Below, in pieces: positions 1 to 64,000 of a stretch of DNA of 64,000 bases. A program made the position numbers and the translations under genes. The stretch comes from Lepidodermella squamata (Eukaryota; Animalia; Gastrotricha): contig JBLDXI010000046.1 of assembly GCA_047495785.1 (NCBI GenBank), positions 1-64,000 on the forward strand, read 5' to 3'. Position 1 is the first letter of the stretch, and each line of letters begins with the position of its first letter. The notes under the pieces are model-generated. The model saw only the letters and a program-made list of their open reading frames with translations, was not told the DNA's origin and made no database searches.

Positions 1-24
1 ACACATCTCGTGAGAGTAACGCCG

Positions 25-2865
25 GATCGTATCAATTTGGCACAGGTTGTAACTGAGCTGTATTATAGCAAAACAGAATCCTTGGTAGAAAGAGAGCATC
101 ACATATTCCCGATCGATCTGAAACCAAGTGGCGAGTATAGCGAACCGAAGGGTCATAGTACCGAATTACCCCGAAATTACTTTGTTGGTAAAGATTGTTA
201 CGGAAATTTCAGAATTCTAGGACTAATGATTATGTTGAACCACACAGCAAATTTGGGAATTTCGGAAATAGATCATAGAACCCAGTGACAATAAAAAAAT
301 TAACCTCGCGTTGGCAGGTCTGACTTGTCGGGCTTGGATTGCTACTTGGCACACAGCTTTTCGTCGAAACGTCGCAAATATTTGCTGTCGGCACGCATTG
401 GCAAGCCGCTGGTGTGACAGGCGGATTTGTGAACGGGACGAATTTAGGGCTATCATTGGTTTCTGAAGCGGTCGAGACACAAGCACTAGCCAGTTCAAGA
501 AATAATGACGATGAGCAAATGTAAGAAATCAGCAGAGATATCAAGCTATTTTTTAAAGGGAGCAGATGGGATTTCAGAATCGCGAGCTTATTTTTTGATT
601 TGTTGTTTATAAGACTACGTAAATATGACATTTCCTTACAGCCACATCTGAGTCTATTTAACCCACCTGAAAGCTCTGTATGGAATATTTCTTATAACGT
701 GACTACCTTCGTTTGAAGAAATTATCACGTGCTTGAGCAGACCGGAAAGTTTTTTCTCTTGACAAAATTATCAAGTATTCACATGTTTTATTACTCAGCT
801 TATACATCTTTATTACCTAGTCCGGCGCGAATTAGGCTAGATTCCAGACCTGAAACCTGAAGTGGATATTAGGGTTAAGTTTTGAAGGTGTGCCCAAAAG
901 CGAAACAATGATCGACCGCCTCCAGTGATTGGATTTGTTTTCACGAGCGATCACTCACGATGAAGAAAGTTTTTTCCCGAATATGTCACCAATTTCTCAC
1001 CATTTTTTTACACTACGACCAAAATAAGAAGCAGAATTTGTTTTTTTACCCACGTTGTTGTTTTAACACTAATCGAATAAAAATAGCGGGAATACAGAAT
1101 AAATATAATTGTAAGGTGGAATTTTCATTTTTTAAATCTGCTGAAAACGGATTTTCATTTTATTTCACCAGCCAGTTAGATACTTATTCATATTTGATTC
1201 TGATTCACAAGGCTATGCTGTTGTTGTTATTAGTTTCCACTGGCTTATGAATAAGCAATAGAGCATAAGAGGGCGGAGCTTCGAAAGGCTGAACGTGACC
1301 TAGGTCACCGTTATTGCGACCAGCCAGCCATTCTAGGTCATTCGCGCGTTGATTTGTGTGCGGCCTGCGAATATTACTTCTGGCTATCACTATCACTTCG
1401 CCTTGCTTTTTTGTATGCTTCCGACAGCAAAAAGAAACGAAATATATGATTATGAATAAAATGAAGATGGGAATTAAGAAAGCCGGGTTAAATGGGAAAC
1501 TCGGCCCCTGCTCGAAGGCCATCGGCGGCGGGTGTCCTCCTAACGTCTCTCTCTGCCAGTCTCCGAGTCCTGAAGAATTCCGGATCTATTTCCACCGTAA
1601 ATCCTTCATTATGAATCCAAAAACTTGGTGTTCTGCCAATTTCCTTATATGAGCCTTTTTCGATTCGATAGCTTGGCGTTACGAATTCTTCAGAGGAATC
1701 CATGGCATCCACCTGGAATTGGAATACCAATCCGAAGAATAGTACAACGGCATAAAAAGTCTCCATAAAACGCGAAGTTTGATATGTTGCAAAATGAGTG
1801 TTTAGAGTAACAAAGGAGTCATCGCTAGCTTTTCTTATCGGCTGAGAAATGATAACTGCCGCAAACGCGGAATGTATGCAGGCTTTGAATCATTTCATAG
1901 GAATGGGAATTTTTTGTTAAGATATAAAATTATCAGCAAACTCGACCAAGTATTTGAGATATTTCACCATTTTTAGCAAATCTTTTCAACCTATTTTAAC
2001 GGTACGGAAAATGAAAGCCAAACGATTTTATGGTAAAAATAAAAAAAAATTCTACGCAAATGAAGATTGTCCAATTTATTTTTTGCAAAATTCATTTGGA
2101 GAAATAATGCAAACGGGATGAAATATCATGAATTTGTTGATGCAAAAAAAAAATAAACTTGAAAATAGTATTCGACTCTCGACTCGATTGTTTATGAGAT
2201 TGTCAGATTGTTTGATCTGCGCCTTTTCTGAACCACAGAGCCAGAGAACATCGCTTGCCCTAAAATGGAAATAAATAAATATTAAAAAAAAATAGTCCAG
2301 TTTATTATATTAGACAAATTGGCGGCGAAAAGAATCCTAAAATAATCGAAATTATATTACTTTTTCACTTTTGATCACCCTAAAATTAAAACTGAATTTT
2401 CATGATGCTATCAGAAGGGTGTGGCAATGTGCAAGGGCTCACCCTAAATCTTTGATTTCATAATATTTTAGCTCATACGAATTTAATTTTTCTGTTACCG
2501 ATTCCAATCAATGGATTATCGATATCGATTTTACTGATCAGTGATTTCTCTGATATCACCAGCCTTACGGTATACCAGGTATGTAGCTAGATTATAATTC
2601 CCAAGAAGATAGCACAATCCCGAAAAATTTGAAAAAAAATCTAAAAAATATTTGTGAATTTTTTTCCGAATATCCAAAAAATCCTAAAATTATTTAAACA
2701 TATATTAACATATTAAACATATATTATTTTCTGGATTTTAGAATTAATTAAAACAATTCCATCCATTTTTTCTACAGGAATCGTCGATTTTTTTTAAATT
2801 TAGATTGCCCAACCTTCATTTTTCCTGAATATTTATTTCAATTATCTCAGAATAAGGTACCTGCG
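25..2865. repeat. Left arm of a large inverted duplication (palindrome), mirror of 3127-5970
   Basis: Identical mirrored ORFs (1488-1766- vs 4230-4508+; 230-631- vs 5364-5765+). Inner junction ATTATCTCAGAATAAGGTACCTGCG (ends 2865) is the reverse complement of the sequence starting at 3127. Outer match ends at about 25/5970. Confidence 0.97.
1205..1766 (-). pseudogene. Mirror copy of the frameshifted single-pass TM gene at 4230-4791
   Basis: Translations identical to ORFs 4230-4508 and 4474-4791. Confidence 0.85.
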
Positions 2866-3791
2866 ACGCCGCCAAGGATCTTAGCCATCCGTTGCATGCT
2901 GATAACTGCCATTTGCACCACGAAAATGGCACATGCACGCCGTTTGAAATCGCAGAGTTGAACACGCGAAATACGTCTGCGGTTCTGTTTTTGGGCGATC
3001 GATTCGCCGGCGGGCAGTTCTTCTTCGCGAATCGGCCTGATTTGAAGCCGCAGCAGGTTGTGACACCGAAATGTGGCCGGCTGATTGCATTCGATGCTGG
3101 CGAATATCATGGTGTTGGCGCCGTTACGCAGGTACCTTATTCTGAGATAATTGAAATAAAATATTCAGGAAAAATGAAGGTTGGGCAATCTAAATTTAAA
3201 AAAAATCGACGATTCCTGTAGAAAAAATGGATGGAATTGTTTTAATTAATTCTAAAATCCAGAAAATAATATATGTTTAATATGTTAATATATGTTTAAA
3301 TAATTTTAGGATTTTTTGGATATTCGGAAAAAAATTCACAAATATTTTTTAAGATTTTTTTTCAAATTTTTCGGGATTGTGCTATCTTCTTGGGAATTAT
3401 AATCTAGCTACATACCTGGTATACCGTAAGGCTGGTGATATCAGAGAAATCACTGATCAGTAAAATCGATATCGATAATCCATTGATTGGAATCGGTAAC
3501 AGAAAAATTAAATTCGTATGAGCTAAAATATTATGAAATCAAAGATTTAGGGTGAGCCCTTGCACATTGCCACACCCTTCTGATAGCATCATGAAAATTC
3601 AGTTTTAATTTTAGGGTGATCAAAAGTGAAAAAGTAATATAATTTCGATTATTTTAGGATTCTTTTCGCCGCCAATTTGTCTAATATAATAAACTGGACT
3701 ATTTTTTTTTAATATTTATTTATTTCCATTTTAGGGCAAGCGATGTTCTCTGGCTCTGTGGTTCAGAAAAGGCGCAGATCAAACAATCTGA
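2866..3791 (+). pseudogene. 3' part of a prolyl 3-hydroxylase (leprecan)-like 2OG-Fe(II) oxygenase gene, 5'-truncated at the palindrome junction; exons ~2866-3131 and 3735-3791
   Basis: DLSHPLHADNC...SAVLFLGDRFAGGQFFF...PKCGRLIAF...YHGVGAVTQ|GKRCSLALWF matches the P3H catalytic domain (HxD...H...R). GT donor at 3132, TTTTAG acceptor ending at 3734. Confidence 0.85.
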
Positions 3792-5970
3792 CAATCTCAT
3801 AAACAATCGAGTCGAGAGTCGAATACTATTTTCAAGTTTATTTTTTTTTTTGCATCAACAAATTCATGATATTTCATCCCGTTTGCATTATTTCTCCAAA
3901 TGAATTTTGCAAAAAATAAATTGGACAATCTTCATTTGCGTAGAATTTTTTTTTTATTTTTACCATAAAATCGTTTGGCTTTCATTTTCCGTACCGTTAA
4001 AATAGGTTGAAAAGATTTGCTAAAAATGGTGAAATATCTCAAATACTTGGTCGAGTTTGCTGATAATTTTATATCTTAACAAAAAATTCCCATTCCTATG
4101 AAATGATTCAAAGCCTGCATACATTCCGCGTTTGCGGCAGTTATCATTTCTCAGCCGATAAGAAAAGCTAGCGATGACTCCTTTGTTACTCTAAACACTC
4201 ATTTTGCAACATATCAAACTTCGCGTTTTATGGAGACTTTTTATGCCGTTGTACTATTCTTCGGATTGGTATTCCAATTCCAGGTGGATGCCATGGATTC
4301 CTCTGAAGAATTCGTAACGCCAAGCTATCGAATCGAAAAAGGCTCATATAAGGAAATTGGCAGAACACCAAGTTTTTGGATTCATAATGAAGGATTTACG
4401 GTGGAAATAGATCCGGAATTCTTCAGGACTCGGAGACTGGCAGAGAGAGACGTTAGGAGGACACCCGCCGCCGATGGCCTTCGAGCAGGGGCCGAGTTTC
4501 CCATTTAACCCGGCTTTCTTAATTCCCATCTTCATTTTATTCATAATCATATATTTCGTTTCTTTTTGCTGTCGGAAGCATACAAAAAAGCAAGGCGAAG
4601 TGATAGTGATAGCCAGAAGTAATATTCGCAGGCCGCACACAAATCAACGCGCGAATGACCTAGAATGGCTGGCTGGTCGCAATAACGGTGACCTAGGTCA
4701 CGTTCAGCCTTTCGAAGCTCCGCCCTCTTATGCTCTATTGCTTATTCATAAGCCAGTGGAAACTAATAACAACAACAGCATAGCCTTGTGAATCAGAATC
4801 AAATATGAATAAGTATCTAACTGGCTGGTGAAATAAAATGAAAATCCGTTTTCAGCAGATTTAAAAAAATGAAAATTCCACCTTACAATTATATTTATTC
4901 TGTATTCCCGCTATTTTTATTCGATTAGTGTTAAAACAACAACGTGGGTAAAAAAACAAATTCTGCTTCTTATTTTGGTCGTAGTGTAAAAAATGGTGAG
5001 AAATTGGTGACATATTCGGGAAAAACTTTCTTCATCGTGAGTGATCGCTCGTGAAAACAAATCCAATCACTGGAGGCGGTCGATCATTGTTTCGCTTTTG
5101 GGCACACCTTCAAAACTTAACCCTAATATCCACTTCAGGTTTCAGGTCTGGAATCTAGCCTAATTCGCGCCGGACTAGGTAATAAAGATGTATAAGCTGA
5201 GTAATAAAACATGTGAATACTTGATAATTTTGTCAAGAGAAAAAACTTTCCGGTCTGCTCAAGCACGTGATAATTTCTTCAAACGAAGGTAGTCACGTTA
5301 TAAGAAATATTCCATACAGAGCTTTCAGGTGGGTTAAATAGACTCAGATGTGGCTGTAAGGAAATGTCATATTTACGTAGTCTTATAAACAACAAATCAA
5401 AAAATAAGCTCGCGATTCTGAAATCCCATCTGCTCCCTTTAAAAAATAGCTTGATATCTCTGCTGATTTCTTACATTTGCTCATCGTCATTATTTCTTGA
5501 ACTGGCTAGTGCTTGTGTCTCGACCGCTTCAGAAACCAATGATAGCCCTAAATTCGTCCCGTTCACAAATCCGCCTGTCACACCAGCGGCTTGCCAATGC
5601 GTGCCGACAGCAAATATTTGCGACGTTTCGACGAAAAGCTGTGTGCCAAGTAGCAATCCAAGCCCGACAAGTCAGACCTGCCAACGCGAGGTTAATTTTT
5701 TTATTGTCACTGGGTTCTATGATCTATTTCCGAAATTCCCAAATTTGCTGTGTGGTTCAACATAATCATTAGTCCTAGAATTCTGAAATTTCCGTAACAA
5801 TCTTTACCAACAAAGTAATTTCGGGGTAATTCGGTACTATGACCCTTCGGTTCGCTATACTCGCCACTTGGTTTCAGATCGATCGGGAATATGTGATGCT
5901 CTCTTTCTACCAAGGATTCTGTTTTGCTATAATACAGCTCAGTTACAACCTGTGCCAAATTGATACGATC
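3127..5970. repeat. Right (native-orientation) arm of the palindrome
   Basis: Reading frames run through both ends of this arm (P3H-like exon across 3127; exon ~5878-6051 across 5970), so this is the original copy. Confidence 0.95.
4230..4791 (+). pseudogene. Frameshifted paralog of the 7083-7673 single-pass TM protein (PPSY tail)
   Basis: Two overlapping ORFs align to the N- and C-halves of 7083-7673. One extra G at ~4432 (ACTCGGAGAC vs ACTCGAGAC) shifts the frame. Confidence 0.8.
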
Positions 5971-6570
5971 GGCGGCTCTGGCATATGCGTCAGCAACATT
6001 AGATTCTGTTTGGACAATGGGGGAGCCTGTAGCCTGTTGACCGGTGCGACAGTAAGAGAATACTAACCTTAGTGTTACTGTAATTTGAACGATTTGTGAT
6101 CTCAGCTAGTGCCAGCGGAGCCCAATACATTCCATTCTTTCGCAGCGTGCTGCCAAGCGGTCGCAGCTGGCCGCTACACCTTCGCCGTTCGGTACGAACA
6201 CGTGGCTTTCGCGGAGCCAGGGAACACGTTCGCAACAGCTTGCATTGGCGCCGTGAGTGCAACGCCTTACCTTGTTTCTTCAGCCTCAGGAAACACCGGT
6301 AGCTGCGTGCGCTTTCCCCACTCTGCCGCATCTGCAGCTGAGGTAATCGCTCAAAACTTGGTAAGTATCCGAGACGTTGTTTGACCAATAGGTCAATGAA
6401 TGTTCCACTCTAAGATCACGAAACCACCCAACACATACGCCTATCCAACCTTCGCTGCTTGCTGCCAGGGCATTGGTGCTGCGCCAGGAGCAGCGATTGC
6501 GCCGTCAACAGTTAGACTTTATGGGCTCATTCTCGAGAAATGCACGGCATCGAACGTTGACCTAGACTGA
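5364..6570 (+). CDS. Secreted Cys-rich protein of unknown function, multi-exon (approx. 5364/5450-5690, 5878-6051, 6106-6360, 6415-6570)
   Basis: Hydrophobic N-terminal segment (LISLLISYICSSSLFLELASA), Cys-rich exons bounded by GT/AG sites, repeated FAACCQ motif. Start codon uncertain. Confidence 0.6.
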
Positions 6571-7082
6571 TAGCTTCATTTGTGATTCATGTGATGTCTG
6601 AATCTTTTGCTACTTGGGAGAAAGAAGACAGGGACGTCCATGGTTTAAAAAGTTGCTCTGTGAGTCAAACTAATCCACCAGGAAAAATCTGTGTTGTAGT
6701 TACGGAAATTCGATTTTTTGATGCCTTACAGCAAGAGAGGTCAAGCAAGAAACCCTGAAAAAGCCACAGATGGCACTTTTTGGTCAGGCCTAAAATACCC
6801 GAACGTACCCCATAGTTAGAGGATTCTACTTCGCACATTGATGGTCAAAATTTCCCAAAAATAGAAAACTATCTAAAATCTAGCGTAGTTAACTGAATGT
6901 TGAGCCTTTATTGAAAAATCGAAGTACAATGAAATGATTCACAGCCTCCATTCTATCCGTGTTTACTGTTGCTATCATTTCGCGGAAAAGCTGATAAGAA
7001 AAGCTAATCTCTATGGCATATTTGCAATGAATCCTTTGCTTCTGTACTTTACACACCTATTCTGTAACTATAACTTCACGTT

Positions 7083-7673
7083 ATGGAGACTTTTTATGCC
7101 GTTTTACTAATTTTCGGATTGGTATTCCGACTCCAGGTGGATGCCACGGATTCCTCCGAAGAAAACGAAACGCCAAGCTATCGAATCGAAGATTCATCTG
7201 AAGAAATGGTCAGAACGCCAAGTTATCGAATGCAGCAAGGATATTCCGCCTATAAAACAATCAGGCCATTTGCGTTTGAAATAAACCCGGAATTATTCAG
7301 GACTCGAGACTTGTTCAAAGAACATTTAGAAAGCAGCGGGCGGATCATCATCAAACAGGAGGCGACATTCCCATTCAAGCCGGTTTTCGGAATTCCCATC
7401 TTCATTTTCTTCCTAATCTCAGCTTTTGTTATTTATTACTATCGAACGCATCGACGAACGCCGGGAAGAGTGATAGCTAGAAATAATAATCGCAGGCCGA
7501 TGCCGCCCACAAATCGACATGCGAATGACCTAGAATGGCTGGCTGGTCGCAATAACGGTGACCTAGGTCACGTTCAGCCTTACGACGCTCCGCCCGCTTA
7601 TGATACATTGCTTATTCATAAGACAGTGGAAACTAATAATAACAACAGCCTTGAAAATCAGACTCAAAGGTGA
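7083..7673 (+). CDS. Single-exon type I membrane protein, 196 aa, with cytoplasmic PPxY motif (PPAY)
   Basis: Signal peptide METFYAVLLIFGLVFRLQVDA; TM VFGIPIFIFFLISAFVIYYY followed by basic residues; DAPPAYDTL. Confidence 0.85.
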   Translation: METFYAVLLIFGLVFRLQVDATDSSEENETPSYRIEDSSEEMVRTPSYRMQQGYSAYKTIRPFAFEINPELFRTRDLFKEHLESSGRIIIKQEATFPFKPVFGIPIFIFFLISAFVIYYYRTHRRTPGRVIARNNNRRPMPPTNRHANDLEWLAGRNNGDLGHVQPYDAPPAYDTLLIHKTVETNNNNSLENQTQR

Positions 7674-7923
7674 AATAGTTATCAAACTGGCTGAAATAAA
7701 AATAAAAAATAAAATAAAAATTCCATCTTTAGTGGTTTTTTATTTAATAAAAAAATTCCACCTTAACATAAAATGTATTCTTTTACTGTTTTTCTTCGAT
7801 TAGTGTTTGAATAACGGAGCGAGTAAGAGCAAAATTGGACATTAATTTGGTCGTGGTGAAAAATTGGTGACATTTGAGTGGAATAAATTATACTGTATTT
7901 AGGCGATATTTTACCGCTTTTTT

Positions 7924-9377
7924 CTACAGGATAACAAAGGATTCGCACAGAGCGCTGATGAATGCTCGTCCGGCTTCAGGTGTTCCGTAGGCCTGGCACG
8001 GTAAATCAGCCCAGCCTATTGTTCCAGCGTCATTCTTCATGAAGGCAACACAGTCCTAAAATCGCAAAAATTAAGCAATTTTTCCGATTTTTTCCCGATT
8101 TTTTACTAACCTGACTTCCACCGAATGCGTTATCCGGTTGACCGGGTAGGAAACCGCCCTGATTTCGGTTCTGAAAACCATCGATCCAGTTGAATGAATT
8201 GCTGCCACGGCTCGGTCGCCTAAGACCAATCCAAGCTCGGCCGGCAACGAAACTCAAATCTGAAATATTTTCCTCAATTTTTTTCGAAAAATAGTGAAAA
8301 ATCGATCTAACCGATATTTTTGAAGATGAATTCGTTTTCGATGCTGGATTTCAGGGTGGCTAGTGTGCCTTTATTAGCCGCACATGCTTGACTGGCTGTT
8401 TCGTATGAATAGTTGCCTTTGACCAGGAAGAAAGATTTTCTCATGACGAGTGGCAGCGGCAAATTATTCGTGCTGTGAGGCATGAGAGGCTAAAATGTTA
8501 AATTTAAAATTAAATTAAATTAAATAAAAAGTGTTATGATAATAAAATGGAAATAATTTGAAACTGATAGGTATTGAAATTGAAATTTATCACGAAACTA
8601 CTAAAATTCCTCCTTAAATTTCATAATTCAAAATTCCTAAATTTTAATTGAATGTTTTCAATTTTTAAATTAAAATTAAATTTTTTTACAATGTCGCAGT
8701 AATTTGATGAAGCAGCTTGGACATCAGAATCCGGGCCAGTTCTCGTTAGTGTTTCACACAACGCCCCGGCTGGTAATTTGCGCCCATTGACTAGGGCATC
8801 GCAACGAGCCGGGTTCCAGCCATTCTCCTGCATGGTCACGCAATCTTGGCCGCTTCGAGACGCACTCGCCGGGTCGCCGATCCACGTCGCAAAGGTGAAT
8901 GGCACGCCTGGCATGAGCGGAGTGTCCCACTGCCAGGCGTTGGGCTGGTTCGGAATGCGTTTGGCACCCAGCCAAAGCTGACCGATCCAGAATTTACCAT
9001 CCTGATACCCCGGAACTGTATTCCAGTCTAAATTTGAATTTTTCAAAATTTCAAAATTGAAATTTAGAATTTTTGAAATTTTAATACCGATCCTATGTCG
9101 AACTATGTGGTCTTCCGAGGCTGAATTAAAGGTGGCTAGGGTTCCATTTCGGATCCGGCATGCCGCATTGGCCTGGTCGTAATTAAACTCGCCGAAAACC
9201 AGCCAGAAACACTAATTCGATTTGTTTAGAATTTTTCAGGAATTTTAATTGAATTTGTCAAACCTTAACATGGCTGATATCCATAGGAGCTGACGGCGGC
9301 GTGGCTTGGCCATTAATTTCCGAAATCAACAGACCAATAATGACTGCTGATAAACTTCCTGAGATCATTTTTCTCAT
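7924..9377 (-). CDS. Secreted tandem C-type lectin domain protein (paralog A), multi-exon
   Basis: Signal peptide; WIGQLWLGA...WQWD...DCVTM...W..C; WIGLRR...FNWIDG...PGQPDN...DCVAF...WADLPC...ALCE; stop at 7924. ATG at 9368 or 9377. Confidence 0.88.
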
Positions 9378-9451
9378 TTTGGAAAAATCTAAAATTTAAT
9401 AATTTGTTTTATAATTTTTCAGAAAAATCGAGATTTTCAGGGTTAATGTCT

Positions 9452-12378
9452 CTATAGCCATTCGATGCCGTATTGGCATAGAGCAGCGAAGCAATCGTCC
9501 TTCATTTCGTCCCAATCAGCTATCTCGCCATTTTCATCCGGCATGAGGCACCGAAAATCTTGAACCCCGATCAAACCAGTCTAATGTTTGAAAAATTATC
9601 AAAAAATAAACAAAGCAATGCCAACAAAAAATTCTGTATAGTAAATGCAACACGTGTGGGGGGAAAAACGTGTTTACCTTTCACCAAGGTAAAACCATTA
9701 GCAGCATAAGAGTTAACTAGGTAAGATGCTTACAAGAAGCTTTGAGAATTTTCTATTCATTTTTATCAAATTATTTCAAAATTTAATTTGAATTTTTTGA
9801 AAGAAACAATTTTTTTACCTCTTTGTCCTTGGCTATAGCCGAGCATTTTTCGATGCCAACATTTGGAGCCGGTCGCCCTGGTAAAAATGGGAAATAATTA
9901 AGAGGGGTGCCGTCAAGCCACAGAAAAGCTGCCGCTATGCCGTCTTCATCGATGGGTGATTTGTAGCCATCAGGATGGCGCCTCAAACCGATCCAGTAGC
10001 CGTTATTCTCAAAGGTCATGAATTTGGGCTCGTTACGTAAGAGTTGGTACTCGGTAATCGAAGAAACAACTGCAAGTGATGAATTGAGGCACCTGAAAAA
10101 TTTGAAAAATTTAAAAATTTAAAATTTAAAAAAAATTCAAATTTCAAAAATTTAAAATTTTGAAATTTTGAAAAATTCAAATTCTTTAAAAATTTATTTC
10201 GATTTCATCTTCGGAAAATTTTTCTTACCTTGTTCCTATGTCTGGAATTTGTCGACATGCGACTTGAGCTTCCTCCCACGTGAACAGCCCCTCAACCGTG
10301 AAAAAGTGTTTACGAACATAACCCGGTATCGATACGATACTCTTCGCCTCAGGCGCGGAAGGCAGTAATAAAACCTTGCAAAAGTTCATTTCATCAATAA
10401 CCGACGGCACGAATTTCGGTATCGGCAGGTCGTAGGTTGTTGTCTGGCATAGCACGCCGGCTGTTCGGTTAGTGATGCATGACGAGGCGACGAGGCCACG
10501 TGACCTACTGACCATGCAGTTCAACGGGCCGAGTTTTGTGACTGAGTCTTCGTTGGGTAGAATTGCGTCTTTGAACTGGTCAAGGTCGATAGGGGTGCTG
10601 TCGATCCAGGTGAACGCTCTGTTGGGCGAGTCACGGTAAAGACCGGTCCAGAGTTGGCCGATCCAGTTATCGGTACCTTTGAACCCTGGCACTCCATCCC
10701 AATCTATAGAGCAAATTGACGGAATTTTAAGGTGGCAAAAATTAGAGTAAATAATAAACCGATGATGTCAAAGGGCTACTTTCAAATATTTTGTCGGTTT
10801 TTATACCAAAATAAAATTCAGAAAATTCTCTCTCGATCGAATACAGGGTTAATAATTGAAAAAATTATTTGAAAGAAATTCTGCGCGCACACTTAAATTT
10901 AAGCGCGTAAAATGTCCCCACACACAATTGACCCAGAAATTTTAGTGTGTGCGCGAAAGTTTTCCCCATTAATTTTTTCGCACAGCAACCCTATACTCGA
11001 TCGATAGAGAATTTTCTGAATTTTATTTTGGTATAAAAACCGACAGAATATTCAAAAATAGCCCTTTGACATTGTTCACTTTTCCAGGAAATATTGCAAT
11101 TTTCTAAATTTTACTGCTAAATTATAAAATTTTTAGAATTCTTTGAATACACCTTTTTTCCTTTGCAATTTCATTATTTTTATTAAAGAAACACGCGTTT
11201 ATTTTTTCATGATTATCAGCGTATTCATTTAATTCATTTTCTTACTTTTTTCTACCTAAGGATTTACTCGATCTTTGAAGGTTCGCTGTATGCGAATACG
11301 AAACCTGAATGGGATGAATTATATATCAAATTGAAGCTAGAGATCTGATCTATCTAGCTGTGAAATTAGAATACTGAATGCCATTTTGTTCTTGAAGGTA
11401 TTCAACGTTTTAGCCGACTGGTTGTTCGGAAAGTTTCTTCTGATTTTAGCTACAATTGTGTTTATTTTTCAACAAATAACTACTAAGGAACTATTTTATT
11501 ACTTAGTCTTCGCTAATTTCATCATTTCGTGATGAAACCAAAGCAATATTTGTGGAAACTACCTCAGCACCCGCGTAAGCTATTGCCCAAAATGCTACTA
11601 AAGCCAAATTCTTTGAGGTTCTATCGCTTCTACTCGAGATATCACCTTCGCCTGATTGTTCTAATCATTTTTGGGGAGGAGGGAGGGGCCTTATACCTAT
11701 AAAATATAAAAACTACCCAAGGAAAACATCTTAGCAGTTCATTCTACTTACTGCTTAGTTTCTGCAAAACAAATATTGATTTCGCCGATCTGATCGCATA
11801 TTTGAAAAGATTATATATCTAGCTTCAATTTGATATATAATTCATCCCATTCAGGTTCCGTATTCGCATACAGCGAACCTTCGAAGATCGAGTAAATCCT
11901 TAGGTAGAAAAAAGTAAGAAAATGAATTAAATGAATACGCTGATAATCATGAAAAAATAAACGCGTTTTTCTTTAATAAAAATAATGAAATTGCAAAGGA
12001 AAAAAGGTGTAGGTAAATTCGATTTAAATTGATTTTTTTAAACAATGTTTTGAGGTTAAAATTTTATTGCGAACCTATTTGTGACATAACAGCGTGGTAT
12101 TCGCTATTCGACCGGAAAACAGCCACCCTGGCGCCACCTTTTGACCGGCAAGCCGCCTTAGCCTCGTCCAGCGAGCTGACACTGGCCGCCAGGACGAAAT
12201 AGCAGTCGACAAATGACAAGTCATACGTCACCTTAGCAGCAACTTCCGCCTTAATCGGCAGCGTAGCCGGGTCTTTCCGCGCGAAAAAACTAGGCGTTGT
12301 AGTGTCATTCGATTCTTGGCACAGGGCCAATTTTACGAAAATTAGCTTAATAACTGCCGATAAAATGGCTGGAAGCAT
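9452..12378 (-). CDS. Secreted tandem C-type lectin domain protein (paralog B), multi-exon
   Basis: Signal peptide MLPAILSAVIKLIFVKLALC; AKAACRSKGGARVA; WIGQLWTGL...FTWID; FTWEEAQVAC; YWIGLRR...FLWLDGTPLNY; last exon ends ALCQYGIEWL* at 9452. Confidence 0.88.
10763..11073. mobile_element. MITE-like foldback element (~85 bp imperfect TIRs) in the lectin intron
   Basis: TGTCAAAGGGCTA...TTTTATACCAAAATAAAATTCAGAAAATTCTCT...AGGGTT is mirrored at ~10988-11073. Confidence 0.75.
11150..12009. mobile_element. Non-autonomous Tc1/mariner-type MITE with ~195 bp TIRs and a TA target duplication
   Basis: TA|CACCTTTTTTCCTTTGC...GCAAAGGAAAAAAGGTG|TA, near-perfect long TIRs, no ORF. Confidence 0.85.
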
Positions 12379-13009
12379 TTTTCTTTGCCGGGAAAGAAAA
12401 ACGAATGTTTACGCCAAACCATCAGGTGTGTTGTTTACCTGGGGTTTTTTTCTCCTCTAATTCGCCGCTTAAACAAACACGAAAAGTGCGTTCGGATAAT
12501 CTCGGTTAATTGACATTTTTTATAGGTATCACATTTCACTCACGGTTTTGGGAAGGTGAAAAACTCTTGAAAATTTGTCATATTTTTTGCATCCTCCGAG
12601 TACCGAAATTATTACCCGGTTATTTACCCGTTCGGTTCATCAAGTGCAAATAATGGGGAATTTTAATTTCTGCGATTTTGTAAATTTTATTTTATTTTAT
12701 TTTGCCACGTTAAAAAAACGAATAATTTACTGTCGCAGCATTGAAAAGTGAAAAGACGCTTGAAAATAATTGAGAGGGTAAAAGCCTTTAATGGTAAAAT
12801 TTGTTAAGAGAAATGTTTTCTCTTACCTGTGTGTTATTTAAAACAAAGGAAACATGTTCAACGTGTTACACAGCATCTCACTGATAAGATGCGCAAAAAA
12901 GAGCGGCTGCTATTGTGTTGTATTGGCGCCAACTCGCTAAAATTTGCGCATTCTTGCATGACGTGAGAAAACGTTTGTCTCAAATTACGTATTTTTCGAC
13001 GAGGAAAAA

Positions 13010-15776
13010 ATGAGAATATTTTTTCTTATACTAGGACCAATATTTCTAGTGGGCGGAGCATCAGCAATTTTTTACCACGGTAATTTGAAAATTAAGGAGG
13101 ATTTTTTATTTATTTTATTTTAATTTTTTAAAAGCAAATGATCCGTGTAATTTGATACCACAAGACCTACTTCGGTCCCAGCTCTGCTGTAATGGAACTG
13201 TTTACGCCGACCCGCCTTTCATTTATACTTGCTGCTATGATTTCGTGTGCTATCGAGTCAACAACATGCCAGTCAATGTTCGCTCTATTTTTTCAATTTG
13301 CGAATTTCAATTTTCAATTGGCATAATTATAAAAATTGATTAATGACCCCTATTCTTTCGAGTTTAAATCAATTATAATAATTGATTTAAACTCGAAAGA
13401 ATAGTCGAAAGAATAGTCGCTTGATTTTGCTTGATTTTGAAAAAATCCAAAAAAATTTAATTTTAATTTTTAATTTTTAAAAAATTTAAAAAATTTCAAA
13501 TCTTAATTTTTCTATTTTTTTTTATAAAATTTTTCTACTTTTTCATACAGCCTGAAATTCTTCATGCGATTAGCCGTTACGTTCCGGCAACGAAACCCGA
13601 GCTGGCTTCGGGTAGCAATGGCGCCCCGCCTGGGGTGCCTCCAACGCTGGGTGTCTACACGCCTCCCGACTACGACGCTTATCAACCTTCACGGCTGTTT
13701 CATCCAGTTTCAAACGAATTCATCTCGACTGATAATTCAACAGCGGAGAAACCGAAAGATTCAGTCACCCTGAAAATGGTTAATGCAACAACCATAGCTA
13801 CGACCTTAGCCGCCGGGTCAGGGTCCAGCACGCAACAGCCAACAACTCGGAAACACGTGATTGTTCATCATGTTAAATCGGCTGCAAGTATCGGAAATAG
13901 CAATGTGACCTTGAAAAATAACTCGGAGGTTAATTCTGGTTCGGGAGGATATCAAGCGTTGGACCAGGCGGGTCAAATCCAACTTCAGCAGCAACAGCAG
14001 CAGCAACAAATGGAGAGTGGCCCATACCAAGTGCCATTCGGGAATTTCAACCCATTTTCGATGCCACAGCAAAGCAATCCCCTCAATGTACGTTAAAAAT
14101 GTTACATAAATTCAGAAAAATATTCAGTAAAAGTTTTAAAAATTATCCAATATTTTTTAATTTGAATTTTTTGAACCTTTTAAAATTTCGAAAGTTCAAA
14201 ATCCTGAGATCAGAATTTGAGAGGTAATTTTTGGAATTTTTGTTTAATTTTTTATATTTTAATTTCAGTCCTATTACGTCCGGAACCAAGGTCCAGTTCA
14301 CCAATATTTCCTGCCGGTAAGTTAAAATCAGCTTTCTCATTGATTTTTTCGTTTGAAATTTCAATTTTAACAAATTTTTTTAGATGGGAAAGCAATTTTG
14401 GAATCCGATTCATTCGATGTTGCACAATTTTGCGTCGCAAGACATAGCTGGGCCAATACTCCAGCAAGCAGCTGGAGAAACCACGGAAATTCCCGAAAAT
14501 CATCCCCAATTGGGAACAACTAAATTGAACCCTCAATTCGCGAACGGATTTTTCCAACACGCGAATTTAATGCAATTTATTCAAAGCATGTTCCCGAAAG
14601 AGGTACCTATTGACGTAGCCGCGACCTCGACTACAACGGAAAAAACTGCCACTACGACTACTACTACCGCCGCGATTTCGACAACCACGAAAAGTTCGAA
14701 TAATGACCCGAATTTGTGTGATGGGATCAATTTAGGGTTGCTACAACAAGCTAACCCAAGTTTGGCCTGTTGTGCGAAAACGGTGATTTACGACTCGAGG
14801 CTGTATTCGTGTATCGAATCTACGACTGAGGGCAGCACAACTTCGACTACTGCATCGCCGAGATTGGTCAAAATTACAACGACAGCAGCGGGAAAATTGG
14901 AAAATTTAACTACTTCGACCTTGAAGCCACAAATCGAAATTGCTCAAATTTTATCCGAACCTATGGCTGGATTTTCGTCGAATTCTGTTAACGAAAACAT
15001 AGGAGAATCAAATGTTGGAAAAATTGCTGAGATGGAAATTGCCGCTGGTAGTGATGCTGATAATAGAAATAGCAGTAGCCCGACTGTCTCGTTGAATCCG
15101 GCGAGGAGATCGGCGAAAAATTCGGCGGCGGCGCAAATCACCAACAACAAATTACCGGCTGATTTTGTTCAACTAACTTGCGGAGTAAGAATTTTGAAAA
15201 TTAAAGCACCTAATTAAGTTTCAAAGTTCCAAAACATAAAACAAAATTTTGAAAATTTTGGAAAATTTAAAAATTCAATTTTGGTAATTTAAAAAAATTA
15301 TTTTTCAAAATTTAATTAATTTCAATTTTTTATCAATTAATTGATGATCCGTGGTATGAATTTTTTAAACATTTCAGTCGCTTGAATTTTAGGTTTAATT
15401 ATTATTGTCAAAAATGAGGTCATTTTTCAAGGTCATTCAGGCTGAATTTTAATGGGCATATGTTTGATTTATAGTGATTAATTTTAATTTTATACAGATC
15501 CATGAATATTACATTGACCCGTCGATATCGGTCAAATTTGCGTGCTGCGGCGATGCCGTGTTCGACGTGACAACCGAGCTCTGCGAACACGTCTGGGGTA
15601 TGTACTACGCCATGGCAGCGGTGCCCATCGACGAACAGGCCCAGCAACAGCAACAACAGCCAGGAAAAACAGCAGAGAAAAATGGCCAGCTGAAATCGCC
15701 GGCCCGTCTCGATTGCAGCGAGTTGAAGACTTACATCTTCGGAAGCCCAACAGCCGCTGCTAAATTTAGTTGCTGA
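13010..15776 (+). CDS. Secreted protein with galaxin-like Cys-Cys repeats and Thr/Gln-rich linkers, multi-exon
   Basis: Signal peptide MRIFFLILGPIFLVGGASA; motifs LCCNGTVY..YTCC, LACCAKTVIYDSRLYSC, FACCGDAVFDVTTELC; polyQ/polyT linkers; GT-AG introns. Confidence 0.7.
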
Positions 15777-16111
15777 AGAAAATCGATAAAATTTTCATCA
15801 CGAACATGTAACTGCTTTGTTGCTTATTATGTAAAATCTTTGAAAGATCATTTTTAATAAATAAAAAAATTGCGGAAAAATAATTGAACAAATCCACCTT
15901 AGAATAAAAAATTGTTCCATTTTTGCTAAAATATTAGATAAAAATGCAAAAGGTGAATTAATAAGAAATTTGTAATCGGTAATGTCCTTATCTCGCCGAA
16001 ATTTACGATAAAAGGAACAGCACTTCCTTATCAGTACAATGAGCACTAAAACCTTGGTTCAGCGGCCTTCTTTTATTTTTTTTTAATTTCCCTGAGTCAT
16101 CTGGAATAGTT

Positions 16112-16786
16112 ATGCCGAAAATCTTCATTTCCCTAATTTTTCTTTCAATTTTTATTGAAAATTCTGGTGCATGGTTGACGCCGAGTAATGGTGAAAATGA
16201 CGAAAATGAGGACGATTTTTTCGGACGAACAATCGACCCTTATGATACTTACCGGAATTACCCGGCGGAATTCCGCAATAAAAACCTGCCAACCCTGGTT
16301 CAAAGTTTAAACACGAACGAGGAGGCTAGTTTTCAATTCAAACGAATTTACACCGTGCCAGTCTTGCTGTTAATTGCCCTATTTGCTGGGCTATTAAAAT
16401 ATTTCCTGCGTATGGTCACAAATTCGGATAGGAGGTCATCGTCTAGCGGCAACGGCAATAATGCCAGCCTGCGTTTTGGTGACCCAGACGCGCGCGAGAG
16501 GCTGATTTATAACGATGACCCAGTTTTCGACCGGCGACAGCTTTTATTTGGCCATTTAGACGAAGCTCCGCCCCATTTTTCAACACTCGATTTCTCGAAT
16601 GAATCATCATCGCAACGTGGTGAAAATAATGCAGCAAGTCTGTCACGGAGTCTACCTGCTCCAATGCCGGAACACATTTTAGACAAACCGCCGACCTATG
16701 ACGAGGCTTTGCAGCAGATTTTGCCGCCATCACCTACAACTCAGCCTGGCACTAATAACAATCAGCAGCTTATTAGTGATCAATGA
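16112..16786 (+). CDS. Single-exon type I membrane protein with PPxY (PPTY); divergent paralog of 7083-7673
   Basis: Signal peptide and TM segment. EEASFQFKRIYTVPVLLL ~ QEATFPFKPVFGIPIFIF; GHLDEAPPHFSTL ~ GHVQPYDAPPAYDTL; TNNNQQL ~ TNNNNSL. Confidence 0.85.
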   Translation: MPKIFISLIFLSIFIENSGAWLTPSNGENDENEDDFFGRTIDPYDTYRNYPAEFRNKNLPTLVQSLNTNEEASFQFKRIYTVPVLLLIALFAGLLKYFLRMVTNSDRRSSSSGNGNNASLRFGDPDARERLIYNDDPVFDRRQLLFGHLDEAPPHFSTLDFSNESSSQRGENNAASLSRSLPAPMPEHILDKPPTYDEALQQILPPSPTTQPGTNNNQQLISDQ

Positions 16787-17317
16787 TCGAAGCACTCGTT
16801 TAAAAAAATCAATAATTTAACAGTATTTTTCATGATGGAAATAAAATATGGTCACATTTTTGAGACAATTTTTCAATTAATTTTTGAGGATTCGGCGGAA
16901 ATTTTAGGACATCGGGCTGAACTGAATGATGAAGCAATGATTTTTATAATATTTCGATTCATTTCAGTTGAATTATGGAACAAGCTTGAATTACCGGCGA
17001 TTTTATCGAAAAAATTGTCATATAAATTTGATTATTTTTTTGAGCTTCAAATCGTTGTTGTTGTGGTCGTCAGCTGAGCACGCGACTCAAAAAAGCGAGT
17101 AGGCTTTGATGAATGAAGAAAAATCGCACGATTTATTCCTGCTTTTTTTCGTTCTTTTGAACAACATTATCGATCTTATCAATTTCTTATCCATGCGAAT
17201 TCTCTACGCAGGAAATTTTGTTCAGCCGAATGATCGAGTTTGAAAGACTAGAGGCTAATAATAAAAGATCATTGAATCTTTTTGAACCTTTCTTGATGCT
17301 GGTTCTTTTTGTTAGGA

Positions 17318-18593
17318 ATGGCGCCATTTTACGTAATTCTACTTCTAATTTCACTGTTTATTGCTTCGAGTGCTTCGAAATCAGGCGGAGTTACCGTTTA
17401 CTACAAAGCTTTTATGAGATCTAAATTCTGTGAAGCGGATCTTTCAACGCTGGAAATCTACGCCAGCTTGGAGAAAGCAGTTCATTGGCACGACGAAACA
17501 CCTACCTGGGACATGGCAGTTTGCACGGAATCAATCGACGGCGATCACCGTACGAAATGGCCATCACCGAGGATTGACCTCAAGTGCTCAATTCCTGGCT
17601 GTAACGTGACGTTACCTCTGAATTCAGACCTGGAAGAAGAGCAGCGTTTCTTGGACAAAAATTGCCCTCGAAATGGCCCGATTTACTTCGGAGATTTCAT
17701 GAAGAAATTCCAGTCGGAATCTGATAAAATCTTTTCCAGAATCTTCTACGAAGGAAATGTTCAACAAAGCTTGATTATCGTACGCAACCAAAGCTTGGAA
17801 TGGGTTGGATTACTTGTCGAAGATGATCCTGGCTTCGCGCATTGCTACGGCGAGGAGACCTTTGAACTGTTCGAAGATCGGAAGCTATTACCTTTGGCTA
17901 AGATGGAGGAAATCGATCCAGATGATTATTCATCGGTGGTTTACTTCATCATGCGTATGCTGGACGCATTCGAAGATCTCTATTGTGAGTTTTTGACCTA
18001 GTTTCAGACAATCGATTATCTGTACCATTTTTTCAGCTATCGATCGGCATGAAATCAACGTGAAGTTGGCGCAGGATTCCAAAGCTCGAAATGACCTTCT
18101 GGTTATGATGGAATACTACTCCCCAGCTTCAATTATTACGACCTTCGCTGTTCTGATTATTCTTCTCGCGGTGATCATCACGATTCCTCTAAGCTGTATC
18201 GTGCTTTCAATCCTTTTGCCTTGCCGTGATCCTGAGTGGAGAGCTTATTGTTGCTACTTCTTTTGCTGCAAAGAGACTCGTGCCACCGAAATCCGAACTG
18301 CTTCTCGAATGGTCGATACAGAAAATGGGCAAGATATCAGATGTCTCAAGGTTGGATCTGAAAATGGAGGCAATGGAAGAATCAAATCCATTTACCCGGG
18401 AATTCCACGGCAGGAAATGGAACTTATCCAAGCCATTACCGCAAGTATCAATGCTCGTTTCTCGGCATCTCAAGCTGGAAAAGATTCAGATGGCTATGGA
18501 CAAGCTAACATAGGGCTGCCTAGTGCTCCTCCGATGGAAGTTGCCGCTCTTCAAGCTGATTCCTTATCGCCGTATGCAACTGCAATGCTTTAA
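17318..18593 (+). CDS. Type I membrane protein with unknown Cys-containing ectodomain, juxtamembrane Cys cluster and PSAP tail; exons 17318-17984, 18037-18593
   Basis: Signal peptide MAPFYVILLL; phase-consistent GTGAGT..TTTCAG intron; TM segment followed by CCYFFCC; LPSAPP. Confidence 0.85.
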
Positions 18594-18748
18594 AGCTTTT
18601 TTGATCTGAACCTTGTCTCAATGTCCGTAGATCAAGGGAATTCAAATGTCCCTTTCAGTATGAATCTTCCAATGATGAAAGATGAATGCTGATCTATTGC
18701 AAGTGATTGAATTTCAATTTTTATGCTTTAGTAGTTTACTCCTTCAAA

Positions 18749-20249
18749 ATGATTAATTTGATAACATTGTTCCTGATTTTGGGGGTGCTGGAGTCAATCT
18801 CGAGTGGCGAGATCAAAATCTACTTTCGAGGTTCTGCCTTGGCTGAAAGTTGCACCGGCAAGTTGGGGCTTTTCAGCATTTCCGCAAGCCAGAAAGATTC
18901 TGGTCGAAATTTGATTAAAAGGCATAACGGCAATTTCAAGCAGCGAGTATCAATCTGCTCAGGTTATGTTGCTGAAAGCACTGGCGTAAACTCCGAGCTT
19001 CGATGGGACGTGCCACCAATTTTGCTGAACTGCTCCCTTCCGAGTTGCCCGAATTACTTCAATTTTTCACCCCGAAAGTTGATGCCTCGAAAGTGCGACT
19101 TCCAAGGCCAGCGAGATAGATCCGGCGATTTTTTTACTGAGAAATTTGGTTTTCACCATCTCATCTACCAAGTTGGCTCTGACGGATCGGGACATGCGTT
19201 TAACCTCAATATTTTTGAATATGCTGACCTTGCTGAATTTGAGGATCCTTTGTTTCAACATAGCGATGTGGTTCAATGTTACGGCGAACTGGTTCTCAAA
19301 ACAACAGGTAGGCGGCTGCATGGCCGTGTGGATAAAAAGACGACAATAAAGCTCATAAGCTCAGGCGTTGACTCGGACGAGGCGAACATCAATGTGCGGA
19401 GAAATCGAGGCGAATCTGAGACAACCATAGAGAACATAGTGATCTCATCTACGTTCTCTATGGAGAGAACTAATATTTCGATTTCCGAGCTCCCGTGGCA
19501 CATTCGAACCTCAAAAGTTATCCTTGATCGATTGGAGAAGTACTTTAGTGAGTTCTTATTCCTTTTTAAGAAAAGAACAATTCAAAAAATTTAAGACGGA
19601 TTTTTTAGCTTTAATTTCCCGGGTTCGGCTTCAATTTACTTATTTTGTTTAATTGTTCGCAGCTGGTAAGGAGATCGAGCCTGATTTAAGCTCATGGGGT
19701 TCGACTGTTATGAGCTACGGCGTAGAAGCTCACTTTGCTTTCGCAATGGGATGTCTCGTGGTGTTATGCGTTATCTTATGCCTTCCAATTTGCTTTATGG
19801 CCTGTTGTTGCCCGCAACATCTCAAAACTCGACGCCGTTCTCGAAAAACTATGCGATCCATCCGAACTGGTGTGAGACTTGGCAAAATGCTTGGCAGCTT
19901 GGTAGGTGGTGACGATTTCATGGATTCCGATGATGACGATAGTGACGACTCAGATTCCGGATCATCCGACAGCTCTTCATCTTCGGAAGAGGACGAGAAC
20001 GTCGCTACGACTTCTTTCACGGTCCATTCTCGCGGGAAGAAGCGAAGAGGAAATAAGCGGTGGAGGGCTCATCATGGCTATCCAGCTTACAATCCAGCAG
20101 CGATGTACCCGTCTTACCCTCATCCTCAAGGTCCGATCTTCTCGACTATGGTGGCCCCGTCTGCTCCTATCGCACCAATTACTACACTGCCTCAGTATCA
20201 ACATGACACTAGCTATATTCAAGCTCCTTACCAGCCTGGTCCGATTTAA
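18749..20249 (+). CDS. Paralog of the 17318 gene; exons 18749-19547, 19663-20249; acidic Ser/Asp tract and Pro/Tyr-rich tail with PSAP
   Basis: Signal peptide; shared ectodomain blocks; equivalent phase-1 intron; TM followed by MACCCP; VAPSAP, YQP. Confidence 0.85.
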
Positions 20250-20355
20250 GACTTGGCAAGATGCCAAAACAATCCTAAATGAACTGTGATCTGTGAACAA
20301 GAACTCCCACAATGCAATTATTTTCAATTTATTTTTGTCTTTAATTAGGAGAATA

Positions 20356-21183
20356 TTATTTTGTTGATTGAATTATTGGTTCTGAACTGCGCTTTTGTGT
20401 TCTTGGCCTGGCCGATGATTGCTTGTAAGTTGGCATTTGCAGGAAATACTCGCGATGATACGTCGCAATATGGCCATGCATCGCATGAAATTGCCTGTAG
20501 CCTTTGAAGCAAACCGGGCAGGCGAATTTATACAAATCGCTATGGATCAGCTCGTGGTTCTTCAAACTGAAATGAAAAAAAATCATTAAAATTTCAATTT
20601 TTTGTGAACATTTTCAAATTAGGTTTGTTTGGTTAAACACTCACCTGCACTTATAGAAGAACTTTTTATCGCAGGTGCTGCAGGCGTAAATTCTCGACTT
20701 GCCATGTTCTTTGGCCACATGTCGATTTCGAACAACTTCCTGCTTGAATTGAAGCCCGCAAACTTCACAGCCGAACAGCCGTTGCTCGTTGAAGTGAGTC
20801 CGACGCATGTGAACCTCCATAGCCCAATCAGCTTTGAAAACCTTGGAGCAAAGTGGGCACGCCACATCATCGCTTGACATCACGATTTTCGGCTTGGGAT
20901 TGGTGATTTGCGATGTTGAAGATTCTTCACTGACTGGCGGAGAAGTTGGATTCGGCGAGCTGGAACTTGGCGCAGGGGAAAATTGGTCGTAATTCGAACA
21001 CCCAGGCTGCTCTTGCAAGAACGGGAAATCTGGAGTTGGCAGCCTGCTTTCTTCTTGGATCATTGCAGGCTGGTACGCAGGATGGCCATGGAAGTGAACG
21101 GCGTGGTCATAGAGTTCGAAATTGCTATCGAAAAACAGCCCACATTCGTTGCAGATAACCTCTCCGTAATATTGTGCTGCCAT
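20356..21183 (-). CDS. C2H2 zinc-finger protein (two exons, ~20644-21183 and 20356-20567)
   Basis: CNECG..H...H, CPLC...HMRRTH, CEVCG...HVAKEH, CSTC...HELIH, CPVC...HIATYH. Confidence 0.9.
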
Positions 21184-22081
21184 TATAAGCTAATGCAAGT
21201 TTAGTTAACTTTTATTCTCTTCTTCGGTCTAAACCTCACAGAATGAACGAAGCACATACTCATATACATACGAGGCTGGGGTGGATGAGATTTATTTTCA
21301 AGTAATTAACAACTGTCATGCTATTTTTTGTTGCGTTAATAAACAACTGCCACGGCGAGTGGGCAACTTCACGCAGCGTCAAGCTATACAGCCCGCGCCT
21401 ATGTAATTTTCTTTCTAAAAAGTTGATCTATCTTCTCTGCCGCTTTTTGTATGCTTCATTTGATGTGTTTTCGCCATTTTTTGATATTTTTACTAAAAAA
21501 AAACAGCACGTTACGCTGAGTGGTTTGCATCAACATAATGAGCAGTAGAATTCACCACGAATCACTAGGAAATTCATTACCCCTAAATTTGGCAACCTAG
21601 GAAAAAGGAAAGTCCGAATTGAGAGGCGGCTGTTGGAAAATAAACAAAATGCTATGGAACTCTTCATTTGAAATAAAAAACCCGAGAAGCTCTGTTAAAC
21701 CGGGTAAAACCCGAAAATTACCGAAAATCGGGTTTTCCTGGGGTTTTCAATTTCTTCGGCGAATTCGCGGTAAAATTCATTTCGCATGTCAGATTTTGGG
21801 GAAAAAAACATAAATTGTCTCGAAAACTGAATGATAATGCGGTGGCATTTTCCAGCTGAATTTGTAGACTCTCCTTAATCAAACTTTTAAAAATCAAGTG
21901 CAATTGTTTTTAGCAGAGTTCCGTGCAGTGCTTAGCAGTTACGAAACTCGAGTTACAGTTGCCAAGTTAGCTACAGATTTTCTTATTAGTAACGCAATCG
22001 AGGCTACTGAATTACCTATCGTCAGTACTTACATTGGAGAAAACTCGAAAAAACCCGATTTTCGGTTTTTACCCGGTTCCA

Positions 22082-22228
22082 GAGAGCGAAGTACCGCTGA
22101 AGATGGTAGGGATCATCCCTAAGAGTTCCATTGGTCCGCAAGGTGAACTCGGTCAAAGACCAAATGGGGACCCTTATGTCGATCCGCCTTATCCTAACCA
22201 GTTCTGCTGTCCCACTTCGCTCTCTGCC
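22082..22228. repeat. Dispersed short repeat with AGAGCGAAGT...ACTTCGCTCT ends; inverted relative at ~60562-60705
   Basis: Shared segments such as GCGAAGTACCGCTGAAGATGGTAG and GGGACCCTTATGTCGAT, read as reverse complement at 60.6-60.7 kb. Confidence 0.65.
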
Positions 22229-22468
22229 CGGTTCGATCAATCCCGTTGACAATCTCTCCGACTTTCTGACCTTTGTGATACATTCCTTCGGTATGGCCTG
22301 TTCGAAATGGAAGAGCTCTAACTATAGATTCCATAGAAATTTAATAAGGTGGCAAAATCGTATTTATTCATTTGGAAGAAATTAGCGAAGCCAAGCTCGC
22401 AACATAGGAAGCTCTATTAATTGTCTAAACTAAGGAAGTCTTTCTTTTGCATCAATTTGATAGATTTA

Positions 22469-24707
22469 CTAATGTTCCTCAGGATGCCAGACGAACGATT
22501 TCGTCGGTTTCATCGTTGATCGAGACTTGTTAGCTTGCGACGGCATAGGTTTAAGATCGCTGAGTGCAATTGCAGCTCCCTCAGTTTCCGTTCCTTCGTC
22601 GATGAACTGGTGTACAGCAGCTCGTGGGGCTTCGACAACGCCGAGGGGTAGAATCTCGCGTTGATACACGTCGTTGATGATCTCGGACATGCCGGTGTAG
22701 AGGGCGCATAGACCGCATAAGACCCCATCGGAGCCTGCGATGATCTTGACAACACGGGATGCTTCTTTTTCTTCACGATAAGCCAAAAAGTCTGCGACAG
22801 CTAGCAGGACAAACAGAATCTGTGAAACCGAAAGCAATTATTGAGTTTAAAATCGAACTGAGAAGAAGAACGAAACATATGTAGAAATATGCTAAGAAGT
22901 GTTTCATGCATGCCTAAAAGTTTATTGCATTTGCAAAGCATATGGTATTGCTCTGAAACGTTCTCATGGTCAAATTGTATTTGTCAACAATTCTAAGAGT
23001 TTCAGGGGATGCAGATCAAGATTTTTGAATCCTGTTTGTCGTTATATCTCTCATCGTTAAGACCGCACGGAAATTGGTTAAAATAGCCCTTTCCTCCCAG
23101 CTGAATTCAGTCGATAAGTATTCTAATTTCTGTATCCCATGCCCCATGCTTTCAACATTGGATTCTATGAAAATTCCTGAACTACCAACCAACCAATATT
23201 AGAACCCTGAACCTAGGAGTCTTTATTTTAGCTACAAAGTGCCCTAAGCTGGGTTTCCAGCTTATCGGTTCCTACACGGCTGATATCGAGAAAAATCACT
23301 GATTGGTCAAATCGATACTTGGAATCGATATCGGCTCTCTAAGATGAAGTATAATTCGTACACTGACCACTCATAGTGCGGATACGCGTAACATGAAGAT
23401 CTATCGGTTTGGCAAGATAAAAAAATGTGAGATTCTAGTGAAGACAAACTCGAAGAAACTCGAAATTAGGGGAACCTTAATTACCTTAATTAGGGGAAAT
23501 CTTGTGATAGTCTCGAACTTAGTGCTGGAACCCAAAATTTAGGGTGCACGCTAGGCACACCCATCTTTTTCCTCAAGAATTTGGCTACAGGCTACAGATA
23601 TTAACAAATCGGAAAGCTCTAAAAACTTTAGTAATTCTTGGTAATTTTTTATAGTTCCAGAGTCCCGGAACTTCATCAATCGATTTTGACAATTAGGTAG
23701 ATGAATTAGGATTATTTTTGAGCTCGAATTTCGATAAATGTTAAATGTTAAAAGCCGGTAAAAGGTCTCTAATAGATGGGGAATGCATAAGATGAAAACC
23801 AGACCCAATTTGGGTGACTTTTCTATTTTTCGATCGCTATTGATATCCAGCCCGAACATTGGATTCTTAATTTTCACTTCAAGTTGCCCTATGCTATGTG
23901 GAAAAATTATCGATGATAGTTTCCAAGCCGTTTGATATCGGAATCGATACTTGGAATCGATACTTGGCTTCCCAAGACGTGAAACTCGAAGTCTCATCAT
24001 ATGTTGGGTTTCGGAGTCTCAAATTTAGACTTAGAACCCTGAGTTCAGAGTTAAATCCAGAGTTTAAACCAAGATTTCTTGGTAAAATATTCAAATAAGT
24101 TGAAAAATTCTTTTAAGCCTATATTGTTCCTAAATTTTACAGAGACTTTGGATATTTAAACTTATTACTATCATTTTCCTATATATAGGAATGTAGGAAT
24201 ATAGAAATATAGGAGAATAAGAATATAGGACGATTCCGAAATAATTGATTTTTCAGACTTACATCGACTGTGATGAAGGTCAATCGAAGTGACCAGGTGG
24301 ATTTTGGCCGCCAGATGCAGACAGTCATGCATATGCTAAACAGCAGCCAAACCATGAGGTACAACCCTACTGCTAGAGGATTCGGCCCAGGTATCTAGAA
24401 AATTAAAAAAAATTGAATTAAAAATTAAAATAATTCTAAAATTTACCGGCGTAGTCGGCGGTTGGAGGTAGAACAAAAGCACGTAGGACAGCCAGAAGAA
24501 AGCGTAGCCGAAAAACGCGATTGAAGCGAGCAGTTGCTTCTGAAACAGAGCGATAAACGCGCCAACAGCCTGCATACAAAATCCAAGAGCAAAGCCCATG
24601 GCGAGGTTCATTGAATTTAACGGGAATACGGTACAATTGGCGAGATTCAACACAACAGTTGCGAGGCCAAAGCCGAGCAGGCCGAATGGGCCGGCAATTA
24701 TAGCCAT
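22469..24707 (-). CDS. GPR1/FUN34/YaaH (SatP/AceTr) family acetate/succinate transporter, 247 aa; exons 24447-24707, 24263-24394, 22469-22819
   Basis: AGPFGLLGFGLATVVLNLAN (cf. SatP [21 protein letters not shown]); AFFGYAFFWLS (cf. AFTSYGSFWLT); VGLYLMVWLLFS; GVLCGLCALYTGMSEIINDVYQREILPLG (cf. GLICGASAIYLAMGEVLNEQFGRTVLPIG). Two phase-0 GT-AG introns. Confidence 0.9.
23279..23342. repeat. Dispersed repeat core (ATCGATACTTGGAATCGATATCGGCTCT), about 7 copies in the window
   Basis: Related copies at ~2515-2565, 3430-3480, 23930-23970, 25640-25705, 46985-47030 and 58590-58645. Confidence 0.7.
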
Positions 24708-26729
24708 TTTTTTCTAATTAAATTCTTCAAATTTAAAAACTAATTAACCTAAATTTCTGTAATAATTTAAAAAATTCAAATTAAAGTTTGAAATTTTTTG
24801 AATTAATTATTATGATTAATTACATATTTATGAATTATTTTTTTATTAATTAAGGTATATAATTATTAGAGATAATTTTTCAAGATAATGAAGAATTATC
24901 ACCCATTACTGTGGAAAATTCTAGGTAGTGGGTCAATTTTGAAGGTAACCGGGTGCTAAAACTGAAAACCGACACAGTCACGTCGTGCTATGTGGTATTC
25001 AAGTTTCATTTGTAAAGTTTTTCATCCAGCTTATATTATTACATATATTCCTATACTACTGCTATACTATACAACTTGTGCGCGTAAATAAAATAATAGT
25101 ATTTGTAATTACGCAGTAGTATTATCATTATTTTTGTATTTATTTTTCTATACATACGCAAAGGTATGAATAGGTAAATAACCTGCGTTCTGGAATTATA
25201 TTGGTGGATGTGTCAAAAGCGAGGACTGGCCACGTCAAAAGCTGCATTTAGTTTGAATAGAGTTACAATGAGACAGCGGTAGATATTGTTGCGGCTATAA
25301 TAATTGACCTGGGTCGCGACACACTTTTTTGCGTGGGGACATAATCACGCTGAAAAACTGAAAATTTAGAAATATTAATGAGGAATACAATAAATTAACT
25401 ATACGCTGAAAAAAATTAGAAATGACTATAATTTGATACCCGAAATGTGTCCTACTTCGGAATCCGACCAAATCAGGCCAGACCGGTAAAAAAATCAATT
25501 CGGGTTTTTTTCGGGAATTTTTCAGGGAAATTGTACCGAGAAGTGATCTGACACCCTAATTTTAAGGTTCCAGATTTAAACAGCCGATAGATCTCCACAT
25601 TACGCGTATTTTGCGATATCGGAGGTCAAAATGCGAGCCTGCAGAGCCGATATCGATTCCATGTATCGATTTTACAAATCACTGATTTTTCCGATATCAA
25701 CCGGCTTGGAATATATTTTCGAAGATTTTTCTACATAGCTTTTAAAAATCCTACACTATAAAAAAAAGTTCGCAATTTAGCCGCTAAATAACCGACTTTT
25801 ACCCGGGCAATTAGGACCCTGGGAGCCTCCTATTTAGCCTAAAAATTTAAATTGAAGCTTCTAATTACCGAAAAATGAAATTATCGGTGATAAATACCAA
25901 ATTTTAGGTAAAAAGTATAAAAAGGCCTGTGCCGGGTGAAACCCGGTACTATACTGTCAAAATTGATTGTCCGTCCGTCTGTCCGTCTGTCCGTCTGTCC
26001 GTCCGTCTGAAGCCGCGCACGCGCGCACTTGACCCGCACACCTTCAATAAAATGCCCTGCGCGCACAAGTAAAATAATAGCGATGGCACGCACATTATTT
26101 ATTTCCCCGAAATTTTTCGTTTGCTCCACAACTACGATGAATTTTTTTATGCGGTTTTCAGCAAATGATAGGTCTAGTCTGTGGTCAAAATTCCAGAAAA
26201 TTGTGTTCGAAAAGGATGTGGGCAGAAAAACTGGCAACGAAATGCGATCATAGTATTTCTTCGTTTTTCATAATAAACATCGGCATAAAATCGGCGATAG
26301 TTAACTGTTGTTAGCTAATCGTTGGAGTCATTATCATCGTTATATAATATAAGATAGAATATAAGACTAGCCTTGTAATTTGTTTTTGAACTAAAATGCA
26401 GTTTTTTCGGAAAAGTATGCGAATATAAGACCACCCTTAAGTACGAGTGTTTACGGTACGGCGAAAATCAGGTGACCGGGCAGCTTGGCCGAGATGAAAC
26501 CGGTCGACAGGTTGACAGCAGATCGGTAGGCGAAGAGAACGGCGGGCAGCACTTTGTCCTAGTGATGACGGCGATCGGTTGTAGTCGCATCTCGATGAGA
26601 CAGCAGTTGCAACGTTCGGTATGAGGCGTAGATCGTAGATGATCGTACGCATATTTCTTAGGTTTTTTTAGTTTTAATAAAACTTCTATTTGAAGAAAAC
26701 CCGAACAAAGCTTCTCGTCGTCTTATTCG

Positions 26730-27078
26730 AAATGGGGTAGCAAATTCCTGTTCGAACATACTGAGGTGCAGTCATATCCTTTTCTAGGCCCTGGGCGTAA
26801 ACTGGAACCCATAGCGAGGTATGCATGCCGGAACCGAGGCCAGGTTTTTCGCAGCATTCTAGCACTTAACCCGCAAAGCGGTACCAATTTTGTTTAGCGG
26901 CGTGAGCGACTGCAATCCCGAACGCGAGTGAATGATTGATGAGGCTCATCCAGTTAGATTCTTCTGTTGTCGCCGGGAATCAAACCTAGCTTGCTTAACT
27001 ATGTAGAGGCTACACATAGAACTGGTTTTAAGTTGAAATTAGTTCAGTTTTTAGCTATATACCAAGCCACGCCCGTCC
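26730..27078 (-). mobile_element. tRNA-derived SINE, degenerate
   Basis: On the minus strand: box A-like GTGGCTTGGT, box B-like GGTTTGATTCCC, central AAATTGGTACC and a SINE-like 3' tail. Confidence 0.5.
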
Positions 27079-27172
27079 TATTCGAAACAATGAGGTAACA
27101 TCACAGTCAAACTCTAGGTGGAATGGTATTTTCCAGAAATTTTTGCCAAGAGAACACCCTTATTTCGCCTAT

Positions 27173-27927
27173 ATAAAGCACGGATGATAATTTTTTTGCC
27201 TCGAATTATTTTAATAACTCCGTAACCATGAGGAATTTTTTGGAGCGGGTTCCACCAGTCGATAGATCTAGTCTGTTGTAAACTTCCCTCAAATCCTCGT
27301 TAGATTGGTATGAAATTTGAGAAATTGGTGACGAAAATACTTCATTTGATTTTTGGTGAAAAAATTCATTTTTGCAAACTGCTATTTTCCAGCTTTAGCG
27401 TTTTTTTGCCATTTTCCTGTAGTAAAGCTAAATTGGTCCACATTCTTAGCAAGGAGTGATGTCAATACCGCCCCGTTAACCGAGGTTTTCACTTTGGACC
27501 AGACAGAAACGTTTCTCGTTAAAGAAATGAGATCCGAGATGGTTTTTGAAATTTTTGTGGGATTGAACCAAATTTGCAAATCTGCAAGTTTTGGGTTGTG
27601 CAATTGTGGATTTTTGGGGAAATCGGCGACATAGATGAATGGCGGACCACCTCTCGACTAAATCTGAACCCTCTGAGAGGAAAAATGATTGCCGAAAGTC
27701 ACATCGGATGCAAAATAGCATTTTTCAAAAAAGAGCTTTTTCACCAAAAATTTTCGTCAAGTATTTTCGTCACCAATTTCTCAAATTTCATACCAATCTA
27801 ACGAGGATTTCAGAGAAGTTTACAACAGACTAGATCTATCGACTGGTGGAACCCGCTCCAAAAAATTCCTCATGGTTACGGAGTTATTAAAATAATTCGA
27901 GGCAAAAAAATTATCATCCGTGCTTTA
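27173..27927. mobile_element. MITE with ~170-190 bp TIRs
   Basis: ATAAAGCACGGATGATAATTTTTTTGCCTCGAATTATTTTAATAACTCCGTAACCATGAGG is mirrored at ~27740-27927. Confidence 0.85.
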
Positions 27928-28379
27928 TTTCGCGAAACAAGAGCTATAATCGACGCGAAGAATTATAAGACTTCAGTTCCACGCGTATATCAACGTCTGA
28001 ACGAACGTATAACAACTTAGTACGAAATGGTCACTACTTTGCCTTTAATTGTTACGAAAATATCACAAAATTAACTTTTAAATTATAATCACAAATTATA
28101 TTTCTGGTATGAAATAGTCACTGAAATTGTTATGACAAATCACTACTTTGTTACGAAATGACTGTGTTACGAAAATACGGGTACGAAATTACCTTTAATC
28201 GTTTGGCGCAAGTTAGGCAGTGAAAAAATGCATATTTACACGTTTCAAAGGGTCCTGATTGCAAAAATTCATGTATTCGCCCCAGGTATGGGGGAAATTG
28301 GGCAGGTGTTTTGGGGCGGATTGGGTAGCTTAATACCTACCACCTACCATCATTTACGCGAGCGAATCATGGAACATAT

Positions 28380-29006
28380 CGGTAGCCCAAGAAAACAGAT
28401 TAAACACTATAGAATATCGTTGGCTCCGATCAATAGTAGGTGGACTACATTCCAAACATAGACATAAGGCTGGCTCTATGCGGAGGTCTCATTGAAGTGA
28501 GCCGCATAGTTGAAAAACAACGGTTAAGGTACTTCGGACACATTGTTAGATCACGCGACTATGGCGCAGAAGGACTAATTAACAAAATTTATATTTGGAC
28601 GCCTCCGTTGGGATGGTTTGCACCTAGAGGACGACCCAGAACTAGATGGATCCACGGAGTGCATAGAAGTTTGATTAAAGTAGGAATGACTAAGGCAATT
28701 GCGCCGGAAAAAGAAAACTAGCACTAAGAATAAGGCCAAGGATAAGAAGGGCAAAATGCCAAAGAAAAAAGGGAAGAAAAAATCCGGCGAAAAGGAGTTT
28801 GAAATTAAAATTATACCCGATTTTTAACTAGCTGAAATGGTGTCTTTTGAAAAAGATGAATGGCGCATGATTGTTAACTCGATTGAAAACTATGAATTGT
28901 TCGGAAAAAGCAAGATCTTCAACTGTGGGGTGGGTAAGCATTTCTCTTTGCCTGCCTTCGCCCTCTTCAAAACCGGAAACGGTACATGACGCTCAGTCTA
29001 GAAGAG
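28380..29006 (+). mobile_element. 5'-truncated RTE-clade LINE remnant
   Basis: QRLRYFGHIVR...PRGRPRTRW is the C-terminal signature of RTE ORFs; DEWRMIV downstream. Confidence 0.75.
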
Positions 29007-29939
29007 GCTTAAATAAAACTATTATAATTATAAAATGGTAAACTAATTTTGATCATATTCCTGGCCCTCCGCCTGACCGTCCCATGTGGTCGGAGGACGT
29101 TTAAAAGGTTGTCATAATTAAATAGACTAATTAAACCAAATGACCAATTCGCCCCCATATATGATTTTTCCATGGGGCAATTTTGGCGCAATTACCTGGC
29201 CATACATGTGCATCGCCTCGGGTTGCCGTTTTTTTCCTTGTTATCACCAAAAGAAATGGTCGAAGGAAAAAATGTCTTCTGAACTCAAAGCCTTATTTCG
29301 ATTGGTTACAGATAATTCATTTCATATGGGTCGTTTATACCCGCCTAAACTTACCTGTAAATACTGGCTTGCCGTTACCTCATTCTGTGACATAACTGGC
29401 TGAAAGCTTTTACAGATCGTTCGTGTTGCGACGTAAGAGACCGCCAGTGCTAGCGCATATTTCTATATATCATTATACGGCTATATTTGCGGCTGTTTAC
29501 AACTGTGGAGCGGTTGCATCCCAAATTACTATCTTCGGTTCAAGGGCTATAAAATTGCCATTAGCTGCGATTGCTATCTTGCGTTCTTGGACTCTTGAAG
29601 ATAAAAGAAGATAAATTCATCTTCTTCGCTTATCCTTCCCATAATTCTTCAAAGTTTTCTCGCGCTCTTCTACAATTCTTCGATTGAAAATTATACAGTT
29701 AGCAAAAACGAACTGCCGAGACCAATGAAAAAGTATTATCATCCGTGACTCGGTGCCGTCCATCTTTATTTTCAACGCAGCGAAACAATTGAAAATGAAG
29801 AAATGAAATGAAACCAAGAGAATAATTTATCACACTTTGTTTCAACAGAAATGGCGATGACAGGTTGAATAATATCGGAAGAGCCAGCACTCAGCAATAG
29901 TATAGTAGCGACCTTTTGCCGGAATTTCGCTAATTTTCC

Positions 29940-30886
29940 CTAATTTTCGTCCTCGGATCGTACGCGATGATGTCGACTCGTCTCCACGCGCCGTCTGTCT
30001 CCTGAAGCCGGTTTACTGCGACTTCCTCGTGCACTTTCATCCCGTTCTTCCGTAGTGCCGTAGCGATCATCGAGCGGATTTTATCATGACGACTGGTGAT
30101 CATCAGCGAGTTGAAATGACAAGCGCGGAGGACATGACCAAGAGTTTCTTTCTCAGCGCCGCAGTGGTGGTCCCGTCGCTTGCAGCAAACTTACTGCTTC
30201 TCACTGACACAGATCTCGCCGTCATCTTAATTGCGCAGGTGTACTCGCTCGACGAGAGGCCGGTTTTATTCAGGATCAGGTTGTTACCCGCGCGATATTC
30301 CTTGAACAACACAGCGCCCTCACCTGTGGGTTTCGAACACCACTCCTTAAAACACGAATCGCGTTTCGGTTTCCTGAGATCGCGGCTCGTTGCCTGGCGG
30401 TCGTCGGGTAGGGTCAGCTTTCTCGAGTTGGTCGTTGTTGATCGAGGCAAGCTTCATGCAGATAGCGTAGTGTTGGATGAACGCCTCCCACGATTCTCGC
30501 CTGATTGCGAGTTCGCGGCAGCGCCTGGCGGCGTAAAGGAATGCGTCGGGTGTCGGGGTTGGCAGGAGGAGCACTCCCTTCACGGCTGATCTGACTATCT
30601 TGTCCACATTCTCCAGGAATGATCGCGGCAGCTTGTTCAGCGGTGCGGTTTGTAGAGGGTACACGAGGGTTGGCCAAACTTACTGGTTCAGCAGCGTGAG
30701 CTTTTGATCTCCGCGAAGCCAGGTGCATGCGACAAGTTTATTCAAGTTCTTATTCAGATTGCTGATAGCCGATGCGGTATCGAAGTCGATCAGGGCCGAG
30801 AAATCGGTTCCCCAATATTTGATGATTTCGCCGGGTTGGAGGGCGGGATGGACGTGTTAGCGTCGATCATTAGTGGTTCGGTTAAG
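29940..30886 (-). mobile_element. Decayed fragment of an RLE-type (R2/R4/NeSL-like) non-LTR retrotransposon
   Basis: Across frameshifts: KYLG-like RT end, QKLTLLNQ*VWPTLVYPL, DAFLYA, ETLGHV..ACH zinc knuckle, RHDKIR, RRVDII endonuclease motif. Confidence 0.75.
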
Positions 30887-31839
30887 TAAAATAATCCTAT
30901 CAACAATGCAGAAATTAAAATTTAATACAGCGGCTAATTGGATGTAATATTACTGTACTATTAGATGTACAATTAGATAGCTTCGGGAGATATTGGAATA
31001 AGATAGTAATGAATCATTATTAGCTATTTTAGAATGAGCCATTCTAAAAAAACTCCTTTGATTCTACGATAAATTATAGAATGATATTTGTGAACACGTA
31101 ATATTACTGGAAGTAGATCTCGTCCATGGAAGCTTTAGCGGATAAATCTTTGAAGTTTCGCAATTAGGAAACAAGCGGTCTGTAAAGATTTCTGAAAATG
31201 TATCACTTAAAACCGAAATGAACTAGTAATTTTCAAGAATCGATGACGGCACCATCGGAAAAAATGTGACGTAGTATTTCTGTAAGAAGTCCGCGCAAAA
31301 ATCGTGAAACCCAAACTTGAATGGTGGATCACGTTTTGTCGTAATACGAATAATGTCAAGCGAGTTGCATGTCAAGCATTCCTCAAATACGGCGGTTTCG
31401 TTGCTAATTGCTAATCATCAGTCATCGCTAAATCGCTAACCAGATCACATTATCAAGACAATCCGCTAGACAATCTTTCTTAGGATGCAGGAATACAAGT
31501 CATCCTAGCAATTCTTGAATGCTACCAACTTCGTTAACTTTGTGTGATTCTACTATTGACCTCGTGTTGCTGCAAATCTAAGCGATTCCGCGAGCTTCGG
31601 GCAAGGTTTTAGTTCAGTTTGTTGCAACAGATCAACTGCTCATATTTGATAAACATGAAATTCGATTGATCAGAAAAAGATGTGATCGCTTTTTCAAGCG
31701 AAAAATTTAAGAAGGATATCAAAATGCGAGATAATGGAGAAGGATAACCGCAAATTATATTAAAACAATAGCGTAAAAAGTCCTTTCTTAGCAGTTTCAT
31801 GATTTAAGGGCTGAATAGTAGCCCGGTTCACTAAACGCC

Positions 31840-32284
31840 TTTTGTATAGAAGTGACTACTATTCATCGATTGACGGTGCCTCGTATTATGAAAGATGTAA
31901 AAAACTAGCACTGTGTCCTCTTGAAATCAGACGCTTTCAACATGACCTTGCGCTATGCCATAAAATGTACCTAGGCTGTGTGGATGCTAGCTTTTCTACA
32001 TTCTTCAAAATATCTTCAAATCCCCGTTTACCAGCTCATGCTGTTGTGATGAAACGATTTGAACATCCGAGCTCTCAGTTCAGCTTTACAAGGCGTGTGC
32101 GCGCAGCGTGGAACCGGCTGCCCTCAAGTATTGTCAATAATTCTCATACTGTGTTTCTGCGATATCTTAAATCTAAGTCAGATGAACTAGTGGATTTTAC
32201 GACCTCTGAGGTGAGGCGCCGAGAACTAACCTATTGCTAACTGCTGTGAAACAAAATGCATAATAAAATCAGAATCAGAATCAG
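31840..32284 (+). mobile_element. 5'-truncated CR1/L2-clade LINE 3' end with (AATCAG)n tail
   Basis: YYERCKKLALCPLEIRR..DLALCHK..G; FSFTRRVRAAWNRLP; AATAAA followed by AATCAG x3. Confidence 0.8.
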
Positions 32285-32626
32285 TAGAAACATTGGCTCA
32301 GCTGGTCCATAATTCCTGGGAATTCTCCGGGAATGGGAAACTATGAAAGTATGCCCATTCAAACGCAGACTCTGGTCATGTTTGAACAATGAGTGGAACA
32401 TAAGAGAGAGAGAGAGAGTTTACCCTATAAGTTTAGCCTATAGATTTTGAGAAAAATTGATGGAATTATCCTAGACTACGCTCCAACGGAACGATTATGA
32501 AATAAGGAAGATAGAGATAAATTTGGTTGATCTTAAGAATTTAGCCATGACTAGTAAAATAACAGGCGCCCGCTGAGCGGGCGCCATAGTATACCAGAAA
32601 ACAGTCGTCATTTACGGTCAACTTTT

Positions 32627-35600
32627 TTATTTCAAAATTTTTTTGAAAATAATATTTTTTGTAAAAAATTTATTTTCAATTTTTGGCACGCAGCAGTAGA
32701 CTTCACGGCTGTCTTTAGCTCGGCTAAATGCGACGTAGGCCATGCCGTGACAAAAAACGCCGTCGGGTAGATATAGACCGACGGCATCCAAAGACTGTCC
32801 CTGGCTTTTAGTGATGGTCAGGGCCCAAGCCAGACGCACAGGGAATTGGCGACGCCGCATAGCAATGATGTCCGAGCTCTCATCCGTGGTCAACTCGATT
32901 CTAGGTATGAAGACTTGCTTGCCTCGGAAGGAGCCGGTTAGAATCTCACATTGTAGGGTGTTTCGATGTAGGGCAGTGATGACCATTCTGGTACCGTTAC
33001 AAAGACCACCGGACGGATTTAGGTTACGTAGTAGTATCACAATCGCACCAGTTTTGAGCCGCAGAAGATGAGGTGGCAACGATGACGGGTTTTGCGCGTT
33101 CAGGAATTCCGGCGGAAAAATTGTCGATTTAGCAGGATCATCGACGCTGTCATAGCTTTTGAATTCGATACACTCGCCAGGAATGCGATTCAAAACGATG
33201 TCGTTGACGAAGTCGACCTCGGAATTTCTAGCAGCTAAGATGCATCTGGTGTAGCACTGCCGCTTATCGTAGTTGTTCAAGTTGCCGTAAAGTCGAAAAA
33301 GCAGGTTGTCCAATTTGTCGAAACACTTCAGATACGGAGGGATATAAAAACTATCCGGTACGGGCCCCTTTTCCACGGTAACAGAGCCATCGGGGTTAAT
33401 TTCATCGTATCGGCCTTCGCCAATGCGAAGTAAATCTTCTCCGTATCGAGGATCGCCACCTGTGAGTCGCATATTGGTTGTCAATTTGTATTGCCGATCT
33501 CTACCGTAATTCTACCGTAGTTCTTACCGTAGCCTTACCGTAGTGAGTACGGTAAAAGCTACGGTACCGTACTCTACGGTACCGCAGTGGGAAAATGAAA
33601 AAAGGATGGTTGGTGATGAGCTTTGAACCCTCAATCCTTAATCACCATCTCCTACGAAGACAGGCACTCTTTCCACTGAGCCATTGGCTGTCATATAATA
33701 TTGGTCATTTTTTGCGCTTATGTAGGAATTTTTTGGGTTGTTAACTTTTGTTACTTTGGCTAAGTTGCAGCATTGGCAACTTGGTAGGATTGGTAACATT
33801 GGTAACTATTGTTGCGCAATCAATAGCTGCCACATGTTGCAGCTAGTAAAACGCTAGTTTTTCGAAAAAGCTATCATGCACAATTTTGGAAACGCTAGTT
33901 TTTCGAAAAAGCTATCATGCACAATTTTGGAAACGCTAGTTTTTCGAAAAGGCTATCATGCACAATTTTGGAAACGCTAGTTTTTCGAAAAAGCTATCAT
34001 GCACAATTTTGGAAACGCTAGTTTTTCGAAAAGGCTATCATGCACAATTTTGGAAACGCTAGTTTTTCGAAAGTGTCCCATGAGTGGTTTTCACGCGTTA
34101 GTTTTTTGAAAGTTAGCTTTTAGAATTTTAGTTTCCAAACAAGACAGTTTTTCGAAAAATAAATTTCTAGTTTTCCAGAGAAGTAAGTTTCCATCGGAAA
34201 ACTACGGTACCGTAGAGCTTTACCGTAGATCTCCCGTAGTTTTACCGTTGTTCTACCGTAGTGCTACGGTAGAACTACGGTAGAGATCGTATATAGCTGA
34301 ACCTGAGGCCAAATCGAAGAAGATTTGAAGCTTGCTCGGAAATAGTCGATTTCACCCAAGGCTCGCTTTACGACAGGAGTGCATTGTCGAAAATCACCAC
34401 CGAGAAGTACAACTATTAATAACAAATTGTTATATCAATTCACCTTAAAAATCGTAAAAATTATTACCTTTGCCTCCGAACAATTTGTCCTTTTCTCCTG
34501 TCAAGTCTCGCAGAGTAAAATCCAAAGCTTCGATGGCATGGCGGTGTAACATTGGAGCTTCGTCAATTAAAATTAACGAAGACCTCCTAATTAGAGCGCA
34601 TAGATGGCTATTCTTGGAAATGGAACATCTCGACGTTTCACTGAGGTTGATGGGCACTGCAAACCGGCTGTGAACAGTTCTGCCGCCTTGTAGTAGAATG
34701 GCAGCGATACCACTGGAAGCGGTAGCCAAACAAATTTTCGATTCGAGTCTGAGTTTTGCGAGGATCGTCGAATACGTAAATGTTTTGCCCGAGCCGCCAG
34801 GACCGTCAAGGAAGAAACAACCACCGGCATTATCAGTTACAGCTCTGATAATAGCATCGAATACAGCGCGTTGACTTGTATTGAGCAAGGGTATATTGGT
34901 TTCGATGATTTGTCGCAATAACTCTAAATCGTAGTTCAGCTCTTCATCGATTAATCGATTATGATTAGCTTCAACTGTAGGCAAATGAAAGTTAGCCAAA
35001 GTCTGACCGTGAGCCGCTAACAGATCCGCTAAATGCATCAAACCCTGGCGATAGATTGAATCGGAATAGCCTGCATTAGGATTTTTACACTTCTCGATAT
35101 GCAGGAAATCTGCACATAAGTCGTCACGAAACTGGGACCACAATCGTAACGGTTCTGATGGCTGACCGTGTATCAGTAGATAGGAGAAAAATTCTCGGCA
35201 AGTTTTAGGCGACGCGTGATTAATGACCTCAACCATAGCATCGACATTCTGATTGTCGTTCTGCAGGAGGCCCATGGCGACACACGCTTGTTGGAAGGTT
35301 TCGCAAACTACGCCATCTACTGATTTCAGATCGTCGAAAGATGTGGCACCAGCCTTGTGAAGAAGAAGCAGCCGCAGGTAATACAGCTCACCAGCGCGAG
35401 GGCTAACCTGATACATACGACCTACTGGTTCCATATTGTAGTCGGGATTTCGAACTCTAGGCTTCCATCGACATGGCTTCGCGTTATCGTCAAACCAGAA
35501 GGCAGAGGGAAATTGATGGTATTTCAGGTGCCGACCTTCTTCAAATTCGGCGTTGTATCGAAACCATGCCAGTAGAGTTGATTTGGTAATCAATTTGTCA

Positions 35601-38477
35601 AGTTCTGGAAGCTGCTGTTCATTGAAATACACCGGTTCTTCTTTTGGCAAATGTACAGCAAGTCGGGTGACACCAGGCCAGTTTTCATGCATAGGATACG
35701 AAAAGCAACGGTAGCAGGCCTCCATAGCAGAAACGGATCGCGCATCTACGAATTCCTGGATTTCATCGATGACACCGGTACCAAGGGCGACTAATTGACG
35801 ATCAGTACCTTTGAAAATTAAAATTAATTGAAAGTAATTGAAATAAGTAATTGAAAAAAATAATTAAAAAAAATTTATTTAAAAATTTCATTTAAAAAAA
35901 ATTTATTTAAAAAAAACTATTTGAAAGTTTTATTAAAGAAAGTTATTAAAAAAAATTTATTTAAAAAAATTTATTTGAAAATTTTATCAAAGAAAATTAT
36001 TTAAAAAAAATTTATTTAAATAAAATTATTTTAAAAGAAATTATTTAAATTCTTCACAAATTTTTTGAAACATTCATTTTAAAACATTCATGCTGCAAAT
36101 ATTCAAATTATTATTACCTTTATGGATGTACTTGTAGATGTACTTGATCGCCTTGACCGTGGTACAAATTTCGACGTTAATGTGACAGTTGAATCGAGCA
36201 ATTAACCATGGGTTATAAGGCACGACCCATCGATTATCAAAATCAAATTTTTTCTGGCCAGTTCCTTTTGTAACACTTCTTCCATCTGCTGGTCGCCTGA
36301 CTTGAGGGAAACCGTCGACATTCAAACAGGTATCTTCACAAAAATCCTTTGGATACTTTTTAGTACAGCCAGTTTTATCGTCCCAACACGGCGAATTTTT
36401 ATGATTCAACCCACACGGACCATGTAACATATGCTTGGTGACATACTCGAATAGCTTCGGTTCAGTAGTTGGATCGGGAATATCCGCTCGAACAGTTTTG
36501 TCGATATCTTCACAGGTTTTAATTGAGTTAGCCAGAGTGATTAGAACATGAGCATGAGGTAAGCCGCGTTTCTGAAATTCGACGGTATAGATGAGATTTT
36601 TGACCCTTCCAAATATCTGATCTGTCAAGACGTTCTGCAGCAGTTCCTTCAATTTAGTTCGAAACACTCGACAAACCAAGTCAGGACGATCGGTTGCAGT
36701 TTGTTTGCCAATCAAATTGCGTTGAATTTCCGGCCAATTGCTATTCGTTGTCATAGTTAGAAAAATGTCAGGTTTACCGTGAGCCCGAACAATTGCCATG
36801 GCGTCTTGATACAGCTCTGCCATCTGTCTTGGCGACCCACTCTTCGTAGATGGTAATACAATACGAACTTTTGTACCGATATCAGATGCTTGACGACCAT
36901 CGGCGACTGCATCACAGAGACCTCGATAATTTTCAACGCGCAGTTTATCCTGATTGAAGCGAAGATATGACAGATCATTTGTTTCCATTTTGATGAATGA
37001 ATCGACAACATATTGCTGGAACAACTTTCCAAATAGCTGTAGAACAACTTGACCTCGAACCATGAAACGATGACAGATGTAATCGCGGCAGGTTAGCTTG
37101 GCATGCTTGACATTACCAAAACGATCACGTTTTTCAGCAACTCGAACCAACGTTGTATCCCAGCCAAGATCACCGTGACTGAATATTAGAGGGTAAGCGA
37201 GAGGGTCATAGCTTGCGTTAGTTTCATCAATTCGCTGATACCGATGAGCATCAGGGCCGGCTCTCAGGCGAAGAATGATGTCCCTGCTCATGTTGACTTC
37301 GCTATCATTGTGAAACTCGAAGATTAAAGCTGAGACTTCATTTTCACACTGCGGTCGATTGTAGCGACGCCTATCAATGCCGCGTACGTCAGCTTTAATC
37401 GCCATCCTTACTTCAGGCGCAGATTGCAGCCGCGATAGACCAGCCTGGTAGAGCTTGATGTAAGGATTACCGACGTCATAGAGCATTTGCTGAAGATTGG
37501 CTAGTACGTGGGGCAGCGTAGCGTCGCCAACGTAATTGCGGCGAAGTTGTACTTGCGTTTCAGGATCAGCGAAATAAATCTGCAAGTACAGAGGCTGTTG
37601 ACCCTCATCAGGTAGCAAACATCCGTGACGGTGGTACAGCTGCCCCTGCACCTTGAAGCTACCAAAGTTTGGCGAAATGTCTTTCATACCGACGGATGTG
37701 AAGGCCAAAGCATTGTTGTATACGCGGATCGCTCTCATGAAATGCTCAGATTCAAGTAGTTCACCTTTGAGTAAACGTAACAGATACGAAGGGGGAGTAG
37801 TGAGTGGCGGAAGGATAACCTATAACAATAAAATAAATAGTTTTGGTCATTATATTATGTGATAATCAACTTACGTCATTTTTAGAGCAACATAGCGTGA
37901 ACTGAGGAGTCTTTCTAGACGAATTGCTAAGACGCTCGTCAATGAAAAACATAGCGCCACAATGGCGACACGCATTATTCATGAGACCCAGATCAAGCGT
38001 CGGAACATTCGACTCGATGTATCTCTCCCGAGCGCAGTTGAAAGGAGGCACAAAACGACGGTTTGCTGGGGCAGGAGCAGGAGCCGGGGGATCAACAGCT
38101 GTATCGTCGTCATTGTCGGGTGGTGCGAAATGAACTGTGGGATCGAAGTCGACGTCATCATCTTCATCGTTAGCAAAAATTTCAGCTAATAACTCGGGGT
38201 CAACTTCGTATTCAGTGAATTCCTCAACAGGGGGCAACGGAAGGTTTGTTATCACAGAAGATGTAGACTCAGCAGCATTAACCAACGGGTCGACAAAAGT
38301 AACTGTCGAGGGCTGAGAGTAAACATGGTCAAAGTTACTCGTAACTGAAGTAGAAGCAGAAGTAGAAGCAGAAGAAGGCTCAGCGTTAGTGTCACGTGAT
38401 CGCTTATTTCGATCCTCTCGAGCAATGGTTAGCGGCCTTTTCCCCCGCGTCTTGGGAGGACGCCCTCTCGGCGGCAT
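32627..38477 (-). CDS. Helitron Rep-Helicase (HUH endonuclease + PIF1 helicase); exons 37875-38477, 36118-37819, 34468-35808, ~34292-34412 + 32627-33490; interrupted by an insertion
   Basis: CRHCGA...CC zinc motif; FLTMTTN; VEFQKRGLPHAH; KYIYKYIHKG; GPGGSGKT; LIDEAPM; GGDFRQ; RRQFPVRLAWALTITKSQGQS; three phase-consistent GT-AG introns. Confidence 0.95.
33491..34291. mobile_element. MITE inserted in the helicase exon; TIRs built from CTACCGTAG units; carries a tRNA-like segment and a tandem array
   Basis: CGATCTCTACCGTAATTCTACCGTAG mirrored by CTACGGTAGAACTACGGTAGAGATCG; removing it restores WPQVQLYKLTTNMR. Confidence 0.85.
33849..34071. repeat. 41-bp tandem repeat, ~5.4 copies
   Basis: Unit AAACGCTAGTTTTTCGAAAA(A/G)GCTATCATGCACAATTTTGG starts at 33849, 33890, 33931, 33972, 34013 and 34054 (partial). 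Confidence 0.95.
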
Positions 38478-38967
38478 CTGGACGTCAAAATTACAAAGTA
38501 ACTGGGATGCTAACCTACAAAAAAAAATTCAAAAACGGTAGCAAGATGTTCCACAGGGATGCATAGAAAGACGCTCCAGAAAGTTATCCAGGAAAGATCT
38601 GTCGTCGGCAGGCGACCGGCAACCGGCTACCGGCAACGTGCGTAACTCGGCGGAGGGAAATTCAAAATTTAATATACAAAATTATTAAAATTAAATTTAA
38701 AATTAAATTAATTATTTTATTGATATTCAATATTTATTCCGGTGAGTAACAAAAGCCGCTATGTAATTTGAAATCAGTTTTTTGGCGCCGTTTTTTGACA
38801 ACGTCAAATTTTGGCATTTTTCGCTCGAGTAGTTTTTTATTCTCTATCTAATGACACTAAGCACTTGGCTACCGGGTGAGTGGAAGTATACTATTTAAGC
38901 ATGCCGCCAAATACAAAGGAAAATTCAAATTCAGCCGTTGAGGACCTTCGTCGTTTAGTAGTTTAGA

Positions 38968-40439
38968 TAACGGAGAAATTGTCTGAAGCGTTTGTGTGCA
39001 GTACGCATTCTGGTAGGCGTTTTAACCGCTCGGTATCGGATGCGCCGCAATAACGATGCTATTACCGGCAAATAAAAAGTAGCTATACCAGTACCAAGTA
39101 TTTTATTACAAACAGCATGAAAGTACTGCCTAACGAGGTCTCTTACGTCGCAACACGAACGAGATGTAGAGGGTCTGTTGAAGATCATCTACACAAATCT
39201 TTTCAAAGATCTGACTGGCAGTCTATGAGCTATTAAAGGTAATGCGATGACGTCAATTTTCGACAAATATAACATATTTTCTGAGTAGAGCTTTGCCTAA
39301 TCGATTTGTTTGTTATTTGGTCTAATAGCTGCTGTAAATTGAATCCAAGTCAGCGTCATCTACTCTTCAAGTTGAATATAATTCAGAGCCTATGTCTGGA
39401 GCCTATATCTCTATTCTTTTATGGCAGCAATCTGATCAAGAGTGGCTCGAGGTTCAGCTTCTTATTCGAACTGGCGTGATGAAACAATCATTGCACCGAT
39501 AATGCTTCCTTTTTTCCACCCAATAGTAGGCGAATACCTTAGAAGACAGAGGTTTGTTGTTCCTGGTCGTAGTATAAAACCGGTTAGGAATCAAAAGAGC
39601 ATTCGGCATTTCCGGCCGCGGCAGCTGGCCGAGATGGCGGGGCTCAGGCATTGCCATAATAGGTTGAAATAAATTATTCGGCGCAACAACTGGGGCGACA
39701 AAAGGTGGAACTGTTCGCTGCAACCCTGGATGATTCTGGTAGAATTGCTGTCGAAACTGCTGCCATTGATACCACTGATGTTGTTGTTGCTGCTGTTGCC
39801 ACTGCTGCCAATTGTAAAACTGCGCTTCATTAGCAATGGGTAATGGAGTGGCTGTAGGAAGCACAGGTCGATCAGCGGTAGCATTACCAAGTAACTGAGG
39901 CGTAGTAGACCTAGGCGTCGAAGTTTCACGGGGACCTAATCCACCGATGGTCGTATTCGCGAAGGTAACACTAGACATTGAAGTTGACGCTGAATTAGAA
40001 AGATCAACGGCAACTGGCGCTGCATTCTTAGCAGAATGAGTCTTGCTCGTGTGAATATTTAAGCCTCGGTCATTTTGTACGATTTATTGCATATAGTAGC
40101 AACTTTCATTCTTTACTACTTATGATAAATCACTACTGCTACTAATGGATGAAACCCACTACTACTACCACCTACTACTACGAATGACGAACGCGAGAGA
40201 TCTCTCGCAATCTAGACACGAGCCATTATATATGAAAAGATCACCACTTTCGAATTCCGAACACACCTTGTTCTGAAAAGATCACCTTTAGCGACCAACA
40301 ATTCAAGTTGAATTTTTGTCACAAAAAGTTCACCACTTTTGATATGAAACTGTATGTGTATGAATTTACTCCATATGAAAACCGTATGTTATGAAATGAT
40401 CACCGTACGAAAAGCCAGTTACGAAATTACTATGAATCC
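38968..40439 (-). mobile_element. Decayed Mutator (MULE)-like element, 5' part; host of the Helitron insertion
   Basis: Terminal repeats (ATGAAAAGATCACC, TACGAAATTACTATGAATCC); frameshifted N-terminal C2H2-like ...RGLNIHTSKTH; Q-rich ORF; LPVIASLLRRIRYR...QFLRY cut at the Helitron junction. Confidence 0.4.
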
Positions 40440-41310
40440 TTAGAGCACATGCGGTCATTTTCAACTACTACATAGCTAAATAAAAGAATACTCTTGTATG
40501 TAGGTAATATTTAAGTTTGAAATTCTGGGTTTCACCCGGCGCTCCTTCTCCGACCGCAGGGAGGATAAGGATTCCAATTTTCTTAGTCACCTATTTTTGA
40601 GCACTCTAAACCCCATTCTGCCCTATTTTACTCAGGATAAATAACCCCCGATTATTCTAAATAGTTTTCTGGTATTTAGCGATTCGAAATTGTTTTATTT
40701 TTTATTCTAAATAACCGGCCGTGCTAAATGCCAAGTGCTAAATAGCGAACCCTTTTTTACAGTGATAGCTTCGAAATCACTAAAAATTCGAAAATTATTA
40801 AATTCCAGGATGAGTAATTTTAGGACTGATGGAACCTCAGTTTTAGACCCGAACTATAGATTCCATATTAATTCCAGGTTTTCGTCTCGACTATAATTCA
40901 TTTTTGGGCTGTATCACAAATTTTATAATCATTTTTTAAAAGACAAAGACTCGAAATGAAAAATAAATGTTCGCATATCGATGAAAATATTTATTCAATT
41001 TTTCTCACGAAATCACTCCAAGCATGCGGAAAAAAGAAGCTGATATAACACGTCCACAATAATGTTAACAAGACAGCAGCAGCTGCAGCCTCGGAATTTC
41101 GAAAATCACAAAAATAACGAAAAAATAATAATATCAAATTATCAGCCTTTTCAAAATTTGAATTCAATAATATATCAAATTCCAAAAAAATTCATTTCAT
41201 TTTCAAGTTTTAAGAAAGGCTGTCGAGCTTGAGTTTTTTCAGTTCATGCCTCGGCGTTGTACTGGGTGGGGCAGCTTGTACGACGTTGCGCTACATATTG
41301 GTTTTTTTGT

Positions 41311-43544
41311 TCAATTTTCGCAGCTTGTTGGCTTTATCTGGCCGGTTGTCACCTCGCCGTGTCGCGTCAGTTTGTGACTCCGCAAACAATGCGCCTGCCG
41401 AAACCTCCGACCGCACACGTTGCACGAGTACGGAAAAATGCCTGCGGAAAAATCGACGATTTTTAAAAAAAATGCATGCCGGGAAAAAAATTCGGAAAAA
41501 TCTCACCCGCGTGGATGTACATGTGCATCGTCAAGCTTGAAAAAAAAAAAAATAATTAAATAAAATAAAAAAAATAGCTAAAAAATTTGACAAAATTTCA
41601 AGAATTTCATAACTTCAAATTTTTCATTATTGTTAATTTTTTAATTTTAATTAAATAACTTCCGAATCCCTGGATAGCTTTGTATAGATTTCCATCAAGT
41701 TTAAATTAGGACTAGTGAGTCCCCCTAGTTATAGTAATTATCATCAGCATGTTTATAACCATAGTTGGCTCGTTTCCGGCTCGAATGTTGTGACCTACCT
41801 CCACTTAATATTATGTAAATTATGACATTAATATATGAGCAGTTCCTTCGCGTTAATAAACAAATTTTGGTGCGAAAACATGATCTAAGTGCTTGACCTA
41901 TATTTTTATTCTTTTCAACAATTGCTAATAATAATTTCTAAATGGCAAGATTGATTGAAAAACTTGAAAAGTATTGAAGCTTAAAAATTATTATCAAGAA
42001 CACGAGCCGTATTTATCAAGGAGTCTTTATAGCGGGATAAATCTTAACATAGGGACCAATGAATCCACAATTTCCTGATTGGTTGGTTCAAATTCAAAAT
42101 TGTTCCTTTCTCACATATTCTAGAACTCAACTGAGGTTATAATTTGGCCTTGTGAATCTACTGTTGCAAAATGATATTTCTGGTTGATTTTATCGCAAGA
42201 TTCGAACCATCTCAAAGCTCACTGACCTTTCTAAAAGGTTCCACTTACACTTGCCAAGTTTCCTATGTCCCTCGATTTGTTCAACATGTAATTATAAAAC
42301 TGATTCGATAGATTCCCTATTTTAATTTGCAAGCTTATACTTGGATTTGAGCTTCAGACTGGTCAGATTAAACTTCGAATTCGCAAACATTGTGTGACCA
42401 CTTTTTACTATGTGAATGACTTCTCCATACAAAAGCTTCGGAGAAAGAAATTAGAACGCGGAATGGCCACACAATGAACCGAAGAAAAATGAAGCTTCAA
42501 ATTTCGTCCCAATAAAATTGGAATGCATCATAGTTCGGCTTTTTTAGTTTTAATTACTTTGTTAGATTCCAAGCTTCGATTTTTATGAATTTAGAAAATT
42601 AGAGGTTCCAAGGTTCAAGAAACCTAAAAGGTTCCAAGCTTAAAATAGAACGAGATGGAAACGACCAAAAATGAATTCTGGGTTTCGACAAATAGCCAAA
42701 ATAGCTGGAATATACCGACCCTAACTTCAATTCAATATATGAAGATCTAGGCATACTAGCCATGGCTTTAAAATGTCTAATGAGCTTCAGGTTTCAAATT
42801 TGCTCAAATTCGAATGGAAAATTGAATTAAAAATCAAATTATGTCACTGAAATAAGGTTAAATTGTTTTCAACTAGCTAATTTTCGAAACTTTTTTATTT
42901 CTAAAATTGCGATAATATAATGTATTAAAAAGGGGAAAATTCGGAATTTTAATGAGTTTTATTTTTGAATTTTTTCTAATTTATATATTTTTTTAAAGTG
43001 CTTACTTGAATTTTCTGGCGAATTTTCGGCCACAGGTTTCACAAACGTGCGGCTGGTTGGTCGGGTCGTGCGTCATCATGTGATCCTTGAGGTGAATTTT
43101 CTGCTTGAAACCAGCACCGCATGTTCCGCACCGATGCGGTCGAATGGCCGCGTCGTCGAACTGCCGCCGCCTGCTGTTATTACCTTGCGATGTCCCAGAA
43201 TTAGCCGCAGCCGGCTCTGATGGCACTGAATTATCGCTGTTATTCGAAACGCTCAACTCCTCGCTCGACAGACACATCGGCATTTCTATCGACTCGCAAT
43301 CGGGCGATGAAGTTACCGATTCGGCCGGTTGGTTATGCAATTTTTGCATAATTTTCAGAAATTCGCCGAAAATATCAGCCGGGCCCAGGCCGTGTTGCTG
43401 AAGGCTGATGAAGACGTGTTGGAAAAGTAGTGGCAGTGGCAAATTTTCCGGAATCGTCACGCTTGAATGAACCTCGGCGGCATGGCTCCGCAATTCGGTA
43501 AAATTGTCAAAAAACAGCCCACAATCTCGGCAGATGACTTCCAT
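41311..43544 (-). CDS. C2H2 zinc-finger protein, paralog of 20356-21183; exons ~43007-43544, ~41507-41535, 41311-41441
   Basis: MEVICRDCGLFFD ~ GEVICNECGLFFD; CGTCG..HMMTH; CETCG|..HMYIH; YSCNVCGRRFRQAHCLRSHKLTRH. Confidence 0.85.
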
Positions 43545-44439
43545 TTTTTTATATTTAATAAGTTGCTATAATATATTAGGAATAAATTTTCGAAAATATT
43601 GTTATTTACCGCGCTGGGTTAATTTTCGGGTTTAAAAGCGAGTTTTAACCTCGAACCAGGTACGACGCTTTTCTTTCTTTTATTATTGCTATAAACAATG
43701 CGCTTTAGTGCGTTCACTTTTAACGCTGGCTGATGTTGAGAAAAAAAACAAACATGCATTACGTTGGACGGTGATTTAAATTTATTATTGTTTTTGCATG
43801 ATGCTGCAGCGAAAGCGCTTTTACATCACCGCTTTTAAAAATAATAATAATAATAGAAAAATTGTAAAGCGAAATTTTTTTCTATTCTTATAATAAATGA
43901 GCGGTGTTGCAGGTAACGTAACGGCGCTGGTGACGTTGCGCAGCCTTGTGTATATGACGTTATTTTATTTAAGGCTTAAAACCTGGCCAAAACTGGGTAA
44001 CAGTGCAGAAAGAAATGGAAATTTGACCTCGAAAATGTTTATTAAACTTCCCGTTTGAAATTGATGAAACTTAATTGTGAAGGTCAATATACGCAATATT
44101 AAATCAAGTTAAGTTATTGGAAAATAAAAATGAAAAAATTCATTTTTGAAAAAATTGCAAAAAATGAAAATAAAAAACCCGAAAAAAATCACGCGTTGAA
44201 TTAAGGAGGAATTTTTTTAATTGTCTTGTTAGTTTCGGCACTTCGGCGCAATATCAAGAAAAAGCTCGAACCAATATTACATTTTTAAAGAAAATCATCC
44301 CTAATAAAAAATTTGAGTTTTAATGATTTTCCGATCATTTATAGCACAATTAATACTGTGTCCTAATTTTAGCGAAATATTTATATTAGGATTAGGGACA
44401 TTTCGGCCTGCCTCAGAATTTATTTGATTTATTTCAATC

Positions 44440-44874
44440 CGTGTTCAGACTTTTTAGCAGTGACAGTTCAGCAAATGAGGGTCAAATCAGTCAGTAAAAA
44501 ATTCATTAAAATAAACTCTTATTGTTTAGTTAAATAATAAGTGACCAGTGACATTTCAGCAGTGACAAATGAGCAAGTGACACTTCATCAATTTTTATTT
44601 GTTAACCTCAGGCATTGAACTTCAATTGTTGAGCTTAACATTAATGCAGCGCATAGTCCCCTGAATACAGCTGGGATTCTGCTGATAAAATGCCTCTGCT
44701 GAAATGTCATTGCGCAAATGTCACTGAGATGAAAATAATAAATTCGACAACAAGTTAAGGATAAATTAAGAAAAATCACTGCTAACATGGCATTGATGAT
44801 TTTTCACTGCGCAAATGTCGCAGATGATTTGACCCTCATTTGCTGAAATGTCACTGCTGAAAAGTCGTACAACC
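44440..44874. mobile_element. MULE-type MITE with 9-bp TSD ATTTCAATC
   Basis: TIR GACTTTTTAGCAGTGACAGTTCAGCAAATGAGGGTCAAATCA mirrored at the right end; ATTTCAATC at 44431-44439 and 44875-44883. Confidence 0.85.
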
Positions 44875-46210
44875 ATTTCAATCAACCTTCATCTATGAAT
44901 TATCGAACCAAGTTACATATTGGTTGAACTGCTCAGGTTAAATTCAACCTTAACACTTAGCAAATGAAATCCCCGCAGTGGACTGAAAAAAAATTGAAAA
45001 TAAAACAAAATTACATGCCAGAAAAAATAGTTGGTGGAGCATCAACATAAAAAATTAATATTAGTTACACGAGAGCTTATTGAGTTGTTAATTAATAAAA
45101 AATTCCTGATTTCATATCTCAGCAACCGGAACGAAAATCGCCACAACAGCTTCAGACCGGCAGGGCTTGAAATCTATCAAAAAATTGAGCTGCGATTTAT
45201 TAATAAAAATGAACAAAAAAATATAAATAAATATAAAAATGAAAATTATCAATTTAGTCAAAATACCGGAGCCTGGAAATTCGAAACGCGTCCTTTCTGA
45301 ATTTTTGCTGCACAGTAGCAAACAGCATTGAGTTACCTGCTCATATACCTGTTATTATAATCTGATACACATATGTATGATGGTCGAACATGTCATCATA
45401 GTAATAATACTACTATTATTGACACGGGGAGGTGAATGTCGTGGAAATAAGAAAAATCAGCGGCACTGCGTTGCGCCCGCCTACCTTCGATTGCCATAAT
45501 TGACCTCGATAATTAGCTCGCTTCATGCCGTTCTATCCTATAATTGAAGCAAACGCCAAGCGTTGAATTGCCGATATTTAATTTCTTCATTGTTCTATTT
45601 TTCAATGATAAATTCCGGCAGTTTTTCTCGATTTTTTATCACGGCACGCTGGTGATAAATTTCAGGTTAAATTTAAATTTTTCGGCGTGAGAATTAAATA
45701 CGGCTGTTAAACGCGTGCAAATTATTACGTTTAAGAGTAATAAAATAAAAGCTAATATTACGTGGCTGTGATGTTTCCAAAATAAAAAAATTGCGTTAAA
45801 ATTAAAAACGTCATAAGCCTTGGAAGAGGGCTGTTATTATATTTTTTTTATTGCTTTTCGTTCTACAGCGTGTGGACAAAAAATAATAGAAAAGCGTATT
45901 TCTGGAAAATTCGCTCTTTTAGAATATGAAAAAAGGTAATAATTTATTAGGTATAATTTAACCTAATAGAAAAACTGACGAAAAATCAAGTTGGGATTTT
46001 TGGATCTCGATGAATCACGTGAAAAAATGGAATTTTTTTTTGCTCCCGATTAAACGTACAAATGTTTGATATTTTACCACTAAACCTCAGCGTTTTTAGC
46101 GCTTAATGATTCAAATTCGATGTGATGTTAAATTATAGCTTAATTTTTGCTTTGGAAACACCTGAAATTTTATCGGTAATAAAACTTGATTTGAGAATCC
46201 CAGCACTATA

Positions 46211-46833
46211 CGTAGTGCGACATTTCAGCCAACGACAACTCATCCACGACAACTGAGCCACGACATTTCAGCTAACGACAACTCGGCCAAATTTTTTTAA
46301 TATAGTTAAAACGACATCTCAGCCAACGACAACTGAGCTAAAACTCAGCCAAAATTAATTAATGTCAAAAAATGGGCAATTAATTGCGTAATATCAAATG
46401 GTTCGAGAGGGCGCCTATGGGAAAGATCGATCAGCGGACTTGACCGAAAAATATTTGCGGAGTTAGAATACTCACCGACCTCGTTGTGTCCTTGTCCTCG
46501 GCCTCAGTCTGCCTGAACCGCGCCGTCCCCAACACCTGTGACATCCAACGTTGTTGGGTCTTACAAGTGCTGCATTTGGTGGGTCTGATCCAGGCACCCT
46601 CTCGAACCCTCTCGAACCATTTAAGAGATATTACGCAATTAATTGCCAAATTTTTGGAAATTAATTAATTTTGGCTGAGTTTTGGCTGAAATGTCGTTTT
46701 CATTTATTTTAAATATAAATTTAAAATTTGGCTGAGATGTCGTTTTAAAATTATTAGCTGAGTTGTCGTTAGCTGAAATGTCGGGCTGAGTTGTCGCTTG
46801 GCTGAGCTGAGTTGGCTGAAATGTCGTAGAACC
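46211..46833. mobile_element. MULE-type MITE with CGACAACTCAGCC sub-repeats; contains an inner inverted repeat (~46376-46647)
   Basis: Inverted arrays at both ends; flanking direct repeat GCACTATA (46203-46210, 46834-46841); right terminus GTCGTAGAACC resembles GTCGTACAACC of the 44440 element. Confidence 0.8.
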
Positions 46834-47502
46834 GCACTATAGATTTCTCCAAGATATCAAATTTCGAGTTCCACGACTTCACTAGGATCCCAATTTTTCG
46901 ATATAATAATGCCTAAAACCGATATATCTCCAAATTACGCATATGTTGCGCTTTTAGTGATCGATTTATGAGTTATACTTCAATCTGTAGAGCCGATATC
47001 GATTCCAAGTATCGATTTCACAAATCAGAGATTTAAATGATGAATTTGAGCTGAAAAAAACAATTTTTTGCGAAAATTCATTATTGGAGCTTGATATTTG
47101 GTGCTAGAGCCTGAATCCTACATTTATTTTAGGACTTTTACAAGAATGTTTTTCCAATTTACAGCGCATTTTTCCGCGCGATCAAATTTGACCCTGATGA
47201 CCTGATGACCTTAGGACAAAATTGGCACTCAAATGTCATAAAACATAAAATCACTAATAAATGTCATTTAAATATTAAATTTATAAAACATTTTTTTTTA
47301 ATTTTCATCTGATTTTTTTCAATTAAAAATTCAGCAAAAAATAACTTGTTAGTTCGAAAAATGGGACAACTGCTTTTTATTGAAGAGCGACCTTTCGCCT
47401 CGGAATTTTTCAAATATTTGAATCGCGTGCTCCGAAACCCTTGAGTTGATTCTCAACTTAATTCTCGAGATTATTTCATTTCAAAACAAGCAAAAAAAAA
47501 TC

Positions 47503-48432
47503 ATGGCGCATTTTATTTATTCAATTTTCTCAGTTATTTTAATTCAATTTCAATTGACAAAATCTTCAATTTTACTGTCAAATTTTACGAAACAGCAAAT
47601 CGACCGCGGCCTGGCCGAGCAGGAACCGCATTCAGACGAGCCGAATTTACAGCATAAACACATTTATTTATTCGGGCAGATCAACGGCGTAACGACCGAT
47701 CAATGCAAACCATCCGGCCGGTTGGAAATTCGAAGCCGCCTGTCAAGCGAGCAAAATCTCAAATTGCGGGCTCAATTCGCGAATTGGCAGCGAAAACCGC
47801 GAAAAATCATCATTTGCGCCCGCCAAATTTGGCCTAATTGCGGCGGACAAATCACGCAATGCTTGACCTCATTACGGCTGGAATTTGATTGCTACCGCGA
47901 TGAGTCATCGCCATCATGTTCGATTTCGTCACGCTTGAGTGATAATCGATTGAAAAATATCGATAAAAGTAATTGCCAATCATCGCTGAATTTGGTTGAT
48001 TTCGATAATCGATACGCGTTTTTCGATTCGCCGCGATTATTCGACTACAACTTCACGGTGGTCAATGAAGCGGATAGGTGGTTCCGGTCGAGTGATTACA
48101 TGATGCTATCGAATTATCAACGATTAGAAGATTCGAACCACCGGCCGTTTTTCACGTGTTTAGGGAAAATTCACCTCGCTAGGTTGAATCATTCGATTTT
48201 GAAGCGAATTTCGAATGCGGATGAGCCGAGTTTTGGCGTCTGGCCAATTTTGCTATTCACGGCCATTGTCACGCTTGGTGCTGGTGTTTTATTGGCTGTT
48301 TCGTTTTTCTTGCTGTGCCGATGCGTCCGGAGGCAGAAGTCGGCGAGTCTCAATATTACGAGCCCTATTTCGCAGCTGTCTCTAGCCGATATCATCTCAA
48401 GCCGCGACGAACCGCACAATTTTTACGCCTAA
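47503..48432 (+). CDS. Single-exon type I membrane protein, probably a distant member of the 17318/18749 ectodomain family
   Basis: Signal peptide MAHFIYSIFSVILIQ; IYLFG..QC...LEI, IC, C..C, TCLGKIHL ~ HCYGEETF/QCYGELVL; TM followed by CRCVRR. Confidence 0.8.
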   Translation: MAHFIYSIFSVILIQFQLTKSSILLSNFTKQQIDRGLAEQEPHSDEPNLQHKHIYLFGQINGVTTDQCKPSGRLEIRSRLSSEQNLKLRAQFANWQRKPRKIIICARQIWPNCGGQITQCLTSLRLEFDCYRDESSPSCSISSRLSDNRLKNIDKSNCQSSLNLVDFDNRYAFFDSPRLFDYNFTVVNEADRWFRSSDYMMLSNYQRLEDSNHRPFFTCLGKIHLARLNHSILKRISNADEPSFGVWPILLFTAIVTLGAGVLLAVSFFLLCRCVRRQKSASLNITSPISQLSLADIISSRDEPHNFYA

Positions 48433-48939
48433 TTTTTTTTGAACTCGAAAATTATATTAACAGTGACATGAGAATCGTATTTCAAATGCTAAATAAAATT
48501 TTGATTTTTTTCTGAATTTTTCTTCTTGTTTAATTTTGTGTTTTTTCACCAAAATTAGTGAGAAAAATCGCCTGTTTCTATTGAAATTCTCGATTTTTAA
48601 TTATTGCGAGTTATTTTCAGAGTGTCTTACCTCGCTTCCTCGCTCCCTTAATTGAAGATCCTATAATAAAGTAGTACCAATAAATTAAAATTAAATAAAA
48701 TTAATGGAACTTGGGCAAACTCGTTTTGTCTGAAACTAGGTCAAATAGACTCACCTTTTCAACCAGGTACGCTGGTACAACGGGAGTAGAGTCAAATTAT
48801 CGTGAGTGAAAAGTTGGTCAAAACGTCAGACTAACCGCTCGAAAAAGAAGAAAAAACGGCATTATAGTACAGCTTGTCCCAGATAAACAGCGAAAATACG
48901 GGAGAAGGGCTCAGAAACTCTCAAATTATAGGCGTCTCA

Positions 48940-49495
48940 TGGCCAGAAAAATCTTAAATACCATAAGAATAGTAATCAAGTATGTCTCTGTGAATGGGAT
49001 TAAAAAATCCGAAGAAATTTTATCTTAATTAAAAACCGAAAATAACCGAACCAGTTACCATCAGGGATTTTAGGGTTTTCTCCCGTTAACTTTTAATTTC
49101 TTCGGTAAAATCGCGTATAAAAAATGGAAGATTCTCTTTAAGTGGGCTCAATTTCACAAAATTTGTTCAATTTTCTGTGAAAATTAGCAAAATTACAAAA
49201 TGGTCGCCAAACTCATGGGACACCCTGGATATCTCATAGAAAAATTAATTTAGAAAAATTAAAAAGCAACAAAAAATAGCAATCAAGCTTGGCAATGGGA
49301 TTGAAAAATTCCGAGGAAATTTGACGCAACTGGGTAAAATACCGAAAATTACCAAATCAGTTACCATCGGGATTTTTCGGGTTTTCTCCTGTAAAGTTGT
49401 GGATAAATGATAGAAGATTCTCCCGATCAGTCGAATTTCCTAAAAATGGTAGCGAAATTAAACAAAGTGTTGCGCAATCTATGGGACACGCTGTA
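48940..49495. repeat. Two degenerate ~300-bp tandem copies of a dispersed repeat (also ~53860-54140; fragments near 21700, 25480, 58860)
   Basis: Shared blocks AATGGGATT.AAAAA.TCCGA, ACCGAAAAT.ACC.AA.CAGTTACCATC.GGGATTTT and ATGGGACAC. Confidence 0.65.
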
Positions 49496-49838
49496 ATAAT
49501 AATATATTATCTGAAGTTCAAAAACCGGGCAAAGCCGAAGAGTTCTTTAGTAGAAAAATCCTAATTTTATTTAATAATTTTTCTATTATTTTCAAGATGT
49601 TCCAAGCCAGATTCCTAGCTCTAGCTCAACTATTTCGCTGGCCGTGGGGATCTTTCCAATAGATGATCCTAATTACTAACAAGACCAGCTTAGCTTTTAG
49701 ATTGCCCGCGGCCTATCGAAACTTGGCAACATTTGGTCTTCCAACACGAACCTAAGGCAAACAATCTATGGGAATGCCTGAAACCCAGAAATCAAGAAAT
49801 TATTGATATACTTTGAGAAATACAAGTTTTTATTTGAA

Positions 49839-52710
49839 TTAACGGAGTTTCATAGCGAATATAGCGTCATATACGTCCTTCATTTCCTGAAAAATTAGAT
49901 ATATTGAAGCTGATATTTGCTATTTGCATCCATCGGCTTCGCAAACTGAAACAAAATCAGAGCACATTTTAGTTGCCTAGAAATTTGAAAAGATGTAATT
50001 CCGAAAGGGAGTCGCAGCTTTATGTAGCAAGAATATTGTTGCCGTACCTTCAGCAACTGAAAATAACTTGGATACAAGTAAATTCTTCATAGGTGGCTAC
50101 GGTGCTAACTTACGCTTTGAGCAGTCGGACCCGGTGAAACCCGCATCGCAGACGCACGTGTTCGGGGCGACGCATTGGCCTCGCAGGAAACATCGCTTCT
50201 GGCATACAGCTTTAGAAGATAAAATATAAAAATTATCAATAAAAAAAAATAAATCAGTAATTGGATCAAACTATTTTTATGGCTAATCTTAGGGATTCTG
50301 ACTTCGGGTTTATTTTGAAATATTAATTTAAAATTGGGATAAAAATTAAACTAAACGGTAACAAGTGAGGTTTGGCGAGATTTATGACACCGTGAGATTT
50401 CGATGCCCCTTTCAAGATCAAGTAACGAGGATTCGAACGATATCAAAAGGGGGGTTTATAGTCACCAGGGTTGCTGAGAAATGGGCTGAAAAGTTTCGAA
50501 GCTTCAAATTTCCGAAAAATGCGGTCCCACAAAATTTGGTTTCTACATTGCATCAATAATTCGTCGCGCAATATATTCTGATGTTATTTATTATGATTTT
50601 GTAGTATCAAGCTAATGCTTCAACGTCAACCTTAATCTACAGGCCTTTTCGGCTTTGGGGTTCTTTCGTCTTTTGAGGAGGATGGGAGCCTCGTAGATCT
50701 GAATTTAGAAAATTCGGAATCCTCGAGAAAAACTGAGTAAGAACATTCAGGAATCCAAGAATCGTCCCTCTTCAAGTCGCCAAATCCCACTTTTCACTTG
50801 TTAACAATCAAAAGATACTGAATAATTCCACAAACGTGCTAAACAATCTGGTGGCTTCCAGTCAGACGTGCAGAGGCATCGACCAGGGCGAACACACGTT
50901 CCGCCATTTGCACAACCGGCCGGGCATAAAGCTGCAGAAAACAAGTAACTGATCATCGTTCGATTACCTTATGACAATGAGAAATTACGCGTATCGCAAC
51001 GTCCACCAGTCCACCCCGGAGCGCAGGTGCATACGTCGACAGCCGAGCAGTTACCTCCGAGGCCACACGCTGGACTACATGCCGCTTTGAATTCAAAGCA
51101 GATTTTTAAACAATTCCTATACAGGAATAATCGTTCGAACTTACGCCTGCGGCAATCCCAACCAGTCCAACCTGCTTGGCATGTGCATTTGTAGCCACCA
51201 AGGCGGGACAGATCCCCAACACATGACTTGGGTTGACAATTTGGGGCGCACGTGATTTCTGTTCAATTTTCGTGCAAACAGTTATGAATATGTAGAATGA
51301 AGTGACAAGTATTGCTGCGCTTAAGTTTCATTCAAGAGTAAATACTTTTAATTTGTAGTACTCCAGATTTCAAAGGGTTTAAATTTAACTTTAAATTTGA
51401 CGGTTAACTTAAGTGGAGTAAAGTTTCACTTAAGTGCAAAGTAGGATCTGGCGTATTTTCTGCATTTTTAAGCATATTACAGAACGTGGGACGATTCTTG
51501 GATTCCTAAACGTTCTTATTCAGTTCTTATTAACGAAGATTTCGAATGTTCAACATCGAGACCTCTACGACATGAGACGTAGCTAGGACGCCGAAGCTTG
51601 AATCCTGCCATGCAAAGTAACATGTAGGCGTATGCATGCTTGAATATTCTGAATAATTTCCCTTGTGCAAAAATTAAAATTTCAGGGTTAAAAAAAACTA
51701 ATTACTTTAATAATCCCTGAAATTTAAAAAATATTAAGTTGAAGTTTCGAAAGGTTTAAAAATCATAGGCGTCGATGGTTACGAAGCTAGAAAATTCCCC
51801 AAACTCGTCTTCTCACTTGTTAACGGTTATTTTTAGTTCATGGGAGTTGAATGAGGAGGGCGAATAAAAATGGCCTAAGATCCTCTTAAACCTCTGGGTA
51901 TGCCTTACGATTGATAAGCTGGCATTGCTGTCTCAAAATCGCCATTTGTCCGAGGGATAACACAGCTTTGTGTACTGAAACACAGGCGTACTTCATGTTG
52001 AACGTATAAATGTCCCTATAGAAGACAATTGAGCATGTATTCAACCATCAGTCTTCTTTCTTGATGAATTTGACAGTTGCTAACCTTTTTCCTAGCGTCA
52101 ATAGGGAGCTGGTTGAGGCTGGAGAGTTGCTGAAACTTGGAGTGATTGCTGTGTCACAGACACCGTAAAACGATGAGTTTGCCGCGTTGTAAATCATCGC
52201 AACAAATTGCCACGCTGTGAAATCACACGCAATTTCCGTCCAGTTTACGTTTAGATTGGACACGTATAAAAAATTTGGTGTCTGATCCCCGTCAGCTTGT
52301 TTACTATAACGCCATATATGACCTTTCGCATCTCCATTTGCGCTCCACTCGAAAATACCACTTTTTCGTGGGGCGAAGACATAACCAGCTATTGTGAACG
52401 AAGATGTGCCCATGTCGATTCTAGAATCGTTAACTTCAATCCAACTTGTTGTATCAGCTTTGTTAGTCTCCCAAGCTGTATTCGGGGCTCCGAACGGTCC
52501 CTGGGCCAACACACCCATGTTTGTTCTGAAAGCAGCGTCCAGCGAAATGCCAGATGCGTCACGTGTGCCGAACAGCTCGTTAAATGGCCAAAACGCTACC
52601 AAATTTGGAAAATTGAACGCTTGATTCGTCTTGAATTGTGCGACATAAGTCTGGCCATTCACTATTAGAGAGTGAACCAGGCAAATGGCAGGTATTAAAC
52701 TTAATTTCAT
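49839..52710 (-). CDS. Secreted LamG/concanavalin-A-like domain protein with four WIF1-type EGF repeats, multi-exon
   Basis: Signal peptide MKLSLIPAICLVHSLIVNG; LVAFWPFNE, SFTIAGYV, WQFVAMIYN; EGF exons CTCQAGWTGWDC, CTCAPGWTGGRC, CANGGTCVRPGRCLC, CVAPNTCVCDAGFTGSDC. The 3' end is approximate. Confidence 0.8.
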
Positions 52711-54423
52711 ATAACGCGAGAAATTGACAAATTTTATGCACGGAAATGAAGCTGTAAGCAAAATTAACAAGAATTTTACGCCGTGTGGGTAGAGAAATTT
52801 CGTGAATAATGAATGAGCGAACGATCGTTCACGGGTTCCGGGCAAGAACAGCAAGATTTCGTTTTACGATCAACTATGATTAGAATGTCACACCATGCAT
52901 GCATATATTTTTCGACGATATGATGGTTGGTGGATTCGATTTTAACGTGAGTCGTGCTATTCACACTATTCGTACGCTGTTTTTCATGGTGAAAGCTGAG
53001 CATTGGGTTAGCATTGTAATCATGAATACCGTAAATATTCAAATACTAGCCCATTCGCGAAGTGTAACCCATCTCGAATAGAGGCCCACCCAAGCAATGA
53101 TACATTGACCTATAGAAGCCCATCTCGAATAGAAGCCCGGGCTATTATACGTAATTTAGAACTGCTATAACAAAGAAACTCGATTGAATCATTTTTCGCC
53201 TGTAAAACAGCGATTCTATAGCTTCATATGCAAAATGAAAATGATGATGATTCAAATGGTGAAGGAGAGCCTATGAATAACAGTGATTACAGCGACGATG
53301 GGGCGAAAAGTTTCCTAGAAGATTTCGTTTTGCGATCGACTATGCTAGTCACATCGCGCCGACGCCTTGCATGCGCTATGCTAGTCGATTGTTTCGATTT
53401 TCACGCGAGTCGCGTCTCACATTGTCTTTCATTAACTTCATGAGGTTTCATTGCGTTTGAGGTTAAAGTTGAAGAAAGTTTCAAGCAGCTTGGTCAGTTA
53501 GTCGTACGCCCATGACCTGCGTTCTTTAATTATCAATAGAATTATCTCGTCGAGATGAATCGTTTGATATCAAATTCGAGCAGTTTTGCGATTTATTCAT
53601 GCGATTATATGCTGGAGATTTCATAGTTCCTGAAGAAAATTCGACTCTCTCAACAAATCTCCCCTGAAGTTGCGGGAAAATCGAAAGTGCGGTACTTGCT
53701 TGGGGTAAAACTTGGAAACTAGGTCAAACCTGGTACAGGTAGCAATATAAAATTTTAGAAAATATTCTGATAAATATACCCGTCCAATTTCCCCAAACAG
53801 CCTTGAAAAGGCCGAATTCCTAACGTTAACAGAGGATTTCACTTCAATCAATTCAAGAAAATCTAAAATGCCATAAGAATAGTAATTTTAAGTAAGTCTA
53901 ATTTGAATGGGATTAAAATAAATCCGAAAAGATTTGATCCAACCAGGTAAAAACCGATAATTACTGAACCAGCTACCATCGGGATTTCGAGGGTTTTTCC
54001 GGTAAATTTACAATTTCTTCGGTAAAATCGAGGATAAATGATGGCAGATTGGCTTCATTTATATAACTCGATTTAATTTCTTTAAAAAAATTGCAAAGAA
54101 TTGCAAAATGGTTGCGCAACTTATGGGGCACGCTGTAGCTTGTTCGAAAAGACCATAGAGGCCAGGTTCGCCAGGGTTTTTGCCAGGTACGGTATCGAAA
54201 CTACCGGAATAACATTCTGCTAGCCGGATTTTAGTCACTAAACGCATTTAGGTCAAAAATATTATCAAAAATTGCACATATTTTAATTGTTCAATAGGCT
54301 GCAGGTGAAAAAAACACGGATATAAAAAAGCAATATAAACCAATAATTATAATATCAATCGTCGCGTGATAATAAAAAATAGCTCAATGCGCAAATGATT
54401 TCTGAAAATTCAATCCAAAATCC

Positions 54424-56609
54424 TCAGTTCGGCCTATTAACAGTCACCGGGTAAATTCCGAACATAACAACCGGCGTGAAGCATATGCAGGCGAGGTAAA
54501 GCAGGCCGACCACGCGTTCGGTAACAACGGCTAAAAAGTGCCACTGAGCCTCGCGGTACGTTAAATTGTCGCTCCCTGTAAAAACGCCGACAACATCGCC
54601 AACTTCCGCTTTCTGTCCCTCCCTCATTCGCCGGTCAGCCATGTTCGTTTTAGGCCTCGAATCGCCGCCGTTGATATCGTGAAAATCCGTCCCATTCATG
54701 CCATTCATAACGCCTTTAACCCCATTCGCGACATTTTTCGAATTGCCATTAAGGTGGTTTTCGTCCGATTTTTCGGTATTATTATTACCGTTTTCGGTAT
54801 TTTCCGGGATTTTTCGGGTACTTCTCGGAATTTTTGAGCGAAGATTGACGACGGTTGCTACTACGCAAGTGACGCTGAATAACCAATTCGGCATTCGAGT
54901 TGCTGTTGATTCGTTGTTTTCTTCAATCATGCTCAGGGCGTAGAGCGCAAAACCTTCGCCCAACTGAGGAAAAAATCGAGAGAAATCGGAAAAAATTCCA
55001 GAAAATTCCAGAAAAATTACCATCGATATTGAGATAAAAGCCATTTGTAGATTAATGTAAATCGATAGCAAAGGTATATGCTGACTGGATCTAAAAATCG
55101 AAATAATATTTTCGAATTCAGGTCAAGATATTTTAGAATTTTGAAAATTTGGCAAAATTTTGAATTTTCAAAAAATTTGCAAATTCGATCCAAGATTTCT
55201 CAGAAATTTGAAATTAGGAAAATTTCAACGGAAATTTGAAATTTTGAAAAATTGAAAAAATTGAAAATTAAAATATGAAAAAATTGAAAATTAAATTCGT
55301 TTCTGGAAATTCTCACCTTGGTAAATCGCCAACAACCATCAGTTGAAATACGGAATAGGCTAGTAGACACGTGAATGAAATTTCAACCTTTTCGACATGT
55401 CCCACTGGAACGCCGAAATTCGCAAGGTGAGCAATAGAAATAAGGCAACTGGGTATGACCACGTTCATCCTAAAATAATCAAAAATTTAGAGAAAATTCT
55501 TAGATTTTCAATATTTTTACATGTAATATTCGATTTTTCGCTTCACGGTGAAATGAAATTCAAGATGATCGAACGAGGCGCTAGGATCGGCATAGGTAAC
55601 ATTGACCTTGGTCTGGGTTGTTGCTATCAAGTCCCATTGTTCATTTTCTTTGAAATATTTTTTCGATACATTGCCAACAAAATACAGCGACATGAATTGC
55701 CTCGTGTATCGCCAACTAATTATTTTAGATTTAAATAAAATTTATAAAAAAAAATATTAAATTCGCGACATACCTTTCGAGCTCTAAAGAACAGGTCTGT
55801 AAAATTATGAATTTTTTTAAATTTCATTACCCAACATTTGTAATTTTTTACCTGAGTATCGAATGGGAAAAGCGTCAAATCCAATTCGCAATAGACCGAA
55901 AATGTCCCACCAGGGCTGTATAAAATGTAACCATTCGAGTAAACTCGAACTTTTTCATCGTCTTTCCCCATCAGGATGTAACGACTTTCAGAATTCATCT
56001 AAAAATATGAGAAATTCTGAATTTTAAAGGAATTATTTTTAAATAATTACCTGAGCTATGTCTGGCAGCCAAACTTCGTCAGCAGGGAGTACTAAAAAAT
56101 GTAAAAAAAGTTTAAATATTGAAAAATTTAAATTTCAACTACGAACCAACATATTCAACGCAATTGTAAGGAAAGTCTTTAATCCAATATCTGAAATGAT
56201 CCTCCCATCTCTGAAATTAAATATTGAAAATTAAACAAAAATAAAATTTAAAAATTTACCACACTCAGATATCCAGTGATTTTCATAATTCGCTCTCTTT
56301 CAATCTAAAACGGGATTTTTTAAATTTCAATAATTTTTTAAAATTTTCAAATCTTACGACGTCGTTGATTTGGGACACGCCAAAGGTAAGGTAAACATCA
56401 ACAGAGTCATTAGCGTTCAACCTTGGCCGCTGCCATTTTCCATATGGAGTAAAATATTTATCCGCAACTTGTTGCTCTGTAACCGCAGATTCAGGATTTT
56501 CACGCTTGCAACCAGCCGCTTTTGTTTTCGGCGGGCCAAATGGCTGTTGGCAGCGAGCCAAAATTATTAAATTAATCAGCAATAAATTTATTTTCATAAA
56601 ATTCGACAT
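54424..56609 (-). CDS. Cys-loop ligand-gated ion channel subunit (nAChR/5-HT3-like, non-alpha), paralog 1
   Basis: RP...V, VWLPDIA, CELDLTLFPFDTQTC, M2 HVEKVEISFTCLLAYSVFQLMVVGDLP, EAQWHFLAVVTERV before M4. Confidence 0.92.
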
Positions 56610-56679
56610 TTTTAAGGAATTTCTAAAAAATTTGAAAAATTTGAAAAAATTATTTCAATTTTTTTAAATGGATTTTGTT

Positions 56680-59536
56680 TTATGAAGCAACGCTTGGGTA
56701 AATATTAAACATGACTATAGGTGTTATGACAATACATAGAATGTATAAAATGGCGCCGAGTCTTTCAATAACACGGGCTACAAATCGCCACTGCTCCTCG
56801 CGGAACTCGAGTTCCGCATCGCGGTAAGCCGAATTTCCGCCAAAAATAACGTCATCGATCGAACTTTTCGATTTTCTCCCCATAGAATTCGGCCCATAAT
56901 CGTGGATTCCAATGATAATTGAAGATATGCCGAATTTGTACTTAGAATTGTCTTTCGGAATTTTCGAACCGAGCCCAATGGCGTGGCCAATGAAGCGGAA
57001 CGTGTTGTAGGCGAGTGGGGAAATTTGAACTTTACTACCGCCGTTGTCTTCTACCATACTTAATGCGTATAATGCGCCGCCCTCGATTAGCTGAAATTAA
57101 AAGATTAATTTAGAAATCGACATCAGACGTGTTTTTTTGAGACGCAAACCATTGAGAGGGCAATATAGGCCATTTGAAGATCGATGTAGATTAACAGAAG
57201 AGGAATGTTGTCACTTGATCTGCAATTATTAAATTATAGGAAAAAAAATCGAATCTTTTAGTCACGCAAATTTCAAGCCGCGTTACAGATTTTTTTGACC
57301 TAATACCTTGGCATATCGGCGACGACCATGAGTTGAAACACGGAATATGCCAAAAGGCATGTGAATGAAATTTCGACCTTTTCAATATGACCGACTGGGA
57401 CGCCAAAATTGGCCATGTGGGCGATTGAAATTAAAACGCTTGGAATGATAACATTGAGCCTGGTAAAACAAAATAAAAAAAGGATTTTTTTTGAAATTTT
57501 TGAAATTTTCTTAAAATGTTTTAAAATATTTCGAAAAATTCAATTTTTTGAAATTATAAAATTTTGAAATTTTGTAAACTTACATGTAATATTGGATTTT
57601 TCGTTTGATTTTGAAGTGGAATTCAAGGTGGTCGAAGGATACGCTTGGGTCGGCGTACGACACGTCGATTTTAGATTGGGACAATGAGACGAGTTGCCAC
57701 TGTTCATTTTCCTTGAAATATTTTCTCGAAATATTCCCAACAAAATTTAGCGACATGTATTGCCGAGAATAGCGCCAACTGAAATTAAGAAAACAAATTT
57801 TAAAGAATAATTTTTAGCATTTATTCACCTTTCCAGCTCCAACGAGCATGTCTGTAAAAATTTGAAAATTTTTGAAAATTTTGAAAATTGAAAATTTTTT
57901 AATTCACCTGAGTATCGAATGGAAACAGAGCGAGATTATATTCGCAATAAATTTCAATGGTACCGCCAGGGCTGAATATAGAGTAGCCATTCGAGTAGAC
58001 GCGAACTTTCTCGTCGTCTCGGCCCATCAAAGTGTAACGGCCTTCTGAATTCATCTGAAAAATTTGACAAAAAATCAATTAAAAAATGGAACGGTGGCGG
58101 GCGAATGACGCAAGTAAAAGCTGCAAAATAATGGAATTTTCGATGAAGTCCCAACGGTATATAGAAACGCCAACTGCTATTTGTGAGTTTTCATTCGATA
58201 ATTAGAGGTTGATTTGTCTGGGAATTAAAAAAATACCTGAGCGAGATCTGGAAGCCAGACAATAGTCGACGGAACGACTGGGAAAGTTTTACCAACATTA
58301 AATTCCAAGAAAATGAAAGGTGCAGATATTACCGACGTAGTCGATACAACTCAGAGGGAAGTCTTCTCGCCAAGCTCTTAGTTCATCCACCCATCGCTGA
58401 AAAAAATGGAAATTAAAAATTAAAATCTATACTTATATGTAAAATTATTTTGTTCAAATTTTTAAGTGATGTGATTAAATTACTAGATTTCATGTATTTA
58501 AAAATTTAAAAAAAATGTGGATAAAGTCCAAAATAAATCCTAGAGTCAAATTATAGGCTCCATCATTCAAGCAATCAGTGATTGATTTTGAGTATCGGAA
58601 AAATCACTGAATTGTATAATCGATACTTGAAATCGATATGGAATCTGAAGGCACAGGATAATAACGCGTATACTACTCCAACCCATTGGCTCTAATTTAA
58701 TTTGATTTTGCCAATAAATCGTATCGGTTTTATAAATCAATCACTTCAAATCGAATTCCGATAATTCATTGTTTAACTAAAAAAATTGAATTACATAATA
58801 TTATAGTCTAAACAAAAACTATGCGTGCTCTTGAGATCCGCAGGGAAATTTGTTCCGATCGGGTAAAAAACCGAAAATTACCGAATCAGTTACAATCGGT
58901 TTGTCCCTGGTTATTTCGGTAATTTTCCCACATTTTCGGACTGGAGGATGGGATCCTCAAAGCGTTTTCAACCTCGATCGTTGGGACATCCAGAATTCAG
59001 GATTCCACGAGGCTGGGGTTTCAGTTGTGATTTGCACCAAGCCCAGCAATCCCATTTTGGCATCAGGAAGCTTCAAAAGCTTCATTTTCGTGAATAGCCT
59101 TTATTATATCGAAGTCACTGTAACGAGGGACTTGAAACCTTATTATTGGGAAAAATTCCAGAGCTGAAGCTTCAAATTCAGTACTTCAATCACTAAAAGG
59201 CTATGTATCAGAACAATTTTAGGGATTAAAATGGCTAACCACACTGAGGTATCCGGAAATTCTCATAATTCGATACCGCTCGATAACGTCGTTGATCTGC
59301 GAAAATCCGAACGTTAAAAACACCTCGACGGTATCGTTGCCGTTCAATTTCGGCCGTTGCCAATTGCCGTAAGGATCGAAATATTTCCGCGATATTTGCT
59401 GCTCGGATGCCCTAACCGAATCATTGTAGGGCATTGAACACCCTGGCGCGGGTGAAGAGGGTGGCCCAAATGGCTGTTGCCCGATCGTCATTCCAAAAAA
59501 TGTCCAAAAAACGAGAACATGAAGTAGTGGTAACAT
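56680..59536 (-). CDS. Cys-loop ligand-gated ion channel subunit, paralog 2
   Basis: QQPFGPP N-terminus shared with paralog 1; VWLPDLA; CEYNLALFPFDTQTC; HIEKVEISFTCLLAYSVFQLMVVADMP; EEQWRFVARVIERL. Confidence 0.92.
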
Positions 59537-61255
59537 TTCGATAAAATTAGGACCTATAACCATAAATCTAGATAAAAATAACAGGTATAATGCCTCGCGG
59601 GGCGAATAATGCAAGGTTTTTGCGATAGTAGCGATGCACCTTGGGATTTCTCGCAATTCGAGTCATGCGATGAAATAAGATTGTTGCTAAGATGCCGCCC
59701 GGACGTCTCAGCCCCAGGTGGCAGCAAATACGCAGTTGAAATGTTTCTTTTTAATATGCACTGGAAGTCGATAATAAATAAAAATGAATAATTTCAGGTT
59801 GAATTGAATATTTTTTCAAATTTGTTTTTATAAAGATTAGCGTTGATTGAATATAATTTTTTACAGGTGATTCCGGAACAATTCTTTTCGCCTATATGCT
59901 TAATTATTATTCTATAATATTTTCACTATATAATAACAGGTGTGAAAATATGAAATCAATTTAGTATCGATCGATTGCCGGTATAAAAAAGCATTCATTA
60001 CAATTTCTGTTGACGGGAAATAGAATTTATATAATATACATAAGTATGCTACTTAAGTACTTATATAATCGGCGTAATAATTCAAAATTACCTTGAGTGA
60101 ATTTCCGATAGATTTGTTGTTTTTTCCTTTCTCTGTAGGTGTGCCTAATTAACCTCTTTAATGTTGCGTTCCAGTTCTAGAATACCTACGAATGTGATTT
60201 TTCAATAAGCGTGCTGCCACGAAAATTGATATTGATCGATTATCGTCAATATTGCGATTTTCAATTCGTTATTTTTATGCGAGAAACCCAAAAATCACAA
60301 TTTAATGTGATCAATCATCACCCGAATTGAAGAAATAAATCGCTGATAATCGATAATCGATACTCGATATCACGTGTACAATTTCAAGACGGGTCGGGGG
60401 GTAACAGAGACTTAAAAGTACTTGAAAGTATCGACTCAAAATGAGGGAAAAATTGCTAACGAACGGGTTAGTATGGGTTTCCAAGGTGATGGGTTCTTCT
60501 TCGCGGTCCTACTTCGCTCTATGCCATAGCCTCAGAAGGTGATGGGTTCTGAGACTATGGCATAGAGCGAAGTAGAACGGTGGAACTGGTAGGGATAATA
60601 ACAAACATCGACATTAGGGTCCCCTCTTTGGTCTTCGACTGAGCTCACAGCTCACCCTACGGACCGATGGAACTGGCCTCTACCATCCTTAGCGGTACTT
60701 CGCAACCTATGAGTTGCAAAGGTTTTAATTTGGAAACATTAAAGATCCAACCTAAATTCAGCTTCTCGCAATTTTTAAATCAAACGGTCATTTTACGATT
60801 TTCGTTCTGATGTTCACTCGGTTTTTTCGATTTTTTATCGAATCTTCGCGATGAACGTCGAGAACGTTTTCTATGTGCTGGAGCTATTTGAACTATCGGC
60901 TCGTCAAATCAACTTTACTCGATGAGTTAACCTCGGCTCGTCGCCGATCTGATCAATCGATTTTCAAGCTCAATCGTGTTGTCGATCGGGTTCCAAGAAG
61001 ACAGTGCCTTTGAACCAGTTCGAGCCAGTAACTAAGGCTGATGGAATACATGGCACGACATCCGTTATGGTAATTTCCAGGAAGAAAGCTGCCGGGATTT
61101 TGCGATTGTCTCAGAGGAGCTCTGTGTTAGAGGTGAGGCTGAGGGCTGCTCGATCCTCGAGCCCTGCCAGTTTAAGCACGAGCTGATTTGAATAATGAAG
61201 CTATTTAGCGATCCTCGGGTATATTCATTGTGTGACCACTTAAAAGTCCAATCCA

Positions 61256-61525
61256 ATGCGCACGCTGATTGGTCAATCGATCGTTGCTATGACTCCCGGA
61301 TGAAACGTTCTGTCGTGCGATCCATAAGATTTTTTGCAACAAGTGTTTTTTGCCGCAGGAATTCACCACGATATGGAGTTTACGCTCGTGGTCAATGGAA
61401 ACCGGGCAGAGGGTGTGGCAAGGTCTTTTTTTCATAAATATAAAATAATTAATTTGTGGATCGCACGGCAGAAATGTTTCATTCCGGAGTCATTAGCAAC
61501 GAGAAATTGACCAATCAGCGTGCGC
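61256..61525. mobile_element. Small MITE-like inverted repeat (~70 bp arms)
   Basis: TGCGCACGCTGATTGGTCAAT...CGTGCGATCCA mirrored by TGGATCGCACGG...ATTGACCAATCAGCGTGCGCA. Confidence 0.75.
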
Positions 61526-62817
61526 ACCAAGGTTCAACTTACCAGAGGTTCCACAATGCCTCGTTTTCATATTGAAATAGACAACTGTCCAATATCGCTT
61601 AGAACTTGAAACCACAGTGCATTGCAAATAAATCAAATTCGGGTCTTTCATGGTTAATGCAGATTCGGTAGTTCCAATTAGGAGTCCAACTTTACGAGTT
61701 ACATCCACTTCAAACTTTCATTAAGTGTCAAAGGTCTTTCAAACAATGATTTTTAAGATGTATCCTGCTTTTGATCCACCACGCATTGAGTTAGAAGAAA
61801 TTCTATATCTTGAAATAATTAGCCGCATAAGACATGACTGTATTCTTAGTGAATCACTCCGACAAAATTAGCCACTCTGACGCATTCAAGGCGAAAATTT
61901 AATCAAATAGCAAGTAGGTGTTTTAGGTGTAATGATCAAAATGCCTGGTGAGTGCTTGTTGGGGCCCGAGTCCGAATTCTGCTTGTACGCGTTCGGGCAG
62001 GCCCGTATGCGACCGGGCAGCAGCACTTTACGAATCAGGCTAGGCCCCCAACCCAGTGTGCGACTTTCAGGGGGGGATGGGGGGGATCATCCCCCCCAGC
62101 TTGGCCGGGCCAGACAACAAAATGAGAATTTATCCCACTGTTTTGTTAATTTTGGAAGGTTCTGGGGCGTGTTTTAGTGGAAAATCTCCAAAATTTTCTC
62201 GCTTCGCTCGGTTATTAGCCGAAATGACTCGTCCAACATCTTCAAACAGCAAAAAAAATTTTTCCATCCCCGGGAGCTCGCGGATCGAAGATCGCACCCT
62301 GCCCCAACCTGATCACTTGGGAATTTTAGTTGGGAGTTTTAGTTAGAAGCTATTACGACCGACTTAGGTCAATCGATTGCCTTGCCTTGTTAAATCAAAT
62401 CTTTCCCTCTGTTCGCGATATTTCCTCTGTGAAGTCGACGTTTACATCGAGATTTAGATCATTGCAACATGAATAAGGATTGTATTTAATCCGCTACTGA
62501 TATGCTTCTTTTATATCCATATTATTTCACGCGTGTCATCGCGGTTGGAAGCGTTGAACAAATTAACCAGCAGACATTATCGTGCTAATTAGCCCATCGC
62601 AAGTAATTTCTAAGACACGCGCAATGCGCATTATTAATAAAAATACAAAGAAAGATCACCTGTCGTGCATGCGACACATTTGGCGTGGCTTCAAGTAAAG
62701 CAGGAACATGTTGCGCGGCTTTGTTGTTCAATTCACAGGCCTATAAAAGTTCTCAAAATCGGCTATAATAAATATCTATTTTTCCATAGATAGTCAAACT
62801 TTTTGAAGCTTCGAATC

Positions 62818-63183
62818 ATGCTTTATCGGTACATTTTAATGGCTGTGCTAAGCTTTTCCATTGTTAAAGCTGATACTCTCAAAATCTTGCTACCTGTCCT
62901 ACTTCCAATGACAGGCGACGATCCTCGAAACGGTGAAGGATGCCGAGCTGGCGTTGATGTAGCTATTGATGCTTTCAATGCTAGACGCGCAAAAGACTAC
63001 ACCGTCGAGCCGGTCTACTTGGACGAGGCTGGCGGTGCTCTGCAGGCTGCGAAGCGGCTAGTGGAATTCACGAGGCGTGGCCTAGGCCCATCAGAACAGC
63101 TCGCCCCAGTTGTTGTCGGGCCCTACTTTACCGGTGGATGCAAGGCAGTGGCGACGTTCGTACACCACCTTAATATGGTTCAG
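62818..63183 (+). CDS. First exon of a Venus-flytrap (ANF-receptor family) protein, GABA-B-receptor-like or receptor guanylyl cyclase-like; continues beyond this exon
   Basis: Signal peptide; LLPMTG...GEGCRAGVDVAIDAFN...DYTVEPVYLD...AAKRL...VVVGPY..GCKAVATFVHHLNMVQ followed by GTAATA donor; TATAAAA at ~62742. Confidence 0.75.
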
Positions 63184-64000
63184 GTAATACAGCATGTCTT
63201 TCTTTCAAGGATTCAGTAGGTCCCATAATTAACCGACCAACGACCAAACCCAGGATGTCAAAACTTGAAACGCCTTTTTGCTTAGGGCATCAGGAATTTA
63301 GGGGAGTTTGATACTATGAAGTGATGGTGAAGCCTCAAAATTAAGAATTTAGAGGCAATAGCACCTAAACTCAGTGTGCGAAGTAGGATCCGGGAGCTGG
63401 GGTGTTTTCTACTTGTTTTCTAGGACCCAGCCGAGGGAACCAAAGGGTCCCCCCGTGGTTTTTCCAGCCTTTCTCTGGTTACAGTCCCGGAGCTGGGGTG
63501 TCGCGACACCCCAGCAATCATGTACTTCGCACCTTGCCTAAACTCTTTATCATGGCAAGGGGCAAGGGGCTCGTTCTTGTAACTTGAAAACGCAGCCACC
63601 TTGAAGGGGAGTTTGGGTCTTACTGGATCCACCTCTTGGAAGTTTCTAACTCTTAGGTTTCTGTAAACTTCCTATGAGCATAACTAGGTAGCGAAGTGGC
63701 GTTCTCTGTGGAAAAACTCCAAACTTTCAGTATGTAGCCTCCAAAAATCTTCGATCACCCTGGCAGATTATGAGCATTGCTGTCACGCCAAGCAACCATG
63801 CAACCTGGTCACATGACTTTGGGCAGTTAGAGTCTCTCCAAATTAACCACAAACCACAAGATAACAAAGATCAACATTACAAACGTCCAGGACTTTCAAA
63901 TCCCTTCATTGTGCCGTGGTAATAGGGGGTATCGTACCCCCCCTCCCTAGTCTGAAGCGAAGGTGGAAAACCGCAAAAAACCCCTGAAGGACCTTTCGGT

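Follow-up and report, generated by a model that had tools for sequence, protein, structure and literature searches.

The window, by which we mean the whole 64-kb stretch of DNA analysed here, carries on its minus strand a gene of three exons and two phase-0 GT-AG introns, whose sequence and exon translations give 87, 44 and 116 residues, 247 in all. Exon 1 (24447..24707, minus strand) opens with an ATG, spans TM1-TM3 of the AceTr domain and ends at a GTAAAT donor. Intron 1 (24395..24446, minus strand) is 52 nt long with a GC content of 9.6% and a 3′ end reading ..TTTTCTAG, and tblastn HSPs meet directly on its two sides. Exon 2 (24263..24394, minus strand; donor GTAAGT) encodes TM4 and the first part of TM5, and exon 3 (22469..22819, minus strand), which closes with a TAG stop, encodes the rest of TM5, TM6 and a C-terminal tail. 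Between them lies intron 2 (22820..24262, minus strand; 1443 nt), which runs GTAAGT..CACAG with a 3′ end of ..TTTCACAG and contains a dispersed host repeat twice. About 100 nt past the stop codon, an AATAAA read directly from the sequence (22363..22368, minus strand) is a putative poly(A) signal.

The original prediction had described an intact frame of 247 residues collinear with E. coli SatP and interrupted by two spliceosomal introns. This description held, as the exons tile SatP residues 7-185 without gaps and both introns have the boundaries and phase given above. The absence of an N-terminal extension was also borne out, the closest relatives sharing the start position (MILAGPFGL), and the tail, which had been put at about 50 residues, extends 53 residues past the end of SatP in alignments A1 and A3 (codons 22472..22630, minus strand). 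Neither an additional AceTr domain nor a hidden upstream or downstream exon was found when the 64-kb window was searched by tblastn with the closest relative, and Rfam and tRNA scans of the window returned no matches. The sequence evidence confirmed a real and intact gene, spliced by prediction, that encodes a single-domain AceTr member.

AceTr channels are textbook microbial transporters of acetate and succinate, and to our knowledge they were first reported from animals only in 2025-26. By profile and alignment, the gene belongs to this family (GPR1/FUN34/YaaH, SatP; Pfam PF01184, TCDB 2.A.96). Exons 1 and 2 each passed the PF01184 gathering cut-off of 25 bits separately (29.4 bits over profile positions 21-97 and 26.1 bits over positions 116-150, respectively), and exon 3 as a whole had no Pfam match. 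Among solved structures, exon 1 matched SatP 12-86 (E 1.3e-7) and exon 3 matched SatP 145-187 (E 3.9e-5). The closest relative, P0002, tiled the three exons in tblastn without gaps (2-87, 86-129 and 128-192), and hydrophobic segments lay at the positions expected for six TM helices collinear with SatP. A structure predicted for a domain of this relative, and so a model of the relative and not of the window protein, had six helices (pLDDT 92.4) and superposed on SatP 5YS3/5ZUG with TM values of 0.86-0.95 and an rmsd of 1.3-1.8 A.

Setting in host DNA

The gene sits in host DNA, since the intron-2 repeat recurs in the window and the GC3 of the exons matches that of neighbouring genes. The repeat core, AATCGATACTTGGAATCGATA, was found at 23310 and 23942 within intron 2 and at 25651, 46997 and 58618 outside the gene, making five copies in the window where none was expected by chance. 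One copy of this dispersed MITE-like repeat (23293..23379, plus strand) has an 87-nt arm that pairs with 46948-47034, and the second core copy occupies 23942-23962. The introns had been predicted to contain host repeats; both copies are in intron 2. The predicted location among host genes was likewise upheld, with C2H2 zinc-finger genes, Cys-loop-receptor-like exons, LINE fragments and a Helitron as neighbours.

Exon GC3 ranged between 0.52 and 0.61, compared with 0.54-0.58 in the two zinc-finger genes of the window. The other five host ORFs measured had values of 0.42-0.49, and the viral homologues discussed below had values of 0.27-0.35. We also considered a giant-virus insert surrounding the gene, and rejected it because the flanks consist of host-type genes and mobile elements. 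A perfect palindrome about 6 kb long stands at the start of the window and might have arisen during assembly.

Signature motif and pore constriction

The SatP/YaaH proteins of E. coli and Citrobacter koseri (5ZUG, 5YS3, 5YS8) are, like the product of the window gene, six-helix single domains of about 190 residues, and exon 1 is about 32% identical to them. The window gene differs from them in its signature motif, in the replacement of the E57..GNTF loop, in a Val-Asp pair at the constriction, in its 53-residue tail and in its two introns. When aligned with E. coli SatP and relatives, the protein begins TM1 with IAGPFGLL (codons 24675..24698, minus strand) in place of the family signature NPAPLGL(M/S); Asn-Pro is gone and PxGL is retained. 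The original prediction was right that the signature has changed, but the AGPFGLL it gave is one residue out of register with NPAPLGLM, to which IAGPFGLL corresponds. Among 152 proteins compared, a motif of this type was present in P0002, P0152 and P0004 alone, and the same type was seen in P0280, P0281 and P0153. These relatives belong to a clade, described below, with the motifs (I/L)(A/G)GPFGLLGFG, WKPKSxWxxR and ILPLGVVEAP, and in this eukaryote/giant-virus subclade the TM2-TM3 loop is remodelled. Viral orthologues carrying the altered motif had dN/dS values of 0.12-0.16. Since the closest relatives share IAGPFGLL and are under purifying selection, comparison of the sequences identifies it as a trait of the clade rather than a sign of decay.

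Conservation elsewhere in the protein was high. Of the 42 columns conserved at 90% or more in 51 family members, 36 are retained, and the pore residues F17, Q50, Y72 and A164 (SatP numbering) are kept. In the F-L-Y constriction (SatP F17, L131 and Y72), the Phe and Tyr are in place, and Leu131 and Thr132 correspond in alignment A3 to Val43 and Asp44 of exon 2 (24263..24268, minus strand). An Asp beside the constriction was absent from all 11 other proteins in that alignment. Leu131 is described as forming the pore constriction of SatP, and both SatP L131V and yeast Ato1 L219V raise lactate transport, widening specificity (PMC8379382). The natural substitution in the window gene is thus one known from engineering to broaden specificity.

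The product is likely to be a hexameric short-chain carboxylate channel with a naturally widened pore. By homology, it would assemble into hexamers with one narrow pore per subunit, through which short-chain carboxylate anions would cross the membrane down their electrochemical gradient. Acetate would be the default substrate, and given the change from Leu131 to Val, slightly larger monocarboxylates such as lactate are plausible too. The C-terminal end of SatP lies on the cytoplasmic side, and the new tail, which has no aligned counterpart in any of the other 11 proteins of alignment A3, would be cytoplasmic by the same homology; we can only guess at a regulatory or sorting role. The signature NPAPLGL(M/S) has been described as critical for substrate uptake (PMC13316224). 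Because this motif lacks its Asn-Pro here and the GNTF loop is replaced, transport may be altered or lost.

The changes in the signature and in the GNTF loop could also be taken to indicate a non-functional relic, that is a decaying foreign insert, and the palindrome at the start of the window could be taken to indicate an assembly artefact in which a contaminant was joined to host sequence. We regard either as very improbable. All three exons have an open frame, the splice sites fit the consensus, a putative poly(A) signal follows the gene, most family-invariant positions are retained (36 of the 42), and the motif changes are common to relatives under purifying selection. Host repeats both in the intron and outside the gene, together with a host-like codon composition, argue against a joined contaminant.

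Closest relatives and phylogenetic placement

A HMMER search over 1.84 billion representative proteins recovered P0002 as the single close relative among the matches listed (E 1.7e-61), all others having E 1.3e-13 or weaker. P0002 is a tandem AceTr protein of three domains and is 56-63% identical in exon 1. Bacterial SatPs were at most 48% identical to exon 1 among the matches listed, many of them being proteins of about 197 residues at 41-48%. In blastp, the top nine matches of exon 1 were all members of one clade, and the same was true of exon 2; exon 3 had similar scores against bacterial proteins and clade members. A word search with the exon-1 ORF found one bacterial protein. The same search with a three-domain relative found six proteins, the best three being the query and two three-domain relatives, and none of the six was named as an animal or vertebrate protein.

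In our careful maximum-likelihood tree, exons 1 and 2 fell in a clade with 100/97 support together with P0005, L008 and the viral domains. The clade consists of three-domain genes on giant-virus-like contigs, the intron-bearing L008 and L049 and the environmental sequence P0005, and exon 1 branched outside the triplicated domains. Exon 3 alone (54 informative columns) was placed outside the clade in the free tree, a placement weakened by the fact that all searches and trees took the three exons as separate sequences. Holding all three exons in the clade was not rejected (p-AU 0.47). Bacterial sequences formed a polytomy outside the clade.

These results bear on the bacterial donor that was originally proposed. 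The idea that a bacterial satP passed directly into the animal germ line and later gained introns would agree with the short single-domain architecture without N-terminal extension, as in bacteria, with the 41-48% identity of exon 1 to many bacterial SatPs of about 197 residues, and with the scores of exon 3, which are about as high against bacteria as against clade members. However, the non-bacterial clade is far closer, both in the E-values of the matches listed (1.7e-61 against 1e-13 or weaker) and in its 100/97 support. A scan of 185,579 bacterial species representatives in GTDB with clade patterns gave a best identity of at most 39%, and the derived motifs (IAGPFGL, WKPKSxW and ILPLGVVEAP) occurred in no bacterial sequence aligned or inspected. 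We therefore disfavour direct bacterial transfer and consider it improbable. Describing the gene as bacterial-like was only partly right, its closest kin being giant-virus-like and eukaryotic. Judged by its sequence, the gene is no direct copy of a bacterial satP and is a member of a small, divergent eukaryote/giant-virus subclade.

The three-domain relatives (P0002, P0152, P0280, P0281/L011, L008 and L049) share the derived motifs and the start position with the window gene. Unlike its single domain, they are tandem fusions of 614-650 residues, in which each domain is orthologous across contigs; they keep the constriction Leu and lack the tail, and the viral copies are intronless. The contigs of the viral-like copies are intronless and gene-dense, with 33-38% GC, and encode XPG, AP endonuclease 2, HNH-AP2, cap methyltransferases and NifS, as well as an Rpb1 fragment near an ORF that by eye resembles a homing endonuclease. 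The nearest Atlas clusters of the contig XPG were 96-100% Nucleocytoviricota, and the IMG/VR relative of this XPG neighbour was only 36% identical. The Mimivirus early-promoter motif AAAATTGA showed no concentration upstream of genes on these contigs, and no clade member was found in IMG/VR, whether a single domain or the clade alignment served as the query. On gene content and one Atlas look-up, the contigs look like giant-virus DNA, and we claim no Nucleocytoviricota family for them. L008 and L049 are multi-domain AceTr forms with true introns, which differ in style and position from those of the window gene, and L049 has a eukaryotic YL1 gene as its neighbour. Our literature search found no paper on three-domain AceTr proteins of giant-virus-like contigs.

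Fungal AceTr proteins have a long N-terminal extension. Judged by the matches whose names were looked up, among which no named fungal protein was present, they are more distant from the window gene than the bacterial SatPs are. Fungal members have been described with the NPAPLGL motif (PMC13316224). Fungal Ato1/Ady2 and Gpr1 and the Chlamydomonas proteins GFY1-5 are acetate/lactate channels of plasma or intracellular membranes (PMC8379382, PMC6556978).

Origin of the gene

The original prediction assumed that Metazoa lack the family, which is contradicted by a report from 2026 that AceTr/Ato members are "widespread within Bilateria", among them a protostome clade whose proteins are short and have one domain (PMC13316224). 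As described, these protostome proteins resemble the window gene in that architecture and belong to the same Pfam family. The gene could accordingly have been inherited vertically as an ordinary single-domain member of that clade, with the viruses and the L008/L049 eukaryote as side branches or recipients. It would then be a poorly sampled protostome gene, since few public genomes exist for this animal group, and close animal relatives may have gone unsampled because the protein database is without this genome's own ORFs. The fully host-like composition and host-type introns agree with such a history, and Rotifera is the commonest phylum in the ESM Atlas cluster nearest to exon 1. Against it, no animal name was found in about 40 best-match clusters looked up of the 150 listed, most of which were unnamed. 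The derived motifs occurred only in viral-like sequences or in a eukaryote whose introns are of another style and at other positions. Vertebrate AceTr/Ato proteins have three domains fused to Sua5/YciO/YrdC (PMC13316224); the 150 matches listed for exon 1 included none of about 900 residues, the size of this vertebrate type, and no vertebrate was named among the six word-search proteins. We consider vertical inheritance rather unlikely, though clearly less so than a bacterial donor. Should the gene prove to belong to the protostome clade in the normal way, it would simply extend an animal gene family that was described recently.

We consider it most likely that the gene arrived laterally and gained its introns later, because the nearest sampled relatives are not animal genes. 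This part of the original prediction was retained, without its bacterial source. An old foreign origin of the gene is likely from the sequence comparisons, and the direction and age of the transfer are what we infer from the same comparisons. The gene would have been acquired long ago from a protist/giant-virus gene pool, before the domain triplication of its relatives or independently of it, and would afterwards have gained introns, received repeat insertions and adjusted fully to the base composition of the host. We put the probability that a real host-integrated gene, an AceTr channel and such an old acquisition hold jointly at roughly 0.6. The animal has thus retained a compact AceTr gene with introns from an unusual subclade, one without the motif described as critical for uptake. 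Apart from this gene, the only close kin are three-domain genes, located on giant-virus-like DNA and in an intron-bearing eukaryote. If the acquisition is real, the locus would offer a case in which to test gene flow between viruses, protists and animals, a natural experiment showing which residues AceTr proteins truly need, and a lead to virus-encoded carboxylate channels.

A more specific scenario is possible, and we put it forward tentatively. The transfer into the animal germ line may have been linked to a virus, with the gene then kept as a single-domain channel whose Val-Asp pore gives it a substrate range other than that of SatP, such as lactate or other fermentation acids. The viral three-domain genes would then represent an undescribed class of carboxylate channels encoded by viruses. 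In one tree, though not in another, the sequence nearest to the clade came from a gregarine (split 99/89).

Gene structure and animal setting

The AceTr gene consists of three exons on the minus strand, with a product of 247 residues. Exon 1 (24707-24447) runs for 87 codons from the ATG to a GTAAAT donor, exon 2 (24394-24263) has 44 codons followed by the consensus donor GTAAGT, and exon 3 (22819-22469) ends in a TAG stop after 116 codons. The two introns are in phase 0. Intron 1 is 52 nt long with 9.6% GC and has TTTTCTAG at its 3′ end, and intron 2 is 1443 nt long and ends in TTTCACAG. An AATAAA (22363-22368, minus strand) lies about 100 nt 3′ of the stop codon. The AG dinucleotide six bases 5′ of the ATG could be a candidate trans-splice acceptor, if the species trans-splices. 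When the closest relative was used as a tblastn query, its residues 2-87, 86-129 and 128-192 tiled the exons edge to edge, and both splice junctions are thus independently supported. Only one AceTr domain was found within the 64-kb window by this search, with no second one present.

The three exons were entered separately in searches, alignments and trees, never as one joined protein. The Pfam family Gpr1_Fun34_YaaH (PF01184) has a gathering score of 25 bits, which each of the first two exons exceeded by itself: exon 1 scored 29.4 bits (profile 21-97) and exon 2 scored 26.1 bits (profile 116-150). In searches of solved structures, SatP was matched collinearly, at residues 12-86 by exon 1 (E 1.3e-7) and at residues 145-187 by exon 3 (E 3.9e-5). 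Aligned to the E. coli K-12 satP product, the window protein covers SatP 7-185. Judged from these sequence matches, AceTr homology exceeds chance. The exon translations, the tiling and the SatP alignment agree with the original prediction of an intact, SatP-collinear ORF of 247 aa with two introns. Its altered signature was also recovered, although the string reported was off by one residue of register: E. coli SatP has NPAPLGLM, whereas the window protein has IAGPFGLL. As predicted, the N-terminus is not extended, the nearest relatives beginning at the same position (MILAGPFGL), and a C-terminal tail continues for 53 residues past the SatP C-terminus.

The gene is surrounded by animal-type eukaryotic DNA. 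On the same strand, 1.3 kb downstream of it, is a C2H2 zinc-finger gene, and the window also holds another zinc-finger gene, LINE reverse-transcriptase fragments, and two Cys-loop-receptor-like first exons with weak Neur_chan_LBD matches (56286-56609 and 59222-59656, minus strand). Helitron remains (32627-37738, minus strand) are spread over three reading frames, with a Helitron_like_N ORF (36074-37738) and PIF1-helicase ORFs (34445-35725 and 32627-33484). A MITE-like dispersed repeat with the core AATCGATACTTGGAATCGATA occurs five times in 64 kb, against none expected, and one copy extends to 87 nt. Two copies are in intron 2 (23310 and 23942) and three are elsewhere in the window (25651, 46997 and 58618). 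GC3 in the AceTr exons is 0.52-0.61, which agrees with the zinc-finger neighbours at 0.54-0.58 and lies well above the viral homologues at 0.27-0.35. The placement among animal genes and the host repeats in the intron, both part of the original prediction, were therefore confirmed. Contamination or a recent insertion is an unlikely source of the gene, given the animal-type neighbours, the host repeat carried in its intron and its host-like GC3. We conclude that this is a real and divergent gene of the AceTr channel family that has been in the animal genome for a long time.

Several further features were recorded in the window. Two tandem paralogous two-exon genes (17309-18593 and 18707-20249, plus strand) encode lineage-specific proteins that begin with a signal-peptide-like stretch and have one membrane segment; the scanned ORFs (17309-18001, 18707-19594 and 19653-20249) had no Pfam match. 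Besides these, orphan ORFs were found at 13635-16786. Tandem arrays lie amid the Helitron remains at 33808-34113 (six units of 41 nt) and 35810-36049 (units of 13-15 nt). Between 55.3 and 58.1 kb, in the region 55315-59656 (minus strand), about 2 kb is tandemly duplicated, with the Cys-loop-receptor-like exons within and beside the duplication. Positions 25-5970 form a nearly perfect palindrome, about 6 kb long, that holds mirrored 133-aa ORFs; the palindrome arms are 25-977/5018-5970 (953 nt, 100%) and 1128-2049/3947-4868 (922 nt, 100%). A foldback element and an assembly artefact are both possible explanations.

Relatives in giant-virus-like contigs and in a eukaryote

A word search with the exon 1 ORF retrieved one protein only, which was bacterial and came from a wastewater contig with bacterial neighbours. 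An exhaustive HMMER search with exon 1 gave 215 matches. The best, far above the rest, was P0002, a 631-aa protein from a giant-virus-like metagenome contig (E 1.7e-61, three matched stretches, 56-63% identity). The next real family matches had E 3.4e-13 or weaker and, among the matches listed, at most 48% identity. A 1628-aa Closterium protein ranked above them (E 1.3e-13, 12 matched stretches) but is probably spurious. The weaker matches, with names checked for about 40 clusters, were bacterial SatPs of about 197 aa together with kinetoplastid, gregarine, red-algal and breviate proteins. When 185,579 genomes of bacterial and archaeal species were scanned with patterns of the clade, no match exceeded 39% identity.

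Three AceTr domains are fused in tandem in P0002, P0152, P0280, P0281 and P0153. Among the first 152 proteins compared, (I/L)(A/G/S)GPFGL replaced NPAPLGL only in P0002, P0152 and P0004, and the same type of motif was seen in the later-found P0280, P0281 and P0153. In the alignments, WKPKSxWxxR and ILPLGVVEAP are likewise common to the window gene and its three-domain relatives. In per-exon BLAST the top nine matches were clade members for exon 1 and for exon 2, and mixed for exon 3. A JGI contig encodes an independent two-domain AceTr protein (P0284, 428 aa) with the canonical NPAPLGL in both halves, so tandem domain fusion arose more than once in the family.

Three-domain genes (614-650 aa) were located on the metagenome contigs L005 (6244-8196), L009 (487-2400), L010 (18-1862) and L011 (9623-11560; 20 kb of a 42-kb contig analysed, carrying P0281), each domain being orthologous across the viral-like contigs. 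These contigs and L006 are gene-dense and intronless, with 33-38% GC, and most of their ORFs have no Pfam match. They encode an XPG nuclease, an AP endonuclease of family 2, an HNH-AP2 endonuclease, a cap guanine-N2 methyltransferase, an FtsJ-like methyltransferase, a NifS-like aminotransferase, and an Rpb1 fragment near an ORF that, by eye, resembles a LAGLIDADG-type homing endonuclease. The three Atlas clusters nearest to XPG are 96-100% viral, all Nucleocytoviricota (score 0.98). By gene content and these Atlas clusters, the five contigs probably derive from giant viruses. We claim no viral family, since no copy turned up in IMG/VR and the Mimivirus promoter motif was not enriched on these contigs. 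No paper describing giant-virus AceTr genes or virus-encoded AceTr channels came out of our literature search. L005 and L011 share part of a neighbourhood, in which the two methyltransferase genes (cap and FtsJ-like) and the triple AceTr gene precede a cysteine/histidine-rich ORF; on L011 this ORF matches C2H2 zinc-finger Pfam models.

The same multi-domain AceTr gene, with several short, CT-rich spliceosomal introns, was found on two other DNA pieces, L008 (200-1600) and L049 (130-2780). The L008 introns, one GC-AG and two GT-AG, are about 66-92 nt long. L049 is part of a 28.8-kb contig with 47% GC, where the AceTr gene adjoins a YL1 nuclear-protein gene. The introns and the YL1 neighbour identify both pieces as nuclear DNA of a eukaryote. 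The sample accession of L049 is close to those of the viral-like L006 and L007, and a host-virus pair is plausible. Mapped on L008, the introns occupy positions different from those of the window gene, and L008 is continuous across the site of window intron 2.

Phylogeny and descent

In the careful IQ-TREE analysis (61 rows with exons separate, 196 columns, LG+C20+F+G4), the clade (100/97) containing exons 1 and 2 also included ten viral domains, the L008 piece and the environmental sequence P0005. Support for joining exon 1 to L008 plus the viral domains was 99/95. Each of the viral domains 1, 2 and 3 formed one group across contigs, so the triplication predates the divergence of those viruses, and exon 1 stood outside it. 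Exon 3, with only 54 informative columns, floated in the tree. Forcing all three exons into the clade cost 1.8 log-likelihood units (p-AU 0.47), and a single origin is therefore not rejected. Outside the clade the tree was a polytomy. One tree put a gregarine protein next to the clade (split 99/89); a second, quick tree did not, and there the L008 piece joined viral domain 1.

The original prediction had proposed horizontal acquisition of a bacterial-like gene, with a phylogeny as the check. As placed by these trees, the window gene is not nested within bacteria, and its nearest kin are the giant-virus-like and eukaryotic three-domain genes. The assumption of a family foreign to animals is outdated. 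A PF01184 profile search (PMC13316224; iScience 2026, bioRxiv 2025) reported AceTr/Ato members "widespread within Bilateria", in two clades: one of protostomes, whose proteins are short and single-domain, and one of vertebrates, whose proteins of about 900 aa carry a triplicated domain fused to Sua5/YciO/YrdC. Because of this report, vertical descent of the window gene as a member of the protostome clade is a live rival; the only hint of it in our searches is that Rotifera is the commonest phylum in the Atlas cluster nearest to exon 1. The observation of a real, host-integrated gene thus stands, and its interpretation is partly supported, with no support for a bacterial donor.

Predicted channel function

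Across 51 other family members, 42 alignment columns reach a conservation of 90% or more; the window protein keeps 36 of them, and F17, Q50, Y72 and A164 (SatP numbering) are retained. Judged from sequence conservation, the gene is probably functional. Two SatP features are replaced, the Asn-Pro of the signature and, between TM2 and TM3, the E..GNTF loop. The viral orthologues share these changes, with dN/dS at 0.12-0.16. For the third domain of the closest relative, an AlphaFold model with six helices (pLDDT 92.4) fits SatP 5YS3/5ZUG (TM 0.86-0.95, rmsd 1.3-1.8 Å). The relatives' dN/dS and this model indicate that the motif changes characterise the clade and sit on an intact SatP fold, rather than reflecting decay. 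The best-supported reading is that the protein would form a hexameric, passive short-chain carboxylate channel, with presumed substrate, direction and membrane.

Leu131 at the SatP constriction is Val in the window protein (exon 2 residue 43), followed by Asp. L131V in SatP and L219V in yeast Ato1 increased lactate transport, and wider openings of the F-L-Y constriction gave hyperactive, broader channels (PMC8379382). Selectivity or gating may possibly be shifted in the window protein.
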